Of a stretch of 64,000 bases of DNA, positions 1 to 64,000 are shown piece by piece (within the stretch, counting starts at the first letter, position 1; the number at the start of each line of letters is the position of its first letter). The stretch is from an uncultured Methanoregulaceae archaeon. GTDB lineage: Archaea > Halobacteriota > Methanomicrobia > Methanomicrobiales > Methanospirillaceae. The notes beneath the pieces were generated by a model, which saw only the letters and a list, made by a program, of their open reading frames with translations, was not told where the DNA came from and searched no databases. A program made the translations under genes and the position numbers. Location of the stretch: the NCBI GenBank assembly GCA_963737635.1, contig CAVTTL010000001.1, positions 160,001 to 224,000 of the forward strand. Reading direction: 5' to 3'.

Positions 1-2
1 AG

Positions 3-1100
3 AAGGGCTGCGACTACTGTACCCGGGGCGTCCGGGAGGAATATGCCGGATTCAAGGATCTCATGACCATCGCCCAGGAGACGCTTGCAGCCCTCCAAAC
101 TAAGACCGGCGATCTTGACCGGATCACCATCAGTGGTGGCGGCGACCCCAGCTGCTACCCACAGTTTACCGACCTCATCGAACTGTTAGGCGCGACAGAA
201 GCACCGCTCCATATCGGGTACACCAGCGGCAAAGGCTGGGATGATGAAACAATCGCCGATCTCCTTATAGATAACAACCTTGCCGAGTGCTCGTTTACGG
301 TCTTTGCCACGGATCCGGCCCTCAGGAAACGCTGGATGCACGATCCTACCCCGGACGCCTCACTCGCCATCCTCGAACGGCTCTGCGGCTCGGCCGACGT
401 CTACGCTGCCGCAGTCGTGCTGCCCGGGGTAAACGATGGCCAGGTTCTCGAAGAGACCTGTGCGTGGCTCGAGGAACGCGGCGCCAAAGGGGTCATCCTC
501 ATGCGATTTGCAAATACCACCGGTCAGGGGCTTATCCTTGAAAATGCACCGGTCATCAAAGGCCAGGCTGTGCAGTCGGTGGAATCGTTCCGGGACATGG
601 TCAGCGATCTGAACAGCAGGTTTAACATAAAGATCTCCGGTACGCCGCTCTGGGATCCGGAGATCGGCTCGCCCTTTGCAATCCTGCATGAACCATCTCT
701 GGTAAAAAAACTCCCCCGGATCCAGCGCCGGGCATCAGTCATCACCGGTGCCGTGGCTGCACCATTTATCAGCGAGATTTTGTCGGCACGCGGGGCAATC
801 GCCCCGGTCATCCCGGTAAAAAAGGAGATCGCCTGCCTGATCACAGAGGACGACCTCAGGGAGATCGATTGTTCACTTCTCGAACCAACCGTTATCATCC
901 CGGGAAGGGCATTCGTCCACGATGCCGAGGCAAAAAACGTCCTCAGCCGGGACGGCACAGCCCGCGAAGTAATCCGGGGGCCGGATCAGCTCACTGCCGA
1001 TGCGGAGACGAGCATGGGCATGACACGGCGTGACGTTCTCGATAGGGAGATGGCAGGTTTTTCCGATCTCATCCGGCTGATCAACCTGTACGGGAAATAG
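3..1100 (+). CDS. mmp10: Methanogenesis marker 10, MCR arginine methyltransferase (radical SAM), 5'-partial
   Basis: Frame is open from base 3 (KGCDYCTRG). It has ISGGGDPSCYP and a C-terminal PGRAFVHD...RGPDQLTADAETSMGM typical of Mmp10. Confidence 0.85.
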   Translation, partial: KGCDYCTRGVREEYAGFKDLMTIAQETLAALQTKTGDLDRITISGGGDPSCYPQFTDLIELLGATEAPLHIGYTSGKGWDDETIADLLIDNNLAECSFTVFATDPALRKRWMHDPTPDASLAILERLCGSADVYAAAVVLPGVNDGQVLEETCAWLEERGAKGVILMRFANTTGQGLILENAPVIKGQAVQSVESFRDMVSDLNSRFNIKISGTPLWDPEIGSPFAILHEPSLVKKLPRIQRRASVITGAVAAPFISEILSARGAIAPVIPVKKEIACLITEDDLREIDCSLLEPTVIIPGRAFVHDAEAKNVLSRDGTAREVIRGPDQLTADAETSMGMTRRDVLDREMAGFSDLIRLINLYGK

Positions 1101-1103
1101 GCA
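999..1103 (+). repeat. 105-bp direct repeat, copy 1 (mmp10 3' end)
   Basis: Matches 1838-1942 with 3 mismatches. Confidence 0.95.
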
Positions 1104-1268
1104 GGATCATCCCCGTCTGGGATGGAAATCATCAATGACGTTGTCATACCGGATACTGAATCCTCCATGTCAAGCCAGGTGCCATCAAAGTTTAGGCGGA
1201 GACTGGGTATGACACATAAATTTAACGAGCAAAAGGACAAATGGTACATTTAGCCCAAAAAGGAGAAT

Positions 1269-1550
1269 ATGGCCATGGCAAAAAACTGCAATCCTCTTAC
1301 TGAGAAAGTGCTCGTTTCTACGGATACCAAAAAAGCCCTGATGTCCATCAAGGAGCCGGGGGAAAGGTTCGGGGATGTGATCGATCGGGTGTTGCAGGAC
1401 CGGAAGCGTCAGGACTTCATTGCACACCTTGATAAGATCGCAGAGGAAGGAGAATTCGTCCCGTTCGACAGCGATGCCGAATACGCGACACTGAAAAAAG
1501 AGATGCGTCGTGAGAGTAAACATCGACAAGCGGGCGCTGCAGTACGTTAA
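1269..1550 (+). CDS. Putative antitoxin (RHH-like, archaeal type)
   Basis: VLVSTDTKKALMSIK..GERFGDVIDRVL pattern; overlaps the downstream toxin-like ORF. Confidence 0.7.
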   Translation: MAMAKNCNPLTEKVLVSTDTKKALMSIKEPGERFGDVIDRVLQDRKRQDFIAHLDKIAEEGEFVPFDSDAEYATLKKEMRRESKHRQAGAAVR

Positions 1551-1776
1551 CAGCCTGCCGGAGAAGAATCGCCGGATCGTCAAGCAGCATTTGCTGAATC
1601 TTGAAGATCCGTATACGGCCCCGGATGTGGAGCTGTTGCAGAATGGTCACTGCCGGATGCACATCGCTCATTCGTATACTGCCTTCTTCGATATCCTTCC
1701 TGGGGGCATTGTCAACATTCTCGAAGTGATGACAATCGAGGAAGCGCATAAAAGGTATAAGCGATTCGGGAAGTAA
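1510..1776 (+). CDS. RelE/ParE-family toxin
   Basis: 88-aa basic protein (RALQYVNSL..KNRRIVK...CRMHIAHSYTAFF) coupled to an antitoxin-like gene. Confidence 0.7.
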   Translation: MRVNIDKRALQYVNSLPEKNRRIVKQHLLNLEDPYTAPDVELLQNGHCRMHIAHSYTAFFDILPGGIVNILEVMTIEEAHKRYKRFGK

Positions 1777-1837
1777 CCGTACCGGGCAGATGTTTCGGTT
1801 TCACTATGAGTTCTCAAATTGTGGGGAAATCTCCTGT

Positions 1838-1942
1838 GATGCCGAAACGAGCATGGGCATAACACGGCGTGACGTTCTCGATAGGGAGATGGCAGGTTTT
1901 TCCGATCTCATCCGGCTGATCAACCTGTACGGGAAATAGGCA
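1838..1942 (+). repeat. 105-bp direct repeat, copy 2 (duplicated mmp10 3' end)
   Basis: Matches 999-1103, including the TAG stop. Confidence 0.95.
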
Positions 1943-1992
1943 CAAATATCCCTGCAAAAACAAGGGGGGCTCCTTCACATAGGGAGGTGAAG

Positions 1993-2922
1993 TCACGTGG
2001 CTACTTTCAGGATGATCTTTCCCGTCGCATGCCCGGATTGGCTCAGATCCTGTGCGGCTTGCGCCTCGGCAAGGGGAAACACCTTTTCTACGACCACTTT
2101 GAGTTTTTCCATATCGACCAGACTACCGATCTCCTGGAGCCGGGCCCCGTTAGAGACGAGCGTGAACGACCTGCCGGCAACACCATGAGCTGCTGCCGCT
2201 TTCTGGTCTGCTCCTACAGACGACACCAGTACCCCGCCTTTTCGTATCACGCCCCACGATTTTGCCTGGGTCTCCCCACCAATGGTATCGAAGACCACAT
2301 CAACATCACTGACTTTCTTGCTGAAATCCTCGGCTGTGTGATCGATAATTTCGTCCGCACCGAGCGAACTTACCATCGCGGCATTTTTCGATGATGTTGT
2401 GCCGATGACATAAGCACCCGCAATTTTTGCCAGCTGGACGGCAAAGGTGCCAACCCCACCAGATGCCCCGTGAACGAGGATCTTCTGGTCTTTCCTGAGG
2501 CCGGCGACCTCAAAGAGTGCCATCCATGCTGTCTGAGATGCGAGTGGTATGCCCGCAGCCTGAACGAGCGGGATACTCCGTGGTGCAGGTGCGACGTCGA
2601 TAGTCCGTACCGTCACATATTCTGCATATCCCCCATTCCGTGAGGTGTCAGGACGGCAGAAGACAGCGTCGCCTTTCTTGAACCGCTTGACGAGACTCCC
2701 GGTCTCTTCCACCGTACCTGCGACATCCCACCCAAGGGTCAGGGGAAGCATATGGGGAGCCATATTCTCCATGAACCCTTCGCGAATCTTCCAGTCGACG
2801 GGGTTGACGCCACACGCATGCACCTTGACCAGGACTTCATCGGGACCGGTCTCCGGCCTGGGTGCATCTTCGTACTTCAGGACCCCGGAATTGCCAAACG
2901 CATGGATACGTACCGCTTTCAT
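1993..2922 (-). CDS. NADP-dependent MDR/quinone oxidoreductase
   Basis: [28 protein letters not shown] motifs. Confidence 0.9.
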
Positions 2923-3055
2923 GATACCCTCGTCCTGCTAATCATACCATGAGAGTAAAAACATTTGTTTCGTACGTAGCGAAACACGGTGAAGGACGTA
3001 TATAAAAACGAAAAAATGCGCCCGGCATGTGCCGGACTCGAAAAAGATGCGTGGA

Positions 3056-3559
3056 TCAGGCCAGTGCCGCCGTGATTCCGACAATCCCGGACTGGATGAT
3101 CAGGGCAACGGCAATAATGACCCCGGCCATCTCAAGCGCAACAGCGACGTTTCCTTTTTTGAGTTCTTCAAACTCGTGGACGCCGGTAGTCAGCTTGTCG
3201 AGGATGGTAAGGGCAAGATAGATAGCAACCACCGCAAGGATGACGCCAAGCACCAGCTGGAGGATCGCAACACAGATTATCGTGAGTCCGTCAACGGACA
3301 TCAGGCCGACCGCCGATGCCTTGCTGATACCGACTGATATGCCGGTGATGCCTGACTGGACAACCACTGCAATAGCCACAAAAATGGCGGCAACTACAAT
3401 ACCAAATGCGACGTTTCCCTTCGCGAGTTCCTGCTGCTCATCGACGTCCCGGGTAATCCTGCCAAAGACATAGAACCCCATATAAAGCGCTGCCACCGCA
3501 AGGATGACTGCGATGATCAACTGGACTATCCCGATAGCTGCATTCAGAAGAATCATCAT
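3056..3559 (-). CDS. DUF350-like membrane protein
   Basis: Two repeats of E..EL.KGNVA.. with TM helices. Confidence 0.75.
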   Translation of the reverse strand: MMILLNAAIGIVQLIIAVILAVAALYMGFYVFGRITRDVDEQQELAKGNVAFGIVVAAIFVAIAVVVQSGITGISVGISKASAVGLMSVDGLTIICVAILQLVLGVILAVVAIYLALTILDKLTTGVHEFEELKKGNVAVALEMAGVIIAVALIIQSGIVGITAALA

Positions 3560-3794
3560 CAGACCTCTTTTACTATTTTCTTTGCGTTGATGCAGCACAT
3601 AAATATATCCCCGGGAAAGAGGACAAATCCGTGAGGATCCACGATAAAACGGCATTCCGGCTAAATAAAATCATTAAAAAAGTACCTGCAGCGCCCTCAG
3701 GAGACTTCGTATCATTTCAACCGAGGGGGAAAGGATCACGTTCACGGAGTACAGAAAAACACGATACGAAAAGATGTTCTGTACTACCAAAAAA

Positions 3795-3911
3795 TGCTGC
3801 GGGTGGGTTACGATCCCACGATCTCCAGATGTCCCAAAGTTCTCACGCACCAAAGCGGGCGTGTATCAAACCCTATGAGTCTGGCGCCCTAACCAGCTAG
3901 GCCACCGCAGC
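3795..3911 (-). tRNA. Elongator tRNA-Met(CAU) with 43-nt intron at 37/38 (3831-3873)
   Basis: Acceptor stem GCTGCGG/CCGCAGC, D-loop AGCTGGTTA, anticodon arm CCAGA-CT-CAT-A...A-TCTGG. BHB-like junction (CTCA/TGGG helix with TAG and ACA bulges). Confidence 0.9.
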
Positions 3912-3976
3912 ACGAGGTGCATAATTACAACGCCGTAAAAATTCTTAAAGGTTCTGATACGAAAGATGAGCACGTA

Positions 3977-5452
3977 TCAGCCTTTTTTCTGCTGGAGATA
4001 GACGTTCACCGCTGCGGTTATCGCGGCCACTTTGTTGCCCTGGGAAAACGAACCGGCAAGGGTCTGCATCCGTGTCTCCTCATCGGTCTTGTACCGTTCA
4101 AGTGTTTTTATGATATGCTCTTCCTGCAGGAAGTGGGTATGGGTGTTGCCCTCAATGAACTGCGGGTTGTTCATAATTGCATAGTGAAGCGGGAGCGTGG
4201 TTTTGATCCCAAGGATGATGTATTCCGAGATTGCGCGGCGCATTCTCATGATTGCCTCGGGACGCGTACTGTCCCATGCGCAGAGTTTTGCGATCATCGA
4301 ATCGTAGTTGGGCGGGATCATGTATCCCATATGGATACCGCTGTCCACCCTGATACCGGGACCGCCCGGGGACCGGTACCGGAGGATCTTGCCCGGGTCA
4401 GCGGCAAAATTGTTGAGCGGGTCTTCCGCGTTGATCCGGCACTCGATCGCGTGTCCCCGGATCGATATGTCCTCCTGGTCAAACGGCAGGGATTCACCGG
4501 CGGCGATGGCTATCTGCTGCTTGACAAGATCGATCCCCGTGATGAACTCGGTGATGGTGTGCTCGACCTGCAGCCGGGTGTTCATCTCCATGAAGTAATA
4601 GTTCCCGTTACTGTACAGGAACTCGACCGATCCGGCATTGGTGTAATCCGACGCTTCCGCCACCTTGAGCGCAGAAGACGACATGCGTTCGCGCAGCTCG
4701 GGTGTCATAATCGCCGAGGGGGCCTCTTCGACCAGTTTCTGGTGCCGGCGCTGGATGGAACACTCGCGGTCGTAGAGGTGGACTGCATGCCCATGCTCGT
4801 CGGCAAGCACCTGAAACTCGATATGCCGGGGCTTGACCAGGTATTTTTCGATAAAGACCGTAGGATCGCCGAACGCAGACTGGGCGATCCGCATGCTGCC
4901 GGTAATTGCTTCTTCGAGGGCAGCCTCATCGTTAACGATCTGCATCCCAATCCCGCCACCACCAGCGCTCGCTTTCACGATGACCGGGTAGCCGATCTCT
5001 CCTGCCACCTTTTTTGCCGTATCGATATCCTTGATGCCGTCATCGGTCCCCGGCAGCACCGGCACACCGGCCTGCTTCATCATCTGCTTGCTGCCGATCT
5101 TGGATCCCATGGCTTTGATGGTCTTTGAGCACGGACCAATAAAGATCACGCCTTCATCAGCGCAGTGCTTGGCAAAACGGTAATTCTCCGCGAGGAAACC
5201 GTATCCCGGATGGATCGCCTCGGCACCGCTCTTTTTTGCAATGTCAACGATCCGGTCCATGTTGAGGTAGCTCTTCGAAGGGTGTGCTTCACCGACCGGG
5301 AAGGCTTCATCTGCATATTTCACATGAAGGGCATTTTTGTCCACAGAAGAATAGATCGCCACCGTATCGATATCGAGTTCCCGGCAGGCACGCATGACCC
5401 GGATCGCGATCTCGCCCCGGTTTGCGATCAGGATCTTCTCAAAAAATTTCAT
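3977..5452 (-). CDS. pycA: Pyruvate carboxylase subunit A (biotin carboxylase)
   Basis: ANRGEIA, HPGYGFLAEN, RECSIQRRHQK, EMNTRLQVEH. Confidence 0.95.
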   Translation of the reverse strand: MKFFEKILIANRGEIAIRVMRACRELDIDTVAIYSSVDKNALHVKYADEAFPVGEAHPSKSYLNMDRIVDIAKKSGAEAIHPGYGFLAENYRFAKHCADEGVIFIGPCSKTIKAMGSKIGSKQMMKQAGVPVLPGTDDGIKDIDTAKKVAGEIGYPVIVKASAGGGGIGMQIVNDEAALEEAITGSMRIAQSAFGDPTVFIEKYLVKPRHIEFQVLADEHGHAVHLYDRECSIQRRHQKLVEEAPSAIMTPELRERMSSSALKVAEASDYTNAGSVEFLYSNGNYYFMEMNTRLQVEHTITEFITGIDLVKQQIAIAAGESLPFDQEDISIRGHAIECRINAEDPLNNFAADPGKILRYRSPGGPGIRVDSGIHMGYMIPPNYDSMIAKLCAWDSTRPEAIMRMRRAISEYIILGIKTTLPLHYAIMNNPQFIEGNTHTHFLQEEHIIKTLERYKTDEETRMQTLAGSFSQGNKVAAITAAVNVYLQQKKG

Positions 5453-7198
5453 TGAACCACCACCAGGACATCGCCGTTCTGGACGACATCGCCGGTATCG
5501 ACAAAAATCTCAGTGACTTTGCCGTCAACCGGGCTGTGGATGGGGTTCTCCATCTTCATCGCTTCAAGGACGATGAGGGTATCGCCTTTTTTCACCGTCG
5601 CGCCCCGGTGAACCATGACCTGGAGCACCATGCCCTGCATATTGCTGCGGATCCCGCCGGCAATCTCGCCCCGCGGCGCTTTCTGGGGTGCTGCCCGGGT
5701 TACCTGCACCTGGTTTCCACCGACCGACACGATGCGTACCGAGAAGACTTCCCCGTCAACTTCAACTTCCATCTGGTCCGGGATACCGCCGGCAGTCGTT
5801 GCCGACTGGGCAGCTGGCAGTTTTCCGGGAATCAATTCTTGCTGGCGTTCACCTTTCAAAAACGAGGGTGCGATCGCGGGGTACATGATGTAGGTGAGCA
5901 CGTCCTCCTCTTTTTTGACGAGCCCGGCTTTTTCAGCTTCGGCTTTCATCCGATCGTAGGAGGGTTCCAACAAATCGGCAGGACGGCATACAATCGGGAC
6001 TTCGTCACCGATGATCTGGCACCGGATCGCGTCGCTGACCGGTGCCGGCGAACGGCCGTACAGATCCCCGTACGTAGTCCTTGACTTCTTTTGTCACGTT
6101 CGCGTACCGCTGGCCGTTTACGAGCACGTTCAGGACCGCCTGCGTACCAACGATCTGGCTCGTCGGTGTCACGAGCGGCGGGTAACCGAGATCCTTTCTC
6201 ACCCGCGGGATCTCGGCAAACACTTCCTCGAGCCTGTTAAGCGCATCCTGCTCCACCAGCTGCGAGACAAGGTTGGAGATCATGCCACCGGGCAGCTGGT
6301 AGATGAGGACGTCGCTGTCCACGCGCTCGGAGATAGGGTTCACCAGCCCCGCGTATTTCTCGCGGATCTGCACGCAGGTATTCCTGACAGCCCGGAGTTT
6401 GAGGAGATCGATACCAGTGTCCCGGGACGTCCCGGCTAGGGATGCCACTACACTTTCCGTCGGCGGCTGGGAGGTCCCCATCGCAAACGGCGACATGGCA
6501 GTGTCCAGGATATCTACACCGGCTTCGATGGCTGCCTGGTAACTCATGGGAGCAATCCCGCTCGTTGAGTGGCTGTGCAGGCAGACCCGGATATCGACCG
6601 CTTCTTTTATGCCGCCGATAAGCTCGCGAGCCGATTCCGGCATGATGAGCCCGGCCATATCCTTGATACAGATAGAATCGCAGTCAAGCGCGGCAAGCTC
6701 CTTCGCCATCTCGATAAACATGCCGGTGCTGTGAACCGGGCTCGTCGTATATGAGATAGTGCCCTGGAGGTGCGCCCCGGCCTTTTTTACCTGCTCCATC
6801 GAGCGTTTCATATTCCTGATATCGTTGAGTGCATCAAAGACCCGGAAGATATCCACACCGTTTTTATAGGACGCAGCAACAAAACGATCGACTACGTCAT
6901 CGGAATAGTGGCGGTACCCGACCAGGTTCTGGCCCCGGAGCAGCATCTGGATGGGAGTATGTTTCAGTTCTGTCTTGAGTGCCCGGAGCCGGTCCCAGGG
7001 ATCTTCGTTGAGGAACCGGATGGAGGTATCAAAGGTCGCCCCGCCCCATGCTTCGGCCGAGAAAAAACCGCACGCGTCAATCTCCTGTGCAAGCGGGAGC
7101 ATATCTTCGGTGCGAAGCCGGGTAGCAATGAGAGACTGGTGAGCGTCGCGAAGAGTGGTATCGGTGATAAGTAATTTGTGGGAATCGGCAGCACGCAT
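5449..7198 (-). CDS. pycB: Pyruvate carboxylase subunit B (frameshift near 6060)
   Basis: RDAHQSL, WGGATFD, CIKDMAG and biotinyl EAMKMEN; split across ORFs 6005-7198 and 5449-5973. Confidence 0.92.
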
Positions 7199-7270
7199 GA
7201 GAAACCTCGAAGGGGCTCCGGTTGTATAATTAGCCTCTCAAAACTTCATCAGGAAAGTATAAAAAATTCA

Positions 7271-7900
7271 CTAACGGAGGAGGCAGGCACAGACGAATGC
7301 TGCCGCGGCACAGGTCCCGGCAAGGATCTCGGCGGGGGGCGTGCAAAAATGCGTGCATATTGTCCCTCCGGCGCGGTACCCCCGCATGGCAAGGACTTCA
7401 GCGGTATCTTCTGCCCGCCGGAGCGTATCGCAGATAAGGATCCAGCCGACGGGCAGAATGCTTCGGATCCCCCACGGCACCCCTTTCTGCACCGACGCGA
7501 TCCGTACCCGGTAAAAATCCCCGGAGAGCCCTTGGGCCACTTCCAGCGCCATTCCGGCGATCATCCCCAGTTCGAACCCGACCCGGGTACCAAGAAGCCA
7601 GGTACCGGCGGCTAGGAAATCGCTGGCGCAGGAATCTGCATACACCCAGGTACCAACAAGCAGGATCGTGGTCATCCGGGCGAGATACGAGAGTCCGTTG
7701 CTTCCGGTAAACGCGAGAACTGCTGCCACCAGGACAAACAAGAGGAGCGTCGCAAATACTGCCCGGCGGTGCCGGATAGTCTTCCACCGGGGGGTAAATA
7801 CCAGCCACCAGGCAAAAGCCGCGGCGGCGCCGGCGATACTGATAAAGGCCGCAAGCGAGAGCAGAAACGCACAGGCAAACCTTAGTCGCGGGTCCTGCAT
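7271..7900 (-). CDS. ECF transporter transmembrane (T) component
   Basis: Hydrophobic, with RAE...LAMRGY motif; in the bioY operon. Confidence 0.75.
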   Translation of the reverse strand: MQDPRLRFACAFLLSLAAFISIAGAAAAFAWWLVFTPRWKTIRHRRAVFATLLLFVLVAAVLAFTGSNGLSYLARMTTILLVGTWVYADSCASDFLAAGTWLLGTRVGFELGMIAGMALEVAQGLSGDFYRVRIASVQKGVPWGIRSILPVGWILICDTLRRAEDTAEVLAMRGYRAGGTICTHFCTPPAEILAGTCAAAAFVCACLLR

Positions 7901-8579
7901 GCTGCCTCCCGGATCCCTTCCGGCGTGATATTTTCCGGCATTCTCCCGGTCTGGACTAGTCTTTTGATCAGGTGCGGTGCATGCTGCCAGCGCATGAGCG
8001 CCCCGGGCATTTCACCGCAATCGACAAGGTGCCCACCCGCTATTTCCCAGATATGACTGATTGTAGGAAAAGTGGTCTGTTCGTGAGTGAAGATTACCGT
8101 AATGCCGCGGGATCGCCTGCTGATCTGCTGGCAGACCTGCTCCTTTCCCGGGCAATCGAGCGATGAGAATGGCTCATCGAGCAGCAGCAGGTCGTTATCC
8201 CGGGAGAGGACACAGGCAAGGTGCAGGCGTTTGAGCTCCCCCGGCTCAGCGAGAGGGCTTGGGCCTTTGGGAGCACATCAATCCCAGCTTTTTGTATCAC
8301 CGCTTCTGGTATGAGCCCCCACGATTCACATTCGTCTGCAACTGAGAGCCCGGTGACATGGAACTCGGGAAACTGGAACGAGAGCATCGTGCTTTGGATT
8401 CCCTCGCGGATAACGGAGCCACCCTCAGGTACACCTAAACCAGCCATCATGAGGGCAAGCGTGGACTTGCCGCTCCCGACGTCCCCGCTCACCAGGTGAA
8501 TGCCCGGCATAAAAACACCGTGCGCCGCAAGCGACCAGTGCGGATGGCGTGCCAAGAGTTGATCGAGAACCAGCCTCAT
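7882..8579 (-). CDS. ECF/ABC ATPase (frameshift near 8240; 3' end approximate)
   Basis: GDVGSGKST Walker A; LLLLDEPF in the shifted frame. Confidence 0.75.
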
Positions 8580-9247
8580 ACCGGCCACCTCCATGAGAGC
8601 GGGTAGAAGGATGTATCGGAAAGCCGGGAAAAGACCGCCGCCGGTGCCCCGGTATGCACCACCCGGCCCTTCTCAAAATAGAGCAGCAGGTTCCCTTGTG
8701 CCGCAGTCTCCATCTGCTGCGTACACCGGATGATATACGGAACACCGGAAGCGCGGAGAGCCTCCTCGAGCCATGCGCACCGGCCCGCGTCAAGGTGCGA
8801 ATCGCATTCATCAAGGACGAGGACGCGGGGCCGGTTGATGCAGGCCGCGGCAAACGCAACGATGACTTTCTCTCCTCCGCTCAGGTCCTGCATGCGCCGG
8901 TCCAGCAGGTTATGGATCCCAAAACGTCCTGCACAGTCCCGTACTGCACGACTTGTCTCTTTACATGGTGTATACTGAAAACGCAAGGACGAGGCAAGTT
9001 CATCCCGTACTGTCGAAAAAAGGATGTTCCGATCCGGGAACTCGTTTACATACCCAATCCCGGTCAACCGGGGGGGCTGTTCGTCAACGAGCACGATACC
9101 GCACTCAGGTTCAGTGATACCGGCGCAAAGTTTCAAAAAGGTACTTTTGCCGCTGCCGTTCCTGCCGATAACCGATGTGACGCCAGGGGGAATAGCAAGA
9201 GCATCGATAGCAAGGCACCGATACCGGATTTTATCAAGAGTGATCAT
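8576..9247 (-). CDS. ECF/ABC ATPase
   Basis: GRNGSGKST, LSGGE, VLVLDE. Confidence 0.88.
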   Translation of the reverse strand: MITLDKIRYRCLAIDALAIPPGVTSVIGRNGSGKSTFLKLCAGITEPECGIVLVDEQPPRLTGIGYVNEFPDRNILFSTVRDELASSLRFQYTPCKETSRAVRDCAGRFGIHNLLDRRMQDLSGGEKVIVAFAAACINRPRVLVLDECDSHLDAGRCAWLEEALRASGVPYIIRCTQQMETAAQGNLLLYFEKGRVVHTGAPAAVFSRLSDTSFYPLSWRWPV

Positions 9248-9753
9248 GGCAGCTGCCGGGCAACCAGGTACACGGCACCGGCCTTTGCCGCTTCACCAGG
9301 AAGGAAAATGACTAGTCCAAGGATGAATGCCGCACCAAGGGCCATACCCGAAGTTGCCATCAGCCATGCCACACCGCAGAGGAGGATGAGCACTGCAGCG
9401 CAGCAAAGCCCCGCAATCCGCCGGATCAAACCATCCGACTCCCAGGCAACACCGGCAAGGAAAGCCGCAGGAATAAACCCGATCAGGTATCCCCCGGTAG
9501 GCCCAAGCAGTACACCTATCCCGGCGACACCGTTATGAAAAATCGGCAGGCCGAGGGTACCTAGCACCACATACAACGCGACCGGGATAACGGCTTCGCG
9601 CTTCATGACCGCTGCAGAGAGCAGGACAAAAAACGTCTGTAGGGTAAACGGTGCGGGAACGAACGGAACCGAGATCCAGCCGCCTAAGGTGATGAGTCCG
9701 ATAAAGGCTGCAGTATAGGCAATACGGCGTGAACGCTGGAGGTCGCCAAACAT
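9244..9753 (-). CDS. bioY: Biotin transporter S component BioY
   Basis: PFTLQTF, GLPIF, GPTGGYLIGF. Confidence 0.92.
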   Translation of the reverse strand: MFGDLQRSRRIAYTAAFIGLITLGGWISVPFVPAPFTLQTFFVLLSAAVMKREAVIPVALYVVLGTLGLPIFHNGVAGIGVLLGPTGGYLIGFIPAAFLAGVAWESDGLIRRIAGLCCAAVLILLCGVAWLMATSGMALGAAFILGLVIFLPGEAAKAGAVYLVARQLP

Positions 9754-9785
9754 CGTCAACCACTAAAAATTGAGAGGTTGACGAT
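9752..9785. promoter_or_regulatory. BirA-type operator overlapping the bioY start and TATA box
   Basis: Perfect ATCGTCAACC-N14-GGTTGACGAT, resembling the BirA box GTtAAC-N14-16-GTTaAC. Confidence 0.8.
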
Positions 9786-9796
9786 AAAAAAGTACC

Positions 9797-9805
9797 GGTC
9801 TCACT
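9797..9805 (+). repeat. Target-site duplication, left (GGTCTCACT)
   Basis: Identical to 13933-13941; extends to 13 bp (CCGGTCTCACTGG) if the TIRs are taken as 12 bp. Confidence 0.9.
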
Positions 9806-9909
9806 GGCTTTGCACGTAATGTCGTTTCTGCACGTAAAGTATGAGACTTGCACGTAAAGTCCAAAATGTTGCGGCAATAATCGGAAATTGGACGAAAGAT
9901 AAAAAAAAG

Positions 9910-11262
9910 TTACTTTCTCGTCTCTTCGGCTTCTATGCCATAGAAGTCTAGTTTTATTTGGACAGCTTCTTTCTGTACTCTATCTTCATCAATTTTATCA
10001 AAGAAAGATGAAAGCTTGTCTTTAATGTCATACTCAGGGCCAGTGATTTTTCTAGAATTTGCTGCTACAGTTAAAACATCAGATAATAATTCCTTTCCGC
10101 CTTTGTTTGGAGCTATTGTTAAAACGCCCTCAGTTATAGCATCTTTACTGATTAACCCAACCTGATCTAATGAGTTCCTCACTTTTTGAACAACCGCAAC
10201 TTCAAATTCGTCAATTAATTCGTCTTCTGTGACCGAATCCCGATTTTGTATTTTTACGAGTATATCCGTTGACTCAGGTACACTTCTTATAAGACGCAAT
10301 ATGTCAGCAGCATTGTTGTATTCGTAATAATTCAAACCTAGCAATGTGCCACTTGTAGGGCGACTTAATGCATCTTCTAATTGGAGTGTACGTGTCCTTT
10401 GGGCAAGTCCCATATTATCAACGTGCCTAATTAACCGATTCACAACCCTCTGATTCCACCCTGTAGCTTCAACAATTTCGCTTTGAGTGATATAACCTCC
10501 AAATTCTCCCGTTGTGATTAATAACTGCTTTAATGCAACTCTTACCTCATTTGCCTCTTCTAATACAGTTTGCCAAGTATTCAGGGCTTTTTCTCCGAGA
10601 ACGTATGCTTTAGCAAAAGTAAATTCTCTTCCAGTTACACTAATCGGACGGATTATGTCGATATCTGATAATGCACCATAATCCCTTGCAAAATCAGCCC
10701 AATTTGGAGAATTTGCCTCAAGATCATTTGTAAGTTCCGGAAAATCCTGAATACGGTACATAATATCAAAATGGTTTTTTTGCTCGCTAAACAACTTTGT
10801 ATTCAAAAGGAAGTTATTTCGGACATACAATTTACTGCCCACTTGATATGGCATTACTTTTTCAATTTTCTTTTTTGTTGGATCAAATTGAATTATTCCA
10901 TCGGAAATAAGATGAGGTATAACAGTACCATTCAAACTAGTGTTGAAACTAGATCTTTGACTTGTTGTAGGTGTGACATTCCAAACTCTTTCCACAATAT
11001 CATTCACGGAATGAGTGGAGTGAGCAGCATCCAAAAATGCCAATGCTCTGGCTAGAGAGACGGCAGAGCTAAAATGTCCGGCATGTCTTTGATAAGTTCT
11101 CAGTGGATTCGATAAAACAAATTCTCTGACCCCACGGGTCATCTGATCTACCGCTCTTATTACATCATTTAATTGTTTATCATTCAAACGAGAGAGAACA
11201 TTTGGAGGTATTTTTTTAACCATAGGATCTGAAAGATAGGGTTTAAAAATATCATCGGCCAT
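9910..11262 (-). CDS. Uncharacterised 450-aa transposon cargo protein with several winged-helix-like segments
   Basis: ITQSEIVEATGWNQRVVNRLIRHVDNMGLAQR and VTEDELIDEF...RNSLDQVGLISK. Confidence 0.6.
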   Translation of the reverse strand: MADDIFKPYLSDPMVKKIPPNVLSRLNDKQLNDVIRAVDQMTRGVREFVLSNPLRTYQRHAGHFSSAVSLARALAFLDAAHSTHSVNDIVERVWNVTPTTSQRSSFNTSLNGTVIPHLISDGIIQFDPTKKKIEKVMPYQVGSKLYVRNNFLLNTKLFSEQKNHFDIMYRIQDFPELTNDLEANSPNWADFARDYGALSDIDIIRPISVTGREFTFAKAYVLGEKALNTWQTVLEEANEVRVALKQLLITTGEFGGYITQSEIVEATGWNQRVVNRLIRHVDNMGLAQRTRTLQLEDALSRPTSGTLLGLNYYEYNNAADILRLIRSVPESTDILVKIQNRDSVTEDELIDEFEVAVVQKVRNSLDQVGLISKDAITEGVLTIAPNKGGKELLSDVLTVAANSRKITGPEYDIKDKLSSFFDKIDEDRVQKEAVQIKLDFYGIEAEETRK

Positions 11263-11263
11263 A

Positions 11264-12238
11264 TCATTTCATCTCCTTGAGGATTTTCTTCTTGCAATCA
11301 TCCAAAAATATTTGAGAAATTATTATATTATCTGTTTTTGGGTCAAGGGACACAATCGAAGCATTGTTAATTTTTAATCTCCAATTCTCGTGTTTAAATA
11401 GACGATCAAGATCAGGGGCGAAATCATAATTCTTTAGAGATTTTAACAAGATATCACGATCTTCAGCTTGTTTTATTGAATGAATTGCATCGGAAAATAT
11501 TGCAAAAATTTGTTCATTCAGATCAAGAATAGGGGCAAACGGATGTATGGATGTGCTCGATGCTTTCCCCTCCAATTTATAACTCATAGCTGAAGCCAAT
11601 CCCCGAATTAATGAAAAATATTGCATATTTTGTTTATTCACTTTTTCAATTTTGTACAGAGGCTCAAAAAGTGTGGAAATGTCTTTACCAGAAGGATTAC
11701 GGATTGTTTTTATTGAAATTATGGTATGAGCTGAACTGATAATCATAATCCTTCGGATTGTATCTAATGATGTGGCATTACCTAATTGTTGAGATAATTC
11801 TAGATCATTAAGTCCTTCCTTAAAATTCTCAATAACTTCCCAACAATGGTTTTCAAAGATTAAGGAAAAGGGTGAAAACGGATCGCACACCATTGAATCA
11901 TAGCTCTCAGCAAGCAATCCCGCAGTAATATGGTTTTTTGTTGAGGAATCTAAATCGTCTTCCAATGCAGGAATGCCCCCAACCCATCTAACGAACGATT
12001 TTTTTGACTTTATTCCTTTATATTTGACTACAAATCCCTCGTTCTGAAGAATATTTGCGCGTCTACCTGTGTTGCTTGCATGAAGGCCTATCTCTAAAGC
12101 AAGATCAGGGACGGAAATCTCCTTCCTCTCGAAAACTATTTTTAGAATCTTTTCATCAATGGGATCAATTGGTCTATTAATGATCTTGGCAATTCGTGTT
12201 GTTTTCGAACCGCTTGATTTTTTTGGGTCTGGCTTCAT
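11264..12238 (-). CDS. Uncharacterised cargo protein with N-terminal MarR/ArsR-like wHTH
   Basis: DEKILKIV..RKEISVPDLALEIGLHASNTGRRANILQNEGFV; 1-nt gap to the next gene. Confidence 0.65.
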   Translation of the reverse strand: MKPDPKKSSGSKTTRIAKIINRPIDPIDEKILKIVFERKEISVPDLALEIGLHASNTGRRANILQNEGFVVKYKGIKSKKSFVRWVGGIPALEDDLDSSTKNHITAGLLAESYDSMVCDPFSPFSLIFENHCWEVIENFKEGLNDLELSQQLGNATSLDTIRRIMIISSAHTIISIKTIRNPSGKDISTLFEPLYKIEKVNKQNMQYFSLIRGLASAMSYKLEGKASSTSIHPFAPILDLNEQIFAIFSDAIHSIKQAEDRDILLKSLKNYDFAPDLDRLFKHENWRLKINNASIVSLDPKTDNIIISQIFLDDCKKKILKEMK

Positions 12239-12388
12239 AATACATTCATTCTCCCCGAAGTTTTTACATCTTTGCGCAATCTGCAACTCTGCGCAACTCT
12301 GCGCATATAATCAACGTTGCTCTCCTGACTACTTATAAATAACTCCATTTCGAACATTAATTTTCACCCTGCGTTCTGAATGTTTTAA

Positions 12389-12538
12389 TTAACCATTCAT
12401 TTTCTCTCTCTTCGGAATGTTCCAATAAGGACTCTTACACTTCGGACAAACTTTTGGCTCCTCCGTACCTCGTGCGATCCACTCGTGCCCACACCGTTCA
12501 CACTTGAATCCATCAACTACTAGCTTCACTTTTGCCAT
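12389..12538 (-). CDS. 49-aa C4 zinc-ribbon protein (not in ORF track)
   Basis: MAKVKLVVDGFKCERCGHEWIARGTEEPKVCPKCKSPYWNIPKREKMNG*; divergent from the transposase. Confidence 0.75.
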   Translation of the reverse strand: MAKVKLVVDGFKCERCGHEWIARGTEEPKVCPKCKSPYWNIPKREKMNG

Positions 12539-12662
12539 GCATAGTGTGTTACTTTGTTAGTATATAATTATGTAAGGTATTACCAACTAATCGGCAAGTA
12601 TATATGCAATGCTTACGTATATAGTAATATACCAACAAGGTAAGTTTAAGGAGTGAAAAAAG

Positions 12663-13898
12663 ATGCAAACCAACAAACCCCTAACCACCAGCCGCGAAGA
12701 GAGGGGGCGAGAAATCGCTAACAAGAGCGGTCACATCCAGAAAGTCAAAGACAACCAGTACAAGGTAAGGTCACAGTCCGGCAATGGCTCTTATGAGATC
12801 AAAATCACCGGGACCGGGGCCGAATGCAGTTGCCCGGATTTCCAGAACCGGCACCAGCCCTGTAAACACATTCTGGGACTTCGCTATTATCTTGAAATTC
12901 AGAAAGATACTCCAAAAGGCACCGTTACTGAAAAGGTACGCTTAACCTACACTCAGGCATGGAGCGCATACAACGCCGCGCAGACAGAAGAGATCAAGAT
13001 ATTCGATGCTCTGTTAAAGGACTTAGTAAAGGCGATTCCTGAGCCGGAGCAAAAGATGGGGAGACCGCGCCTGCCCATGAGTGAAACTCTCTTCTGTGCG
13101 ATTCAGAAGGTATACTCGCAGTTATCCAGCCGCCGCGCACACAGCCTCTTTCAAAATGCAGTCGAGCGGAAACAGATCGACCACGCGCCATACTTCAATG
13201 TAACATCAGCCGTTTTTAACAACCCTGAGATTACGCCGATACTTCACGAACTGGTTACACTCTCGGCGTTACCGGTTGCCGGTCTGGAAACAGACTTCGC
13301 GGTAGACTCTACCGGATTCAGAACCACTACATTTAGCGAATACTGCGGAATGAAACATGGACAGAAGAAAGCACACCGATGGATCAAGGCACACTTGGCA
13401 ACCGGTGTAAAGACCAATATCGTAACAAGTATTGAGATCACCGGAGAGAACGGTGCGGATTCCCCGCAGTTTACGCCACTTGTCAAAGACATCTCAAAGA
13501 ATTTCAATATCCACGAGATTTCCGCCGACAAAGCATATTCATCCCGCGACAACTACGAGACTGTAAATGCAGTCGGCGGTACTGCATATATCCCGTTCAA
13601 GAATCATGCAACTGGCAAGACTCGCGGCTCTCCCATCTGGAAAAAGATGTACCATTACTTCCAACTTAACAAGGACGAGTTTATGGAGCACTATCACAAG
13701 CGCAGTAATGTAGAATCCACCAACGCAGCGATCAAAAGGAAGTTCGGGGAAACCCTGAAATCAAAGAATCAGATCGCGCAGGTGAACGAATTACTAGCAA
13801 AAATCATCGCATACAATCTGACGGTAGTAATTCACGAGATGTACGAGAATGGGATCTCACCGGACTTCCTGCACGTAAAGTCCGAGGTTTGCACGTAA
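12663..13898 (+). CDS. SWIM-zinc-finger DDE transposase (IS4/IS5-like superfamily)
   Basis: SWIM CSC-x9-CKH. DDE triad AVDSTG / ADKAY / NVES. Y-2-R-3-E-6-K motif YHKRSNVESTNAAIK. RBS GGAGTG. Confidence 0.9.
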   Translation: MQTNKPLTTSREERGREIANKSGHIQKVKDNQYKVRSQSGNGSYEIKITGTGAECSCPDFQNRHQPCKHILGLRYYLEIQKDTPKGTVTEKVRLTYTQAWSAYNAAQTEEIKIFDALLKDLVKAIPEPEQKMGRPRLPMSETLFCAIQKVYSQLSSRRAHSLFQNAVERKQIDHAPYFNVTSAVFNNPEITPILHELVTLSALPVAGLETDFAVDSTGFRTTTFSEYCGMKHGQKKAHRWIKAHLATGVKTNIVTSIEITGENGADSPQFTPLVKDISKNFNIHEISADKAYSSRDNYETVNAVGGTAYIPFKNHATGKTRGSPIWKKMYHYFQLNKDEFMEHYHKRSNVESTNAAIKRKFGETLKSKNQIAQVNELLAKIIAYNLTVVIHEMYENGISPDFLHVKSEVCT

Positions 13899-13932
13899 TG
13901 TAGGGTCAAAACCCTACTTTACGTGCAAAGCC

Positions 13933-13941
13933 GGTCTCACT
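13933..13941 (+). repeat. Target-site duplication, right (contains the birA stop)
   Basis: GGTCTCACT, identical to 9797-9805. Confidence 0.9.
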
Positions 13942-14892
13942 GGTGGAAACAGTCGCCGGCGATTACACGTTCAAGCTTGCCATTGTCTTTGCGGATGATG
14001 AGCGCGCCAAACTCGTCGATATCAACCGCCTCACCAGAAAAACTGTTCTTGAGTGTCCGGATATTCACCCGGTGTTCGAGTGTGCAGGAGAGGCTTTTCC
14101 ATTCCCGGATGATGGTATCGTATTCCCCACCTTCGAGAAGGAGATACTGGCCCTCAAACTCTTTTAAGATCCGTGCGAGAAACGAAGCACGGTCTACTTC
14201 GTGGCCGAGTTCTGCGGATATCGAGGTAATATTGTCCTGCAGCGCCGGAGAGAACGTACTGATGGGAACATTTGCATCGATGCCTATCCCGAGCAGGCAG
14301 TAATGGACGGTATCAGCTTCCGCCGCGAGCTCAAGAAGCAGGCCTGCGACTTTCTTGTTCCCAATGAAGATGTCATTTGGCCACTTGATCAGTCCACCGA
14401 GGGAAAACTCCTTGCGTATCGCCCGTGCAACCGCGACAGAACCTGCCATGGTGATCATAAAGACATGATCGATCGGGATATGGGGCTTTAGGACAATCGT
14501 AATCCAGATCCCGCCGCTGGGCGAGAGCCAGGCCCTTCCCATCCTGCCGATGCCGCCGGTCTGCTCCTCGGCGATGATTACCATACCGTGCATCTTCTCT
14601 ACGTCGCCTTCGGCACAGAGCTGTTTTCCCGCCCAGATGGTCGAAGGCGTATTCTCCAGGTACCGCATCTTCTTTCCAATAAACGTGGTATGGAGTTTTT
14701 TATGGATCTCGTACGGGAGCAGCTTGTTGCTCATGCGGGTGAGCCGGTACCCTCTTTCTGAGATGACTCGATGTCATAACCCATCATGCGCAGTTCGTTG
14801 ATGTGCTTCCATACCGCAGACCGGGTGATGCCCAGTTCGTTGCTGACAGCCTCACCTGATATGGGACCGTCCGCCTTTTCGAGAATTTCCAT
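13937..14892 (-). CDS. birA: Bifunctional biotin ligase/repressor (frameshift near 14750 separates the HTH)
   Basis: QTGGIGRMGR, KWPND, KKVAGLL; the upstream frame encodes ISGEAVSNELGITRSAVWKHINELR (HTH). Confidence 0.9.
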
Positions 14893-14922
14893 GACCCGAA
14901 ATGCAGAATCAGGCGTAACAGT

Positions 14923-15345
14923 TCACCTCCGGTTATTGCTTGAATCCTGCGGCAGCGGGCAGGGATCCTTACCGCAGACCTGTTTAATAATTGCGGATTG
15001 GTGTTCCATCAACGTGGCCAGATCGAAGATCCCGGTGACATCGACGACTCCGATTGCACCGATAGCCTTTCCATCGCGATCCCTGATCGGAGCTACCGTT
15101 ACCGGTACCCCTTTATAGGCACCTTGCTCCGGTGTTATTTTGATCACCTTGTTCGATTCGATGGACGCTTCGAGCACCGGGCCGGTATAATTACGGTCAA
15201 CCACCCGGCCGTCCTCAATCCGGATACCTGGTTTGAGTAACGATTTCGCCGTCACCGGCAGGCGGTGAATGATCTCATGGATGGCAAGGGCCACCGGTTC
15301 AAGATCTGCTGCCTCCGCAGTTTCGCATAACATGTAACGGTGCAT
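14923..15345 (-). CDS. DUF2111-like methanogen conserved protein
   Basis: LPVTAKS...GIRIE.G.V.D..YTGPVLE...YKGVPV.VAPI...GAIGVVD. Confidence 0.7.
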   Translation of the reverse strand: MHRYMLCETAEAADLEPVALAIHEIIHRLPVTAKSLLKPGIRIEDGRVVDRNYTGPVLEASIESNKVIKITPEQGAYKGVPVTVAPIRDRDGKAIGAIGVVDVTGIFDLATLMEHQSAIIKQVCGKDPCPLPQDSSNNRR

Positions 15346-15380
15346 CGGATATTCCTCATATCAATCTGGTATTTTTCCTG

Positions 15381-15957
15381 CTAGAATAAGGTTTGCGTAC
15401 CCTGAGCGCAGAATTGTTGTACAAAAGCACGGGAGGGATATTCGTGGACGCTGGTCACGATCACCGTTCCTTTCCCCACGTTTTTCTCGATGATGACCGG
15501 TGAGCCATCAGAGCCTCCAGCTATATCCCCTTCATGGGAGGGAAACGAGCCATCACACTCGATGCAGGCGGGATCGTAGTCTTCTATAAGAGCCGTCCCC
15601 AGCACCGATCCCCCGCAGGTAACCTTCCGGGGAAAGACATCGTGCCGGTACGTGACCGGAAACGGCAGCCAGTCGTACGCGTCCGGCCGGTCGATTGCCG
15701 CCCCGAAAACAAGGAGGTTGCCACCGTTCTCTACAAATCGTTGTATACGTTCCGAAGATGCACGGAGTGCCGGAAGCAACCGGCAAAATGCAGGGTTTGC
15801 AAAACCGGTAGGGATAACAAGGCAGGTAAACGAGCCACGGAAGAATGGTGCAGCGAGCATGTACGGGGTAACGAGCTCGCAAGGGACGCCGCAATCCTCG
15901 ATATACCGGACAAAATGCTGGGGCGTCTCCCAGACAAATCCCGCCCGGCGAGCTCAT
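15381..15957 (-). CDS. Conserved hypothetical protein (frameshifted)
   Basis: Split ORFs; FVENGGNLLVFG suggests a class I GATase-like fold. Confidence 0.5.
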
Positions 15958-17388
15958 CCTTTGATCACTCCCAGCGGGGAGAGACGGGCGACGAGAGTGG
16001 AGAGCCCGGCATCATGAACGACCTGTACCACTTCACTGCTGGGTTTGTAGACCTCCGGTGCCTCGTCGGCAATCGCCGCCTCATTAGGTGCCCTGACGAT
16101 AATTCCCTGGGCAAGGAGCCGGTCAGCCACCTCTTTTCCGGTCAGTGCCTTTTTGGCCTGGGACCGGCTCATGACTCGGCCCGAACCGTGGCAGGTGCTG
16201 CCGAAGGTCCGCTCCATCGCTGTTGTGGTCCCTTTGAGGACGTACGATGATGTCCCCATGCTCCCGGGAATGAGCACCGGTTGGCCGATCCCGGCAAGGT
16301 CCGCTGGCAGGTCCGGGGCACCGGGCCCAAACGACCGGGTGGCTCCTTTGCGGTGTACCATGAGCCGGGTCCGGCGGCCGTCATACTGATGCTCCTCAAT
16401 CTTTGCTACGTTATGGGCGACATCGTAGACAAGGGGCATACTTTCGTACCCGATCCCGAACATCCGGACGAACTCCTGGCGTGCCGCGTGCAGGATCAGC
16501 TGGCGGTTTGCCCATGCATAATTTGCCGCGGCGGCCATCGCCCCAAAATAAGCTGTTCCTTCGGGAGACTCGATAGGGGCGCAGGCAAGCTGGCGATCCG
16601 GGAGGAGGATATGATACTTCTTTGTCGCAGTCTCCAGGGTTTTAATATGATCGGTACAGATCTGGTGGCCAAGCCCCCGGGAGCCGCAGTGGATCATGCA
16701 GCATATCCGGCCCTTTTCCAGGCCAAATGCCGCCGCTGCTGCCTCATCGTAGATCTCACAAACTTCCTGGAGCTCGAGAAAATGGTTGCCCGAACCAAGC
16801 GTTCCACCCTGGGGGACTCCCCGGGCCCGGGCCTTAGCCGAGACCGCACGGGTATCGGCCTGTTTCATGGCACCACCTTCTTCGCACCGGACAAGATCCC
16901 GTTCAAGGCCGTCAGCCGGCTTCTATTGCCCAGCGCGCTCCCTTCTCCATCATAGCATCGAGTGCTGCCGGAGTAAGCTTGAGAGAACTCTTTGCACCGA
17001 CACCGGTTGGCACGGCACGATATAAGGCCTCGATGAGATCCCGGGGTTTTTTAATATCCCTTCGCACAAGCGGTGTGGTAAAGAGCCGCACCCCGCAGTT
17101 GATGTCAAACCCGACCCCTCCGGGAGAGATTATCCCTTCATCAAAGGAGAACGCCGCGACACCACCGATGGGAAAACCGTAGCCCCAGTGGAGGTCCGGC
17201 ATACCCAGAGAATACTTGACGATCCCCGGCAGGGTGGCAACATTTGCCAGCTGCTGTACGGCACCCGGTTCAAGGATAGCCTCAAGGGCATCTGAAAGGA
17301 AAAACCGCCCCGGCACGCGCATACCAGGCACATAACCGAGGGGTATCTCCCATTCACTTGGACCGGCTCGTATCACACCTTCAGGCAT
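15954..17388 (-). CDS. rtcB: RtcB RNA ligase (frameshift near 16910)
   Basis: MPDLHWGYGFPIGG, GFDINCG, GSGNHFLE, HRKGAT, STCHGSGR. Confidence 0.95.
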
Positions 17389-17400
17389 CTCCGTTCCCCG

Positions 17401-17808
17401 CTATACATCAAATAAGATATCCAGCATATATCCTTTGGCATCTCTCTCGACCGTCATGCCCGAATACGAAATGCCTTTTACCTCCGTTCCTTTGGCATGC
17501 CGCGCCGGATCAAATAGTTCGCCGTCGAGAACCGCATGGAGCTGCATTCCCTCGAGATGTACATCGGCCTTCTGGAAGACCAGCCCCTCAACTTCAGAGA
17601 CATACAGCGCTTCAGACAGGAAATCAAAGAGAAGCGATTCAAGGTCGGCGGCAGTGAGATCGATCGTACGGATCATCCCTCCTCCGCGGTCCCCACCGTA
17701 CATCACCTGCATCAGCGCCTGGAACGATTCTCCGAAGAGTGCATCCGGGGTAGGGGCACGGACCCGCATCTTTACATCTGCTGTATGGGAAAGCTCTTCG
17801 TAACTCAT
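17401..17808 (-). CDS. Archease
   Basis: HTADV, EVKGISY, LFDV C-terminus; adjacent to rtcB. Confidence 0.92.
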   Translation of the reverse strand: MSYEELSHTADVKMRVRAPTPDALFGESFQALMQVMYGGDRGGGMIRTIDLTAADLESLLFDFLSEALYVSEVEGLVFQKADVHLEGMQLHAVLDGELFDPARHAKGTEVKGISYSGMTVERDAKGYMLDILFDV

Positions 17809-18095
17809 CGTTCCGGGTGCCTGAACCTTTCCGGTTCATCGTAGAACGGAATCATATCAGTCCGTATTTCAGCCAGAAAACGTGCCTGGTGAATGGAAAC
17901 ATAGATAGTATGGCGGGCGGCCTGGAGAAGGACATCGCTTTTTTTGGGGGGTTTAATACGAACCGGAAGAAGGATCGGACCTCCACATGAGGTACAGATA
18001 CGGAAATCGCAGTCCTTTTTCTCAATATAGTCCATGACATCAGGTGCGATGGTGATCCGGGAAACGCCGGGAGGATCAGAAGGCTTGCCAGGCAT
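17805..18095 (-). CDS. Conserved hypothetical protein (CTSCGGP motif)
   Basis: Operonic ORF overlapping the archease start. Confidence 0.6.
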   Translation of the reverse strand: MPGKPSDPPGVSRITIAPDVMDYIEKKDCDFRICTSCGGPILLPVRIKPPKKSDVLLQAARHTIYVSIHQARFLAEIRTDMIPFYDEPERFRHPER

Positions 18096-18156
18096 TATGC
18101 CGGTTATATTGTGAAGCGGTGGTAAAAACGGTTATGGTTAAGGAGAGGTGGCATGT

Positions 18157-18465
18157 TCATGCGCCAACGAGCCGCACGACCATGGATGCATACTTATCCC
18201 TGAGTTCATAGGTAGTGACTCCCCCGATGTTCCTGCTGACTTTCAGGATACCAATACGAGAGGCGATGATGCCTACCATAGATGCGATCGTGTGGAAGGA
18301 GACCTTGAACTGTTCCCTGAGATCTGCAAGGATATCTGCAATGGTCGTTTGCCGGATCCGGAGAAGGATCCGAAGCACTTCGCGGCGGATACCGGTCTTA
18401 TCCCGTGAGAGATATGATTTCAGCCGCCCCTCGATCATCCGTTCGATCTCAAACTGAGATCTCAT
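18157..18465 (-). CDS. DUF2551-like wHTH protein
   Basis: RL..YL.RD.TGIRR...ASMVG.I.SR.GIL. Confidence 0.7.
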   Translation of the reverse strand: MRSQFEIERMIEGRLKSYLSRDKTGIRREVLRILLRIRQTTIADILADLREQFKVSFHTIASMVGIIASRIGILKVSRNIGGVTTYELRDKYASMVVRLVGA

Positions 18466-18657
18466 GCGTTAGTGTCACGACTTTTTCCATAAATAACTTT
18501 TGTTTTTTTCCGTTTTACAAACCCTGTTCGAAAATCCTGACATTCCGGTCGGGTACAGGGACATTCTGCGGGATATTTGCCTGCAAAACTACAAGGACGC
18601 GATCTCCGCATCTTCCATTGGTAATTATTTAATCGTTCATGAACAGATGATTATACC

Positions 18658-19513
18658 ATGGAATTATTCCATTACAATATCGAAAAATATTCACCAAAGC
18701 AACTGGTGATAATCCCAACGGTGCTGCTGGTCCTCTCGCTGGTGGTGCTGGCCTATGTTACGCTCACCGTCGGGATGCCGGTTACACCGGGGATAGATTT
18801 CTCCGGAGGGACGGCAGTAACCGTGATTACCTCTGATACGCCGGCCCAGATCCAGTCGGAGTTCGCCGGTTACCCGCTGGTAAGTATCAGCCAAGGATTG
18901 AACAACGGGAAGTTCATCACCTTTGGGACGATGAGCGATACGCAGTACCAGAGACTTTACTTCCCTGATTGAGACCAAATATCCGGATGCCCAGATCGAT
19001 CAGATCGGCGAATCCTTTGGAAAAACTCTTCAGGATCAGGCATTAATCGCCCTCATTATTGCCTTTATCGGCATGGCGATCGTGGTTTTTGTCTCATTCA
19101 GGACCTTTGTCCCGTCCTGTGCAGTAGTTCTTTCGGCCTTTGCGGATATGGTCATGACCGCTGCTATGATGAATATCATTGGCATCCAACTTTCGCTTGG
19201 GACCGTTGCGGCGCTGCTCATGCTGATCGGGTATTCAGTGGATAGTGATATCTTGCTCACTACGAGGGTGCTTAAGCGGCAGGGAAAACTCAACGACAAA
19301 CTGACCGGGGCGTTCCATACCGGCATCATCATGACCTCTACGACTATCGCTGCGGTCACGGTGCTGCTCATCGTATCCTGGGCCGGGCAGGTCGAAATAG
19401 TAGAAGAGATCTCTGCGGTCCTTCTAATGGGGCTGTTCTTTGATATCCTGAACACCTGGCTCACCAACGTCGGTATCCTGAAATGGTATGTCCTCAAAGG
19501 AGGCGGGAAATGA
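18658..19513 (+). CDS. secF: Protein translocase SecF (frameshift near 18960)
   Basis: GIDFSGGT, IGYSVDSDILLT. Confidence 0.92.
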
Positions 19514-20970
19514 AGCAGGAACGAGTCAAGGATCTCTTCAGGGACTGGCGGGTGCTCGTGCTGATCGCCCTGCTGATCCTTTCGGTCGTTGCCATCTACC
19601 CGCACTTCGACAACAATGGGAACCTGACCACTAACCTCCAATATGGTCTCGATTTCCAGCAGGGATCCTGGATCCAGCTCAAGTTCGATGCAGAAGTGGT
19701 CGGGTTCACGACAACCGAACCGGTTGACACCTTTGTTACCAACCTCTCCAAGAGCCTCGATACTGATGTAGTACAGATCGATGCCACCCACCTCGAGATC
19801 CGGAAATCATATACCCAAGCAGAGCTCGAGCCGTACTTTCCAGCTGAAGGCGGCACGGTGGTCTCGTACCAGCCGGGCATATCTTCCAGTACAGCAGATC
19901 TAGTAAAACAGATCCTTGAACAGAAGATCAACTCGATGGGTACCAAGGATGCAAAAGTCAATACTATCACAAGTCTGAACAATGTCGCCCAGTACGTCCG
20001 CGTAGAGATGGCTGGCGTTGATATGAGCCAGGCCCAGCAAATCATCGGCAGGCAGGGCAAATTCGAGATCCGTGTCCAGACCACCGGCAACCAGTCAGCA
20101 CACGTCCTCTACGGCGATTCCATAACGAGTGTCCAGGTACCCAGCCAGTCACCGGTCGGCAGCGGAAACTGGGGCGTCGGGTTTACTCTGAGTGCGGCTG
20201 GAGCTGCAACCTTCCAGAATGCATCCATCACGTACGGTGCAACTACCGATCCGGCCGATCACAAGCTCACTATGCTTCTCGATAACCAGACCGTGTACTC
20301 GGCGCCACTCTCCACGCAACTGGCAGGAACGCTCCTGACCGAACCCACGACCCAGCTGTTCGCCTCAACCGGATCAGGCACATCCGGTGAGCAACAGGCA
20401 ACAAACCTCGAGATCCAGCTCCGGGCGGGTGCACTGCCGGTCGATGTGGAGATCGCGGGTTCCGGCTCAACATCGGCATCCCTTGGCCAGCACTACATGG
20501 AGATGTGCCTGATCGCAGGCATACTCGCGCTCATCATGGTTGCGTTTGTGATCTTCTACCGGTACCGCGAACCAAGGATCGTCCTTCCCATGGTGCTGAT
20601 CAATGCATCCGAAATCGTGATCCTACTCGGGTTTATCAGCGTGATCCAGTTCCAGATTGATCTCCCGACCGTCGCAGGGCTTATCGCCGTACTGGGTACG
20701 GGTATCGACCAGCTGGTCGTGATCACCGACGAGATCCTGCACGAAGGGATCGTCCCATCTCACAATGTCTATTTAAAGAGGCTCGCCCGTGCACTCAGTA
20801 TCATCGTGACTGCGGCTGCAACCGTACTGATTGCAATGCTTCCGCTTGCACTTCTTGATCTCTCCACACTCACCGGCTTTGCGATCATAACCATGATGGG
20901 TGTTATCGTGGGCGTAGTAGTGACCCGGCCGGCCTACGGTAGGATCATTATGGAAATCCTCTCCGAATAA
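19510..20970 (+). CDS. secD: Protein translocase SecD
   Basis: LQYGLDFQQG, LRAGALP, GTGIDQLVVITDE. Confidence 0.92.
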   Translation: MKQERVKDLFRDWRVLVLIALLILSVVAIYPHFDNNGNLTTNLQYGLDFQQGSWIQLKFDAEVVGFTTTEPVDTFVTNLSKSLDTDVVQIDATHLEIRKSYTQAELEPYFPAEGGTVVSYQPGISSSTADLVKQILEQKINSMGTKDAKVNTITSLNNVAQYVRVEMAGVDMSQAQQIIGRQGKFEIRVQTTGNQSAHVLYGDSITSVQVPSQSPVGSGNWGVGFTLSAAGAATFQNASITYGATTDPADHKLTMLLDNQTVYSAPLSTQLAGTLLTEPTTQLFASTGSGTSGEQQATNLEIQLRAGALPVDVEIAGSGSTSASLGQHYMEMCLIAGILALIMVAFVIFYRYREPRIVLPMVLINASEIVILLGFISVIQFQIDLPTVAGLIAVLGTGIDQLVVITDEILHEGIVPSHNVYLKRLARALSIIVTAAATVLIAMLPLALLDLSTLTGFAIITMMGVIVGVVVTRPAYGRIIMEILSE

Positions 20971-21025
20971 CGATAGCATAGATTTATCTTTTTTTTTAAC
21001 TGACTACTTTACCGGGTATGATTAT

Positions 21026-21298
21026 ATGTCGAAACCTGTGCTGTACGACTTTTTTGCCACTTGGTGTGGTCCCTGCCGGATGCAAACGCCGATCATCGAG
21101 GAACTGGCAAAGAAACTGGGCGACGCTGTCGAGATAAAAAAAGTGGATGTCGACGAACATATGGATCTTGCAGAAAAATACGGGATTCGTGTGGTACCCA
21201 CCCTTATTATCGAAAAGGACGGGAAAGTTGTCCAGACCATGGAAGGTGTCACTGATGCCGCCACGCTCGAAAACCTGCTCCGGCCGCTGGTGGGATAA
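21026..21298 (+). CDS. trxA: Thioredoxin
   Basis: WCGPC motif. Confidence 0.92.
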   Translation: MSKPVLYDFFATWCGPCRMQTPIIEELAKKLGDAVEIKKVDVDEHMDLAEKYGIRVVPTLIIEKDGKVVQTMEGVTDAATLENLLRPLVG

Positions 21299-21949
21299 GT
21301 GAAGATCGGTATCGTCGGTGGTACCGGGGATATAGGAGAAGGTATGGCCATGCGCCTCTCTCCAGTCTTTGACCTTGTAGTCGGTTCGCGGGAGCAGGAC
21401 AAGGCTGAGGCAAGCTGCACGATCACCCGGGAGACCCTGAAAAAGCGGGGACAGGAATGCAACCTTTCCGGCGTCACAAACCAAGACGCTGTAGACAAGG
21501 GTGATATTGTCATTCTCGCGATCCCGTTCCGGCATGTCCTGCCGACGCTCTCGACGCTGTGCGGGTTTGAAGACAAGATCGTTATTAGCCCGGTCAACCC
21601 GATGGAAAAGCAGGATCACTTTGTTTTTGTCCCCCCTCCTGAAGGATCGGCAGCACTGCTCATACGCAAACTCCTGCCTAAAGAGGCACGGCTCTGCTGC
21701 GCGTTTAACACCATTGCCGCTAACCGGTGGAAAGCGCTCGACGAGGAACTGTCGTACTCGGTGCCCGTCTGCGGTGATGACGATGAGGCAAAGCAGAAAG
21801 TAATGGGAATCGTCAATCAGATCTCAAAACTTCAGGCATTCAATGCCGGGCCGCTGGACGTCTCACCTATGATCGAATCGCTCACACCGCTGGTGCTCAA
21901 TATCGCGCGGTACAATAAGATGCGGGATGTCGGGATCCAGTTCCGGTAG
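21299..21949 (+). CDS. npdG: F420-dependent NADP oxidoreductase
   Basis: IVGGTGDIG, GSR, SPVNP, EGSAA, IESLTP. Confidence 0.88.
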   Translation: MKIGIVGGTGDIGEGMAMRLSPVFDLVVGSREQDKAEASCTITRETLKKRGQECNLSGVTNQDAVDKGDIVILAIPFRHVLPTLSTLCGFEDKIVISPVNPMEKQDHFVFVPPPEGSAALLIRKLLPKEARLCCAFNTIAANRWKALDEELSYSVPVCGDDDEAKQKVMGIVNQISKLQAFNAGPLDVSPMIESLTPLVLNIARYNKMRDVGIQFR

Positions 21950-22571
21950 CGAGGCCAGGGCAGGAAAGATCGTCGGTATCCTTAGAGCCCGTTTCGGGGA
22001 GATTCCCTGGTGGCCGGGCGATACTGACGAAGTTATGATCGGCGCAATCCTGACCCAGCAGACCCGGTGGGAAAACGTGGAGCGGGCTCTAAGGCTCCTC
22101 AAAGAGCGGGGTCTCTGTTCCCTCTCTGCCTTGCACGCGGCAGATGCACCTGTGATTGAGGATGCCGTACGGTGCACCGGGTTTTACCGGATAAAGGCAC
22201 GCCGGCTCAAGGCGCTTGCTGCGTTTGTCACCGAGACCTGCGGGGGCGTGTCCAGGATGGACGCCCTCCCGACGGCAACTCTCCGCAAAGGCCTTCTTGG
22301 TGTCAACGGGATTGGCGAAGAAACTGCCGACAGTATCCTCTGCTACGGGTTTGGCCGGCCCAGTTTTGTCATTGACGCCTATACAGAACGCATCGCACGC
22401 TGCGCCGGTATAACAATTCCCCGCCCGGGGTTCAAAGATCTCTTCGAAGGTGTTCTCGCAAAGGAAATCCATACATACCGCCAGACCCATGCCCATATTG
22501 TTGAATATGCCAAACAGTATTGTACAAAAAAGAGGTGCGAAGGATGCAGGATTATGGCTTTGGACGGATAG
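21927..22571 (+). CDS. HhH-GPD endonuclease III-related protein
   Basis: WWPGD, GAILTQQTRW, GIGEETADSIL, FVIDAY. Confidence 0.85.
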   Translation: MSGSSSGSEARAGKIVGILRARFGEIPWWPGDTDEVMIGAILTQQTRWENVERALRLLKERGLCSLSALHAADAPVIEDAVRCTGFYRIKARRLKALAAFVTETCGGVSRMDALPTATLRKGLLGVNGIGEETADSILCYGFGRPSFVIDAYTERIARCAGITIPRPGFKDLFEGVLAKEIHTYRQTHAHIVEYAKQYCTKKRCEGCRIMALDG

Positions 22572-23080
22572 GAAGACGGCTATTTGAAGAACACCTGGTC
22601 GGCGGCAACTTCGGGAACATGAGTGTCCGTGAGGGAGATGACGGTTTTCTTGTTAAGAAAACCGGGGCGTATCTCGATTCCCCGGGAGATCCCGTGTTCG
22701 TCCCGTTCGAAGGCGAAGTACCCAAAGAAGCTTCAAGCGAATACCGCGTCCATCGTGCAGTATATGCAAAAACACCGTACCGGGCGATTGTCCATGCTCA
22801 CCCACCATACGCCGTCGCCGCCTCGCTCGTGGTTGATGAGATACGGCCCTTGGACAGCGAGGGAGTAATGTTCTGCCCCCTCATACCGATCGCTACCGGT
22901 GCACCCGGTACCCAGGGCCTTGCAGATGCGGTTAGTGAAATGATGCGCCACCACAAACTGGTCATTGCACGGGGACATGGGACATTTGCCGCTGGGGCAA
23001 CACTTGACGAAGCCTTCCTGCTCACCTCCCTTGCCGAACATGCATGCAGGGTTATTGCGTTCAGAAAGTCATTTCTTTGA
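22544..23080 (+). CDS. Class II aldolase (fuculose-phosphate aldolase-like)
   Basis: GNMS, ASSEY.VH, HAHP, HG motifs. Confidence 0.85.
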   Translation: MQDYGFGRIGRRLFEEHLVGGNFGNMSVREGDDGFLVKKTGAYLDSPGDPVFVPFEGEVPKEASSEYRVHRAVYAKTPYRAIVHAHPPYAVAASLVVDEIRPLDSEGVMFCPLIPIATGAPGTQGLADAVSEMMRHHKLVIARGHGTFAAGATLDEAFLLTSLAEHACRVIAFRKSFL

Positions 23081-23173
23081 TGTAAACTTGCTCCTTCAAA
23101 ATGGCGCTGAAAAAAGCTAAAAGGTATTTGGCCTTCTTTTTGGGAAAATAGAGGAGACCTTATTTCTTTCGGG

Positions 23174-24097
23174 TTATTTCTGTTGCCGGGGTGGCTGGTT
23201 CAGCTGGATCTCCCGGATGATTTCGCGGTGGAATACCAGGAGCATATCTGAGATCATCCCGAACATGAAGATCTCAATCCCGACCACGATAAGAAGCACC
23301 GTTAAGATAGTAAGCGGGATGTGTTCGATGTGGCGCAGCCATTCCAGGGTGACGTATACGCCCGTAAGAATCCCAAGAAGTGTCGTGAATATACCCATAA
23401 TGCCAAAGTAGAAGAGTGGGTTGTTCACCCGGGCAAGCCGGTAAATCGTCGTTACGATCCGGATCCCGTCATGGAAAGGAGAGAGTTTTGTGGGCGTTCC
23501 CGGGCGGCGTGAATACCGTATGGGTACGACCATGATCCGCTGGCCGTTCCGTACCGCTTCCACCGACATCTCGGTCTCGATCTCAAACCCGGTCTCCTTG
23601 AGGTTCATCTGCTGGATGGATAATTTGGTAAAGGCCCGGTATCCGGAGAGGATATCATGGAGGTCCCGGCTATGGGCAAGCTTGAAAAAAAGGTTGAGGA
23701 GATGGTTGCCGAAGAGGTTGAGGCGTGAAAACGATCCTTCCTCCGCATTGATGAGCCGGTCACCAATCACCTGGTCGAACCCCAAAAAGAGGGGCGTGAG
23801 CATCTTCTCGGCATCTTTTGCCGAGTAGGTGCCGTCGCCGTCCAGCATCAGGATATACGGCTGCTCGATCACCTCGAATGCTTCAATGATAGCATTCCCT
23901 TTCCCCTTTCCCGACTGAGTCCTTACAACAGCACCGGCCTCCCGGGCATTTTTCACGGTGTTGTCCGAACTCTTGCCGTCAATGACCATGATATGGATGT
24001 AGCCCAGATTCCGGAATTCCTTTATCACCGGGCCGATAGTCAGACTTTCGTTCAATGTGGGGATAAGGATGCAGACCTCATCTTTGTTGAATTTCAT
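23174..24097 (-). CDS. aglJ: GT2 glycosyltransferase, AglJ-like
   Basis: IPTLNE, DGDGTY, DILSGYRAF, FEIETE; two C-terminal TM helices. Confidence 0.8.
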   Translation of the reverse strand: MKFNKDEVCILIPTLNESLTIGPVIKEFRNLGYIHIMVIDGKSSDNTVKNAREAGAVVRTQSGKGKGNAIIEAFEVIEQPYILMLDGDGTYSAKDAEKMLTPLFLGFDQVIGDRLINAEEGSFSRLNLFGNHLLNLFFKLAHSRDLHDILSGYRAFTKLSIQQMNLKETGFEIETEMSVEAVRNGQRIMVVPIRYSRRPGTPTKLSPFHDGIRIVTTIYRLARVNNPLFYFGIMGIFTTLLGILTGVYVTLEWLRHIEHIPLTILTVLLIVVGIEIFMFGMISDMLLVFHREIIREIQLNQPPRQQK

Positions 24098-24135
24098 CGG
24101 TATACTATTTTTAACCGGGTGTCATAAGTGCTTCT

Positions 24136-24705
24136 ATGCACCTCCCCAAAAAAGGCCTCCGGGTACTAGGCATTGCGGAAAGTTATGCCGGTAGGACGTA
24201 CTCGACCCTCGCCGGGATCGTGATGCGCAAAGACCTTATCCTGGACGGTGTCGCGTTCTCCCGCGTAACGGTGGGTGGCACGGATGCGACCAAAGGCGTC
24301 CTCGCAATCGCCCAGACCCTTGATCGCCGGGATATCAACGTGATCTTCCTTTCAGGTTGCGTTATCGCTTTTTTCAATATCATCGACCCACACCGGGTAA
24401 ACGATTGCACGGGACTGCCGGTCGTTTGCGTAACGTATGAAGAGTCTACCGGACTGGAAGAGGATATCCGCCACCATTTTCCCGGTGACACCGGCGGCTG
24501 GACGCATACCGCCGGCTGGGCGAACGCACACCCCACATCCTGCCCGGACGGGCAGACCGTCTACCTGCGGAGCTGGGGCATTGATCCCCCGGACGCCGGC
24601 AGGCTCTGTACGGCGTTTACCCGCGAAGGAAAGATCCCCGAGCCACTCCGGGTTGCACGGCTCTCTGCCCGGGCCTCACACGTTTATACGGCGGCAGGAG
24701 AGTGA
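24136..24705 (+). CDS. DUF99 / endonuclease V-like protein
   Basis: LGIAES, VGGTDAT, FNIID, PEPLRVA. Confidence 0.8.
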
Positions 24706-24802
24706 ATTCCAGAGAGAGATTGCTGTTCAAATCGCTGCCCGGACAGCAGAGTTCATATCTGGCGAGGTTGATGGATACAAAAGAACTATCCGAGGTAACC
24801 AG

Positions 24803-24997
24803 ATGACACAACAGACGGTAAAACCCGCCCGCTGGGTATGTCTTGAATGCCATTACATCTATGATCCGGCAAAAGGGGATAAGACTCAGGGAATCCCCCC
24901 GGGAGTCCCGTTCGAGGATCTACCAGACACATGGCATTGCCCGGAGTGCAAGGTCCTGAAGTGTAAGAGGGGCGTATTCAAAAAACTCGATGAGTGA
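24803..24997 (+). CDS. Rubredoxin
   Basis: [10 protein letters not shown]...[17 protein letters not shown]. Confidence 0.92.
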
Positions 24998-25132
24998 GAA
25001 GCCCGGACCAGCCTTTTTCTTTCACCGGCTTTAGAACGTAAACTGGTGCACCTTCAACCTGCCACGACCCTCCTCTTTATAATCCCGCATCTTTCCAGGT
25101 ACTGGTAATGCAGTACCGAGTTTGGCATTCAC

Positions 25133-26005
25133 ATGAAAGGTGGGATCATCACCGAGCGTGACCCTGACCTGAGCACCATCCGCATCCGGGCACCGGCGGG
25201 GTTACTCACTATTGAACAGCTACGGGGGATTGCGAAAATCGCAAAGAAGTACGGGACCGGCGTGGTCCACTGCACGACCCGCCAGACCATCGAAATCCCC
25301 CATGTCAAGTCCACTGCTTTCAAAAAACTGGCAGCCCAGCTCGAAAAGAACGGAACACCCGTCGGTTCCGAGAAAGATGAAGTCGTCAACATCATTTCCT
25401 GCCCCGGGACCGAGCGCTGTAAATTTGCCAATATCGATACCATCAGCCTCGCACAAAGGATCGATAAGAAACTCTTTGGCAAGGCGATGCCGGTTAAGAT
25501 GCGCATCGGGCTCTCGGGATGCCCCAATGCCTGCACAAGCCCCATGCTCAACGAGATCGGCGTTATCGGGAGAATCCGCCCGGTCCGCACGGCCGGCCTC
25601 TGCACCGGTTGCGGCTCCTGTGTCTATTACTGTAAAGAAGATGCCATAAAAATCCGGAATGGGGTCTCCGAGCTGGACGAGGAAAAATGCATCCAGTGCG
25701 GCATGTGTATCAAGTCCTGCTCGTTTAACCTGCTCAAATCAGCTGCTCAACCGCATTTCCTCATCACCGTTGGCGGTCGGCGGGGACGCCACCCGAAGAT
25801 CGGCAGGGAGCTCTTAACGGTGGATACCGAAGATCAGGTCCTCTTCGTCATAGAGAAGATCATAGACTGGGTGTACCGCCGAGCATGGAGCGGGAGGCTC
25901 CTCTCCGAACAGCTCGACGAACTCCAGTTCGGGAAGTTCCGCGACGAGATCCTCGGGCAGGTACCAAAATCTGAACCGGCTGGACAGGTACCGGGTAAAA
26001 TTTAA
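25133..26005 (+). CDS. Sulfite/nitrite reductase-like siroheme protein with ferredoxin domain (Dsr-LP/AsrC type)
   Basis: TTRQ, CPGTERC, SGCPNAC and two CxxCxxCxxxC clusters. Confidence 0.85.
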   Translation: MKGGIITERDPDLSTIRIRAPAGLLTIEQLRGIAKIAKKYGTGVVHCTTRQTIEIPHVKSTAFKKLAAQLEKNGTPVGSEKDEVVNIISCPGTERCKFANIDTISLAQRIDKKLFGKAMPVKMRIGLSGCPNACTSPMLNEIGVIGRIRPVRTAGLCTGCGSCVYYCKEDAIKIRNGVSELDEEKCIQCGMCIKSCSFNLLKSAAQPHFLITVGGRRGRHPKIGRELLTVDTEDQVLFVIEKIIDWVYRRAWSGRLLSEQLDELQFGKFRDEILGQVPKSEPAGQVPGKI

Positions 26006-26038
26006 AAACAATAGATAGACCGAACTCGTAACCTGCCT

Positions 26039-27247
26039 TTACCACAGGATCACCTCCACATCGCTGCCCTTTTCAATCCCTTCCACACCTGCCGGGATGC
26101 GGACAAGCCCGTCGCTTTTCACAAGAGTATTCAGCAGTCCCGCCTTGCCAAAGACCGGAAAAGCAGTCCCGTCTTTCAGACTGACCCTGACATACTCTTC
26201 CCGGCCTTTCTGGGAAGGGATGCTATCACCAAGGATGGCCTTTGTGGTCCGGATCAGAGGCTTCTTTTCGCCGAGCATATGGCTGATAAGCGGGAGGACG
26301 ATAACGATAAGTACGACATAAGCCGAGGCCGGATGCCCCGGAAGACCAAAGACCGGTTTATTCCCTATCCTGCCAATGATCGTCGGTTTACCGGGGGCAA
26401 TGGTAACCCCGTGGACCAGCACCTCACCTGTGCCGGAAATAATGCCGGCGGTCATATCCCGGTCATCTTTGGAACTCCCCCCTGATATGAGGAGGACATC
26501 GCATTCCGGGAGGGCTTTTGACAGTGCAGCCTCAAATGACGTTCGTTCGTCCCGGACAATCCCGTACAGCCGGGGAGTACACCCGTACTCCCGGAGATAT
26601 GCCGCAAGCATGGAGGCGTTCGCATCCCGGACCTGCCCCGGCCCGGGGGTAGATTGTACCGGCACAAGCTCGTCACCGGTAGAAATAATCCCGATCACCG
26701 GTCGTTGTGCGACCGTAACTGAGGTTTTGCCACAGGTGGCAAGCACACCTGCATCCTGCGGTGAGAGCCGGCGGCCGGTCGGAAGGATAACCGCGCCGCG
26801 CTGGTAATCTTCGTCATGGAGCAATACGTTTTCGCCGTATGCGACGGGACGCTTCACCAGCACGGTATCGCCCGCCCGGTCCGTATACTCAACCATAACG
26901 ACAGCATCTGCTCCTTCCGGGAGGACGCCACCGGTGGGGATATACGCGCACCTGCCCCGGGTGACCACAAGCCCGCGCTCCCCTTCGCCCATGTAAACCC
27001 GCCCCATGCACTGGAGAAGGGCGGGGACGGTTTCGCTGGATCCGGTAGTGTCTTCTGCCTTGACCGCAAACCCGTCCACAATGGACCGGTCAAAGCCGGG
27101 GATGTCGTCTGCCGCAATCACATCTGCCTGGAGAACCCGTCCCGTTGCACCATCTGCCGGGATCTCTTCCGGCACAGGCTCCGGGGCAATGCGGACTGCG
27201 GTGTCCACCGCCTCGGGAACATTGACAAGATGGAGGAATTTACTCAT
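26039..27247 (-). CDS. moeA: Molybdopterin molybdenumtransferase
   Basis: RSIVDGFAV, GADAVVMVE, STGDEL, SGGSS, PGKP, GLPGHP. Confidence 0.93.
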   Translation of the reverse strand: MSKFLHLVNVPEAVDTAVRIAPEPVPEEIPADGATGRVLQADVIAADDIPGFDRSIVDGFAVKAEDTTGSSETVPALLQCMGRVYMGEGERGLVVTRGRCAYIPTGGVLPEGADAVVMVEYTDRAGDTVLVKRPVAYGENVLLHDEDYQRGAVILPTGRRLSPQDAGVLATCGKTSVTVAQRPVIGIISTGDELVPVQSTPGPGQVRDANASMLAAYLREYGCTPRLYGIVRDERTSFEAALSKALPECDVLLISGGSSKDDRDMTAGIISGTGEVLVHGVTIAPGKPTIIGRIGNKPVFGLPGHPASAYVVLIVIVLPLISHMLGEKKPLIRTTKAILGDSIPSQKGREEYVRVSLKDGTAFPVFGKAGLLNTLVKSDGLVRIPAGVEGIEKGSDVEVILW

Positions 27248-27398
27248 AGAAAGCAACCCGGATGGTTGATCCTGATCCGGTTCCTTCGCACTGCTTTTTT
27301 TATTTTATCATTGCTCATCATTAGCCTCTTCGATTTACATTCTCATTGGGTTTACTTCTTTTGCATAATCACGGAAAGCAGGAGATTAGCTGCATAGT

Positions 27399-27557
27399 TT
27401 ATACCCGGAACTCCGGCCCCTTATCGAAAAGCCCCTGGTACAGTCGGGTAAAGAGGGTAGTGTACTCGGTCGCCCGCTCAGTTGCAACATACGTCGACTT
27501 TTCGCCGTCTCTCTCTATGGCGAGAAAACCGCGGCTGACCAGAAATCCGAGATATTC
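27399..27557 (-). pseudogene. 3' half of a winged-helix regulator
   Basis: EYLGFLVSRGFL...YVATERATEY; the N-terminal part is replaced by antisense MFS sequence. Confidence 0.55.
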
Positions 27558-28031
27558 CTGCCCCTGTACCTTGCGTCCCTTGGCTTCCCGGCCTATCAGA
27601 TCGGGATCATCTTTGCGATCCAAGTCCTGATTATCGCCGCGACAAAGCCGGTCTTTGGCCGGATCGCCGATCGGATCGACAAGCGTGTCCAGATCGCGGC
27701 AGGCCTGCTCGTTACCGGCGGTGCTATTGCCGCGGTGCCGGCCGCGTCGACCTACCCGGGATTCCTTCTCGCAAGCGCGCTCTTTGGCCTTGGGATCTCT
27801 ATTTCCACCGTTGCGACCAGCGCGTACGTGGCTGACGTTGCAAAAAGCGATGAGATCGGGTCAGCAATGGGCGCCCTCTCATCGATCATGGACATCGGGC
27901 AGTCGTCCGGGCCGCTCGTGACCGGTGTCGTCATCACATTCGCCGGATATCCTGCAGGATTCTTAGCCTCGCTTCTCCTTGCAGCGGCGGTCACCGGGAT
28001 CTTTGTGATCTCAGCGCGGACGGGACACTAA
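27549..28031 (+). pseudogene. 3' part of an MFS transporter
   Basis: FLPLYLASLG...GRIADRIDKR...MDIGQSSGP; no start codon or N-terminal half. Confidence 0.8.
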
Positions 28032-28113
28032 AGTAACTTTCCGGTGCCGAGCTTATAGTAACAGGCGAAACCCTTTACGTTCGGCAGACTATGATCGCTG
28101 CTGGTGAAAAGGA

Positions 28114-28713
28114 ATGCAGTTTGCAGAGTGCGTCATGCAGCGGTATGCGACCAAGAAGTTTGACGGCAGGAAGATTCCCGAAGACAAGGTAAACAAGCTC
28201 TTTGAGCTGGTGCGGTTTGCACCGTCGGCCCTGAACCTTCAGCCCTGGAAGATCAAGATCGTCGCGGACAAGCAAACCAAAGAGGAACTCCGCCGCGCTT
28301 CAAACGACCAGGAGCAGATCCCGACCTGTTCGCACCTGCTCGTCTTCTGTGCAGATGCAGATTACGACAGCCTGATCACACGGCTCGGCGAACTGATGAC
28401 CAAAAACCATGTGCCGGCGGATGTCGTCATGATGATCACCGGGATGGCCGCCCGGTTTGTTGCCGGGATGTCACCGGAACAGCAAAAGGCATGGTCCCAA
28501 GCGCAGACCTACCTCGCAGTAGGGAATGCACTCAACGGCGCAAAATCGCTTGGTTTTGATTCCTGCCCGATGACCGGCTTTGACCCTGCGGCATACGCCC
28601 GGATCCTGCATATCCCGGCTCATCTCACTCCGGTTATGCTCTGCCCGATCGGGTACGCGGCAGACACCCCCAAACCGAAGATCCGGTATTCCCGGGACGA
28701 GCTGGTGTTCTAG
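28114..28713 (+). CDS. Nitroreductase family protein
   Basis: RYATKKFD, APSALNLQPW, DSCPMTGFD. Confidence 0.9.
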   Translation: MQFAECVMQRYATKKFDGRKIPEDKVNKLFELVRFAPSALNLQPWKIKIVADKQTKEELRRASNDQEQIPTCSHLLVFCADADYDSLITRLGELMTKNHVPADVVMMITGMAARFVAGMSPEQQKAWSQAQTYLAVGNALNGAKSLGFDSCPMTGFDPAAYARILHIPAHLTPVMLCPIGYAADTPKPKIRYSRDELVF

Positions 28714-29053
28714 AAGCAGGAACAACCTTTGCTTCGGCACCGACGGTCCGAGCAGGTAAAACGGATCCCCGGTCTCCCGGTGTGGAAAAACAGGTAGTAA
28801 GGGGCCGTGACGAAGATTCCACTCACACCCGTAATTTTCCGTATCCATACAGGGTCCGGCACTTTTTTTTTGAGAGAGACGATAACCAGCCCACCAAAGT
28901 CCGCCGGCCCACGAGGGGGAGCAGGTTCCGGGACATGACCACCGCACCGCAGGAAACCCGATCTCCCGGCACCGGAAAAAACAGCGAACACGACTCCCCC
29001 CCGACGTCTCTTGTATCGCAATAGTTATATAGTCAATATGTGAATATTGACAT

Positions 29054-29500
29054 ATGCTTCTGCAGACGAACGAGAAGCAGTTCGCGTTCTGGAAGATGCG
29101 GCGCAGCGGCGTGCCAAACATCACCATAGCACACCGTGTCGGCATCTCGCGGCAGGCAGTCTCCCGGGCACTCCAGCTCATGGACGGCAAAATTGAATCG
29201 ACCCTCCGGGAGATGGCACATGCAAACCAGATCGAGATTGGGCAGATCAACGCAGAACGGGGCGTCCTCATCGGGAGATCCATCCCATTCCAGACCTCCG
29301 CGATCATCTTTGTCTCGGAGAAACACGGGATCCAGGTCTGGTACGAGCATGACGGCACGTGTGGCACCTGCGCGCGGTACACCGAATGCATCGAGCTCAT
29401 CTGGGATTATGCCACCGAACTTGGCATGAAGATCGAAAAGGCTGCCGACCCGACGAAAATGGCAGAAGAATTATTTGCAAAGGTAAAGGCGATCGTATGA
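29054..29500 (+). CDS. HTH-domain protein
   Basis: IAHRVGISRQAVSRAL; CxxC...C. Confidence 0.65.
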   Translation: MLLQTNEKQFAFWKMRRSGVPNITIAHRVGISRQAVSRALQLMDGKIESTLREMAHANQIEIGQINAERGVLIGRSIPFQTSAIIFVSEKHGIQVWYEHDGTCGTCARYTECIELIWDYATELGMKIEKAADPTKMAEELFAKVKAIV

Positions 29501-30010
29501 TAACACGATTCTCAGAAATGATCAACAACTGGATGGGCTGGTGCCCGAATGTCCAGATGCTCCCGAATGCCCCGACAACCACGACCATACCTGGGGCCCC
29601 GGTCCAGGGTGAACCGATAGGAGGCGGGGACGCGGGATCAACCAGGGAGTATCGCCACTGGCGGCGGGGACGGCGCTCCCTGGTCCCGGCCGGGCTCCTC
29701 ATCGGTCTTGGTGTCGGCCTGCTCGTAGGTTATGTACCTAGCCGCCGGGTTGATCGGCCTTGGTCTTGGATTCCTGGGATCCGCAGTCGTGAATACCCAA
29801 CAGCGTACAAGCGATGAGGATGGTTCGTCGTCCCACAAGCATGGCTTTGGCATTGCCATCGTCGGGATCTTTTTTATCATCTTCGGTATCCTGATCGTCT
29901 GGGCTCCGGTCCTCATCTGGCCATACATCGGTGCCGCCTTCCTCATCCTCCTCGGGATCGGGATCCTCGTCCACAGTTTCCTCCACCACGATCACGGACA
30001 GTGGTACTAA
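29497..30010 (+). CDS. DUF1673-like membrane protein (frameshifted)
   Basis: N-terminal WMGWCP; TM helices in two frames. Confidence 0.55.
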
Positions 30011-30088
30011 TTTTTTTTTGCGGAAGATTTGCGGAAGAGAACCATGATGGCATACCCCGGTGAAAAAAGGTATTGTTGAGGGTTGGTT

Positions 30089-30809
30089 ATGGTATCCACC
30101 GAACTGAATGCCGCAAACGACGTTGAGCATTTCAACCGCTGGTCGAAGACCTACGAGGCATCATGGATGCAGCGCCTGTATTTCGACCGTATCCACAAAC
30201 GGGTCCTTGCCGTCAGCCGGTGCCGGGCCTGCTCCCGGCAGCATCGTGGATGTCGGGTGCGGGACCGGGAGATTGCTGCGGAAAGCCCGGGAACGCTGGC
30301 CCCATGCGCACCTGATCGGTGTCGATCCGGCAGAAGGCATGGTGAAAAAAGCCCGGCTCATGATGCCGGATTCCGTGTTTATCGTGAGCCCGGCGGAATT
30401 GATACCTCTCCCGGATAGCTCAGTCGATCTCGTAGTCAGTACAACGTCGTTTCATCACTGGCAGGACCAGCTCCAGGGCATACGCGAGATCCGGCGCATT
30501 TTACGCCCCGGGGGCCCATTCCTTCTCTCTGATATGACGTTCCCTCAGTTCATGTTGAAATTCATTCACCACGGCCGGTTCTGTAATCCCCAGGAAGTCC
30601 GGGACATGTTCGAACAAGCCGGCCTGGAAGTCCGGATGCAGCGCCGGTCGTTGCTGGGACGGTCCCTGGTAACGGTTGGCATCCGGCCGTCGCTGGCCCC
30701 TAGGGATTCAGGCAAGTCTGCCGGTGAGTTGATGGGGGTCTGCTGTGGTTGGGACTCGATGGTGATCCGCACAACCCCTCAAATTCGCCAGACACTATCT
30801 GACCGATAG
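30089..30809 (+). CDS. Class I SAM methyltransferase (frameshift near 30220)
   Basis: VDVGCGTG, GVDP, SFHHW, LRPGG. Confidence 0.8.
30782..30808. repeat. 27-bp palindrome module, copy A
   Basis: AATTCGCCAG-ACACTAT-CTGACCGATA. Confidence 0.7.
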
Positions 30810-30919
30810 TCTGAATGCGGGCAGCAAAAACATAGTCGCCAGACGGCCGGATAGGTGATGAAAAAAAGATCCCCGATCTTTCGGCGCTAAAAAAAAAAGG
30901 TAGTTGTTCCTGTGATTCG

Positions 30920-31498
30920 TCATTTTTTTGTAATTGACGAGAGCCAGGCACGGGGGCCGTCGGCCCTCGCACGGCTCTCGAAGACCGCCGGCCTGATGTA
31001 ATTGATGGTCCAGCCGTCGCGGAAGCAGTCCTGAATTTCTTTCTGTGTCACTCTCCGTGGGCCGTATCCGCCGGGCTCGAGTTCGGAGAAGCAGAGCATG
31101 AAGTATTTGCCGGCCGGGGCAAGGACGGCTGCGAGGTTCTCCACAAAGATCGGGCGGTCTTCGTCTGATAGGGTGTGGAAGAGCCCGGAATCGGTGGCGG
31201 TATCGAACATCCGGTTGAGTTTCCTGAGTTCCAAGGCGTCCAGGACAAGAAAATGCACGTGGACTCCTCTCCCGATAGATTTCTCCTGTGCCTTCTTGAT
31301 CGCTAAGGGAGCGGCGTCGATCCCGTACACCTCGTGACCTTCCGCGGCAAAGAAGAGCGCGTGCTCCCCGGTCCCGCACCCGATGTCCAGGATATCACCG
31401 GTTATCTCCCCTCTCCGGGCCAGGTCAACAAACTCCTTCTGGGGCCGGCCGATGTCCCAGGGAGGTGTGCCCTGGTATGCCTCATCAAAAAAATCCAT
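30920..31498 (-). CDS. Class I SAM methyltransferase (TPMT/TehB-like)
   Basis: PPWDIGRPQ, LDIGCGTG, DSGLFH. Confidence 0.88.
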   Translation of the reverse strand: MDFFDEAYQGTPPWDIGRPQKEFVDLARRGEITGDILDIGCGTGEHALFFAAEGHEVYGIDAAPLAIKKAQEKSIGRGVHVHFLVLDALELRKLNRMFDTATDSGLFHTLSDEDRPIFVENLAAVLAPAGKYFMLCFSELEPGGYGPRRVTQKEIQDCFRDGWTINYIRPAVFESRARADGPRAWLSSITKK

Positions 31499-31649
31499 AG
31501 CTCACGATAGTTTCTAAGGGAGATATCAGGGTTTCTCCACGTTATAGCCGGTGCAACACTGGGGCATAGAAAGGATGCGATTTTACCGGGTACAAAGATC
31601 CGCTTCATCTGGTAGACGAGCCCTCTTAAGAGACCAAAGGGGATTGCCC

Positions 31650-32099
31650 TCAATGGGTAATGACCATCGAATCCGGCAGGGCACCGTGGTAGGCAAGGAC
31701 TTCTTTGAGCGTCATGGAGGCAAGCATCCGCGCCATGATAAGGGAGCCCGGCGAAACCCCCCGGACCTTCGCGAGCGGGTCATCCGGATCGCCGCAAGGA
31801 AGTTCACCGGATACTACCTGATCGAATACCTGTTTTATCATGTGGTTCTGGACAAACGTCAGTTCGGTCACGAAGCGCTGGCCGGGCATCCGGGCTGCAG
31901 CAAAGACGAAGCGGATCGTATCCTCGGACGGGTGCGCACTTCCTTCCGAAGAAAGTCTGAGCGTGCACGAGATTTCATACTGCTCAATTTCCCCTTTTTT
32001 GATAGCGGAATGTTCGATACTGAGCATCAGCACCCTTTTTACCGGGATCAGGTAGATGTGATGATCCACATCAAGCATGGCAATACGTTCTTCTGGCAC
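31650..32099 (-). CDS. Hypothetical protein
   Basis: 149-aa ORF with GAGGA RBS; no recognised motif. Confidence 0.5.
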   Translation of the reverse strand: MPEERIAMLDVDHHIYLIPVKRVLMLSIEHSAIKKGEIEQYEISCTLRLSSEGSAHPSEDTIRFVFAAARMPGQRFVTELTFVQNHMIKQVFDQVVSGELPCGDPDDPLAKVRGVSPGSLIMARMLASMTLKEVLAYHGALPDSMVITH

Positions 32100-32218
32100 A
32101 GGTATCCTCTGTGAAGGATGGTACTTCGATCAGGGATAACGTATTTGTGCCCGCACCCGATCCGGACATCGTACCCATACAAAACTATAAGGTCTATTGT
32201 CTCTTCACCATCTCCCGT

Positions 32219-32821
32219 ATGCCAACGATCATCGGGCTTCTGGGGAGCCCGCTTTTAGAAGGCAATACCGCCCTGCTGCTCGATAAGGCCCTGGAGGGAG
32301 CAAAGGCCGCCGGATGCGACGTTGAGCCTATCAGCGTCATCAGCCTGGACATCCAGAGCTGTCAGGAGATTTATCATTGTAAAGATCATGATACCTGCAT
32401 CTTCAGCGACGATATGACCCAGATCTACCCGAAGGTTAAGACCGTGGACAGCCTGATCCTTGCCACACCGGTCATGACAATGGGGATCCCGGGGCCTCTC
32501 AAATCGTTCATCGACCGGTTCCAGGTCTTTTACATGGCCAAATACTTCCGGAACCAGCCCCTGGTCTCTCCGGATCTCAAAGAAAGAAGAAAGAGTCTCC
32601 TCATCGGCATCTCCGGAACGGCAGTTCCCGGTGTATTCGACGGCACACAACAAACGGTAAGAGCATTCTGTGACATCATTGACTGCCCGTACCATGACGA
32701 CCTCCTTATCAGCGGCATGGACCGGATCAGGGACATAACGACGCGGCCGGATCTCCTCGATACCGCCTATAAGAAAGGATTTGCCCTCGGTGCCCTGCTT
32801 ACCACGACCGGGAGCACCTGA
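32219..32821 (+). CDS. Flavodoxin-like iron-sulfur flavoprotein / FMN reductase
   Basis: GSP..GNT, C..C..C..DDM, LKSFIDR. Confidence 0.85.
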   Translation: MPTIIGLLGSPLLEGNTALLLDKALEGAKAAGCDVEPISVISLDIQSCQEIYHCKDHDTCIFSDDMTQIYPKVKTVDSLILATPVMTMGIPGPLKSFIDRFQVFYMAKYFRNQPLVSPDLKERRKSLLIGISGTAVPGVFDGTQQTVRAFCDIIDCPYHDDLLISGMDRIRDITTRPDLLDTAYKKGFALGALLTTTGST

Positions 32822-32888
32822 AAAACGCGGAGCCAGCGCCGTGATCGTATCATCCGGCAACCATTGTCCCGGATCCGATTTCTTTGAT

Positions 32889-33302
32889 TCAACAGTACGA
32901 CGACCCGGTACCGATGACGGTCCCGGCGATATTATCGGTGGTATCGATAAGCGTGTGGGCAAGAAGGTACGCGTTATGGTACCCCATGATAACAGAGACA
33001 TCGTTGAGGGCGTCGAAAGCAGTGTATGCAACAATACACCCCAGGACCAGCATTGACAGGAGACCCAGTCTCTCGTTCTGTCTGAAGAGATAGGGTATGG
33101 CAACCATCACCGGTATTAGTGCCAGTATTCCGAGGAGCATGCTCGGGACCATGCCGATCCGGGTAAAAAAGGCGGCGGCAATCGAGTCGCATTCCATAAA
33201 ATGCACGTAGACCGACGAGAGATAAAGGGTGCAGAGAGACGCGACGGTCGCGGAGAACACCGCAGCCGCAATAAATGTCCAGTACCGTATATCGAACTTC
33301 AC
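32889..33302 (-). CDS. Hypothetical membrane protein
   Basis: Three hydrophobic helices. Confidence 0.5.
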   Translation of the reverse strand: MKFDIRYWTFIAAAVFSATVASLCTLYLSSVYVHFMECDSIAAAFFTRIGMVPSMLLGILALIPVMVAIPYLFRQNERLGLLSMLVLGCIVAYTAFDALNDVSVIMGYHNAYLLAHTLIDTTDNIAGTVIGTGSSYC

Positions 33303-33396
33303 ATGACTCAGTCTGTGGTTGATCTATATCTAGTTCCAGACGGTGATAAAAAAAGACTGGGTTCTGTAAGGTAATTGAAAAGGGATTTTTCCCCAC

Positions 33397-35092
33397 TTAT
33401 GGAACGTCCTTCCGGAACAGGAAGATCGCACCGCACAGTCCAAGCGCTCCGATAACCAGTACCGCATCAAGTCCGGACCGGGGCGTATTCGTTGGTAGAG
33501 GCGGCTCGGTAGTTGATGCCGTAACCGGATCGTTCACGGTCTGTGTTACCGTGGGCATGAGTGTTGGCGTGGATAGCGCCTGCGCGGGAGGTGGTGTGGG
33601 ACCGGTATACCCGTTGCTCTCACCGGTTCCGGAGTCTGCCCAATAATCGGTGCTGCTGTGAGCGTTACTGCTGGGGGGATCAGCCGGTGTTGGCGTCGGG
33701 GCTGCCGATATCGGTCCAACCGGCGTGCTGTTGACTGAACCGGAGTAACCTCCCGTACCGGTGGCATTAGCCTCGATATACATGCCCAAGTCACTGGAAA
33801 CCGGTGAATAAGTATAGGATGTTGCCCCGGCGATAGGCGAATACGGGCCGTTTATGGAGGCAGATTCATTCCACTGGATCGTTGCGGGTGCACCGGCAGG
33901 CACCACCGTACCATTCGTCAGCGTCTGGCCGACCTGAGGCGTACCGGCGATCGCACCTATTGCAGTGAGGGGCGTTAGCGCGGTCACCGGTGCAGTCACC
34001 GGTGCACTCATCCGGTCCGGGCTCAGCCTGGCAGTTACGGAAAGGGTGTCAGTCGTTACCAATGCGGGAACGGTCACCGTCCAGGATCCTCCCGCAGCCG
34101 TCACTGCGGCCTGTGCTGTTCCATCGTACGTGAGCACGACACTCGCACCCGCAACAGCCGTGCCACTCACGCTGGTTGCACCTGCGTACACCGGGGTGGT
34201 GATAACCGGAGACGCCGTCCGGGTGGGCGGTACGATAAACTCGCCCCAGGCACTAGGTTCTGATCCAACGGGTATCGTTGTGGTAACCGTATTCGTGGCG
34301 GTGTTAATCACTGAGGTTGTGTTTGCTCCTAAATTCGCCACGTATACCGTTGAACCGCTCGGGGTCACCGGGGTCACGGCAACACCTTCAGGACCGGTTC
34401 CCACAGGCACCGTTGTGGTAACTGTATTCGTGCTGGTATTAATCACCGAGACCGCATTGGCTCCATACTCCGCCACGTATGCCGTTGCACCGTCCGGGCT
34501 CACGGCAACATTATAGAGAGTGGATCCGATAGTCACCGTTGTGGTAACTGTATTCGTGCTGGTATTAATCACCGAGACCGTGCCGTCTCCATAGTTCGTC
34601 GCGTATACCATCGAACCGTCGGGAGTCACGGCAATCCCCGCAGGCATCGATCCTACCGGTATCGTTGCGGTAACTGTATTCGTGCTGGTGTTAATTACCG
34701 AGACCGCATTGGCTCCATACTCCGCCACGTAGAGCTTGTACCGTCCGGGCTCACTACGACGTTATCAGGACCGGCGGAGGATCCAATAGTCACCGTCGCG
34801 GTAACCGTATTCGAGCTGGTGTTAATTACCGAAACCGTGCCGGCTCCATTGTTCGCCACGTAGACCGTTGCACCGTCCGGGCTCACGGCAGCACTCTCAG
34901 AACTGGTTCCTACATTTACCGTTGCGGTAACCGTGTCCGAGCTGGTGTTAATTACCGAAACCGTGCCGTCTCCTAAATTCGTAATATAGGCATACATCGG
35001 TGCGGGTACTGCGCTGCACAAGGGCATCACAAAGAAAAGCAGGAGTATCCCAAGAGCTGTTCGTGGAAAGAGTTCATCTTTCGTTCACCCAT
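33397..35092 (-). CDS. Cell-surface YVTN beta-propeller protein with C-terminal sorting signal (frameshifts near 35030 and 34735)
   Basis: ~42-aa repeats VAVSPDG..YVAN...VSVINTSTNTVT; Ig-like/PT-rich stalk; TPRSGL-TM-RK tail. Confidence 0.85.
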
Positions 35093-35316
35093 TAGTACCG
35101 CCTCATTGACAGGCGGACAAAACCCGGGAATACACGTAGTATTCAGCGATAACCATGAGAGGTCAGGTTCCAAAATTCTGTGTACCCGGTTCATTAAATG
35201 AAGGGTAGAAGCGGGTATAAACGTTTTCAAAAAAGTGGGGTGACGGAGGATTGCCCTTACCCGGCAGTCTTTCCCTCGTGCCCCGTGTTTTCTGAAAAAC
35301 AGCGGGAACACCCGGA

Positions 35317-36216
35317 TTAATACCCTTTGAGCTCAGCGTCAATTCTCTCGAGCTGGGCAATCCGCTTCTCTAAGGGCGGGTGCGTAGCGAAGAGCTCCAT
35401 AATTTTATTACCGGAAAGTGCCGGGATGATGAAAAATGCGTTTGCTCCCTGGATACTCGCCTTTGCCTGGGGAGGGACCACATCCATCCTGCCGGTGATC
35501 TTGTTCAGCGCGGAGATGAGCGCCTGAGGGTTCCTCGTGATCAGCGCACTGCCGCGGTCTGCCGCAAATTCCCGGTACCGGGAGAGCGCGAGCATCAAGA
35601 GTGTTGCGACGACCCAGACCACGACTGACGCCAGCCCGACGATGATCAGGCCGCCACCGTTGCCCCGGCCGCGTCCGCCTCCCCCGAACAGTGCAGAGAA
35701 GAACAGGCTCTGCATGACCATCGACGCGATCATGGCAACGAAACTGGCAAGCGTCATGGTCAGGATGTCCCGGTTCTTAACATGGGACAGTTCGTGCGCG
35801 AGCACGGCCTCGAGTTCGTCGTGGTTCAGCAGTTTCAGGATCGAGTCGGTACAGCAGACAACCGCGTGTTTGGGGCTCCGTCCGGTGGCAAAGGCATTGG
35901 GTACCGGGCTTGGCATGATCGCGATCTTCGGCATGGGGAGATCCGCTTCCGTACACAGTTTCTTCACGATCTGGTGGAGCTCAGGATATTCATCTTCGGT
36001 GATGATACGGGCCCTTGTACTCCAGAGCACTAACTGGGCCGAGAAGAAATACTGGACAACGGCAAATCCAACGGCCAGAAGGATGATCAGCCCGAAACCG
36101 GCACCGAACTCAAAGAGAATAGTCATGAACACCAGGTAGACGATGAAGAGCAGGAACATCGTCAGCCAGACCCTGGCCGTCAGGCCCCAGTCACGTGTCC
36201 ATTGCATACGTGACAC
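35317..36216 (-). CDS. htpX: Zinc metalloprotease HtpX
   Basis: PNAFATG, HELSH, SRYREFAAD, THPP. Confidence 0.93.
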   Translation of the reverse strand: MSRMQWTRDWGLTARVWLTMFLLFIVYLVFMTILFEFGAGFGLIILLAVGFAVVQYFFSAQLVLWSTRARIITEDEYPELHQIVKKLCTEADLPMPKIAIMPSPVPNAFATGRSPKHAVVCCTDSILKLLNHDELEAVLAHELSHVKNRDILTMTLASFVAMIASMVMQSLFFSALFGGGGRGRGNGGGLIIVGLASVVVWVVATLLMLALSRYREFAADRGSALITRNPQALISALNKITGRMDVVPPQAKASIQGANAFFIIPALSGNKIMELFATHPPLEKRIAQLERIDAELKGY

Positions 36217-36641
36217 CTCTTAAGAAGATGATTTCTTTGTCCATACTGATCCATACACGCCGGAGGCTATATTAGTTGGCGTGAGGCCGGTTCCTGGTGG
36301 CGACGTAGTTCATAGTTTACGAGATAACATATTGACTGGAAAACCGTCATATTACCACCATCCTGAGAGGTACATGCTGAGCACCACTCTGCCGGATACC
36401 GCGTACCCTGAATTTCCGAGTACCAGGAGGGGGGATCAGTTTTGCACATCTCCGAAGTAAAATGACCATAGTGAGGGCCCGGGTACCCCGAATTTCTGGC
36501 CACCACACAAAAGAGTTTTGTCCGTCGTGGAAAACCCTTTCGTGGCAGGATTGTGCCCTGAGCATATAACTTAATAACCCTGCCTTTTTATGAATAACCC
36601 TGAAGGTATCTATAAAAAACAGAAAGAACGTACCTGTCTGG

Positions 36642-37667
36642 ATGAAGGTTGTCATTGATATTACCGAGGATACGCTGCACCGGATCAAGGAAGTTAATCA
36701 CGACTCTTCCCTTGCGGGTTTTATTTGTGTTGCCATTGAAAACCAGCTTTCCCTTGAGAAGGATCAACACTTACACACACGCCGATCTGGCAGGAAAATC
36801 CGACACACGGGAGACCGGCCTCTCCCGTCCCCGGAAACCATCGCGATCGTAAAAAATCCCTTACATTATGAACTACTCAAAGGCATCCCGTCGCATATCC
36901 CCCTCCAGAATTATTACCTCTGGGGCCAGTATAACAAATTCTTCCCCGTTAAATTTGCCGTGAGATACCTGGCATATATGCAGATAGAGAATAATGCAGA
37001 CCCGGTACCATTACCCGAATTCCAGATCCGGTGCTCACGATCCGCGTCCGGGATGAAACGTATATTGAAAGAGAGCGATACGAAGGCAGGAAGAATATGG
37101 GGAGAAGGATTTGCCGTGGGACTCCCTGATAACCAAGACAAATCCTGGACACGGTTCATCAATCATTTCATCGGGTATACCGATTCGTGGGATAAACCGG
37201 TGGGAGCCCTCCCGGATCTCGGATTTATCGTGATAGAGAAGGAATCCGTAGCGTTATCCCCCCACGGCCTTGTGTTTGCCAGAATATCCAATCCGGTCCT
37301 TGACACCGATGTATTGTCTTCGCATCTGTTCAGCCAGGAAGAAAAAGATTTCTTGATTCTGTACCTGAAAAGAAAGCATTCTGTCGAATGGGACGGTTAC
37401 CAGAAAGTCATGCGCTGGATCGGGATGGGATTCGATACTCCGGCTGCATTAAATGAACACTTTTCCACGCTTGACCGGAAATGGACGAAAAAAATGGCAA
37501 ATACCTACCGGACCGGGATGATCGGCAGAATGGTCGACCTGGGGCTCATCGCCCGGACAAAAACCGGGGTAAGAGTGAAGTATATCGTGACTGATTTTGG
37601 GATAAAGATGGAAGAACCTCTCATGGAAGACACATATAATAATAAATTTGTAATCCCTCGCGGATGA
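36642..37667 (+). CDS. Uncharacterised protein, N-terminal RHH-like and C-terminal wHTH-like
   Basis: MKVVIDITED..SLAGFICVAIENQL; GMIGRMVDLGLIAR...YIVTDFG. Confidence 0.6.
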   Translation: MKVVIDITEDTLHRIKEVNHDSSLAGFICVAIENQLSLEKDQHLHTRRSGRKIRHTGDRPLPSPETIAIVKNPLHYELLKGIPSHIPLQNYYLWGQYNKFFPVKFAVRYLAYMQIENNADPVPLPEFQIRCSRSASGMKRILKESDTKAGRIWGEGFAVGLPDNQDKSWTRFINHFIGYTDSWDKPVGALPDLGFIVIEKESVALSPHGLVFARISNPVLDTDVLSSHLFSQEEKDFLILYLKRKHSVEWDGYQKVMRWIGMGFDTPAALNEHFSTLDRKWTKKMANTYRTGMIGRMVDLGLIARTKTGVRVKYIVTDFGIKMEEPLMEDTYNNKFVIPRG

Positions 37668-37878
37668 TACCCGGGAAAAACGTTTTGGTTAACGTGGTAG
37701 GGGCAATCACGTTTCCAGCGCCTCATAAAATTCTCAATCCCTCGATCACGTTAACAGAACCGAAAGAGGGTAAACCGGCGTATTCAGACGAGGTTTTATT
37801 TTTAAAATATGAGTACTTTATATATAATGTCTCCATACAACCTGCTATACCCTACCGTGTCTCGTGGTGAACTATGCC

Positions 37879-39772
37879 ATGTGGGACATTTCCGCTCTTG
37901 TTACAAATCCGCTTTTTCTTCTGGTAGTCGCGGGTATTGGTGCCCTTTTTGGTTATGCGTTTAAAGTCTTCCGCGATGTCTGGAGGGCGAAAATCAAGCA
38001 TCGGGAGGAGTTGGCCACTCATGTCGTTAAACAGATCGAAAAATACGCGCCGGCGTTCTATCTCATGGTCAATTACTCTCATAACCTCGCTCATATTTTA
38101 AACGAATATCTTGAAGTGAAATGCTGGATCCAGATGCAGCAGGACCCATCAGGATTACCGGTTGGCGACCCCCGGGGCGCCGCGTTCCGTTACGATGAAA
38201 ACTCAAAAGCGTATGCTAAATATGCCTTGTTTCCAGCGGTCAAACTCTATTCGGTTATGTCCAACCGCTTGTGGAATAAAGGCGGTGTATATATCCTGCC
38301 GGATCGGTGGGCGAACCAGGCGATCGACGACCTTCACAACGAACTGGTCAAAGTGTTAACGTTTGATGCAGAAGTTCTTCTTAAATATGTCAATGAGAAA
38401 ACACCCGATTATAAATTTTACAACAAACTCAAAGATTCAGAAACTGATGAAACCCTAAAGGATCTTCAGAAATCTTACCGGGAATTCGAAGAATGGATGC
38501 AAACGAAGGACAGCGAGGTAAAGAAAGCTGCCGCCTTTGCAAATGCGTACAGTGATCTTTTCAGCAACCAGATGGTTACCCGCCTTTATAAAGACTGGTA
38601 TGATCGGGGATTTGTCTTTAAACCGGCAGAGAACCCCCTGAAAGCCCCGGAAGTAACATCATCTTCTTCAGATTTGTGTGAAGAGACCAGGGTAATGATC
38701 CGGCTGGCTGCACAACATCATTCCAGCCAACAAAGATTAAGAAGTAAGTTACTCCTCAGGAATATTGAAAACGACAAGCGAATCCGGAATTATAATTCCC
38801 ACTTCGAAATCGGGTGGAAATATTACGCCTATAAAAGCTATGATATGGCGATTGAGGAGTATACAAACGCTCTCCGTGAAGATCCCGGCAATGCGATTGT
38901 GTATAATAATCTGGGAAACGTATACGCAGACTTCAGGTCAAATGGACCGTGCCCTGGAAAACCTGGAGAAATCCCTGCAGTTATTTGAAGAGGCTTCACA
39001 GTGGGAAGCCAGAAATCCTCTTATTAAAAAAATGATTACCTTCTCTAACGGAACAACAAGACTGTTTAAAAAGATCTTAAAACCGGGCATGGAAAATCCC
39101 CTTACTCATGTTTATACGCCTTTGTTTTATAGCGAGGCACTGCTGAACGCCGGCAAAACCTATTATAATGCCGGATTTAATGCCGAAAAACCTGATACAA
39201 CAAAGGAATATTATGATAAGGCTATTGGCTGTTTCAGGAAAGGCCTTTCTCTTGAAGATTCAGCGAATGAATTCCTCTTCTATAACCTTCTGGCCCTGAT
39301 TAGTAATTTAAAAGGAGAATTTGCCGACGCTGCTGAAAATTATCATAAATCCATTGTTCTCTCACCAACTGACGCGACATTGTATGGGAATCTTGCGTCA
39401 AATTACAAAGAATGGAAAAAAAATGGCGCGGCACTGTGGGCTTACCAGGAAGCTATCGAGATTTCCAAGGATAACAAACAACAGGCCGGTTTTTACAACA
39501 AGAAAGGGATTATGTTACAGGACGATAACAAGTGGCCTGAAGCAACTGATGCCTTCTTAAAAGCGATGACGTGTGACAGTGCCGAAAAAAGCTATGCGAA
39601 AAACCTGATCGATGCCTGGAATACCTGGAGGGACCCCGGTAAGAAGTTTGATCAGGCGGGTCAGGATAAAACGCGTGAATCCGTCGAGAATATGATTGTA
39701 GGCACTGCCTTGAATTTGACTGACCCGGATCTTTGTGATACCGTAAAAACTGCCTTCAACCTTAGTCCATGA
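37879..39772 (+). CDS. Membrane-anchored TPR protein (frameshift near 38985)
   Basis: N-terminal TM; YNNLGNVY and YGNLA TPR motifs. Confidence 0.7.
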
Positions 39773-39935
39773 GAGGCAGACCCTGGTGATAAACAGGGAC
39801 TCGGGGGAGAGGCGGTTCTGTTCCTGTCCCGGTCCCTGTTTGTCGTATTGTTGTACCCGATCTGCGTGGTGTGTGCTGATGATTTTCTCTCACCCAGGAC
39901 ATCACGCTGGGATCATCGGGAGATGCTTAGCGTTC

Positions 39936-40277
39936 TTAGAAAACCGTATCCCCGGTCTCCCGGGTCTGGATCCTCATTGCCGTCTCTACCGGCGACACGA
40001 AAATCTTACCATCGCCGATATGTCCGGTACAGGCGCGATCGCTGATACCCTCAACGATAGTCCTGACGTCCTCGTCTTTCACGATAAGTTCGATCTTTAC
40101 TTTTGGCATGAAATCGTACAGGCTTGGACCCTCAGTGTCCTGGTACGGGTCGATCTCATTTTCGGTCCCCCGGTACCAGATATCATAATGGATCATGGAC
40201 CGGTGGCCCAGGGCAAGCAGGGCATCGTTTACTTCATTGATGCGTTCGGGCCTCACATATGCTTCAATCTTCTTCAT
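39936..40277 (-). CDS. P-II family nitrogen regulator
   Basis: MKKIEAYVRP, PKVKIE, TGHIGDGKIFV. Confidence 0.9.
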   Translation of the reverse strand: MKKIEAYVRPERINEVNDALLALGHRSMIHYDIWYRGTENEIDPYQDTEGPSLYDFMPKVKIELIVKDEDVRTIVEGISDRACTGHIGDGKIFVSPVETAMRIQTRETGDTVF

Positions 40278-40415
40278 GCATAAGTTATAGAGTTTTCATC
40301 AAAAATATAGTTTTTCTTTGTGATGATATATAGTAATGATTAAATCTATATATCTGCGGGATGAGATGGATGTACGGGTACCAGCCCGAAGCGCGGCTCC
40401 CCCGGGGAAAGGTCT

Positions 40416-40805
40416 ATGGTCTACCGTCTCCACCAGGAACAACTCAAAAACGTGGCGCAGGCACTCAAAGAGCCCTACCTGGTACGGCAGACGGCTTCCG
40501 GCGTGCAGGAAACTCCGGTCGCCGGAAAGACGCCGGTACACCGGGAACCTGCCACTCCGGTGGAGGAGGCCCATCCTGAGGACCGGGAAAGCGCCGGGCC
40601 GCACTCCCTGCGACCGGCACCGGCAGTTCCCTCTTCGTGGCTTCCCGCAATGCAGTGTGTTGAATGCAACGATCGTATTCCGGTGATGGATTTTCTCTAT
40701 GCCCAAAAGACCGGCTTATGTATCCGGTGTTGGGAGGAACAGGAGAGCCGGTATGACAACGAAAATACCCAGTTCCTGTCCCGGGCAGAATATCCTCTTC
40801 TGTGA
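40416..40805 (+). CDS. Hypothetical protein with C4 Zn finger
   Basis: CVEC...LCIRCW. Confidence 0.55.
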   Translation: MVYRLHQEQLKNVAQALKEPYLVRQTASGVQETPVAGKTPVHREPATPVEEAHPEDRESAGPHSLRPAPAVPSSWLPAMQCVECNDRIPVMDFLYAQKTGLCIRCWEEQESRYDNENTQFLSRAEYPLL

Positions 40806-40847
40806 GGTTTTCTTACTCCTCGTACCCTTTGTCCGATGGGAGTCACC

Positions 40848-40874
40848 AATTCCGCAGACAGTGTCTGCGCAATT
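40848..40874. repeat. 27-bp palindrome module, copy B
   Basis: AATTCCGCAG-ACAGTGT-CTGCGCAATT. Confidence 0.7.
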
Positions 40875-40967
40875 GCCTTTTGTTATCCTGATTTGTCCTG
40901 CTCTCATCCTCCTCACTCATTGTCGTTGTCGTACGAGTTGTCGCACCGTCGTAATAATGAGCGATCT

Positions 40968-41040
40968 GTCATTTTTTTCGCTATGGACGAGTACTACGCC
41001 CGCATGAGGTAATTGATGATCCAGCCGTCGCGGATGCTTC
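40968..41040 (-). pseudogene. Relic of the 3' end of the 30920-31498 methyltransferase
   Basis: tcatttttt..gacgag and gtaattgatgatccagccgtcgcgga match 30920-31025. Confidence 0.7.
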
Positions 41041-41140
41041 CCGGGCAAAACGGACGCCGATGACGGCAATGCTCCCGTGGAGGTAATACATCCTCTTAAA
41101 TACCGGAATCAAATATCTCTCTCAGATTCGAGGTTTGGGC

Positions 41141-41335
41141 ATGGACTTCACAATTGCGATCGAACAGGATGAAGATGGCTGGTACGTTGTCACGGTACCG
41201 GCACTCCCAGGCTGCATCTCTCAGGGAAAGACTGAAGCAGAGGCGAAGAAAAACATTGCCGAAGCCATCGAGCTGCATCTCGGTGCACTTGCCCGGGATG
41301 GCATCCCCCTCTACCAGCGGCCGGGTACATCGTAA
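41141..41335 (+). CDS. hicB: HicB-family antitoxin (no hicA seen)
   Basis: EDGWYVVTVPALPGCISQGKT..EA..NI.EAIELHL. Confidence 0.88.
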   Translation: MDFTIAIEQDEDGWYVVTVPALPGCISQGKTEAEAKKNIAEAIELHLGALARDGIPLYQRPGTS

Positions 41336-41391
41336 TTCTGTAATAAGTTTCGGTACAGCCGGAGTTGATACGGGATACGTTCATTACGAGA

Positions 41392-42141
41392 CTACAACAA
41401 CGAAACAAAATCTTCGCATACCCGGCGGATTTCCTGTGGTGTCATCCTGTCATATCGTTTACCAGCGGCGTCAAGATCCGGTATTTCCGAAATTTTTTCT
41501 TTGAGAAATTCAGCTCGTGATATCTGGCTGCCGATAATCTCCAGGTCAATTTCACGTCCGCCCCGGTCTGGGTCAATTAAAGCGAGAATATCTGCTGCAT
41601 CTTTAATCCACTTTGCACCTTCCCAACTGGCATTGCCAGATGTCTGGTGGAGAATTCTATACGATCTATCCCATGCCGCTTTTAATTTTAGGAGAACTAA
41701 CATCGACCGATTCGGGACCTGTATTCTCGCTCCCCCGCGAACATTCCGGAAAACCGTGTTTCCTGTAAGAAGATCTAAGGAGAACGGGACTTCCGGGTGC
41801 CCTTCGAATTTATAGGAAATTCCCCGGGGAATAAAATCGAGAATGATTTCTCCGTGAGAAGTCATCTTTTCGACAGTGTCTGAAGGATAATTGATCCGGG
41901 GCGTATACCCTTCGTTGATCGTTAAATGCTCGATTAATAATCTTTGGGAAGTGTTGTCGGTAACAAGGTCTATATCAACCGACCCAAAATACGGGTTGTA
42001 GACATCCACAGCCCAGCCACCGATAAGTACGACATTGTCTGTTGAAGGTATCGAGCCGGGAATATTTATCCACGCTACAATGTTCCGGAGTTCTGCAAAA
42101 GAAGCCTCAATAATTTCCGGACCTGGATCATAAACCGGCAT
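41392..42141 (-). CDS. AbiEii-like nucleotidyltransferase toxin
   Basis: VLIGGWAV, SVDIDL, LKLKAA.DR, KDAADI. Confidence 0.8.
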   Translation of the reverse strand: MPVYDPGPEIIEASFAELRNIVAWINIPGSIPSTDNVVLIGGWAVDVYNPYFGSVDIDLVTDNTSQRLLIEHLTINEGYTPRINYPSDTVEKMTSHGEIILDFIPRGISYKFEGHPEVPFSLDLLTGNTVFRNVRGGARIQVPNRSMLVLLKLKAAWDRSYRILHQTSGNASWEGAKWIKDAADILALIDPDRGGREIDLEIIGSQISRAEFLKEKISEIPDLDAAGKRYDRMTPQEIRRVCEDFVSLL

Positions 42142-43156
42142 ACTTCTCCACCATTGCTGTTGTCAGGTCCATGGCACTATACCCAAGTCCGGCCAGATCG
42201 AGAAGTGTTTGCGCGGGAGACGCAATCGTAATGGATTCTTTTTCCTGAACATCCGCGAAAACATCCCGGTCCGGGGAATAAATGATGGCACGGATCGTAT
42301 TCTCTGTTTTCGATTCAAAATGTTCCTTAAATGCAGCTATTGATTCCTTTTTGAGATAGAGATAAACTGCATCATGCCGGAATGCGTATGAGGTATACAA
42401 TCCCCCCGACGTGTAGGTAGTAAATGCACACGGTATGTTCTGTTCTTTGAGAGCCCGGCTGATTTCCTGGGCTGCGGTATGCGCTCCGGAGAAATCGACA
42501 AATATTTTTTCATCGATTTCAAAATTCTTCATGGGGCGCTCCCATGCGACCGCATTCAGGAGCTTCTTCACATCGGCAATCGTTACGTACCCGCTGTCTT
42601 TTTTGACCACATTCTGGTCGAGGAGCATCCCGATTACCTTATGGGCCAAACCATACGAGACGTTTTCTTTGATGGCTGCCTGCCGGATTGAGGTACTTTT
42701 CTCTTTGAGAAGACGGGAGATCACCCTCCATGATTTTTCCGACGTAATTCTCATCCCGGATGGTGGGTGTTCCTTGTTTGGGGCAGTTTCAAGTGTCCAA
42801 GGCAATTTTATGAGCCGGATTCCTAACTCTCCTGCAAGCTGTTCTTCGCGCTGATGTATCCCTTTGGCAGCAATTACCAGATGGATATCGAAAGAGTCGG
42901 TCTCCCTCCGCCGCCACAATTCCCTGAGCAATGCCATTCTTGCGATGGTATCGATGGTAACCGCAGAACTTTTTACCTCAACGAAGTACAAGGTTCTGTC
43001 GTCTTTGAAAATACAGTCAGGTCGTATCGGTAGGTCCAATGAGAGGGTGGTATACATCGTACCTATATCGATCTCTTCAGCCGAAGAGGGCAGATTAAGT
43101 TGACCCCGAATGAAAGCCGCGACTTCCGGAAGTTGGGATGCATCCATGATTATCAC
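42128..43156 (-). CDS. AbiEi-like antitoxin (PD-(D/E)XK-like N-domain, wHTH, AbiEi C-domain)
   Basis: RPD...VEVKS, SIRQAA...VSYGLAHKV, ASPAQTLLDL; overlaps the toxin. Confidence 0.8.
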   Translation of the reverse strand: MIIMDASQLPEVAAFIRGQLNLPSSAEEIDIGTMYTTLSLDLPIRPDCIFKDDRTLYFVEVKSSAVTIDTIARMALLRELWRRRETDSFDIHLVIAAKGIHQREEQLAGELGIRLIKLPWTLETAPNKEHPPSGMRITSEKSWRVISRLLKEKSTSIRQAAIKENVSYGLAHKVIGMLLDQNVVKKDSGYVTIADVKKLLNAVAWERPMKNFEIDEKIFVDFSGAHTAAQEISRALKEQNIPCAFTTYTSGGLYTSYAFRHDAVYLYLKKESIAAFKEHFESKTENTIRAIIYSPDRDVFADVQEKESITIASPAQTLLDLAGLGYSAMDLTTAMVEKYAGL

Positions 43157-43280
43157 TTATTAGTGATACTTTATTAATGTATCACTGATAAGTATCTCTG
43201 TTTAGTGATATATATATTAAGATATCACTGATAAGTACTTCTATTTAGTGATAGGTATATGAAGGTATCACTGATAAAAA
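43151..43280. promoter_or_regulatory. Three tandem palindromic operators upstream of the AbiEi-like gene
   Basis: AGTGATA-N11/12-TATCACT at 43162, 43204 and 43247 (42-43-bp period). Confidence 0.8.
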
Positions 43281-43333
43281 TGATAATCCAATGAGCTTTT
43301 CCATGACTTCTGTGGGAAAAGTACGGTCTCTCA

Positions 43334-43360
43334 AATTCGTCAGACACTATCTGACTAATT
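43334..43360. repeat. 27-bp palindrome module, copy C
   Basis: AATTCGTCAG-ACACTAT-CTGACTAATT. Confidence 0.75.
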
Positions 43361-43482
43361 CGTGATGGTATGAGCGTTTTTTGTCCTGATGTGGTCTATA
43401 CCTCGTTTTCTCCTACCTCATTGTTGGTTGTCGTATGGGTTGTCGTACCGTTGTAGCAATGAGCGATTCGTCCTTTTTTGGT

Positions 43483-43536
43483 TTGCCGAAGCCATCGAAC
43501 TGCATCTCAGCGCACTTGCCCGGGATGGCATCCCCC
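43483..43536 (+). repeat. Duplicated hicB 3' segment
   Basis: 54 bp with 3 mismatches to 41256-41309. Confidence 0.9.
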
Positions 43537-43633
43537 CTCGGTTCTGATACGTTGGCGGTTGACGGGGGATTTTTTCCGGGATGAAAACGTGGAGCCGTTA
43601 ACGTATCAGGACCGGTAAAAGCATAATTAAAAT

Positions 43634-43750
43634 CCCCTCGGCGATTTCGATGAAGTGATCGCTGCACTTGTGCTCTGTAATGACAACCAGATCATAACGC
43701 GGGATCGTCATTTTGAAAAAATCCCCCACCTTTCCGTAATACCATACTGA
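43634..43750 (+). pseudogene. VapC/PIN toxin C-terminal relic
   Basis: PLGDFDEVIAALVLCNDNQIITRDRHFEKIPHLSVIPY*. Confidence 0.75.
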
Positions 43751-43875
43751 TAGTGTCTCCCCTTGGCACCACGTGGGAGAAACCGGTCTTCCTCAGGTTT
43801 TTCCTTTTTTTAGTCAACATCAACCGGTTATGACGATATCGTTTTTCGTTATCCAGGCAACGCGAACGATACGGG

Positions 43876-44238
43876 TTACTTTCCCTGGATCTTCGCGAGC
43901 GCCTCTGCCGCTTTTGCGCGGGTTGTTTCGTCGGCATCCTTCAGTGCCTCGGTGAGCGCCCCGACCGCTTTTACCGATTTTATCTCGCCCAGTGCCCATG
44001 CAGCCCCGTGCCGGACGTACACATGGCTGTCTTTGAGGGCCTGGATGAGCGGTTCGACTGCTTTTTCTGCTTTGAGCTGTCCCAGGGCGCCGGCAGCGGA
44101 TGAACGGACTATTTCATCTTTGCCCTTTTTGAGGTCCTGTAGTAACTGCTCGACCTTTTTTTCCACCGGTCCGGGAGCGGCCGCGCCAGGATTGCCGGCA
44201 CTTGTCTTTGCCTTCTTTTTGTTGTTGAATACCTGCAT
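43876..44238 (-). CDS. HEAT/PBS-lyase repeat protein
   Basis: VR..AA.ALG...AV..L..ALKD repeats. Confidence 0.88.
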   Translation of the reverse strand: MQVFNNKKKAKTSAGNPGAAAPGPVEKKVEQLLQDLKKGKDEIVRSSAAGALGQLKAEKAVEPLIQALKDSHVYVRHGAAWALGEIKSVKAVGALTEALKDADETTRAKAAEALAKIQGK

Positions 44239-44563
44239 GCTGTTTCAACTCCTGTACTCATATCATCCGCGTGGACACCGGGATGGTACGTGTTTTTTTC
44301 GTACTCATGAGACCATTAAAAGATCTCTCCTGAAAATCAGGTGGTGAAACACCGTTTGCAATGTTCTCCCGTGTGTTGTTTCCTAACGTTTAAATAACAA
44401 AATGTAAAATGTGCTATACATTGTCTTTCGCGGATGCTGCTTTTCGGTATCAGCGAAGAACGAGGGAAACGAGCGGGGAGTATATACCGGATCTTCTTTT
44501 TCGCGGAGATCGCCCTAAAGAAAAACCGCCCCGTGGTTACCGATACTGGAGCTGAATTCTGAA

Positions 44564-45109
44564 ATGGGAAAAATCATTCTGGTTGTTTCTGCGTCTGCGA
44601 AAGGATCTACGCCCGAGATAGCACAGGCACTGGGAAACGAGCTGCAGGAAGCAGGATATTCCGTCGAAGTGGCCGATACAAACGATATCGTTTCACTCAA
44701 AGGCTGTACAGCGGTTGTTTTTGGCATCCCACTCTCGACCGTATGTTCAGGAAAGGACGACCTGTGCAGTTTCAAGCACCAGTTCAGCAAAGAGCTCGCT
44801 CAGATACCGGTCGCTGCATTCAGTGCGGGACTCTTCTATGAAGGGTTAAAGCAGGAACGAATTGACGCTCTTATGACGACCCTCAAGGAAATACTCTCCC
44901 CGCTCCAGCCGCTGGCGACCGGTGTATTTGTCGGTACGCTGGGACAGGAAAAAGCAAAGCCGGAAAACGGCGGGTACACCACCCTGCAATCGCCTGGACC
45001 GTTCCCGGACCCGGGTAAAATCCGGGACTGGGCACAGGCATTGCCTTCGCTTCTGGACCTGCGTCCGTCCGGCACGCGCATTGCCGGTACTCCCCGGGGT
45101 GGTGTATGA
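44564..45109 (+). CDS. Flavodoxin-domain protein (HemG-like)
   Basis: ASAKGST.EIA, IRDWA. Confidence 0.75.
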   Translation: MGKIILVVSASAKGSTPEIAQALGNELQEAGYSVEVADTNDIVSLKGCTAVVFGIPLSTVCSGKDDLCSFKHQFSKELAQIPVAAFSAGLFYEGLKQERIDALMTTLKEILSPLQPLATGVFVGTLGQEKAKPENGGYTTLQSPGPFPDPGKIRDWAQALPSLLDLRPSGTRIAGTPRGGV

Positions 45110-45591
45110 CCGCACCACCGGATCCGCAACCTGCGGAACCACACAAAAAGGATTACCTGCATCACCTGAATGCCCTTGCGCTGGTGGGATGTATCCTTCT
45201 TATCGCACTGGTATTCCTTTTTATTGCACTGGTTTCAAGCGGACAGAACACAGGAAGTGCCGCTGGCGGCGTTTCTCCGGGAAACGGCCCGGTAGCATCA
45301 GAGATGCCGGTCGCAGAAATTACCACAAAAATGGTCACCTGCCAGGTCACGGGCGTGTTAAGTCTCACCGGGATGGTCAAGAGCAATGTCAATCGCCAGC
45401 TCTTCGTGCAGATTGAGGGTAACGCGTACGATGCTGAGGGTGACCAGCTGGGTACCGGCTCTGATACTGTCGCTCTCGATCCTGAAGGCACGAGCTCCTA
45501 CCACATTCGTATCATTGACGGCTGCCAGCTGGGAGAGACCGGGACGTATGATGTGCGGATTACCAATATCAACTGGCGCCATACCGATTGA
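45106..45591 (+). CDS. FxLYD-domain membrane protein
   Basis: TM, then GMVKSN...AYDAEGDQLG...LDP.GT. Confidence 0.7.
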   Translation: MTAPPDPQPAEPHKKDYLHHLNALALVGCILLIALVFLFIALVSSGQNTGSAAGGVSPGNGPVASEMPVAEITTKMVTCQVTGVLSLTGMVKSNVNRQLFVQIEGNAYDAEGDQLGTGSDTVALDPEGTSSYHIRIIDGCQLGETGTYDVRITNINWRHTD

Positions 45592-45627
45592 AAAAAGCCG
45601 GTACAGGAATTGCGGCAGATCATACCT

Positions 45628-45942
45628 TTAATTATTCATCGTGATCCGGTGAGATGACGCCACGGTATAGATCTTCAGTTCTGTGGGGGCCGCGTGCCAG
45701 GGTGCGGTCTTTGCAAAAAATTCCCGCATGTGGGGCTGTTCCCGGTGGGCGTCGAGATGACGCTGGCTTTCCCATTCTTCAAGAAAATGCACTTCTGCGG
45801 GAGAAATCACGCTGGCAACCAGTTCGTACCTGGTGCACCCGGCCTCGCTCCTGACCAGCGGCAGGATCTTTTCTGCTTCCCGGATAAACTCCCGGTGCAG
45901 TTCCGGCACCAGGATAATCTTTGCATCAACCAGTATCAACAA
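45628..45942 (-). CDS. ABM / quinol monooxygenase family protein
   Basis: RSEAGC..YEL, EEWES..LDAH...PHM. Confidence 0.85.
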   Translation of the reverse strand: MLILVDAKIILVPELHREFIREAEKILPLVRSEAGCTRYELVASVISPAEVHFLEEWESQRHLDAHREQPHMREFFAKTAPWHAAPTELKIYTVASSHRITMNN

Positions 45943-46053
45943 TCATCAACTCCTGCCGATGTACAAAACGAGTGATTCCAACGATATTAAAACACTGTAT
46001 GAAAGGAAAAGAGTTCACCAACCCTAAAGGAAGGAACGGTTTAACGCGGGTGA

Positions 46054-46188
46054 TTAGTTCTTTTCTTTAGACTCCAGATAAAAATCGATCAACCGGTTGA
46101 TGATGGTGTCATAACTTTCTGACTTCTTCCCTAAATCCGCTAATTTGTCCCTCGTCGCTGTCTGGATCTTGACGGTCGTCAGTGGCAT
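46054..46188 (-). CDS. 44-aa RHH-like antitoxin/regulator (not in ORF track)
   Basis: MPLTTVKIQTATRDKLADLGKKSESYDTIINRLIDFY; same pattern as 1269-1550. Confidence 0.7.
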   Translation of the reverse strand: MPLTTVKIQTATRDKLADLGKKSESYDTIINRLIDFYLESKEKN

Positions 46189-46293
46189 AGCATGTTAATC
46201 TGTGAAGGTAGTCATAAGTATGTAATCCGTGTATAGGTGGATAATACGCGTATATGGGGATAAATTTATGCATTACGGATACCTCTTATCTTC

Positions 46294-46702
46294 ATGCAAC
46301 ATTCTCACGTGATAGGCGTTGTTTGTATGATGGTGTGCATGGTGAGTGCCCTCTTTGCGGGGTGTACGAGTTCAGCACCTTCTGACAGCGGTTCAACGCA
46401 AACAGTATCGCCAGCGTCGTCCACGTCGGCCACACAGGACGATCTCACGCTGGTTGAATCGCATCTGGCAGCAGGAGATGATGGAGAAACCTATGTTGCC
46501 GGGACCATCAGGAGCAATGTGGATAGGCAGTTGAGCTATGTCGAGGTTACGATCGCTGAGTACCGATTCCTCAGGAGCGCAGGTAGGATCGACCATGGAT
46601 AATATGAATGACCTTGAACCGTACGGCACATGGAAGTTCAAGGCGCCGGTGCTGGACAATGACGCCACCCGGTTTAAAGTGACGCAGATTACCGGTCGGT
46701 AA
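46294..46702 (+). CDS. FxLYD-domain lipoprotein (frameshift near 46565)
   Basis: Lipobox FAGC; corrected frame reads EYDSSGAQVG...NDLEPYGTWKFKA. Confidence 0.75.
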
Positions 46703-46771
46703 GATCCTTCTTTTTTCTACTCTTTTGGGATTGGTTCTGGTACGTCGGCGAATTGATGGCTGGCAGGAAAA

Positions 46772-47242
46772 TTAATTAAAATATCCTAATTTTTCGAGTA
46801 TCTTCTTGACAATGATCATTCCGTTGCCGTGGTGTTCCTGAGCATCGAGGAAAACCGCTCCGATGAGGGCTTCGAATACGGTGTCGAGTGCCTGGTCTCC
46901 TTTGATCCATTCTTCGTTCTTTTTTTCTCCTTCGCCCCAGAGAACGTATTTTTCTAGATGATGCTTTTCCGCAAACCCCCGGGTTCTTTCACGTTTCACT
47001 TCATTGGATTTTTCTATCGTAAGTTTTCCCGGATCACGTGTTCCTTCCTTATACAAATGGCACACGGTCACGGCATCGAGAATCGCATCGCCGACCGTAG
47101 CAAGCGGATCCATGCATTCCTTAATTTCATGATGCTCATTGATATATGCACGGCGGGTCAGTGCTGCGTCAAGCATTTTCCGATCCTGGAATCGGTATCC
47201 AATCAATTTCTCTAATTCTTTCGGTGACAGGGTTTCGGTCAT
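46772..47242 (-). CDS. Stand-alone RNase III nuclease domain (no dsRBD)
   Basis: IGYRF.D..L..ALT, LATVGDAILD, DTVFEALIGAVFLD. Confidence 0.85.
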   Translation of the reverse strand: MTETLSPKELEKLIGYRFQDRKMLDAALTRRAYINEHHEIKECMDPLATVGDAILDAVTVCHLYKEGTRDPGKLTIEKSNEVKRERTRGFAEKHHLEKYVLWGEGEKKNEEWIKGDQALDTVFEALIGAVFLDAQEHHGNGMIIVKKILEKLGYFN

Positions 47243-47380
47243 GGGTATCAGTCCCTTATTTGTTGACTGTAGCTGCCCGGAATTATATACTTTATTTAAT
47301 ATTCTCTGTGATTCCTAGAATTGTCAGGTAATCCCGTGAGGCCAGGTAAATGCGGCACTCTGGCATTGCAGGGCACGAGA

Positions 47381-47455
47381 TCGACAAACGCCTTCCGGGG
47401 CCGGCCGATGTCCCAGGACAGTATGCCCTGTTTATGTATTACCCAAAAAATCCAT
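47381..47455 (-). pseudogene. Relic of the 5' end of the 30920-31498 methyltransferase
   Basis: ggggccggccgatgtcccagg and aaaaaatccata match 31425-31500. Confidence 0.75.
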
Positions 47456-47653
47456 ATCTCAAGATATTCGTATAGAAAATGTCGTTAATCTCTCCACATT
47501 GTTTGCGGGAGCTAATCAATAGATTTAAACTTTTTTAAATGTGAGTCAATTCCGAAATTTTACGACAAAAATAATATAGAAAGACATATAGTTTGTAGAA
47601 TTAATCCATACCTGTGGCGAAGAATAACCGAGTAAAGACAGCTCGAAAACGGT

Positions 47654-50143
47654 ATGGATAACAATAAACAAACCGTCTCGAAATGGGAAAACCTTTTTCA
47701 TGAGACAATTGAAAGCAGAATATTATGGAGTCTTAATAACGGTTATTTAAACTTCAATGGAAACAAAATTTCTCTCCATTCGATAAATCGCCAATCCCTC
47801 CTTTTTTTTAAAGCTGCGATGGTTAAAGAAACACCTGCACTTTTAGTATATCCTTCCTTGAAATTAACGGTCACACCACTTTTAGCACTTGAATCCCTGT
47901 ATTTTCGCATTTACGAAAAAAAACTACCCTCTGGTCGTAATCAATTGGTTGTATTCAGCAGCAGGGTCGAACTAAGAAAGGAGATCAAAGATAACTTTCT
48001 CGCTTTAAAAGTGAACACGATGCCTCTTGCCATAAATGTTTTCCCGGTTGGTAGAATCACATCTAGCGGAGATATCATTAAAATATCAAAAACAGATCTT
48101 GAACCAAAACTGCTTATCTCTACGGGGCCAGTTGCACTGCCCAATCCAGAAATCTCAAAGAAGATCTTTGGTGCAATACTTGAAGCAACTTCAGATTTGA
48201 TGGAAAATCAAGCAAAAGAAATCTTTGACTGGGGAACCAAAAACTCGGTTCCGTTCATTTTCGTTATCTCATCGGACCCTCCCACCAATCTCGCAAAATT
48301 GATGATTGAAAAAAAATATCCTTATTGGGGGTGGGATTCGGCAACATTAAATTCAGATTGTAAAATTGATGAAACAGATCTTGAAACTGGAAAATTTAAT
48401 TTCGGACAACCGTTTTGTAGAGATTATCTTGAGATTCGAACAAAAGCCAGTGGTGTAAAAAAGGTCATTGCTCCGGTTAAAGAAAAGACGTTAAATTTAA
48501 TGCTAATTGAAATTCGAAAAGACTATTATGAGTTATCTATTTCTGCAAAATCACTTAATTTATCGGCAGCTAGCGATATAGCGAGACGTTTTCTTGGATG
48601 CATTTATGGTCTCGAAGAGATGACATCCCCAATTGACTACGCAGAATTTGAATTATCTAAACGATGGGGTACAATCCCATTGAAGGAGAGGATCATTGCT
48701 TTGAGAAATCAATGCTCTGCAATAAATGCAGAAAACCCACTCTTCGCTTCTTTTGCAACTCGTTCGTCTGATAAGCTTATTGATATCTATAAATATTTGG
48801 CTGAAAAAAAGACCGGCAAGCATTTGATAATACTTCAGATTATTAAGGAAGCGCTAATTAATAAAAAAACCGTCCTTTTCATTACAAAAAATGAGGCTCT
48901 CAATGAAGCGCTGAAAAAGTATCTGAAAAATGAGAGAGATTTGGATATTTCTCATCTAAAAAAACTGCATATCGTTTTTCTTGCGGCCAGCAGAATTTAT
49001 AAAAGCACCGAAGAACAGCAATTATTTGACACATGTATTTTATACGGTTGCCCCCGCTACTATCAAAAAGACATTTTCTCATATGCACGAGCTCGCCGCG
49101 TAGGAATTATTGCATATGAATCAGAAATACCTGCGATAAAATACATTCAAAATGAAATAGATCAAGTTCAAAATTACTTCTCGGACGCTTCGAAAACAAG
49201 TATTGTAAAGAGACTAACCGGCAGTGTGCCAAAAGAAACAGCTTTAGCGGTTAAACCAGCTCAAGAATTAATTAAAACCGAATTAATATTTATTAGTCCC
49301 CAAGATGCTGAAATGGGGGATATTTCGCCTGAGTCGATACTAACGAATTTTTTATCGTTAGATTGGGCGGTTGATTTTGAATGCCTAACTGAAGCTGAAG
49401 CCAAATCGGTAGATGAGAGGCTAAAAAAAGACTTTTCGAATCCAACGAAAGCTGTAATGATTAAGTTGCAACGCGGGAGACATATTTTTCTCCACGAAGA
49501 GAAACCAATTCAAATATACGACGATTCAACGGAGAAGGTTAAAGACCGTTTGGCGAAGAATCTAAAAAAAGGAGAATTTCTTATTCTTGTTGAGGATTCA
49601 ACTCGCAAATCTCTTGCTCAATCCGTCATAAGCAAAGTTAAATCACACCCCTCTATGATGAAAGTAGTGGTGTATCAGAAAGCTTGGTCATTTTATCTCA
49701 AACAGGCCCTTGAAGAGAGTCAGGACAGTTTTCTCGATGTAATTGAAAAACTTCACAATCGAGGAGCTGGTGAGCCAAATACGGCAATGTCAATATACCA
49801 ATGGATGAGCGGCGTAATTCTCGGACCCGGTGATTTAGAGAACATTAGGCGCATCGGCGAAATATATGATAAACCGTTTTTAGTGAATAATTACAAAGAA
49901 ATCATTGGAGCAATTTTACGGCTTCGGACGATTCACCGAAGTCTTGCAAAGCGTTTAAACAGATTAATACCTTTTGCAGGTATTGAAGCGGACAGAGGGA
50001 GGATTGAAAATGCAGTGATAGATGAGGAACTAGATCTTTATTTAGAAGATTTTGTAAACGTTGTCTCAGTTGAGCGTATCGAATCTGCAGAAATTGTTGA
50101 AATGTCTTCAGATAAAGTTCTTGACAGAGTAGTTTCAAATTAG
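47654..50143 (+). CDS. drmE: DISARM class 2 DrmE-like protein
   Basis: 829 aa, first gene before drmAB, degenerate helicase-like segments. Assigned mainly by context. Confidence 0.65.
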   Translation: MDNNKQTVSKWENLFHETIESRILWSLNNGYLNFNGNKISLHSINRQSLLFFKAAMVKETPALLVYPSLKLTVTPLLALESLYFRIYEKKLPSGRNQLVVFSSRVELRKEIKDNFLALKVNTMPLAINVFPVGRITSSGDIIKISKTDLEPKLLISTGPVALPNPEISKKIFGAILEATSDLMENQAKEIFDWGTKNSVPFIFVISSDPPTNLAKLMIEKKYPYWGWDSATLNSDCKIDETDLETGKFNFGQPFCRDYLEIRTKASGVKKVIAPVKEKTLNLMLIEIRKDYYELSISAKSLNLSAASDIARRFLGCIYGLEEMTSPIDYAEFELSKRWGTIPLKERIIALRNQCSAINAENPLFASFATRSSDKLIDIYKYLAEKKTGKHLIILQIIKEALINKKTVLFITKNEALNEALKKYLKNERDLDISHLKKLHIVFLAASRIYKSTEEQQLFDTCILYGCPRYYQKDIFSYARARRVGIIAYESEIPAIKYIQNEIDQVQNYFSDASKTSIVKRLTGSVPKETALAVKPAQELIKTELIFISPQDAEMGDISPESILTNFLSLDWAVDFECLTEAEAKSVDERLKKDFSNPTKAVMIKLQRGRHIFLHEEKPIQIYDDSTEKVKDRLAKNLKKGEFLILVEDSTRKSLAQSVISKVKSHPSMMKVVVYQKAWSFYLKQALEESQDSFLDVIEKLHNRGAGEPNTAMSIYQWMSGVILGPGDLENIRRIGEIYDKPFLVNNYKEIIGAILRLRTIHRSLAKRLNRLIPFAGIEADRGRIENAVIDEELDLYLEDFVNVVSVERIESAEIVEMSSDKVLDRVVSN

Positions 50144-50152
50144 GGTGATTTT

Positions 50153-53100
50153 GTGGTTGAATGTACTGGTGCAAATAACATTGTAAGAGGGAAATTCGTA
50201 AAGAAAATCCTTGAAAATATCCGATCTGTTGCTGATGGTTCAGCTTTCGATAGAGTCCTCGATGAAAAACCATCGAAAAAATTATTTATAGGTAACCTTA
50301 GTCCAAAAAAGAAATTGTCTGAAGTATCGTATATTTACTCAAAAACTGCTCCTTCGTCAGTTGGATTTGATGTTTTACTGTCTAAAAAAAATGCCGAAAA
50401 TGACAAAATTCGAATTAAAGTGAAGATTGCGTTCTATTATAAGGTTTTTCCAACTCGAGAGGAGCAAAAAGAGGTTTTCAAACAGCAGGATGAAGGGATA
50501 TATAGTCGAGATTCTTCCGGAATGGACTTGGAATTTGATGGCGAAAAAAGTGATTCATCTGACTCAGGTTACCGTCTTCGGACCGCATATGTAAAGACTA
50601 AACCAATTGAAATAGAAATTAACAAAAAAATCTCCGATTTAATTAACAAAGATTTGAATGGTTCTGGCCGTTTTCCCGAAGCTGATCGAATCGTCGCAAA
50701 AGCTAAAGAGGTTTTTAATAATGATTCGAATCGCTTCCGTTCTTCGAGAAATTCCGGTTTGAGCAGCGAATCAAGACATAAAGAGCCAAATGTTCCAAGA
50801 ATCGCGTTAGCGACAGCGGAATCCTGGCAAGATTTTATCCAGAAATGGGGGGAAAGAATTCCCGAACCCAAATGGAATGTTCAGATTTCATACAAAATAG
50901 CAGAATTCAATAATGACATCATTAAATTAACACTCATCGTTGAGAATGCACTTGAGGAGAACCAGGAAAAACAAGATATTGAAAATTCATTATTTGAGAC
51001 GGCTCTTTCCGTTGAGCCTATAGGTTTTGCTTTTAAGGACTATGTCCTCGAATATCTCAAAGACGACTATAAATATGACGGCAATATCCACGCTAGTGGA
51101 ATTAACTGTTCTACAGTGAAAGATGGCAATATTATCCGCATTGAACATATGCCGATTTTTATTCAGAAAAAATACAAATCAACCCAGTATGTCGATCCAA
51201 ATTTTAATATCTTATCAATGAATCCTGTACCCCTTTTAAAAACACTTTCTGACTTGATGGTCACAGAAATCAATGATCTTGAACAGAAGTTTAAGCAACG
51301 GATCGATTTAACAGATCAGGCTCGAAACCTCTTTAGAAAGGATATTAACGATTTTAAAGGAGAGGTGAGACGGTTTAATGATGGGATCGCTTGCCTTGAG
51401 AACGACCCTCAAGCGATGGAAGCGTTTTCATTAATGAATAAAGCATTTGCACAATCTAGTAAAGGTTTCTCATCTTGGCGTCTTTTTCAAATTGCATTTA
51501 TCGTAATGGAGATTCCAGATATTTTAACAGCATCTGGCAGAGGAAGTTCGACTACTTTAGGAGATGTCGATTTAATTTACTTCCCCACTGGCGGAGGGAA
51601 AACTGAGGCATATCTGGGTCTTGTGGTATTCACAGTTTTTTTTGATCGATTACGAGGGAAGAAGGAGGGTGTATCCGCAATCACGAGATTCCCTCTTAGA
51701 CTACTTTCACTTCAACAGCTTCAGAGAATTGCTGACATATTCGCAAAGGCAGAGATACTGAGAAGACGGCATCCGATAATTGGTTCAGCTGGATATGCTC
51801 CGTTCAGCACAGGATATTATGTCGGAAAAGATAATACACCGAATGAAGTCTATAAGGCAGGTTACCGAGAGAAAGAAACAATAGATGAAATTACACCGAT
51901 AAACACTGATTTAGATAGACAAGAGATATATAAAATCATTTCAACATGTCCTTTCTGCGGTCACGAATCGATTTCGATTCGAGGAGATCTCCCCTCACTT
52001 CGAATAATCCACCAATGTACTAATCCGAACTGTAAAGAAGAAATTCCCGTCTACATATCCGATCATGAAGTTTATCGGTATTTGCCGACATTCATCATTG
52101 CAACACTGGATAAAATGGCATCTGTTGGGTGGAGTAAAGAATTCAAGACTATTTTTGGTTCTGTATCCGGCAAATGCCCAAAACATGGTTTCTTTACCGG
52201 AGATCATTGTCTATATTGGAAAAAAAGCTATGATAAAGAAGATCCGAATCTATGTCAGATAGAAAAATACATTCCAGTAAAACTGTTTGACCCTGTCCCC
52301 ACTCTTATAATTCAGGATGAAATGCATTTAATACGGGAATCGCTTGGCACATACGATTCTCATTACGAGACGTTCATTGAACATTATACAAAAGAACTCT
52401 CTGGAGGCAAACTTGTAAAAATTATCGGCTCTTCTGCAACAATGACTGAATATTGGGGGCAGATTCGCCAGCTTTATATGAAAAATGGGCATCAATTTCC
52501 CTCAAATCGACATTTTTATGCTTGTGAGGATGATAATGAGACCTCCCGCTTAATCACCGGAATTATGCCCCACAACAAAACGGTAATTTTTGCAGTTTTA
52601 GATCTCATCGAAATGTATTATGAAGCAATCCATGACTTAAAAGAAAATCCCTCAAAAGCCCTCGCTATGAATGTAGGTTTTACGTCGACTGAAGAGGTAA
52701 TCCGAACTCTTAATGATTATGATCTCGGCTTAAGCTATAATTTAGTAAAATTAGAGGGGGATGCAATAAGCCAATCGATTCGGACCATGGTAAACGTTGA
52801 TCTTAAAAAAAGAAATATTCGCGAAATGTGCCCGGTAAAGATGACCGGAGATGTCACATTTCGTGACGTAAAAGACATCCTAAAAACAGTGGAGAGTAAC
52901 AATCCAAACAGTCATCTGGATTTGATTGTTGCCACGAGCATGATATCTCACGGTGTAGATATTGACAAAATGAATTATATGGTGTTCCGAGGCATGCCTA
53001 GAAACACCGCTGAATACATTCAAGCATACAGTCGGGTCGGAAGAAAATACCCTGGAATTATTTTTGTTGTTTTCAATCCAGCACGGGAGCGGGATCAAAG

Positions 53101-53584
53101 TTATTATAAGTATTTCACAAAATACCATGAATTTAAAGATATTCTTGTCGAGCCAGTTCCTTTGAATAGATGGGCAAAATTCGCAGTCAATAGGACTCTA
53201 CCCGGTATTTTCTCAGCCTATATTTTGAATTTTGTGAAAGATGAACATGGAAAAAGCCCATATATGACCAACACTTTTCGCGAGGCGATAGCCTCGCAGA
53301 CAATCACTGTTGATCAGATTACCAAATTTATCCTATCTTGCTATCAATGCAACGATCAAGATATGGGCCCATATTATCAGGATTACATTAGAAACAAGGT
53401 TATAAATTATGTCGACCGAATCCTTGCACATGACGGGAAGCCGGCTTTTATTCCAATGATTATGGCAGAAAAGCCGCTTACGAGCCTTAGAGATATGGAT
53501 ATACCAATTGAAATTTATCCGACGCGCGAAAGCTATCATCCAATGACTATGGTTCATGCACAATATTCACGGAGTGTTGAATAA
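50153..53584 (+). CDS. drmA: DISARM SF2 helicase DrmA
   Basis: FPTGGGKTEAY, PLRLLSLQQ, IIQDEMH, ATSMISHGVDI, YIQAYSRVGR. Confidence 0.9.
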   Translation: MVECTGANNIVRGKFVKKILENIRSVADGSAFDRVLDEKPSKKLFIGNLSPKKKLSEVSYIYSKTAPSSVGFDVLLSKKNAENDKIRIKVKIAFYYKVFPTREEQKEVFKQQDEGIYSRDSSGMDLEFDGEKSDSSDSGYRLRTAYVKTKPIEIEINKKISDLINKDLNGSGRFPEADRIVAKAKEVFNNDSNRFRSSRNSGLSSESRHKEPNVPRIALATAESWQDFIQKWGERIPEPKWNVQISYKIAEFNNDIIKLTLIVENALEENQEKQDIENSLFETALSVEPIGFAFKDYVLEYLKDDYKYDGNIHASGINCSTVKDGNIIRIEHMPIFIQKKYKSTQYVDPNFNILSMNPVPLLKTLSDLMVTEINDLEQKFKQRIDLTDQARNLFRKDINDFKGEVRRFNDGIACLENDPQAMEAFSLMNKAFAQSSKGFSSWRLFQIAFIVMEIPDILTASGRGSSTTLGDVDLIYFPTGGGKTEAYLGLVVFTVFFDRLRGKKEGVSAITRFPLRLLSLQQLQRIADIFAKAEILRRRHPIIGSAGYAPFSTGYYVGKDNTPNEVYKAGYREKETIDEITPINTDLDRQEIYKIISTCPFCGHESISIRGDLPSLRIIHQCTNPNCKEEIPVYISDHEVYRYLPTFIIATLDKMASVGWSKEFKTIFGSVSGKCPKHGFFTGDHCLYWKKSYDKEDPNLCQIEKYIPVKLFDPVPTLIIQDEMHLIRESLGTYDSHYETFIEHYTKELSGGKLVKIIGSSATMTEYWGQIRQLYMKNGHQFPSNRHFYACEDDNETSRLITGIMPHNKTVIFAVLDLIEMYYEAIHDLKENPSKALAMNVGFTSTEEVIRTLNDYDLGLSYNLVKLEGDAISQSIRTMVNVDLKKRNIREMCPVKMTGDVTFRDVKDILKTVESNNPNSHLDLIVATSMISHGVDIDKMNYMVFRGMPRNTAEYIQAYSRVGRKYPGIIFVVFNPARERDQSYYKYFTKYHEFKDILVEPVPLNRWAKFAVNRTLPGIFSAYILNFVKDEHGKSPYMTNTFREAIASQTITVDQITKFILSCYQCNDQDMGPYYQDYIRNKVINYVDRILAHDGKPAFIPMIMAEKPLTSLRDMDIPIEIYPTRESYHPMTMVHAQYSRSVE

Positions 53585-55413
53585 TGAAGCGTGGAAAAAG
53601 TCAGGTCCTTTTTCGATATTTACCTGAATGTATCATAGATCATTCCGATTCACAGGCTATCGTAAAGATCATCTCATGGGATGCCGTTAAATCTGAAACA
53701 ATTAACGAATCGCGATTATCTTCAGAAGTGATTAGGAGACTTGATCGATTCAATAGAAAACATGGCTTTCCTACAACACCTCGTCCGGAATCGTTTGTCT
53801 TTCTTGAGCCAAAGTCGATCGATGTAGAATTATTTCCCCTAACTTTTGTCTGCAATAACTGTGGCAAATCTTATTCTTTTGACAATATTAGCCAATTTAC
53901 ACACCATTTCGGGGCTGCCGGATACCATTGTTCGTGCGGCGGGAATCTGCGACAACTGGATATGATTAATTATCATAAATGTGGAAAAATGTCCGGCCTA
54001 AAAATTCGGCCCTGCCCTACTCACGGCTTTCAGTTTATCCAACTTCAAACTAACAATAGCAGCCGAACCTCAAATTGGAGATGGAGATGTAATATTTGTG
54101 GGCGTGAAACAGGCGATGTATCTGAATGGTGTAGCGAATGCAAGCAACCAATGGAAACTGCCCCTTTCAGAAAAAGTCAGGTATTCTACCCTCATTCAAT
54201 ATCACTGATCAATACTGGAGGGATAGGCAAATTAGTAAACTATAGCGATTCAGATCTGCTAAAACTCTACATCGCGCAATACCTCGGAATGATCTCCAAA
54301 GAAAAATATCTGGAATATCGTGATTCTTCAAAAGATAATGAACGGAAAAAGAACGCCGAGAAAATACGTCAAGAATTGCTCGCGAAGGGTTTTCCGGAAG
54401 CCCTCATTAGCGCCGCCGTTGGGGCGGTTGAAGGTTCAGAGGACCATAAAAAACGCCAAGAAATTATTATGAATATAAACAAAGGTCTTGGCGTTGAGGG
54501 CGATGCTTTGGTGTCTTTAGTTTCATCATTGCAAAGTTTTCAGGATGCAGTAAATCTTCCCGAAACAAAAAATTTAAAAAATGTAATGGATGAAGCAAAA
54601 GTAAGGAATGATCCCAATTATAGACAGATCACTGAATTTCCGAAAGCCTTGGAGATGGCAGGGATAAATGAAGCGTACGTTGTAAGCGACCTTCCAGTAG
54701 TATCAGCTGTTTTTGGCTATTCGCGATCAACGCCAAACCCCGCTGAGTGTACATTGAGAGGATTTAATTTTGACAGGAAATATGAGGATAAAACTCCTAT
54801 TTATGTAAATCCGACGGAAACTGAAGGAATAATAATTGTATTCGATCGATGGAAGATACTCCGTTGGATGCAGGAAAATCAATTTGTATTCGAAATCCCC
54901 GATAAGAATGATGCACAGGGATTGAAGCAATGGTTCTTGCAAAAGATCAGATCTAACGAAATTCCAATTTATGATGAAATTCCTAACGTTCAGGCAGAAA
55001 CCAAAATGGTTTATTCGTTGATTCATACACTATCTCATATACTTATAAAAAACGCTGCGGGACTCGTGGGCATGGATAAGGACTCTCTTGCCGAAATCAT
55101 TTTTCCAACAGTGCCCGCTATTGTAATTTACACCAATAATGCTCATGATTTTCAGATCGGTGGAATGCATACGCTGTTCGAAACTGGAATTATTCCCTGG
55201 ATTAATATGGCATTTGAAAATGTTGAGACCTGCCTTTATGATCCAGTTTGCATTTCTTCAGAAGCATCTTGCCATGCCTGTCTCCATATCAGCGAAATAT
55301 CCTGTGCACATTTCAACAGAGATCTCGGGCGACATTATTTAATTGGGCGAGAAGATGAGCATGGCCGGTTACTAGGCTTTTGGGAGCGCGAATTTCTTAG
55401 AAGGCTGAAATAA
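53584..55413 (+). CDS. drmB: DISARM DrmB (DUF1998)
   Basis: HTLSHILI, CLYDPVC, CHACL..SE.SC..FN..L.R. Confidence 0.9.
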   Translation: MKRGKSQVLFRYLPECIIDHSDSQAIVKIISWDAVKSETINESRLSSEVIRRLDRFNRKHGFPTTPRPESFVFLEPKSIDVELFPLTFVCNNCGKSYSFDNISQFTHHFGAAGYHCSCGGNLRQLDMINYHKCGKMSGLKIRPCPTHGFQFIQLQTNNSSRTSNWRWRCNICGRETGDVSEWCSECKQPMETAPFRKSQVFYPHSISLINTGGIGKLVNYSDSDLLKLYIAQYLGMISKEKYLEYRDSSKDNERKKNAEKIRQELLAKGFPEALISAAVGAVEGSEDHKKRQEIIMNINKGLGVEGDALVSLVSSLQSFQDAVNLPETKNLKNVMDEAKVRNDPNYRQITEFPKALEMAGINEAYVVSDLPVVSAVFGYSRSTPNPAECTLRGFNFDRKYEDKTPIYVNPTETEGIIIVFDRWKILRWMQENQFVFEIPDKNDAQGLKQWFLQKIRSNEIPIYDEIPNVQAETKMVYSLIHTLSHILIKNAAGLVGMDKDSLAEIIFPTVPAIVIYTNNAHDFQIGGMHTLFETGIIPWINMAFENVETCLYDPVCISSEASCHACLHISEISCAHFNRDLGRHYLIGREDEHGRLLGFWEREFLRRLK

Positions 55414-55556
55414 TGGTCTATCTAATAGCCGCCAATATCACAATGCATTGTTTAAAAAATAATTTTGAAATTGACGTTATTCTCAAAGGGGCAATAGTGA
55501 GACCTCTTTCTGGCATTACTGCTCATGTAGGGGCAACTTGGTTCATGTCGATTTAG
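55413..55556 (+). pseudogene. Relic of drmC phospholipase-D nuclease
   Basis: MVYLIAANITMHCLKNNFEIDVILKG resembles the PLD tail YxGSANxT..GL..NxE.G; occupies the drmC position. Confidence 0.6.
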
Positions 55557-55595
55557 ATAAAGAGAAAATCATTTGAAAACAATGGATGAAGGAAC

Positions 55596-56760
55596 ATGGC
55601 TGAATTAAAAAACGGCATCTTAGATATTTTCTGCGGAGCTGGGGGCCTTAAGCTTAGGATTCCTTCTTGAAGGATTTGACGTTGTTTATTCGAGCGATAG
55701 CAATTCGAGGGCAATAGAAACGATAGAATACAATCATAAGAAAATTCATTTAGCTAAAGAGGAGGAGAATTATCATTGTACTGATGTTGAAGATATTAAT
55801 GGGCTCAATCCACGAAAAGTCAGAAAAATATTTCGAGAACGTGGTTATCGTATTCAAGGGATTATAGGTGGGCCGCCGTGTCAAGGCTTCTCAGTAGCAA
55901 ACAAAAAGACACGCACAATAGACAATCCCGCAAATTCCCTCTTCAGACAATATCTGAGATTAATCGGGGATCTGCATCCAGATTTTATTGTATTTGAAAA
56001 TGTTGTTGGCTTTTTATCTATGGCTGACGGGGAATTCAAAGAGACAATACTAACAACTTTACGTGATCTGAACTATGTGGCTGATTGTAGAGTCCTAGAT
56101 TCCCATTGGTATGGTGTTCCTCAAACCCGAAGGCGTGTAATTATCATTGGAATTAAACGTTGCAAAGTGAAAAAAGACTATAAGGAAAAGATCGAATTCC
56201 CAGAGAAAAAAGTAGATTCTGCACCAACTGTTAAAAATGCTTTTTCTGGCCTCCCAAAGATTAAGATGGGAGAGACTTGCGAAATTCAATCCTATAGACC
56301 CGGACGCATGAGTCGCTACGCAAAAGCATTGCGGTCATCCCCGGAAGTGAAGCTTTCATCGGATAATGTATTAAATCATGTTACAACATTAAGTAACAAT
56401 TTGGTTCTTAAACGGTATAAAATTCTGAAGCAAGGACAAAATTGGGAAAATCTTCCTAAAAGACTTCTCAAGAACTATGACGCTGATAATCGCAAGCATT
56501 CATATATCCATTCCTATATCTACAAACGTCTAGAGGAAGATAAACCCAGTATAACTGTGAGCGATTTCCGCAAATGCATGTTCATCCATCCCAGTGAGGA
56601 TCGAGGATTGTCCGTTCGAGAAGCGGCACGACTCCAATCATTTCCTGACTGGTATGAATTTAAAGGTGAATTGGGCAACAAACAGCAGCAGGTTGCCTGT
56701 GCTGTTCCTCCACTAATGGCGAGGGAAATTGCGAAAGCAATAAAGAAGATGCTAAAGTAA
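55596..56760 (+). CDS. drmMII: DNA cytosine-C5 methyltransferase DrmMII (frameshift near 55647)
   Basis: DIFCGAGG, GGPPCQGFS, ENV, PQTRRR, REAARLQSFPD. Confidence 0.88.
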
Positions 56761-56770
56761 TTCCTCTCTT

Positions 56771-57178
56771 ATGACTGACTGTTACCCAAAAGAAGTGAGA
56801 AGCAGAGTGATGTCAAACATCAAATCAAAAAATACCAAACCTGAAGTTTTACTGAGGAAATGCCTTTGGAATCAAGGATATCGAGGCTATAGAATACATA
56901 ACAAGACTCTGCCAGGGAAACCAGATATTGTATTCAAGAAACAGAAAATTGCAATTTTTATCGACGGATGTTTCTGGCATAAATGCCCCTTAGATTTTCA
57001 GACGCCAAAAACTAATACAAAATACTGGATAAGAAAGATTGAAATAAATGTCGAACGGGATAAAAAAGTCAATGAGGAGCTACGAAGGGAGGGTTGGATT
57101 GTCGTCAGGATTTGGGAACATGTAGTAAAGAAGGACCCTCAAAATGCTATTGATAAAATCATTCCATTTTTTGATTGA
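56771..57178 (+). CDS. vsr: Very short patch repair endonuclease
   Basis: RSRVMSNIKSKNTKPE, PGKPD, IDGCFWH, IWEH. Confidence 0.95.
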   Translation: MTDCYPKEVRSRVMSNIKSKNTKPEVLLRKCLWNQGYRGYRIHNKTLPGKPDIVFKKQKIAIFIDGCFWHKCPLDFQTPKTNTKYWIRKIEINVERDKKVNEELRREGWIVVRIWEHVVKKDPQNAIDKIIPFFD

Positions 57179-57301
57179 AGAATACAACTTAAAATTGAAA
57201 CCTACTTAATATTTCAGAATATTGATACCATTCCCAAATATTGAAAAATTGAAATAATTGATTCATATTTTGTAGAATTGAACGAATTCTTGCTCAAAAG
57301 C

Positions 57302-58240
57302 TTATGACTCGTAATCGAATTCAATAATATAAAGCCAACTTTTTTCATATCCTTGAGAAGCTTTTGAATTATATTCCATTGGATATGGGTATATTACTCG
57401 ACATTCAGGATTTTCTAATACAAATAAAAAACAACCCAATGCCATTGGTTTGGTACTTAATGGAGTGTACTGAGATATTATATCGTTTTTTCCGCTCTTT
57501 ATAAATTTGTATTAATTCGTTTCTTGTTTCAAAAGGATCGTTGAAGGGGGCATAGCTGAGATTTTTTACAGTTTGACTCTCTTTTAATATTTCATCATTT
57601 AATAGTAGACAAATATCTTTGAATTCAGGTCGATAGCTTGGAAATCCGTTAATTGGAATCGTTACTTCAGGATTGATTTCATTTGTAACTTCTTTTGCTC
57701 TTTGGCCTTCACCCCCCAATAAAATAATCAATGCGTCGTCCTTTGTAGAATTCTGACACCCAGAAAATGATAGCATATCTTTCGGAGGGGTATTACTTCC
57801 CCGTGTAAAATATGGATCATCATGCTGCTTTTTCTGAATGTCATATGTCTTTGGCTCAGTATAGAGCAAAAATATCTTTTTAATTCTTTTATATACAATA
57901 AGAAATTTCAATAAAATAAAAAAGTAAGGTTTAACCATTACAGAAAAGTCAAGAATTATTGATAATTGATCAAGATCTTTGTACTCTGAATCTATAAATT
58001 CCATAAATGATTCTAATCCAGTAGACTCATCCATCATTTTAACAAATAATTGTTTATCATTTTCATTAAAATCAAAAATTGAGTTAAAATAAGCAATATT
58101 TCGTGATCTTGTTACATTATCTTCAAAAGATTCTTTTCTATCAACTACTTCATTGAAAAAAAAGAGAACTTTCTTTTTCACATTAATATCAGATGATTTT
58201 AATAAATTCCAACCAACTGGACACCGTTCTTCGGAATCCT
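57302..58240 (-). CDS. Uncharacterised two-Rossmann (CARF-like) protein (frameshift near 57470, N-terminus truncated)
   Basis: EERC, LDFSVMVK, LYTEP..Y, LLGGEG.RA, GFPSYRPE; corrected tail TPLSTKPMALG...YPYP..Y...SQG. Confidence 0.55.
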
Positions 58241-60152
58241 GCCTCGCGTATTATAAGATATTGAAAATTTTGGAGATAGAATGTGATTTAAGACATAGAC
58301 ATCTAACAACGGAGATCCTGGCTTTTTCCCTCTCATCGGTTCTTTTTGTTGCAATATCGACCATTGAACTGCTTTATCCAAAACATCTTTTACTTTAGGA
58401 GATAATGTTGTTTTGTCGACGTAAAAATATGTAACTTCAGGTTCGCTAATCCTCGGATCGGAATACCACGAGGAAAAAATTGCTCCCAAAGATTGAGTTA
58501 AGGATTTAATTTCATTACCATATTCTGGAATGTTTTCGATACTCTTGAAAAATTTTTCTGAACGAATATTTGCAGATTTTGTCTGAAGTTCAAAGTCGAT
58601 ACATTTATTCTTAATCACAGAGCCAGAGGCATAAAAAAAATCGTTTTTAAAACTTTGATAACATAATTCAATAAAATTACGAATTAATCCTGATGAAAGT
58701 TGTCCGAATACCTGGAAGCCGGCATATTCTTTTTGTGTTGGGGGATAATAGGAAATTCAGCTGAAATACTAATGCTAATTTATTTTTGCTATAAAGATCA
58801 TCATATGTTTTTATAATTTCCGATTCAGCATTGGAAGGGGAGCCTTTTTTCTGTTTCAAATATGACTGAGTGATTATCTGTAATTCATCGAGTGAATATT
58901 TCCCTCTGATAATTAGAACCATGCTAAGGATATCAATAAGCGGATTATCAATAGAGATCAAATTTTTCAAAATTGTATCTACATTATTCAGATTATCATT
59001 TTTAATCCGAACAGATAAAATTTCGTGTAATTTTACAACATGCTTTTTTTTCTTATACGTATCAAAATCACAACTTGTATCTTTGTTATTTTCTTTTCCA
59101 AATACAATTTTTCGGGCTTCCATCTCTGGAGTTAATTTTCCCAAAATTTTCTCTATATCGTAATTATTACGATTTTTAAATATTTCCCTTTCTTCCAATC
59201 GCTTATCAGCGATAGCTCGAATAAATCGAAAATAATCTTTGTCTGATACAACATCTTCAAAAGAAATTGTTCTAAAATCTGCATCCTCCATTAAAAATTC
59301 ATCTTTATTCATTGTGTCGAAGGTTTTTAAACCGTAAAATCTGCTACCGATAACAAAAGTAACGGGAGGTTGAACATGCTTAATAAGAGTATTGATAATC
59401 AATTGCTGCATTCTCGATGCATTTTCATATTCGTCTAGTAAAATTACGAATTTTTTCCGTTTAAACGAAGGGATAATATTATTAATTATTTTAGGAACGC
59501 CAAATATCAAATACCCAGACGAAAAAATAAATTCGGATTCAAATTTGGGGTTTTTATTAAACGGAGCATTGTTAATAAACTTAAAAACTTTCTTTGACAA
59601 TGACTCTAACTTTTCAATAAGAATTTCGAAGGATGTATCTCCAATATCCGACTCCGATGACTCAAAAATATATTTATCAAGATCGCGAATCAATTTTTTA
59701 ATCGTATTTTCGTCAACATCCAAATATTCATTTGCTTTAAGATTTTCTAGCATTTGGACATATTTTTTACAAATCACTATTTCCATGTAATGTTTAAATA
59801 TAGTCTCCCATTCAGTATCACCAAGGTTTCGTTTTTCAAAGATTGAAAGCGATGGGCCATCAAATCTATTATAAACCCCAATATAATGCAAATTTGCTAG
59901 AAAATCATTTTTTGAAATATTATCAATTTTTGATCTTTTAATTTGAATTTCATTTGACATATATTTAAGAATCATTGTTTTTCCGCAGCCTCTCCCACCC
60001 ATGAAAAATATCGGAGGTGAAGATATCAATTCAGCTCCATTCTGTATCAAATCAGAAAGAGGACCTGGAGTAATCCAAAATCTTATAATTTCGTCATCTT
60101 CCATGAGATTTGCGTTGAAGCCTGCAAACGGATTAACCATTCTTTCTGCCAT
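58199..60152 (-). CDS. ORC/CDC6-like (STAND-related) AAA+ ATPase (frameshift near 58760)
   Basis: NPF..NA, GGRGCGKT, ILLDEYEN; continues YAGF..F..LSSG.IRNFIELC into ORF 58199-58618. Confidence 0.75.
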
Positions 60153-60154
60153 AT

Positions 60155-61039
60155 TTAGCTCCAATACTTTTTTCTTCTTCTAGGAAATATCGGAACCCAA
60201 TCTTTATTACTAGACCAAATAACTGGAAGTGTGTTATTAGGAATGTTATGATGTAATCCTATAAGAAGTTCTGAATTTTTATATCCCAAAGCATACATAT
60301 CTCCCTCTAAAAAAATTCCGATTTTTTGACACGTGATCTGTGCTATTTTCATATCTGATGCTGAATAACCTGATAATATCTTTGTGTCGGGAGAAAATAC
60401 TTTATACTCTTGAGGTATCATCTCGGCATAAATCAACTTACAATTTGCATCAGATGACTGGATTTTTTTTAAACCTAATTCTGTAACTATCAAAGATAAA
60501 TAGTAAATTTGGATTTTTGGAAATTTTGTAAAAATTCCTGCATTTTTCAAGGATTGGTTAAATTTTAATACCGTATCACCAGTACCAATAAAATCATCAA
60601 CAAAAATCAATGTCTGCGCATCTGGTTTGATTTCATCAATTGAATTAATGAAAATATCTAATGGAAGATCATGAATTTGTCTAAACAGATATGCAAAATG
60701 CGCGCTACTATCTCCATTTTTTCCAATAAATTGTATTTTATTTATTGAGTCATTAAAAGATTTTTCGGCGTCTTTAATCGATATCCCCGTTAGTATTTTT
60801 TCTTTTATCATCTGTCGTTTATATTCAGAGAATGCATGTTTGCATAAATATTTAATTTCAGATTCATTATAATAGATAAATCCAAGTAATAAGTCCATTG
60901 CTAATTGTCGAACATTAATATTTTTTTGAGGTTTGAAATTTTTTATCCAGTCTTCAACATCCTGTTTTGAAATACGCCTCTCCCAAACTACTTCGTTGAC
61001 ATCATTGCAATATTGGAAAAATTTTTCTTCGTCGATCAT
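60155..61039 (-). CDS. Phosphoribosyltransferase-fold protein (conflict-system type)
   Basis: PRPP loop IFVDDFIGTGDT; C-terminal LGY...HNIPNNTLPVIW...W.PIFPR. Confidence 0.75.
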   Translation of the reverse strand: MIDEEKFFQYCNDVNEVVWERRISKQDVEDWIKNFKPQKNINVRQLAMDLLLGFIYYNESEIKYLCKHAFSEYKRQMIKEKILTGISIKDAEKSFNDSINKIQFIGKNGDSSAHFAYLFRQIHDLPLDIFINSIDEIKPDAQTLIFVDDFIGTGDTVLKFNQSLKNAGIFTKFPKIQIYYLSLIVTELGLKKIQSSDANCKLIYAEMIPQEYKVFSPDTKILSGYSASDMKIAQITCQKIGIFLEGDMYALGYKNSELLIGLHHNIPNNTLPVIWSSNKDWVPIFPRRRKKYWS

Positions 61040-61386
61040 AAAAATCTATTAAGTTTGTATTCCGTTTGCATCATTTGGATATTTCCATTTTAAAGAATGA
61101 ACTCTCGTATTAATTGTAATTTTTTAAATATAAAATGATTACTTTTTTATTCAAAAAGCAATTCTTCAGGTCGCCGAGTTTTAACTTTATTCTCATACTG
61201 AGATCCACACCCTAAGGAACGATTCAATACTCCCATCTTTCCTTCGTCGTGTAACCTTCTTCCATAAAACTGCTTTAGGATCATCTCCCACCTCTCCGAA
61301 TCGTTCTCACGTCGCCACGCCAGTGTTCATCCCCTGGCCCATCCCGTTTCCATCCAACCAGAATCGCTTCATCGTACCCTTTTCTC

Positions 61387-62004
61387 TCACGGGAAGCTGA
61401 CCGCAGGAATGATATACAATACACCAACGAAAACCACGATGAGAACCGAGACGATCAGTGCACGTGCAGCCCGCTGGGTACTGAGCCCGGCATATTCGCG
61501 GATGCCAAGAACCGTCAGAATGAACGACCACACCGCAAAGAGAATCCCTATCACCGGGATCCAGCCAAAGAGCAGGGACGGGGTCACGCCATACGCGAAT
61601 CCCTTCATCGTCTGGAGAATGCCCTTTCGGCCACCAAGGATAACAACCCAGAGATGGATCCATGCACCGGCAAGGAACAGGAAAACGATCCAGTAAAGAA
61701 GGATGTTGAAAAAGACTGCACATAGAAGCCCGATCCCGCTCGGAGCCCACAACACCAGAGGTAACCCCGTCATAAGCCAGGTGTACAGCCGCAGGTGAGG
61801 TACGAGAGTAACGGAGATCGCGACAATGGCAGAATTCATACATGCGTTGAACAGGAGGAGAACGCCGAGGTAGAGACCCAGGGAATTATCGGTGCCGTCG
61901 TGAATCGTCCGGAATGTTTCGACCGGATCGAGGATGACCCCCCGGGTTCTGGCGATAATACGCTGCATCGCCATCCCCGTTTTCTGCAACCTTTTTACGG
62001 TCAT
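61387..62004 (-). CDS. Yip1-domain membrane protein
   Basis: LDPVETF, GG.KG...T...AY..TP..L.GWIP. Confidence 0.8.
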   Translation of the reverse strand: MTVKRLQKTGMAMQRIIARTRGVILDPVETFRTIHDGTDNSLGLYLGVLLLFNACMNSAIVAISVTLVPHLRLYTWLMTGLPLVLWAPSGIGLLCAVFFNILLYWIVFLFLAGAWIHLWVVILGGRKGILQTMKGFAYGVTPSLLFGWIPVIGILFAVWSFILTVLGIREYAGLSTQRAARALIVSVLIVVFVGVLYIIPAVSFP

Positions 62005-62733
62005 TTATTTCCCCGGGTAAAATACCAGTATCCCGATAACGACCAGAAAAAGGAGGGTAAGCCATGGTAGTGATAAGAACGAAGGGCTAGGTGAATAAGA
62101 TGACGACAAGAGGACTGAAGGATTGAACACGTAGATTTCGTGTTCCAGCGTTTCCGGAATAACACTCATGATGAAGGTATTCAGGAGCGTTGAGTTATCT
62201 TCCAGACGGCTCGACCCGGCCAGCCCATAATACGCGATGTAATAGCTCTCTCCGGGAAAATACCTCGTACTGAATATCACAAAATATCCTGACGTTCCAT
62301 TACTTTCATATGCCAGAACCGGAACCTGATGAACAGAGTCTTCAGCAATTTCCGGATCCGCAGACATCCGGGACAGTTCCGGGGAAATATCCAGCGTCGT
62401 ATTGGAGACCGTACCGTGCGAGGCAAGATACGCAAAGAGACCGGTCCTCTGCACGGAGAATGCAGTCCAGTCGTTGAAATACCAGCATTCAGAGACATAA
62501 TCTTCACCGGTTTTCTCATCCAGAATATTCCGAGATGCATAATACGGTGACAGAGGGGGAAATGCTGGTACCGGTTCATCGGTTACGGTAAGATACATGC
62601 GGGCAGAAATGTTGATAGTACCGAGGCTCGGCAGAAGATAAGCAGCCCTGTCTTCCAGTGGCGGAGGGGTTGCACCGGCTACTGCTACTATGAATGTGGA
62701 GAGGAAAATGAAGGCGATAAGGAGGATTACCAT
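62005..62733 (-). CDS. Secreted/anchored hypothetical protein
   Basis: Signal peptide and C-terminal TM. Confidence 0.6.
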   Translation of the reverse strand: MVILLIAFIFLSTFIVAVAGATPPPLEDRAAYLLPSLGTINISARMYLTVTDEPVPAFPPLSPYYASRNILDEKTGEDYVSECWYFNDWTAFSVQRTGLFAYLASHGTVSNTTLDISPELSRMSADPEIAEDSVHQVPVLAYESNGTSGYFVIFSTRYFPGESYYIAYYGLAGSSRLEDNSTLLNTFIMSVIPETLEHEIYVFNPSVLLSSSYSPSPSFLSLPWLTLLFLVVIGILVFYPGK

Positions 62734-62756
62734 GCCTGATTTTTGGTTAATCACAA

Positions 62757-63386
62757 TCACCACTCTCGATGAATTGAACTCAGGATCACCATTGCCGTGA
62801 CGACAATAATGGGCAGTGCTGCCGGGAGGGGGGAAGACTGGGTCGTTGGTGAGGGTTCGATTGTTCTATTTTCGTAGTATGCGCTGGATGCAACTGGAAT
62901 TGTTTGACCCGGGGAGACGGAACTACCGGATGGGAAGATGAAAAATAATTGTCCAGGGGTAAACGTTTCCAAGGGACCATAAATAAACGCCCGATATTCA
63001 TCTGGTTTGGCATCAGGAACGGGGATCTGGCGGGGACCTATACCGAACGTCTCCCACAGGGATGTAGTAACATTACAGGACCAGGTGTTGATCCCATTTT
63101 CTCCGGGTTGTATGGATACGTTTGAATGGAAAGAAGACCCGGCTCCACCGGGGTTAATATGGGTAGTTTCGATTTCAAGGATAAGAGGCCCGCTATCTGA
63201 CGGCAGACTCGTCGTCCCATTAATAAAGAATACCTCATCAATCGTGTGGTTCCCGATGGGATCGATCGTGATAAAAGGCGTTGTGATGGGCGTTATATTT
63301 CCATCATCCGCACTCACTAATGGGACAATTATTACCGCTGCAAGGAATATTGCAAACAATGTGAGAAACATAATTTTTAATTTCAT
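62757..63386 (-). CDS. Secreted/anchored protein (Methanomicrobiales ITIDPI family)
   Basis: Signal peptide, PFITIDPIGNH..GTTSLP, PTT.SSPL-TM tail. Confidence 0.65.
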   Translation of the reverse strand: MKLKIMFLTLFAIFLAAVIIVPLVSADDGNITPITTPFITIDPIGNHTIDEVFFINGTTSLPSDSGPLILEIETTHINPGGAGSSFHSNVSIQPGENGINTWSCNVTTSLWETFGIGPRQIPVPDAKPDEYRAFIYGPLETFTPGQLFFIFPSGSSVSPGQTIPVASSAYYENRTIEPSPTTQSSPLPAALPIIVVTAMVILSSIHREW

Positions 63387-63499
63387 ATCATTCGACCTTA
63401 CCTGATGGTATATTTAGTATGCGAGGCTTGTACTCAATATCGCGAACTCTAACAATTTAGATCAAAAAAATACTTATTTATTATTAATTTATTAATATT

Positions 63500-64000
63500 T
63501 TAGTGAGTGGTGAAGATAAGCGGATAGTGAATCGAATTCGGCCAATAGTTGGTATTAGCAATATTCAACGTCAAATATGGGAAGAGGGCTCTCTGATAGT
63601 CTGTAGTAATCGGTACTCGGGTAGCAATTGTTGCCATTTGTGTCATGTACGACGAAGGAATAGAATGAAGCTGGTCCAGGCATGAAACTAGGTAAACCTT
63701 GCGCCCATGATTCCAAGTAAACCTCAATTGCAACATTTGAGTTTGGCAGCCAATTTGTGGCAGTCAACGTAGCGGCGGTAGATCTGGATGTATCTTCTGT
63801 AGTTATAGTCCACGTCAATGAATTTGGGTTGTAGAGCATTTGGCCAAGAATCACATCTCCTGAAGATACCCCCGTAACATCATTGGTTTTAACATCTAAA
63901 TCCCCGTTAGTACCGTAAATAAGCCAAGATGCCATACTCCATTCGCCGGATTCGACATTCCATTGTAATACGGGTTGTATTAACACCGGCCAACTGGATC
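63500..64000 (-). CDS. Beta-rich secreted protein, 5'-partial (frameshift near 3' end)
   Basis: LIQPVLQW motif, V.SGD.I.G; concanavalin/peptidase G1-like pattern. Confidence 0.5.

Follow-up and report, generated by a model that had tools for sequence, protein, structure and literature searches.

The window, a 64,000-nt stretch of DNA from an uncultured Methanoregulaceae archaeon, carries between the host genes bioY and birA an inserted element whose features are collected in Table 1. From its left end inward the element comprises two cargo genes, a small zinc-ribbon gene and a divergently oriented transposase gene, enclosed by the perfect 14-bp terminal inverted repeats and the exact target duplication described in the earlier note. 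A 13-nt direct repeat, CCGGTCTCACTGG, is also present, but its CC/GG is readable as end or as duplication, and the 9-nt duplication was chosen because it fits all 22 bounded relatives considered below. The terminal 14-mer of the left end also terminates a second copy in the same genome (locus L019) and several other loci, and the pairing of related ends with a 9-nt duplication, exact or nearly so, turns up again at L019 and at 20 of 80 loci from other genomes, so the combination is not a chance one. Direct repeats just inside the left end are putative transposase binding sites, and the right subterminal repeats overlap the 3' end of the transposase gene.

Table 1. Coordinates of the element and its flanks in the window
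Feature	Position	Strand	Remarks
bioY, flanking host gene, intact	9244..9759	-	Pfam BioY 2e-35
bioY core promoter, intact	9752..9793	-	T-rich TATA-like box and inverted repeat
Left copy of 9-bp duplication, GGTCTCACT	9797..9805	.	identical to 13933-13941
Whole element	9806..13932		4,127 bp; 14-bp inverted ends and 9-bp target duplication
IRL, GGCTTTGCACGTAA	9806..9819	+	perfect reverse complement of 13919-13932
Three left subterminal direct repeats, TTGCACGTAA(A/T)GT	9809..9860	+	9809-9822, 9827-9840, 9847-9860; conserved in L019
Cargo gene 2, 450 aa, several winged-helix domains	9910..11262	-	ORF; AlphaFold2 pLDDT 80.1
Cargo gene 1, 324 aa, N-terminal wHTH and conserved C-terminal part	11264..12238	-	Pfam HTH_24 1.7e-4
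Zinc-ribbon protein, 49 aa, backbone gene	12389..12538	-	weak zinc-ribbon Pfam and TIGR02605 matches
AT-rich divergent intergenic region, zinc-ribbon gene/transposase gene	12539..12662	.	inside block 84% identical to second copy
Transposase, 411 aa	12663..13898	+	SWIM zinc-finger module aa 1-99, IS5-type DDE core aa 100-387
Right subterminal repeats	13866..13929	.	two direct copies (13868-13881, 13888-13901), one inverted copy (13916-13929)
IRR, TTACGTGCAAAGCC	13919..13932	-	perfect 14-nt inverted pair with IRL
Right copy of 9-bp duplication, GGTCTCACT	13933..13941	.	holds birA stop codon
birA, flanking host gene, 3' end untouched	13937..14892	-	Pfam and NCBIfam matches

Neither flank was damaged by the insertion, in agreement with the first reading of the locus, which had placed the left end just upstream of the bioY promoter and operator and the birA stop codon within the duplication. 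The left end lies 12 nt from a T-rich TATA-like box (TTTTTTAT, 9786-9793, minus strand), which begins 6 nt from the duplication; the box is followed by bioY and by a conserved inverted repeat, ATCGTCAACC-N14-GGTTGACGAT (9752-9785), found in every same-genus relative among the matches listed, which we take, from the biotin regulon literature, to be the likely BirA operator. On the other side, the TGA stop codon of birA (complement of 13937-13939) falls inside the right copy of the duplication. The birA gene itself reads in two frames, one for the HTH portion (14731-14892) and one for the ligase portion (13937-14734), and its GGGG run is one G short compared with three of three relatives. The contiguous birA-bioY junction that the earlier note expected in relatives exists: the two genes are 9-53 nt apart in 16 of the 18 relatives' loci holding both, and the site of the closest relative, ...GACGAGAAAAAAGTACCGGTCT-ACTGGTGGAAACAGTCGCC, equals the left flank of the window, a single copy of the duplication and the right flank.

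The two ends, the duplication, the open transposase frame and the empty junction in relatives bear out the description as an intact cargo transposon. An accidental composite, in which an ordinary IS made up of the zinc-ribbon and transposase genes lies beside an island of low G+C unrelated to it, plus a stray left end, would fit the G+C content of the cargo (0.31-0.40 vs 0.45-0.51 in the transposase gene), and solo ends and decayed copies are real (an end at locus L146 without a transposase, a partial third copy and a MITE). Against this, the 9-nt duplication brackets the entire 4,127-bp unit, relatives with the empty site have none of this DNA, neither the window nor L019 shows a second left end adjoining its zinc-ribbon gene, and duplications flank the whole unit in 22 elements; we regard such a composite as largely refuted and its probability as very small.

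The single transposase has the N-terminal SWIM finger, DDE and YREK motifs first noted from the sequence, with Pfam matches to DDE_Tnp_1 (4.6e-26) and SWIM (3.3e-6, aa 52-73). Its catalytic residues and zinc ligands (C55, C57, C67, H69, D215, D289 and E351) are invariant in 30 of 30 aligned homologues, as is the Y344-R347-E351-K358 signature. The YREK motif had been taken to mark the protein as IS4-like, an affiliation that does not stand: the motif fails to discriminate IS4 from IS5, and the IS4 profile NF033592 gives only 26.9 bits (cut-off 115), whereas the IS5 profile NF033579 (IS5_2) gives 142.3 bits, narrowly above its cut-off of 140, with aa 100-387 aligned to profile positions 3-288 of 289. 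Judged by these profile scores, the transposase is of the IS5 family, with IS903-like 9-bp duplications. Shared with the IS903 group are a DDE_Tnp_1 transposase with Y-2-R-3-E-6-K spacing and an IS5_2 score above cut-off, short inverted ends starting with GGC, and the 9-bp duplication. Classical IS903 is about 1.05 kb long with a single gene, whereas the family of the window element adds an N-terminal SWIM module of about 100 aa, an extra divergent small gene and 0.5-5 kb of exchangeable cargo, and differs further in its archaeal hosts and BRE/TATA-phased insertion.

The conserved backbone consists of the zinc-ribbon gene, the divergent intergenic region, which presumably carries promoters, and the transposase gene. 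The zinc-ribbon gene is conserved together with the transposase, and at additional loci tblastn likewise shows it upstream of the transposase gene. Passenger DNA amounts to about 2.6-2.7 kb with three minus-strand ORFs (450, 324/340 and 49 aa), matching the 2.7 kb of passenger genes reported initially; the frame of cargo gene 1 is open as far as a TTG at 12286, which would yield 340 aa if used. The 324-aa protein has 54 homologues, mostly of 308-342 aa, and its AlphaFold2 model (pLDDT 82.5) matches solved folds only over the wHTH at aa 14-97 (Z 12.0). The 450-aa protein has only 26 cluster representatives among 1.84 billion proteins; its best fold matches are to RPC62-like or cullin-WHB/MarR-like winged helices (Foldseek E 1.2e-3, VIA Z 8.2), and its single PADLOC row (E 0.025) runs across a winged-helix stretch. 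The window cargo is a two-gene operon for multi-winged-helix proteins, which may be called defence-like only by association, because neither a significant PADLOC match nor a recognisable enzyme fold was found for the window cargo and the family is small.

Cargo exchange is seen within the source genome. The second copy (L019 2282-5956, duplication GGATGCCCG) is 90% identical to the window element over the left 58 nt and 84% identical over the backbone DNA, and its transposase and zinc-ribbon protein are 91% and 89% identical to those of the window, yet its cargo is an unrelated pair of 468 and 184 aa (best BLASTP E 0.41). The exchangeable slot has the left end on one side and the zinc-ribbon gene on the other.

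More than 5,606 homologues of the transposase were found at E <= 1e-10. Elements were called bounded when related ends were accompanied by a 9-nt duplication with at most one mismatch; 20 of 80 fetched loci and the two copies of the source genome gave 22 such elements, a set selected for ends resembling those of the window element. The other 58 loci were unbounded because contig ends cut them, their ends had diverged, or their cargo exceeded 7 kb. Flank extraction, proposed at the outset as a check, yielded the inverted repeats, the 9-bp duplication, the cargo diversity and a promoter-edge target from these 22 elements, which span 1,802-6,285 bp and all contain DNA beyond the transposase gene. 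Nine carry restriction-modification or restriction genes, in which a methyltransferase domain, a restriction domain or both are recognised (BsoBI, type IIG, type I-like M+S, GmrSD-HNH, and C5-MTase with HSDR_N_2), SDH/ClpP-like proteases occur in two and HNH genes in one, and the cargo of the rest is without assigned function. In all 17 elements measured, the G+C content of the cargo is lower than that of the transposase gene. In relatives the slot most often holds restriction-modification or other nuclease/defence-type genes.

This diversity bears on the idea that the winged-helix proteins, and cargo generally, are target selectors or regulators of the element rather than passengers. Both window cargo proteins have DNA-binding-type folds, and the HTH protein of L019 has a weak, sub-threshold match to TnsD (E 0.0019). 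Nevertheless, we consider an accessory role improbable, given the unrelated cargo that accompanies 91% identical transposases, the restriction-type genes that take its place in nine relatives, the presence of the 324- and 450-aa pair at L146 with no transposase within 6 kb, and a bounded element of 1.8 kb, the smallest, that has only a 95-aa DUF2569 ORF besides.

The 22 insertions share a target layout. A TATA-like octamer, defined as a match to TTTATATA at six or more of eight positions, begins exactly 6 nt outward of the duplication in 15 of them (9 left-end and 6 right-end sites), while no other offset in the range 0-39 has more than 4 sites (mean 0.49 per offset). The binomial probability of this peak is about 2e-20, or 7e-19 without L141, which has a flank in common with L091, the two not being independent. 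The 6-nt spacer, which played no part in choosing the sites, is A-rich and BRE-like, reading R-A-A-A with A in 13 of 15 cases at positions +2 and +3, and outward-reading ORFs on the TATA side start 35-52 nt from the duplication in many cases. The +6 octamer is absent from 7 of the 22 sites, among them L019, where the sequence at +6 matches at 5 of 8 positions and the best TATA lies at +18. The source genome also contains a 412-bp MITE-like derivative (duplication GAACTTTTG, then caaacc-TTTAAGAT) with the same layout. The offset peak and the BRE-like spacer suggest that the upstream edge of an archaeal core promoter is where the family inserts, and this position appears to be a real safe site; the safe-site proposal of the earlier note is thereby sharpened, and the fixed +6 distance is a new finding about this transposon family.

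Random insertion followed by loss of all but the harmless events would require no target choice, and gene-disrupting insertions would indeed be lost from archaeal genomes, where intergenic DNA is AT-rich and full of promoters. We give this explanation very little weight, because selection cannot yield a single-nucleotide phase such as that of the 15 sites at offset 6, when none of the 39 other offsets in these flanks has more than 4; the spacer is conserved too.

Taken as a whole, 9806-13932 is very probably an intact, autonomous, passenger-carrying IS5-family insertion sequence (a "tIS", or unit transposon) with an exchangeable cargo slot and promoter-edge target choice. The transposase would bind the TGCACGTAA subterminal repeats as well as the 14-bp ends and move everything between both ends, probably by cut-and-paste chemistry. 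Its staggered cut would be placed so that the duplicated 9 bp abuts the A-rich BRE-like hexamer followed by the TATA box, leaving the element at the upstream edge of the promoter and both neighbours unharmed; at the window locus the element has the stop codon of birA on one side and the promoter/operator of bioY on the other.

The promoter is more likely recognised by direct reading of DNA sequence or shape, and less likely by tethering of the SWIM module to TBP/TFB. Under tethering, for which we hold a minority expectation, the N-terminal module would bind the archaeal pre-initiation complex (TBP/TFB on bent DNA) and the cut would fall just upstream of the BRE, much as Ty3, Tf1 and TnGBS-type elements exploit the transcription machinery. 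The module, invariant across 30 of 30 aligned homologues, is added to an IS5-type core that is itself complete, and it acts as a portable function in that the same N-terminal module is joined to four IS6-type transposases in the source genome; moreover, insertion is phased to the BRE/TATA, where TFB and TBP sit. The SWIM domain may thus help to select targets. Against tethering, SWIM domains also serve as DNA-binding modules, the plain motif RAAA-NN-TTTATATA accounts for the phasing equally well, and two bounded SWIM-IS6 units (n = 2) are without a clear +6 TATA. Eukaryotic Mutator/MULE transposases likewise join a SWIM finger to a DDE transposase, and in promoter- or Pol III-targeting elements such as Ty3 and Tf1 the transcription machinery determines where integration occurs; Mutator/MULE enzymes belong to another transposase superfamily, their SWIM finger is not known to sit at the same place, and the likeness considered here is that of the SWIM motif.

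Among known systems, transporter insertion sequences (tIS, an ISfinder concept) also place one transposase and passenger genes within a single pair of IS-type ends and one duplication, and the available text of one account names ISDsp3 as the sole IS6 example (PMC7986276). In the window family, by contrast, cargo carriage is the rule (22/22), with contents that can be exchanged and are often restriction-type. TnGBS, the ISLre2 family and the ISKra4 group are DDE transposons that also insert a fixed short distance upstream of core promoters and spare genes, but, as far as the accessible part of that report goes (PMC3942029), they are bacterial, target sigma-A promoters and have Mutator-superfamily transposases, unlike the IS5-type core and archaeal BRE/TATA seen here; on archaea the same part goes no further than speculating that ISH6, given its AT-rich target, might favour promoters. 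Transposon-like R-M units (Furuta, Abe and Kobayashi 2010, PMC2853133) similarly hold R-M genes between inverted repeats with a short duplication; in the sections available they are bacterial, have 8-bp duplications and were selected after removal of linked mobility genes, and by that paper's own statement no archaeal R-M system passed the selection. Defence genes also ride as cargo in Tn7-like transposons (PMC8649781); these differ in relying on attachment sites and on a machinery of several proteins. In the literature searched, we met no account of a tIS lineage of this type in the IS5 family or in archaea, although the family may already have a name. The earlier view of a poorly described archaeal transporter-IS lineage is consistent with this and with the extra DNA in all 22 elements, with IS5 replacing IS4 as its affiliation.

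The insertion had also been called recent, which holds at the species level: no close copy of the element was found among 30 relatives, and of 228 genomes in the family just 9 have a close transposase. Within the source genome there is no sign of recent movement, its two copies being 84% identical in DNA. Both junctions are also present in contigs from four other sequencing runs (four studies), which yielded no contig of the empty site.

The element lying between birA and bioY is an ordinary clean insertion, and the ends, target duplication and ORF layout ascribed to it in an earlier note were all borne out in the window sequence (see the table). Subterminal repeats TTGCACGTAA(A/T)GT are present three times at the left and three times at the right, one right copy being inverted (repeat finder). 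A 13-nt direct repeat CCGGTCTCACTGG is also present at the element borders in the window sequence, because a CC/GG pair can be read either as end or as duplication; it was ruled out as the true duplication, since the 9-nt length is common to all bounded copies, with 14-nt ends. At its end the transposase frame overlaps the right subterminal repeats, a frequent arrangement among insertion sequences. The G+C content is 0.31-0.40 in the cargo, 0.45-0.51 in the transposase gene and 0.51-0.62 in the flanks. The right duplication copy contains the birA stop codon, and, as a point for annotation, the insertion damaged neither birA nor bioY. An inverted repeat, ATCGTCAACC-N14-GGTTGACGAT, extends across the start of bioY and recurs in all same-genus rows listed for the relatives; we take it to be a putative operator of the BirA type of the biotin regulon. 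The birA gene itself is divided into an HTH frame and a ligase frame, and within window 14731-14760 it is one G short in a GGGG run relative to three of three relatives, in which both parts share one frame. This split could be a homopolymer sequencing error or a real separation of repressor and ligase.

Features of the element, its flanks and related units in the source genome (window positions unless a fetched locus, L, or source-genome contig, G000:C1, is named)
Feature	Position	Strand	Remark
bioY	9244-9759	minus	flanking gene
T-rich box TTTTTTAT	9786-9793	minus	between the ATCGTCAACC-N14-GGTTGACGAT repeat and the transposon end
Wider inverted arms	9794-9822 / 13916-13944		repeat finder
Target duplication GGTCTCACT	9797-9805 and 13933-13941		flanks both ends
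Left terminal inverted repeat GGCTTTGCACGTAA	9806-9819		window sequence
Cargo ORF, 450 aa	9910-11262	minus
Cargo ORF, 324 aa	from ATG at 12238	minus	340 aa from upstream TTG
Zinc ribbon, 49 aa	12389-12538	minus
Transposase ORF, 411 aa	12663-13898	+
Right end	13919-13932		exact reverse complement of GGCTTTGCACGTAA; window sequence
birA, ligase part	13937-14734	minus	flanking gene
birA, HTH ORF	14731-14892	minus
Second element	L019 2282-5956		3,675 bp
Partial third copy	G000:C1:1059117-1060402 (L020 4118-5403)
MITE-like derivative	G000:C1:855947-856358 (L005 2733-3144)		412 bp
SWIM-IS6 locus	L280 6106-10101 (G000:C1:419000-433000)
SWIM-IS6 locus	L278 7932-9080
SWIM-IS6 locus	L279 6831-9599
SWIM-IS6 locus	L281 7790-9025

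The empty birA-bioY junction that the earlier note proposed to look for was found in relatives. The bioY locus was fetched from 19 relatives and both genes were located in 18; they lie 9-53 nt apart in 16 of these, the exceptions being L030 (506 nt) and L040 (174 nt). The closest relative (G015) has the unoccupied site itself, reading ...GGTTGACGAGAAAAAAGTACCGGTCT-ACTGGTGGAAACAGTCGCC, that is, the window left flank, a single duplication copy and the right flank. L030 (relative G009) has a different insert of ~460 bp (2040-2515) in the birA-bioY interval, immediately ahead of the same promoter; it was checked for the element's ends, a duplication and a family match, and none was found. With non-transposition genes enclosed in one pair of IS ends, one duplication and a known empty site, the element is a passenger-carrying IS (tIS).

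No close copy of the element was found in 30 relatives, and a wider search of 228 genomes gave nothing new, its matches appearing from their identities and positions to be loci already fetched. A transposase at E <= 1e-60 was detected in 9 of the 228 genomes of the host's family searched, the source genome included. Contigs from four further sequencing runs (four studies) span both junctions without differences; none joins across the element, though contigs drop rare variants, so that empty sites may still be present. Among the runs listed as containing the sequence, none was of RNA. The distribution of close copies and the bridging contigs together indicate that the insertion is younger than the species, and it looks fixed in the sampled populations.

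The interpretation in the earlier note was essentially right except for the transposase family, which is corrected here from IS4 to IS5. In Pfam, the transposase matches DDE_Tnp_1 (PF01609; 4.6e-26, aa 210-386) and SWIM (PF04434; 3.3e-6, aa 52-73, 26.9 bits against a cut-off of 19.6, with the CxCxnCxH signature). In NCBIfam it marginally passes NF033579 transpos_IS5_2 (142.3 bits, cut-off 140). An IS4 assignment was rejected, NF033592 transpos_IS4_1 giving only 26.9 bits against a cut-off of 115; the YREK motif is common to IS4 and IS5. Positions 3-288 of the 289 in the IS5_2 model align to aa 100-387; the protein thus belongs to the IS5 family, with a SWIM module added over its first ~100 residues. 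All 30 aligned homologues (69-91% identity) keep the zinc ligands C55, C57, C67 and H69 unchanged, and likewise D215, D289 and E351 together with Y344, R347 and K358 (Y-2-R-3-E-6-K). The IS903 group of the IS5 family is defined in ISfinder by a 9-bp target duplication and GGC termini. Duplications of 9 nt flank 22 of 22 bounded elements, the ends of which start GGCTTTG in most; in duplication length and GGC termini, the element matches the IS903 group, of which it may be a member.

A second element in the source genome (fetched locus L019) has the same 14-nt ends and a duplication GGATGCCCG. Its transposase and zinc-ribbon protein are 91% and 89% identical to those of the window element, and at the DNA level identity is 84% over the backbone (zinc-ribbon gene, putative divergent promoter region and transposase gene) and 90% over the left-terminal 58 nt. 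Between the left end and the zinc-ribbon gene, L019 encodes an HTH protein of 184 aa and a protein of 468 aa; the second is unrelated to the window 450-aa protein (best BLASTP E 0.41) and without a match in the PDB by sequence. With related backbones and unlike cargo, the two copies show that the element has a conserved backbone and an exchangeable cargo slot. In other soil metagenome runs, contigs from the same left end (window 9861) go on into yet another cargo sequence, and contigs leave the 5' region of the transposase gene (window 12679-12733) for variant sequence; further cargo variants of the backbone therefore coexist in those samples. The partial third copy retains transposase aa 178-407 at 76% identity with one TAA stop, and its right end lies ~536 bp further off than expected, so something was probably inserted between. 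An IS6-type transposase gene with a SWIM module is located ~3 kb from this copy.

The family extends well beyond the source genome. More than 5,606 transposase homologues were found in the protein database at E <= 1e-10; where named, they are entered as 'transposase' or 'IS5 family transposase', from sources that include Methanoregula, Methanothrix and a Pacearchaeota archaeon. When one genome per species was scanned, 159 encoding stretches were returned, of which 80 loci were kept; these span Methanoregulaceae, Methanothrix, Methanosarcinales, Methanocellaceae, Micrarchaeota, Aenigmatarchaeota, Woesearchaeota, Thermoplasmatota and a few bins labelled bacterial. Two scripts, looking for related ends together with a 9-nt duplication, delimited 16 of the 80 loci and a further 4, respectively, which with the two copies of the source genome gives 22 bounded elements of 1,802-6,285 bp. 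Many of the remaining 58 of 80 loci are cut by contig ends, and the others are without recognisable ends. The 14-mer end also has at least 117 matches in viral contigs, which we take as chance because none of 80 fetched viral loci carries a transposase or subterminal repeats.

The slot content of these elements is diverse, and its G+C content is below that of the transposase gene in 17 of 17 elements measured. Restriction-modification or restriction genes are carried by 9 of the 22 (Pfam, PADLOC): a BsoBI endonuclease and methyltransferase in L066; HSDR_N, N6_Mtase and S-domain proteins in L070, L075, L087, L098 and L101; a 916-aa type IIG enzyme in L122; GmrSD-HNH with two methyltransferases in L121; and a C5 methyltransferase with HSDR_N_2 in L133. 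SDH/ClpP-like proteases are encoded in two elements (L073 and L092), small HNH genes in one (L095) and a DUF2569 ORF alone in one (L139). The cargo of the other bounded elements is without assignment, often a small RHH or DUF7557 protein with an uncharacterized partner; NCBIfam and PADLOC searches of the unassigned cargo of other elements returned only the SDH/ClpP-like proteases, the type IIG enzyme and a weak NsnA row. In other lineages, the small divergent zinc-ribbon gene is replaced by an RHH_5, MazE-like or DUF7557 gene. Overall, the elements form an archaeal family of unit transposons of low copy number, whose cargo slot is exchangeable and often occupied by restriction-type genes. In L087, a nested IS630-type element (DDE_3 and HTH_32 ORFs, 3849-4987) lies between the methyltransferase and S-subunit genes.

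The flanks of most bounded elements have a promoter-like signal in fixed phase. For each of the 22 elements, the sequence leading away from the duplication on either side was scanned at offsets 0-39, and a match of at least 6/8 to TTTATATA begins exactly 6 nt beyond the duplication in 15 of 22; nine of these matches are at the cargo (left) end and six at the right end. Every other offset has at most 4 sites (mean 0.49 per offset); the binomial probability of the +6 peak is ~2e-20, or 7e-19 without L141, the flank of which is nearly the same as that of L091. The six-nt spacer, which was unused in site choice, reads R-A-A-A-S-N, with A at +2 and +3 in 13 of 15. An archaeal core promoter is laid out as a BRE followed by a TATA box, and the spacer and octamer together follow this layout. 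Outward ORFs on the TATA side start 35-52 nt from the duplication in many cases by a crude ORF test, with starts at +35 to +38 in L075, L083, L087, L092, L101, L122 and L139; these sit where a short-leader or leaderless start would fall. The window site fits the +6 rule, running from the duplication through ggtact, TTTTTTAT and the putative operator into bioY. The MITE-like derivative, with ends GGTTTTGCACCTAA and TTAGGTGCAAAGCT and an exact 9-bp duplication GAACTTTTG, is followed by the flank caaacc-TTTAAGAT, which has the same BRE/TATA-type layout. In 10 further loci where only the right end is visible, 3 have a TATA-like box at +6 or +7, in line with the right-end share in the bounded set. 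Seven of the 22 sites are off the rule; the second copy in the source genome (L019) scores 5/8 at +6, with a better box found at +18. If only harmless insertions survived, elements would also be left outside genes, but such selection by itself cannot yield a one-nucleotide phase; we conclude that the element chooses this position at the upstream edge of the promoter.

The target could be read either as DNA or as a TBP/TFB complex. A prediction of the complex of transposase aa 1-105, entered as an alignment, with the genome's TFB core and a TBP scored 0.01 against a mark of 0.32, which is no evidence either way. The source genome (G000:C1; L147, L148 and L149) encodes three TBP paralogues and one TFB.

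The SWIM module is portable, being fused also to IS6-type transposases in cargo-bearing units of the same genome. Four IS6-type (DDE_Tnp_IS240) transposases there have the same kind of N-terminal module (REERG...SQS...CxCPD...CKH). One of the units, of 3,996 bp, has perfect 14-bp ends GGTTCTGTTGCGTT and an 8-bp duplication CGTTAGTC, and encodes GmrSD_N (379 aa), HEPN RiboL-PSP (228 aa) and DUF2080 (68 aa) proteins; another is 2,769 bp long, with uncharacterized cargo. Passenger-carrying IS are a known kind, and the available part of a review of the IS6 family gives only one example in that family and leaves the SWIM domain unmentioned (PMC7986276). A broader proposal, which we consider unlikely, is that SWIM-fused DDE transposases would form a widespread archaeal class, comprising at least IS5 and IS6, that ferries defence genes and homes to the upstream edge of BRE/TATA through the TBP/TFB-bound promoter with SWIM as the tether, and that uncharacterized cargo pairs, including that of the window, would be new defence or addiction modules. 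If true, archaea would have in this class an equivalent of Ty3/Tf1 and TnGBS targeting.

Comparable behaviour is described for TnGBS, ISLre2 and ISKra4, elements with Mutator-type transposases that insert at a fixed distance upstream of sigma-A promoters; for archaea, that work goes no further than suggesting that ISH6, with its AT-rich target, might be biased towards promoters (PMC3942029). Like TnGBS and ISLre2, the element inserts at a fixed distance upstream of the core promoter (+6 in 15 of 22), but its promoters are of the archaeal BRE/TATA type rather than sigma-A. The likeness is behavioural only: a Mutator-superfamily (p-MULT) transposase was rejected, as the protein matches DDE_Tnp_1/IS5 and no Mutator-type family is among the Pfam and NCBIfam rows. 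As to cargo, bacterial restriction-modification units occur in transposon-like structures with 8-bp duplications, and the study that describes them notes that its selection left no archaeal case (PMC2853133); Tn7-like transposons carry many defence systems (PMC8649781). According to a 2019 survey of archaeal mobile elements, no transposon with passenger genes had been detected in archaea (PMC6563490). Full-text searches of the literature turned up no IS5-type SWIM-fused archaeal cargo transposon and no BRE/TATA-phased insertion, and an earlier name is possible.

The interest of the case lies in the family and not in the locus. The family is common (more than 5,600 homologues) in methanogens and DPANN-type lineages, and would offer a small, simple means of transferring restriction-modification and other defence genes from one archaeon to another. 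For an archaeal transposon, insertion in single-nucleotide phase to BRE/TATA is a rule of target selection that can be tested, and a handle on how the transposase reads the promoter, as DNA or as pre-initiation complex; the element could also find use in methanogen genetics as a natural 'safe-harbour' insertion tool. The cargo slot provides a discovery filter, in that uncharacterized pairs occupying the restriction-modification slot of relatives are candidate defence or addiction modules.

The two cargo proteins of the window are modeled largely as winged helices; for neither was an enzyme fold, a PADLOC family or a Pfam family above cut-off found. Rows against PADLOC were seen only at E 0.0085-0.025, over winged-helix stretches, Pfam and NCBIfam gave only weak wHTH matches, and fold searches returned nothing but winged helices. 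Homologues of the 324-aa protein number 54; they include one from Methanoregula formicica and another on a metagenome contig of 4,527 bp, a length also listed for a contig with an 88%-identical transposase. In the model of the 324-aa protein (pLDDT 82.5), helical and winged-helix-like parts come after an N-terminal winged helix, and solved relatives were found for the first domain only (Z 12.0, aa 23-88; Foldseek best E 2.9e-3); a sequence search of the PDB matched this family in its wHTH alone. For the 450-aa protein, just 26 cluster representatives were retrieved from 1.84 billion proteins; it is modeled (pLDDT 80.1) as an array of winged helices, the best fold matches being RPC62 (Foldseek E 1.2e-3) and cullin-WHB/MarR-type domains (Z 8.2, 76 residues aligned). 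In the ESM Atlas, it was without a usable match, and the 324-aa protein matched generic winged-helix clusters only, at <0.9. Solely by association with the slot content of relatives, we tentatively regard the window cargo as an accessory module, possibly for defence or addiction, with some doubt prevailing.

A metagenome scan with a single protein recovered one locus, L146, with the same 324- and 450-aa pair. The two genes lie in a 3-kb low-G+C island (4500-7500) with no transposase within 6 kb, and the island adjoins a related transposon end of TTAGGTGCA repeats (...TTTAGGTGCAAAGTC). Short GCGTAAA(A/G)GTG repeats precede the L146 operon and are reminiscent of the CTGCGCAACTCTGCGCA repeats that precede the window operon at ~12270-12310.

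Follow-up and report, generated by a model that had tools for sequence, protein, structure and literature searches.

A stretch of 64,000 nucleotides from an uncultured Methanoregulaceae archaeon (here called the window) carries one short palindrome three times, beside genes that look exchanged. What is this element, where does it come from, and did it play a part in the assembly of the locus? A sequence-only reading of the same DNA took it for a tyrosine-recombinase (Xer/dif-like, pdif) site, used in the serial accretion of cassettes. The three copies are designated A, B and C below, and the coordinates of the features are collected in Table 1.

Three copies of one palindrome

Searching the window with AATTCNNCAGACANTNTCTGNNNAATT, with up to three mismatches allowed, yields A, B and C and no other place, with 2, 0 and 0 mismatches, respectively. 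In dinucleotide-shuffled versions of the window, matches averaged 0.03, and 0 of 100 shuffles attained the observed five strand-matches. The three copies, which have the same orientation and stand where the sequence-only reading had placed them, are also the sole matches in the whole assembly of 2,460,051 bases, as a genome-wide search proposed in that reading now shows.

The arrangement of the arms had been described as 10-7-10, a description that does not hold: the symmetry is 13-1-13, with 12 of 13 possible pairs in B and 11 in C. Copy A, as read from the sequence, keeps about 9 of 13, in agreement with the earlier remark that its right arm is degenerate, and its DNA fold is weak (-3.8 kcal/mol, z -1.9). 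The DNA hairpins predicted for B and C reach -9.7 kcal/mol (z -5.2) and -6.2 kcal/mol (z -3.2), and B is one of only six such 27-mers in the genome in which 12 or more of the 13 pairs form. A and C are identical at 25 of 26 bases (30778-30803 and 43330-43355), an identity limited to the palindrome and four further bases; otherwise the two have in common only a 15-base tail motif. Both have an ACTAT variant at the centre, as in the orphan arrays of two relatives (G076 and G028), and the nearest relative of A is found in the former (G076:C198:929-955). Two of the copies had been placed between convergent gene ends, which is true of A alone, the only copy between two live convergent genes. B has the 3' end of one gene on one side (a 129-codon gene, 40416-40805, whose stop lies 43 bases before the palindrome) and a dead gene fragment on the other, and C stands beside a gene start.

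Table 1. Coordinates of the palindromes, genes and relics in the window
Feature	Position	Strand	Remarks
MT1-MT2 stretch, about 228 bases	30686..30913		bears palindrome A; adds about 40 codons to the MT1 frame; absent from the syntenic relative
Palindrome A	30782..30808		orphan, YhcG-type, right arm decayed; QIRQTLSDR in frame with the methyltransferase gene upstream
Half copy, TCGCCAGAC	30830..30850		recurs 49 bases after palindrome A (read directly)
MT2, intact TehB/TPMT-like SAM methyltransferase gene	30920..31498	-	TGA stop is the TCA within GATTCGTCATTTTTTT (30914-30929)
Palindrome B	40848..40874		12/13 pairs; translation IPQTVSAQL
Possible 5'-end relic of a gene for a membrane (ICMT-like) methyltransferase	40872..40914	+	in frame with palindrome B; weak
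Relic of an MT2-like 3' end (residues ~159-186 and stop)	40952..41037	-	includes GATCTGTCATTTTTTT at 40963-40978
HicB antitoxin cassette (gene 41141-41335)	41077..41335	+	Pfam HicB_lk_antitox, 1.3e-12
AbiEii-like (41392-42141) and AbiEi-like (42128-43156) pair	41392..43233	-	includes part of the upstream TATCACTGATA repeat region
Three 43-base tandem repeats	43172..43300		each with the inverted pair TATCACTGATAAGTA / TTTAGTGATA
Palindrome C	43334..43360		11/13 pairs; translation QIRQTLSD, then stop
Module C body	43361..43480		homologous to 40875-40978; ends with the MT2-type tail GATTCGTCCTTTTTT at 43465-43479
HicB gene relic, 3' part (AEAIELHLSALARDGIPP...)	43483..43545	+	abuts the T-run directly
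Relic of an MT2-like 5' end	47374..47455	-	with a stop and a frame shift; tblastn and DNA matches

A coding palindrome of YhcG/DUF1016 nuclease genes

A genus-wide search, also suggested at the outset, found the palindrome in 42 of 108 genomes, and a reversed-pattern control gave 0 in each of them. Typically, two or three copies lie 54 bases apart within genes that match both DUF1016_N and YhcG_C. The association extends well beyond the genus: 80 loci were fetched, representing many phyla of bacteria and archaea, and in 53 of them the palindrome lies in a frame matching DUF1016_N and/or YhcG_C. When YhcG loci were chosen by protein profile alone, 13 of 30 had a 27-mer in which 11 or more of the 13 pairs form, located upstream of the YhcG_C match at a distance of 202-277 bases, against 1 of 30 in an equal-length control.

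The arms co-vary, as had been claimed from the window copies. In a set of 48 different variants drawn from many phyla, pairing is kept at positions 7/21 in 43, at 6/22 in 37 and at 5/23 in 30, compared with means of about 13 and maxima of 23-25 in a shuffle control, and arm sequence and type follow the YhcG subfamily. The palindrome is the nucleotide form of an I-x-QT[VL]S-x-[KQE]-[LF] linker in genes of YhcG/DUF1016 PD-(D/E)xK nucleases (PF17761 and PF06250; PADLOC candidate PDC-S02). The window copies share with it the covarying positions 5-7 and 21-23, the AATT ends and the linker motif. B and C match the 27-base pattern and its CAGACA.TGTCTG core with 0 mismatches, and A does so with 2 and a decayed arm; in our own translation, B reads IPQTVSAQL, and A and C both read QIRQTLSD. 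Our literature search found no paper on the YhcG/DUF1016 coding palindrome, which is unpublished as far as searches show.

Orphan copies in this genome

The window copies differ from the coding palindrome in lying outside any YhcG gene. Gene-borne palindromes lie about 200-280 bases before the nuclease domain in a gene with DUF1016_N and YhcG_C, a position that none of the three occupies, and the 120 bases on either side of each copy show no homology to YhcG coding sequence. The genome (completeness 90%) has no match to DUF1016_N, and tblastn with a YhcG protein of the genus gave nothing significant; A, B and C are therefore identified as orphan copies of a DNA palindrome that belongs at a fixed coding spot in YhcG/DUF1016 genes. 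No intact YhcG gene is present at this time, and the only YhcG_C match is a 45-residue relic outside the window (C1:321855-321989). Beside that relic stands a palindrome of a different subfamily (C1:321855-322088).

Orphans are not peculiar to this genome. A census of 52 palindrome clusters (49 in genus loci, of which four duplicate another place, plus the three window copies), in which the genus loci form an ascertained set fetched because they bear the palindrome, comprised 29 clusters in a gene with both flanks, 20 orphans and 3 one-sided gene fragments. In 50.2 kb of orphan loci, 33 palindromes, of several arm types, reach 11 or more of the 13 pairs, where 0.6 would be expected. At one locus (L046), only palindrome, genic spacer and palindrome remain.

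The junction modules are gene relics

What, then, are the sequences that follow the palindromes? The sequence-only reading described a second motif 120-140 bp after each. This motif, GAT(TC/CT)GTC(A/C)TTTTTT, is indeed present at all three (30914, 40963 and 43465), but the distances from the start of the palindrome are 132, 115 and 131 bases. At A, it coincides with the end of the live MT2 gene, and it is the stop codon and tail of such a TehB/TPMT-like methyltransferase gene. As a functional unit, the "junction module" does not exist.

Copy A has a history of its own. The nearest usable relative (G113, locus L048; 75-80% identity) is syntenic over 28068-33350 and has a counterpart of the MT2 gene end, but there MT1 and MT2 are separated by about 57 bases that contain no palindrome. 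Beyond the palindrome itself, the stretch of about 228 bases that bears A has no match in any genome of the genus. The spacing of the half copy next to A matches orphan arrays of relatives, in which two palindromes lie 47-51 bases apart. A is a separate and further decayed copy, lying within some 228 bases that the syntenic relative lacks.

Modules B and C can be aligned over the whole distance between the palindrome's left edge and the T-run, with indels of 13 and 3 bases, and a CTCATTG...CAATGAG hairpin is predicted in both, which bears out the earlier observation that they are homologous and have an imperfect hairpin in common. Both descend, with divergence, from a single mosaic relic, in which the palindrome is followed by about 45 bases similar to the beginning of a gene for a membrane methyltransferase, by about 50 further bases and by an MT2 3' tail. 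The piece of about 45 bases has short DNA matches in three genomes (G024, G016 and G010; E 2e-4 to 1e-3), at the start of a gene for a 225-residue membrane protein, with about 36 of 44 bases alike. For the tail, 40997-41037 and 30986-31026 are 88% alike over 41 bases of DNA (tblastn E 0.028). Farther along the window, the MT2-like 5' relic is 68% identical over 19 residues in tblastn (E 7.6e-4), and DNA matches link it to MT2 genes of G122 and G105. The 18 bases that directly follow palindrome B are similar to the spacer in an orphan array of three palindromes in another relative (G098).

The HicB relic after module C is 94% identical to 41256-41309 over 54 bases. C arose from a B-like arrangement through a deletion of about 277 bases, which fused the T-run to the interior of a HicB gene, about midway along it. 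Between and beside B and C lie the HicB cassette and the AbiE-like pair, each of which occurs without the module in relatives. The HicB range has matches at 24 listed places in other genomes of the genus, with the module attached at none, and G081 (76% identity) and G004 (69%) have the two AbiE-like genes conserved together, at loci without the 27-base palindrome. The pair has no match in Pfam, PADLOC, NCBIfam or PDB, its names being based solely on Atlas look-alikes (scores 0.98 and 0.94); the 43-base repeats upstream are probably operators of the AbiEi-like gene. The interval between A and B is not simply an accessory cassette, since it contains an M48 peptidase gene with matches in the majority of the genus genomes listed.

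Junctions and present activity

The copies had been said to separate blocks of genes, and they do stand where blocks of different origin meet, with a truncated remnant after each; it is the accretion of these blocks in series by a recombinase that fails. Two checks put forward with that proposal concern excised forms and synteny breaks at the motif. In four soil runs from four studies, metagenome contigs with 99-100% identity to the window span each of the three copies (A over 30092-31001, B over 39844-41897, C over 42150-43562), and none has an alternative joint or one that links the modules; contigs drop rare variants, so this evidence is weak. Synteny with G113 ends at about 33350, away from any palindrome. 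With A decaying and no variant arrangement seen, the copies now appear inert.

Alternative explanations

Several other explanations can be set against a part for the palindrome in gene replacement. Under the Xer/dif-like or integron-like model, a tyrosine recombinase would insert cassettes serially. A Xer/dif site has two arms of about 11 bases and a central region of 6-8 bases for strand exchange. The dif and pdif sites (XerC/D in bacteria, XerA in archaea) are, like the present element, short imperfect palindromes, of about 28 bases, at the borders of accessory modules, and three same-orientation copies at block boundaries, each adjoined by gene remnants, would suit such a model. However, the pairing in B extends inward to one central base and leaves no asymmetric central region; fixed recombinase-binding arms are rejected by the variable, covarying positions 5-7 and 21-23; the orientation is uniform rather than alternating; and the element is native to nuclease coding sequence in many phyla of both domains, with its "module" resolved into gene relics. 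The earlier statement that no recombinase is encoded in the window stands: a Pfam scan of 40 window ORFs turned up no integrase, and the genome has just two Phage_integrase matches (C1:273900 and C1:1459787), both outside the window. Integron attC sites are imperfect palindromes of roughly 55-140 bases with R and L boxes, near an integron integrase and attI. The likeness here is in the conserved ends and variable self-complementary middle, which suggest that shape rather than sequence is recognised, as with the covarying arms of attC, and in the position beside swappable genes. The element differs in its 27 bases, far below attC length, in having no extrahelical bases noted, and in the lack of an integron integrase, attI and an ordered same-strand cassette array. 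Together with the contigs, these points make a recombinase site of either kind highly improbable. The end of a MITE or insertion sequence also fits poorly, with only three copies, all within 12.6 kb, and no target-site duplications seen at the palindrome edges. Hairpins that stabilise or terminate transcripts at their 3' ends would agree with the position of A between convergent genes, with the place of B just past a gene stop and TTTT 3 bases on, with the T6 17 bases beyond C, and with the stable hairpins of B and C. Against this, C follows a gene start rather than a gene end, A lies on the MT2 strand beyond two T-runs that would already stop the transcript, and the occurrence of the same element within coding sequences is left unexplained. 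A terminator scan for G+C-rich hairpins with T-runs lists none at the three palindromes, its bacterial-type model saying little on archaeal termination. A role in RNA is thus very unlikely.

Binding sites for a dimeric helix-turn-helix protein (the YhcG N-domain, working as ParB does on parS, or another regulator), with orphans as operators or loading sites, would account for the perfect two-fold symmetry, the fixed AATT ends and the tracking of palindrome type with YhcG subfamily. parS is located inside parB, and the YhcG palindrome likewise codes for part of a protein with a DNA-binding-like head and has extra copies elsewhere; one YhcG protein has a sub-threshold HTH_ParB match (20.1 bits, cut-off 22.6) adjoining the palindrome-encoded stretch. 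Yet the arms covary inside one subfamily, contrary to a fixed half-site, the other half of the protein is a nuclease and its binding is putative, and this genome, at 90% completeness, has no DUF1016_N gene able to bind. The right arm of A is lost, and the HicB and AbiE-like cassettes retain their own upstream regions in palindrome-free relatives. We regard such sites as quite unlikely. The copies might also be neutral, the last pieces of decayed YhcG genes or of imported orphan arrays, at junctions by coincidence. The decay of A, the uniform arrangement in the four runs and the second YhcG relic with its different-subfamily palindrome all agree with this, and B begins like an orphan-array spacer, so B and C could have come ready-made. 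Random decay, however, predicts many one-sided fragments with varied flanks, which the 20 orphans against 3 one-sided clusters do not resemble; all three window copies lack YhcG homology on both sides; and the excess of orphan palindromes of several arm types is impossible from a single dead gene. Neutral relics are accordingly an unlikely explanation.

Implications for gene replacement

Gene replacement in variable defence islands leaves pseudogene fragments, and the truncated 3' and 5' ends of MT2 and HicB beside swapped cassettes such as the AbiE-like pair are of this kind. The difference is that the start of the relic repeat here coincides with an orphan palindrome from a gene family unrelated to these: B/C homology begins at the left edge of the palindrome. 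Breakpoints at the palindrome are also favoured by the A/C identity, which stops after it and four more bases, by the small number of one-sided clusters in the census and by locus L046. How could a piece of a nuclease gene come to mark such scars? The palindrome may have been the break-and-join point of gene replacement in a variable stretch rich in defence genes, either through a hairpin or cruciform that would form, be cut and be repaired illegitimately, or through a YhcG-type nuclease that formerly acted on it. The association with junctions is one of position, drawn from the three copies here and from ascertained loci, rather than a break seen directly at a palindrome. Further points that count against this reading are the contigs without variant joints, the lack of target-site duplications, the end of G113 synteny away from a palindrome, the broadly conserved M48 gene between A and B, and the shortness of the matches behind the ICMT-like relic. 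On balance, we think it probable that A, B and C are orphan YhcG-type palindromes at the scars of gene replacement, which, by the mechanism we infer, the palindromes themselves would have promoted.

Three palindromes and their tail motif

The three palindromes described in the sequence-only reading are real. A pattern search of the window allowing up to three mismatches matched copies A, B and C at exactly the places reported and nowhere else (shuffled sequence gave a mean of 0.03 matches), and the genome-wide motif search suggested as a check returned the same three places and none further in the whole 2.46-Mb assembly. A genome-wide repeat was ruled out, as only three copies exist in the genome.

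The symmetry proved to be 13-1-13, and not 10-7-10 as first described. Copy B forms 12 of 13 pairs and is one of just six such 27-mers in the genome, C forms 11 of 13, and the right arm of A is decayed. Folded as single-stranded DNA, B reaches -9.7 kcal/mol (z -5.2), C -6.2 (z -3.2) and A -3.8 (z -1.9). The tail motif GAT(TC/CT)GTC(A/C)TTTTTT, which ends the module, begins 132, 115 and 131 bases past the palindrome start in A, B and C, respectively; the distance of 120-140 bp given earlier thus holds for A and C and fails for B. B and C are homologous throughout, as had been claimed, with an alignment that starts at the palindrome's left edge and extends to the T-run. A and C agree in 25 of 26 bases at the palindrome, and beyond that have only the tail motif in common.

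Positions of the features discussed, counted along the window unless prefixed by the contig (C1)
Feature	Position	Remark
Palindrome A	30782-30808	between convergent methyltransferase genes MT1 and MT2
Palindrome B	40848-40874
Palindrome C	43334-43360
Metagenome contig bridging A	30092-31001	X3 record 10
Metagenome contig bridging B	39844-41897	X3 record 13
Metagenome contig bridging C	42150-43562	X6 record 29
Extra stretch at A	30686-30913	~228 bases more than in G113
Putative methyltransferase-like part of B	40872-40914
HicB antitoxin cassette	41077-41335
AbiE-like gene pair	41392-43156
Inverted pair TTTAGTGATAGG...GGTATCACTGATAA	43172-43300
MT2-like 5' fragment	47374-47455
Low-G+C island	47000-61000	G+C 0.29-0.40 vs ~0.55 elsewhere
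DrmE (DISARM) gene	47654-50140	829 codons
Overlapping TPR ORFs	37864-38988, 38765-39772
tRNA	3795-3911	Rfam, gathering threshold
HicB-like gene start leading into YhcG_C relic	C1:321732-322088	outside window
YhcG_C relic	C1:321855-321989	45 residues, ~98 kb past window end
Palindrome of another YhcG subfamily	C1:322062	ATTTGTCCCACAAGCTGTGGGACAATT, 73 bases past relic

The palindrome in YhcG genes

Where else does this palindrome occur? DNA searches of related genomes matched some 30 palindrome bases alone, at 90-97% identity and often in two or three copies 54 bases apart. In one relative (locus L002), the copies lie inside a gene for a 396-residue protein, reading ...PQIPQTVSAKLPAKTPTETPIMQTVSAKLPAKTPTETPISQTVSDQFIPRFTLSWSHY..., and that protein matches DUF1016_N (1.2e-39) and YhcG_C (1.6e-54), with the candidate defence family PDC-S02 as its top PADLOC match. 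With at most one mismatch, the palindrome is found in 42 of the 108 genomes of the genus, compared with none for the reversed-pattern control. When one genome per prokaryotic species was scanned for the exact pattern, at least 121 loci were found, and the matches listed include Bacteroidota, Bacillota, Pseudomonadota, Cyanobacteriota, Verrucomicrobiota, Acidobacteriota and several archaeal groups. Eighty of these loci were fetched. An open frame of 100 codons or more spans the palindrome in 61, and the other 19 have short frames or none; DUF1016_N and/or YhcG_C is matched by 53 of the 61, and neither by the other 8. The QT[VL]S stretch is encoded by both strands of the palindrome. We conclude with high confidence that A, B and C are orphan YhcG-type palindromes, that is, copies that lie outside a YhcG gene.

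The YhcG/DUF1016 nuclease genes are among the commonest passenger genes of restriction-modification loci, and we know of no function assigned to them. Among the papers listed for YhcG/DUF1016/RhuM, none was found to describe the palindrome. DUF1016 and RhuM genes are described in the main text of one paper as enriched beside genes targeted by programmed inversions (PMC9881135); that main text has no occurrence of "palindrom". In the YhcG protein of a Salinivirgaceae MAG (L089), residues 101-150 give a sub-threshold HTH_ParB match (20.1 bits, cut-off 22.6), which falls in the part of DUF1016_N adjoining the palindrome-encoded stretch.

Symmetry at the DNA level

Pair 7/21 links a wobble base with a second codon position when read in the coding frame, and pair 6/22 a second position with a wobble base. 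The wide scan supplied 48 distinct variants, in which Watson-Crick pairing holds at 7/21 in 43, at 6/22 in 37 and at 5/23 in 30, while shuffles average about 13 per pair, with maxima of 23-25; the earlier observation that the arms co-vary is borne out by this excess. The corresponding counts in the genus set of 21 variants are 20, 14 and 5. Because the search pattern itself fixes the palindrome core, a second YhcG set was added, namely the best 30 genus loci from a protein-profile search that is blind to the palindrome. In 13 of the 30, a 27-mer with at least 11 of 13 pairs lies 202-277 bases upstream of the YhcG_C match, against 1 of 30 in a control stretch of equal length starting at that match; the remaining 17 loci have no palindrome at this threshold. 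Moreover, the arms are wholly different between YhcG subfamilies (for example, IVPQAVGQ, FVQQVAAQIP and IGYTVCSEL as readings), each being self-complementary. Judged from these comparisons, the symmetry is kept at the DNA level, and the palindrome in the YhcG coding sequence is held symmetrical by covariation from Bacteroidota to methanogens.

Orphan copies and orphan arrays

The genome of the archaeon has no DUF1016_N match (its assembly is 90% complete, so that a gene may have been missed), and tblastn with the L002 protein gave nothing significant there. Its sole YhcG_C match is the short relic beyond the window end. A HicB-like gene start leads into that relic, and a YhcG-type palindrome of another subfamily follows it.

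How often do such palindromes stand apart from the gene? We classed 52 palindrome clusters (49 in genus loci, four of which duplicate another place, and the three window copies) by YhcG coding homology on the N side or C side within 120 bases. Both sides were present in 29 and neither in 20, including A, B and C, compared with 2 that kept the C side only and 1 that kept the N side only; orphans therefore stand against one-sided gene fragments at 20 to 3. Fourteen orphan loci, 50.2 kb in all, hold 33 palindromes with at least 11 of 13 pairs, compared with 0.6 in shuffles.

Two kinds of orphan array were seen. Seven loci of genus relatives (L038, L040, L041, L032, L010, L039 and L006) carry non-coding arrays of several different 27-base palindromes next to SLFN/AlbA_2-HATPase_c_4, Fic, RhuM and Dam genes; the AATT ends and CA(C/G)TG centre are constant, the arms differ, and a number of these palindromes agree with those of other YhcG subfamilies. 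In the second kind (L007/L047, L009 and L028), three QTVS-type palindromes lie 52-54 bases apart, preceded by TGTGCAGCA..TGCTGCAC, the palindrome of the FVQQVAAQIP subfamily, and one frame is a short open frame with three QTVS repeats. A further locus (L046, G028:C13, 2448-2528) has two palindromes with the genic spacer between them and YhcG sequence absent on both sides, among HepT, C5-methylase and Vsr genes, as if the repeat unit had been excised precisely along its outer boundaries. A RhuM gene and a neighbouring small ORF (L039:2527; L032:2107 and 2180) contain a different palindrome, (C/G)AACTAT..GGAA(A/T)TTCC..ATAGTT(G/C).

The module as a probable set of gene relics

MT2, a TehB/TPMT-like methyltransferase gene of 192 codons on the minus strand, has its TGA stop at the TCA of GATTCGTCA. 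A relative, G113, is syntenic with 28068-33350 at 75-80% identity and has no palindrome at this place; its MT2 gene ends (...CCTTCGTTATTTTTTA...) about 57 bases from the MT1 stop. The extra stretch in the archaeon holds palindrome A and a half copy 49 bases on, and carries the MT1 frame on through the palindrome for about 40 further codons. Its A-specific part beyond the palindrome has no homologue in the 108 genomes of the genus.

Downstream of B lies a fragment of an MT2-like gene, its last ~28 codons (88% over 41 bases), and a matching 5' fragment is found beyond C. In copy C, the T-run directly abuts at least the last 18 codons of a HicB gene (94% identity to 41256-41309), and C is therefore a B-like arrangement minus about 277 bases. 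Part of B bears a tentative likeness to the opening codons of a membrane methyltransferase gene in G010, G016 and G024. Genus searches for homologues of the B/C spacer gave short matches only, and a metagenome scan with a degenerate B/C pattern gave none. Taken as a whole, the junction module is likely to be a mosaic of gene relics.

Genes between the copies

Matches to the HicB cassette in many genus genomes begin at about 41077 and exclude the module. The gene pair next to it is conserved together with the TATCACTGATA repeats in G081 and G004, where the loci hold no 27-base palindrome of at least 11 of 13 pairs. By their Atlas look-alikes, from which the family names are taken, orf249 is AbiEii-like (0.98) and orf342 AbiEi-like (0.94); neither has a match in Pfam, PADLOC, NCBIfam or a PDB sequence search. 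A small integrated plasmid with iterons between B and C was ruled out, since the 43-base repeats accompany the AbiE-like pair in G081 and G004.

Two other loci, L010 (~1330-1370) and L039 (~1060-1110), also carry the inverted pair TTTAGTGATAGG...GGTATCACTGATAA, so that in three genomes it lies ~85-95 bases from a palindrome; it is also found upstream of the AbiE-like pair in two palindrome-free genomes. Its probable role is that of an operator shared among defence-island regulators.

The A-B interval mixes genus-widespread genes with lower-G+C genes that have no assigned function. Its M48 peptidase shows 70-82% identity in most listed genomes and does not adjoin MT2 there. The DrmE gene opens the low-G+C island, which places the palindromes at the edge of a larger defence island.

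Metagenome contigs

Thirteen DNA runs, drawn from six studies, contain at least part of 40500-43700. Contigs from four runs, each of a different study, were compared with 28000-47900 and are 99-100% identical to the window. The nearest genomes are ~75-80% identical. Each of A, B and C is bridged by a contig, and no joint between any two modules appears in the contigs of the four runs; as contigs hide rare variants, the absence of joints argues just weakly against activity.

A single base of the window is absent from the contigs at 29737, 30214, 38930 and 46563, in all covering runs (three at 38930, four elsewhere), which makes single-base insertion errors in the window assembly probable. Correcting 38930 would fuse the overlapping TPR ORFs; 30214 lies near the MT1 start.

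What made the junctions?

The sequence-only reading took the palindrome for a Xer/dif-like tyrosine-recombinase site. Neither this nor an integron-like site is supported: the element is just 27 bases long, has no central region, and its arms are variable. The window encodes no recombinase, as had been noted, and the genome's two Phage_integrase matches both lie far outside it. An operator or parS-like site is conceivable for the palindrome family, although the genome has no candidate binder and the neighbouring cassettes do without the palindrome. B might possibly form an RNA 3' hairpin, although a terminator scan lends this no support. Rfam at its gathering threshold found just the tRNA in the window, and at E <=1 gave no relevant match in four palindrome-holding loci; ARAGORN detected no tRNA. 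The organism is an archaeon, and its tRNA carries an intron.

The main rival is that the orphan copies are neutral relics of YhcG genes. Against it stand the excess of orphans over one-sided fragments and the fact that YhcG homology is lost to the left and right of the palindrome alike. A causal role of the palindrome in forming the junctions we put at slightly under an even chance. A broader proposal, speculative and on balance unlikely, is that YhcG-type palindromes are shape-defined DNA sites for the cut-and-paste of defence-island genes in bacteria and archaea. Such a site would have fixed ends and centre, with arms that are free yet self-complementary, and genes would be excised and inserted there, either by the YhcG nuclease or by hairpin-processing enzymes of the host. 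The genus's orphan copies and mixed arrays, the window's three copies included, would then be landing pads and footprints of exchange.

For annotation, the window is a warning that such "junction modules" can be gene-end mosaics and not functional sites. For the YhcG family, it adds an archaeal genome that has apparently lost the YhcG gene yet retains orphan copies, a count in which orphans far exceed one-sided gene fragments (20 vs 3), and orphan arrays whose palindromes belong to several YhcG subfamilies. Stray palindromes at the edges of swapped blocks are a testable candidate substrate for the YhcG nuclease or host hairpin-processing machinery and, if the broader proposal is true, would be a recombinase-free counterpart of integron attC sites.

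Follow-up and report, generated by a model that had tools for sequence, protein, structure and literature searches.

A partly deleted archaeal copy of a widespread, uncharacterized gene cassette encoding a phosphoribosyltransferase, an ORC-like ATPase and a double-CARF protein

The window analyzed here, a stretch of 64,000 nucleotides from an uncultured Methanoregulaceae archaeon (contig CAVTTL010000001.1, positions 160,001 to 224,000), contains a trio of co-oriented genes on the minus strand (57305-61039), which are referred to as genes 1 to 3 in the following and are related to a phosphoribosyltransferase (PRTase), an ORC-CDC6-like AAA+ ATPase and a tandem-CARF protein, respectively (Table 1). 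As noted in a preliminary description of this DNA, the trio is AT-rich and converges on a DISARM locus: its GC content is 30.4%, whereas the DISARM part has 38.4% and positions 1-47000 of the window have 52.4%, and it faces plus-strand genes for a Vsr endonuclease, a C5 methylase and the DISARM components drmE, drmA and drmB. The methylase matches the PADLOC profiles MTase_II (3.5e-56) and DrmMII (5.7e-35) and can be aligned by tblastn with residues 1-20 and 16-383 of Dcm from a related locus, L002. In L002, a whole Mrr-like gene, whose ORF matches Pfam Mrr_cat, lies upstream of the PRTase gene, where the window has a remnant. A remnant of DrmC (PLD) is also found near the window trio.

Table 1. 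Positions of the genes, motifs and junction in the window
Feature	Position	Strand	Remarks
C5 cytosine DNA methyltransferase	55596..56760	+	DISARM DrmMII-type; one extra base at 55650
Vsr T:G mismatch endonuclease	56771..57178	+	PADLOC Vsr 7.7e-24; tblastn
Tandem-CARF gene remnant (gene 3)	57305..58232	-	about residues 32-341 of 343-aa relatives; extra base at 57467
PLSTKPMA loop, C-terminal CARF half	57440..57463	-	P291, G293, K295, P296, M297 invariant
DFSVMVKP loop, N-terminal CARF half	57927..57950	-	D126, K132, P133 invariant or nearly so
Deletion junction	58232..58233	-	about 225-231 nt lost relative to related loci
ORC-CDC6-like AAA+ ATPase (gene 2)	58199..60164	-	two frames; extra base near 58758
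Walker B LLDEYEN	59421..59441	-	D237, E238 invariant (alignment A5)
Walker A GGRGCGKT	59976..59999	-	G51, G52, G56, K57 invariant (alignment A5)
PRTase-CE phosphoribosyltransferase (gene 1)	60155..61039	-	294 aa, intact
IPNNTLP motif of gene 1	60224..60244	-	similar to 'PNNxP' of retron PRTases
PRPP-binding loop VDDFIGTG, residues 147-154 of gene 1	60578..60601	-	sequence motif
Mrr-like gene remnant (last 35 codons)	61150..61254	-	tblastn, residues 120-154 of 154

The product of gene 1 covers, with its residues 28-287, the entire profile of the Pfam family PRTase-CE (PF24390; positions 1-253 of 253; E = 3.2e-51, 175.1 bits, cut-off 27) and also matches the PADLOC profile PRTase_III-A (4.3e-40), in agreement with the earlier recognition of a PRTase with an intact VDDFIGTG loop. 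Across an alignment of 44 sequences, the second aspartate of this loop (D149) is invariant and the first (D148) nearly so, and N265, P267 and L271 are invariant in the IPNNTLP region (PRTase alignment A4); a 'PNNxP' motif is described for retron PRTases (PMC12746101, in excerpt). Profile searches of PDB sequences with the three trio proteins yielded only weak UPRTase and HGPRT matches and chance matches, but no real relatives. In fold searches with the AF2 model (pLDDT 93.4), type I PRTases are the best matches, headed by UPRTase (Z 10.9, 144 residues aligned, rmsd 3.6), and the top 37 rows all have the PRTase fold, comprising type I PRTases, PRPP synthetases and PRTase-fold regulators; solved structures of ShosT or retron effectors are not among the matches listed. 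With the predicted core fold and a PRPP loop bearing two acidic residues, the protein would be a type I phosphoribosyltransferase.

The ORC/CDC6-like nature that had been proposed for the ATPase is borne out by Pfam (PF24389, ORC-CDC6-like, cut-off 27), whose profile positions 1-349 and 448-569 are matched by the two pieces of gene 2 (60164..58677, 1.3e-70, 239.2 bits; 58618..58199, 4.4e-22, 79 bits), and by its Walker A and Walker B motifs. The intact ATPase of L002 (672 residues) spans profile positions 1-569 of 571 (364.5 bits), and in tblastn the window matches its residues 1-465 and 454-632. At a threshold of 1e-5, the intact ATPase has no match among the PADLOC families, BrxC models included. 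The match of the ATPase to the PADLOC profile 'CARF6--CARF_STK_AAA' (E = 2.4e-4, 16.9 bits) was considered as evidence of a fusion and rejected as too weak.

Gene 3 is read in the frame 58181..57405, with a tail to 57305 in another frame. It matches no Pfam family, and a protein atlas search led only to unnamed clusters. However, it matches the PADLOC profile 'CARF6--CARF_CARF_CARF' (PDLC01922) at 1.9e-35, and we take it to be a 'CARF6' protein from the name of this profile. Both halves carry a conserved D/N-x-S...K-P loop. Structure prediction used an intact relative with 71% identity instead of the shortened copy in the window. The best match of this model is Can1 (Z 13.1, 237 residues aligned over both halves, rmsd 3.9), followed by Csm6 (Z 12.8), Can2 (12.1 and 11.3), Cam1 (11.2) and Card1 (11.0), all of them above the Z 7-8 that the search tool names as usual for the top entry when nothing clearly matches. 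SAVED domains score below these CARF proteins (Z 7.5-8.6 over about 195 residues). As judged from the model, intact relatives of gene 3 are two CARF domains in one chain, for which ligand binding is predicted. The two Rossmann-like, CARF-reminiscent halves of the preliminary description, which had named the lack of a CARF-like fold as a reason to give up its reading, are thus found in the intact relative.

In the window, the trio has suffered a deletion, which was located by DNA alignment with the related loci L007, L002 and L006 and by tblastn. It takes the last ~40 codons of the ATPase gene and its stop codon together with the start and the first ~31 codons of gene 3, and thereby joins the 3' end of the ATPase gene to gene 3 at codon ~32. 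The junction is crossed by contigs of runs X3, X4 and X6, which do not differ there from the window, and the deletion is common to independent metagenome contigs. By contrast, the single extra bases in the ATPase gene (58758), gene 3 (57467) and the methylase gene (55650) are assembly errors or private variants, since each is lacking in independent, otherwise identical contigs: the first in those of X3 and X4, the second in that of X3, in line with the loose ends of X4 and X6, and the third in that of X4. The view that three frameshifts break up the locus was therefore rejected, only the ~230-nt deletion being common; a gene-3 frameshift placed in the A7 run near 57490 was likewise discarded, as the extra base sits at 57467.

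Lacking the end of the ATPase and the beginning of the CARF gene, the window copy is probably inactive, and for this copy we lean towards a dead remnant that no longer has a function. Its deletion recurs in independent contigs, ThyX, which accompanies many related loci (see below), is missing from the locus, with no Thy1 match anywhere in the window's genome, and the remnants of DrmC and Mrr lie nearby. On the other hand, the PRTase is intact, the ATPase retains its whole Pfam domain once the extra base is removed, and L007 also lacks ThyX, yet has an intact gene 3. Moreover, several independent samples contain the locus in identical form, which means that its decay is recent or that selection continues.

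By its sequence, the trio is a partly deleted copy of a widespread, uncharacterized PRTase/ORC-like ATPase/double-CARF cassette, of which we collected 84 related loci. The gene-neighborhood survey that the preliminary description had called for supports the proposed three-gene operon: the order PRTase-ATPase-CARF is strictly kept in all 56 loci with at least 3 kb of sequence upstream of gene 3, and the ATPase gene is present in all 74 with at least 300 nt. The family spans archaea and bacteria, and its CARF protein matches 2108 representative clusters at E<=1e-10; a phage collection searched with gene 3 of L040 gave no match. Its distribution is patchy, with 6 carriers among 301 genomes of the class, the window's own included. 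Plasmids of cultured rhizobia also carry the cassette, with all three trio proteins named 'hypothetical' in RefSeq, and on a conjugative Sinorhizobium meliloti plasmid (NZ_CP085526) it has the arrangement thyX-MTase-PRTase-ATPase-gene 3. The neighbors of the loci include DISARM, TIR, GmrSD, AbiJ, AbiE, toxin-antitoxin pairs and integrases, a setting among defense genes that is consistent with the earlier proposal of a defense candidate.

These neighborhoods, for which co-occurrence was tallied by running local HMMs on every ORF of the 84 loci and Pfam was scanned over 264 of 285 flank ORFs, show that the three-gene unit originally proposed is too small. When the loci are grouped into clusters at 90% identity, a DNA methyltransferase is found in 41 of the 42 clusters whose upstream sequence extends to 1.2 kb or more, in 33 of them as the immediate upstream neighbor in the same orientation. 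Of the 56 clusters with 1 kb or more downstream, 36 have ThyX or ThyA, which in 30 follows directly. These counts overstate independence, as related loci are kin. ThyX passes the NCBIfam thyX equivalog cut-off; it was not found in 20 of these 56 clusters, and in L083 and L021 ThyA takes its place. The type of methylase is linked to a further gene of T:G repair, HhH-GPD or Vsr, which accompanies 19 of 22 clusters with a C5 methylase, but none of 27 with an N6/N4 methylase. In a quick tree of gene 3, two clades with a support of 100 match the two methylase types; it requires 4 changes of methylase label, compared with a mean of 16.6 after shuffling, and none of 200 shuffles reached 4. The cassette is co-inherited with its methylase. 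Part of the adjacency could nevertheless reflect the clustering of genes in defense islands, and a copy on a Burkholderia plasmid has no methylase among the genes of an incomplete gene table. The cassette methylases are small and type II-like, with MTase_II as the best PADLOC match; no nuclease domain or other recognized restriction component turned up in the conserved core, although the C-terminus of the ATPase may hide a nuclease domain, and Mrr-like genes are confined to a few loci. With a methyltransferase and, usually, a thymidylate synthase as parts of the conserved unit, the reading shifts towards a logic resembling restriction-modification or BREX.

A physical link between two of the products is supported by structure prediction, in which the ATPase binds the tandem-CARF protein. 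The complex model scores 0.80, compared with 0.00 for the best of three controls. Among solved complexes 58 of 80 attain this mark, and among mismatched pairs 2 of 110, a calibration that holds only roughly, as custom alignments were used. At least 87% of the contacts recur between runs, with a partner pLDDT of at least 79, and the CARF protein is put on the nucleotide-binding domain of the ATPase, its loop of residues 183-197 being predicted to touch the Walker A/B region. The preliminary description had the third protein sense or degrade a product of the PRTase, and hence act downstream of it; the model instead places it with the ATPase, upstream of the PRTase.

We found no characterized system or experimental description of this cassette in the literature searched, though censuses of CARF proteins and of nucleotide-centric systems may mention the family. 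A PADLOC comparison, which had also been proposed at the outset, matched its PRTase_III-A and CARF6 profiles. The closest parallel for the PRTase lies in type III-A retrons, on whose defense effectors the PRTase-CE family is found (PMC13712802, in excerpt) and whose Retron-Eco11 effector lowers PRPP on activation (PMC12746101, in excerpt). Gene 1 shares with them the family, a PRPP loop with the DD pair and a motif of the PNN type, in keeping with the expectation that PRTase-fold effectors act in conflict systems. However, no reverse transcriptase match was found within 57305-61039, nor was such a family seen among the flank ORFs scanned, and the partners in the cassette are a AAA+ ATPase, a tandem-CARF protein, a methylase and ThyX.

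Other systems resemble the cassette in single traits. ShosTA combines a PRTase toxin with a DprA-like antitoxin in anti-phage function (PMC11961720, PMC12961424, both in excerpt), and the toxicity of ShosT needs PRPP binding (PMC12961424, in excerpt). It likewise pairs a PRTase-fold effector with a Rossmann-like partner, but in the cassette this partner has a CARF rather than a DprA fold, an ATPase and a methylase are added, and PADLOC found neither ShosT nor ShosA in the trio at E up to 1. In methylation-based BREX, ORC/Cdc6-clade ATPases form the anchor (PMC12839542, in excerpt), and both systems pair a methyltransferase with such an ATPase as central component. Yet the PRTase, CARF protein and ThyX are not parts of BREX, the cassette methylases are small and type II-like, and PglZ, BrxL and BrxA were not found in the flank ORFs scanned. 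Can1 and SAVED proteins also hold two CARF-like domains in one chain; by contrast, gene 3 is not fused to a nuclease or another effector domain, no link with Cas10 or a CD-NTase was seen, and its predicted partner is a AAA+ ATPase. Finally, DISARM class 2 adjoins the window trio, and the C5 methylase is probably shared by both. Six loci (L002, L007, L012, L027, L039 and L070) have a PLD-like or DrmE gene no more than 3.5 kb from the trio, but most loci have the trio without DISARM genes, and in the window the two differ in GC content.

The near-constant methylase and the frequent thymidylate synthase suggest a new methylation-linked anti-virus system, and we consider it an evenly balanced proposition that the cassette is a methylation-linked defense system of the abortive type. 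We infer the following course of events. The methylase would mark the host's own DNA, and the ATPase and the tandem-CARF protein would together read the methylation status as sensor and switch, the latter binding a nucleotide ligand while seated on the nucleotide-binding domain of the former; the cassette contains no known cyclase for a CARF ligand. Upon detection of an invader, the switch would release the PRTase as effector, which, by analogy with the related retron effector that lowers PRPP, might consume PRPP or distort the pyrimidine nucleotide pool. ThyX may buffer or complement the supply of thymidylate. If the cassette does act in defense, it would join epigenetic self-marking, CARF-type nucleotide sensing and an attack on nucleotide pools by a PRTase, which have hitherto been studied apart; CARF domains would gain a role outside CRISPR and CBASS, and the recurrent thymidylate synthase would represent a new kind of accessory gene to be explained.

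A more specific version of this proposal, to which we give a rather low probability, is an epigenetic immunity that operates without a nuclease: the CARF-clamped ATPase would sense unmethylated DNA or a PRPP-derived signal made by the PRTase, the PRTase would poison the pyrimidine and PRPP pool, and ThyX or ThyA would shield dTMP.

The accessory genes could also be read differently, as all of them act on bases or nucleotides: the methyltransferase, ThyX or ThyA, the HhH-GPD protein and, occasionally, a thymidylate kinase (L004), a dUTPase (L068) or a dCTP-deaminase-like protein (L015). Together with the uracil PRTases as the closest solved folds of the PRTase, this would fit a DNA or nucleotide modification pathway, in which a modified pyrimidine is produced or installed by the methylase, ThyX, a uracil-PRTase-like enzyme and the glycosylase acting together, the ATPase and the CARF protein serve as loader or regulator, and protection comes from the modification rather than from abortive infection. 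We find this improbable, as the chemistry of the methylase varies by clade (C5 or N6/N4) while the trio and ThyX stay constant, HhH-GPD and Vsr track only C5 methylases, as the repair of deaminated 5mC predicts, the PRTase comes from a family of toxic effectors, and the 264 flank ORFs scanned include no kinase and transferase set of the hypermodification type.

We hold it to be just as improbable that the cassette is primarily a post-segregational killing module, whose PRTase toxin would be restrained by the ATPase-CARF pair, the methylase or both, with the upkeep of a mobile element as main role and anti-phage defense as a secondary one. Type II methylase modules are classically addictive. 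Such a role would suit the patchy carriage, the plasmid-borne copies and the neighboring integrases, transposases and toxin-antitoxin pairs, and PRTase toxins are known from ShosTA. However, five genes with a AAA+ switch and a ligand-binding CARF protein are far more elaborate than known addiction modules, and addiction is in any case compatible with the defense role preferred here. Lastly, although the best CARF fold matches, Can1, Csm6, Can2 and Card1 as well as the SAVED domains, recall sensors of cyclic oligonucleotides made elsewhere, the trio is very unlikely to be an ancillary effector of type III CRISPR or CBASS, as the window's genome (90% complete) yielded no match to Csm1-type Cas10 (TIGR02578) or SMODS cyclase (PF18144), neither family is among the flank ORFs scanned, and the conserved partners are instead a methylase and ThyX.

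Two loci depart from the usual division into separate genes. In L067, the PRTase and the ATPase form a single ORF. In L051, the methyltransferase and the PRTase are read as one ORF, but are separate genes in its 90% identical twin L050, and this apparent fusion may be an indel error.

The minus strand of the window from 61039 to 57305 is occupied by three co-oriented groups of open reading frames, a trio of PRTase, ATPase and a third protein (gene 3) that converges on Vsr, a C5 methylase and the DISARM genes DrmB, DrmA and DrmE. Its GC content is 30.4%, compared with 38.4% in the adjoining part of DISARM and 52.4% in window positions 1-47000. The trio seen in the preliminary description is confirmed, with the motifs VDDFIGTG, DFSVMVK and PLSTKP all found in place; the ATPase carries the Walker A motif GGRGCGKT and the Walker B motif LLDEYEN. 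PADLOC profiles match the PRTase (PRTase_III-A, 4.3e-40) and gene 3 (CARF6), while a Pfam search assigns gene 3 to no family.

Features of the window trio, of its surroundings and of related loci (window numbering unless a locus is named)
Feature	Position	Strand	Remarks
Gene 1, PRTase	61039..60155	-	294 aa; Pfam PF24390 PRTase-CE, 3.2e-51
Gene 2, ATPase, frame 1	60164..58677	-	Pfam PF24389 ORC-CDC6-like, profile positions 1-349
Gene 2, ATPase, frame 2	58618..58199	-	PF24389 ORC-CDC6-like, profile positions 448-569
Gene 3	58181..57405, other-frame tail to 57305	-	PADLOC 'CARF6--CARF_CARF_CARF', 1.9e-35
Mrr-like restriction gene remnant	61150-61254	-	last 35 codons; whole in L002, upstream of PRTase
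Class 2 DISARM locus	47654-55567	+	DrmE 47654-50143, DrmA 50153-53584, DrmB 53584-55413
DISARM PLD gene (DrmC) remnant	55407-55567		~54 codons left compared with syntenic L002
Thymidylate kinase	L004:7734-8471		beside cassette
dUTPase	L068:7783-8163		beside cassette
dCTP-deaminase-like gene with HAD hydrolase	L015:4282-5013		beside cassette
PRPP synthetase	L043:9096-10031		beside cassette; may be a mere host neighbour

To place this trio among its relatives, we gathered 84 related loci with gene 3 as the query, 4 from species-representative genomes and 80 from metagenomes (the best 80 of 115 relatives), and called gene order with local profiles of the four genome-derived loci. Wherever 3 kb or more of sequence precedes gene 3 (56 loci), the order on one strand is PRTase, ATPase, gene 3, without exception, and the ATPase is present in all 74 loci with 300 nt or more upstream; this conservation, which bears out the operon in the neighbourhood survey, persists down to 27% gene 3 identity. 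In three genomes of the same genus, which hold remoter relatives, the ATPase lies directly upstream, with a weak match to an N6/N4-type methylase downstream. Distribution is patchy: of 301 genomes from the class, 6 are carriers (the window's own among them), as are 4 of 68 others of the genus. When 1.84 billion representatives were searched by profile, 3511 proteins matched at E<=1e-3, of which 2108 pass <=1e-10 and 228 pass <=1e-30; almost all stand alone and are ~310-340 aa long.

The conserved unit is larger than the trio. We applied Pfam scans to 264 of 285 flank ORFs and the local profiles to every ORF of all loci, and counted partners over 73 clusters at 90% gene 3 identity. A DNA methyltransferase is found in 41 of the 42 clusters that have 1.2 kb or more of sequence before the PRTase, directly upstream and on the same strand in 33. 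A thymidylate synthase (ThyX or ThyA) occurs in 36 of the 56 clusters that extend 1 kb or more downstream, directly downstream in 30; ThyX passes the NCBIfam thyX equivalog cut-off and is replaced in loci L083 and L021 by the unrelated ThyA. In L021 (6037-7416), a single ORF at the ThyX position encodes both an MtrA-like domain (tetrahydromethanopterin methyltransferase subunit A) and the ThyA-type thymidylate synthase. All five genes, thyX, DNA methyltransferase, PRTase-CE, ORC-CDC6-like and gene 3, are consecutive on a conjugative Sinorhizobium meliloti plasmid, where RefSeq labels the trio proteins 'hypothetical protein'.

The gene 3 tree, from a quick search only, falls into two clades (support 100) that match the methylase type. 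It needs 4 label changes, where shuffled labels need 16.6 on average and none of 200 shuffles gets down to 4. Methylase and trio have therefore long been inherited together, a pattern that shared ancestry alone could also give. Of the 22 C5-methylase clusters, 19 also hold Vsr or a MutY/Mig-like HhH-GPD glycosylase; among the 27 N6/N4-methylase clusters none does. This distribution fits repair of 5-methylcytosine deamination, and these proteins thus probably stand outside the core mechanism. In L067, PRTase and ATPase form a single ORF; we gave no weight to a methyltransferase-PRTase fusion in L051, whose close twin L050 has two genes. On the Burkholderia gladioli plasmid NZ_CP023524 (562-6573), the trio comes straight after a pair of DUF4433 (DarT-like) and macro-domain (DarG-like) genes, and methylase and ThyX are not among the genes of its incomplete table. 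Other neighbours are of the defence-island or mobile-element type, namely DISARM parts, TIR proteins, GmrSD, AbiJ, AbiE, ParE and MazEF pairs, integrases and transposases.

The fold of gene 3 was modelled on an intact relative, 71% identical to the window copy, with a 28-sequence alignment (pLDDT 82.0, pTM 0.87). In a structural search against representatives, CARF proteins come out on top, led by Can1 (Z 13.1, 237 residues across both halves, rmsd 3.9) and followed by Csm6 (12.8), Can2 (12.1 and 11.3), Cam1 (11.2) and Card1 (11.0), with SAVED domains at Z 7.5-8.6. Foldseek is concordant (Cam1, Csm6, Cap5 and tandem universal-stress proteins), and both halves retain the conserved loops. Because of these matches, the protein is predicted to consist of two CARF domains in a single chain without a fused effector, in line with the CARF-like fold proposed for it in the preliminary description. 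The window PRTase model (pLDDT 93.4) best matches type I PRTases, uracil PRTases first (Z 10.9, 144 residues, rmsd 3.6), and uracil PRTases fill the first 13 Foldseek rows.

Complex prediction was run with residues 20-672 of the intact ATPase of L002, a syntenic locus from a Methanoregula MAG, and the tandem CARF protein, using separate 43-row alignments. The pair scores 0.80, against 0.00 for the best of three controls. In calibration, 58 of 80 solved complexes and 2 of 110 mismatched pairs score this high, counts that apply only approximately here because we supplied our own alignments. At least 87% of contacts recur between runs, and the partner pLDDT is 79 or more. The loop between the two CARF domains (residues 183-197) and adjoining helices make the confident contacts with the ATPase N-terminal domain, some of them at positions beside Walker A (53 and 58) and Walker B (238). 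The model thus supports, but does not show, binding of the ATPase to the tandem CARF protein. PDB sequence searches found no relatives of the components, and no comparable solved complex is known to us.

Both Pfam families and the PADLOC CARF6 and PRTase_III-A profiles are already catalogued. Literature naming PRTase and CARF together concerns polyvalent phage proteins, jumbo phages, retrons and CRISPR-linked genes; in full-text literature we found no description of the trio or the five-gene cassette, and an earlier computational mention may exist. We regard the cassette as uncharacterised: linked to a methylase, it brings together an effector family and a sensor fold that are both known with an ATPase class like that of BREX. 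By analogy, the methylase would tag self DNA, the ATPase-CARF pair would act as sensor and switch, the PRTase would be the effector that aborts infection by draining PRPP or distorting pyrimidine nucleotides, and ThyX would buffer thymidylate supply. [quoted passage not shown] Alternatively, and less probably, the cassette may be a modification pathway in place of abortive defence, an addiction module, or a system listening to CRISPR or CBASS signals.

The window copy is a damaged example of this cassette. In tblastn with the L002 proteins, the PRTase is complete, the ATPase matches in two frames (residues 1-465 and 454-632 of 672), gene 3 matches over residues 32-300 and 290-341 of 343, and ThyX is absent from the window; Thy1 (ThyX) has no match in the whole window genome, which is 90% complete. 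Short-read contigs from independent public sequencing runs (X3, X4 and X6) equal the window sequence except for three single letters, at 55650 (missing in X4), 57467 (missing in X3, with the loose ends of X4 and X6 agreeing) and 58758 (missing in X3 and X4). These coincide exactly with the three frameshift sites, where each extra base breaks a gene; since otherwise identical contigs lack them, the frameshifts are assembly errors or private variants. Single-base assembly errors may also account for the completeness estimate of this 4-contig genome. By contrast, ~225-231 nt are missing at 58233/58232 in DNA alignments with L007, L002 and L006, and this deletion is real and shared, because the contigs of all three runs cross the junction without difference. 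It takes the last ~40 codons and stop of the ATPase and, from gene 3, the start together with some 31 initial codons, which in the model of the intact relative make up the opening strands and helix of the N-terminal CARF half. The next start in frame is a GTG at 58181, and with this loss gene 3 is probably dead in the window. The PRTase is intact and the Pfam domain of the ATPase is retained. The Mrr-like remnant is a further sign of decay at the island edge, and GC content is ~48% past 61300. In the window, L002, L007 and L012, the sole nearby methylase is the one at the DISARM end, which is probably common to DISARM and the trio in these loci.
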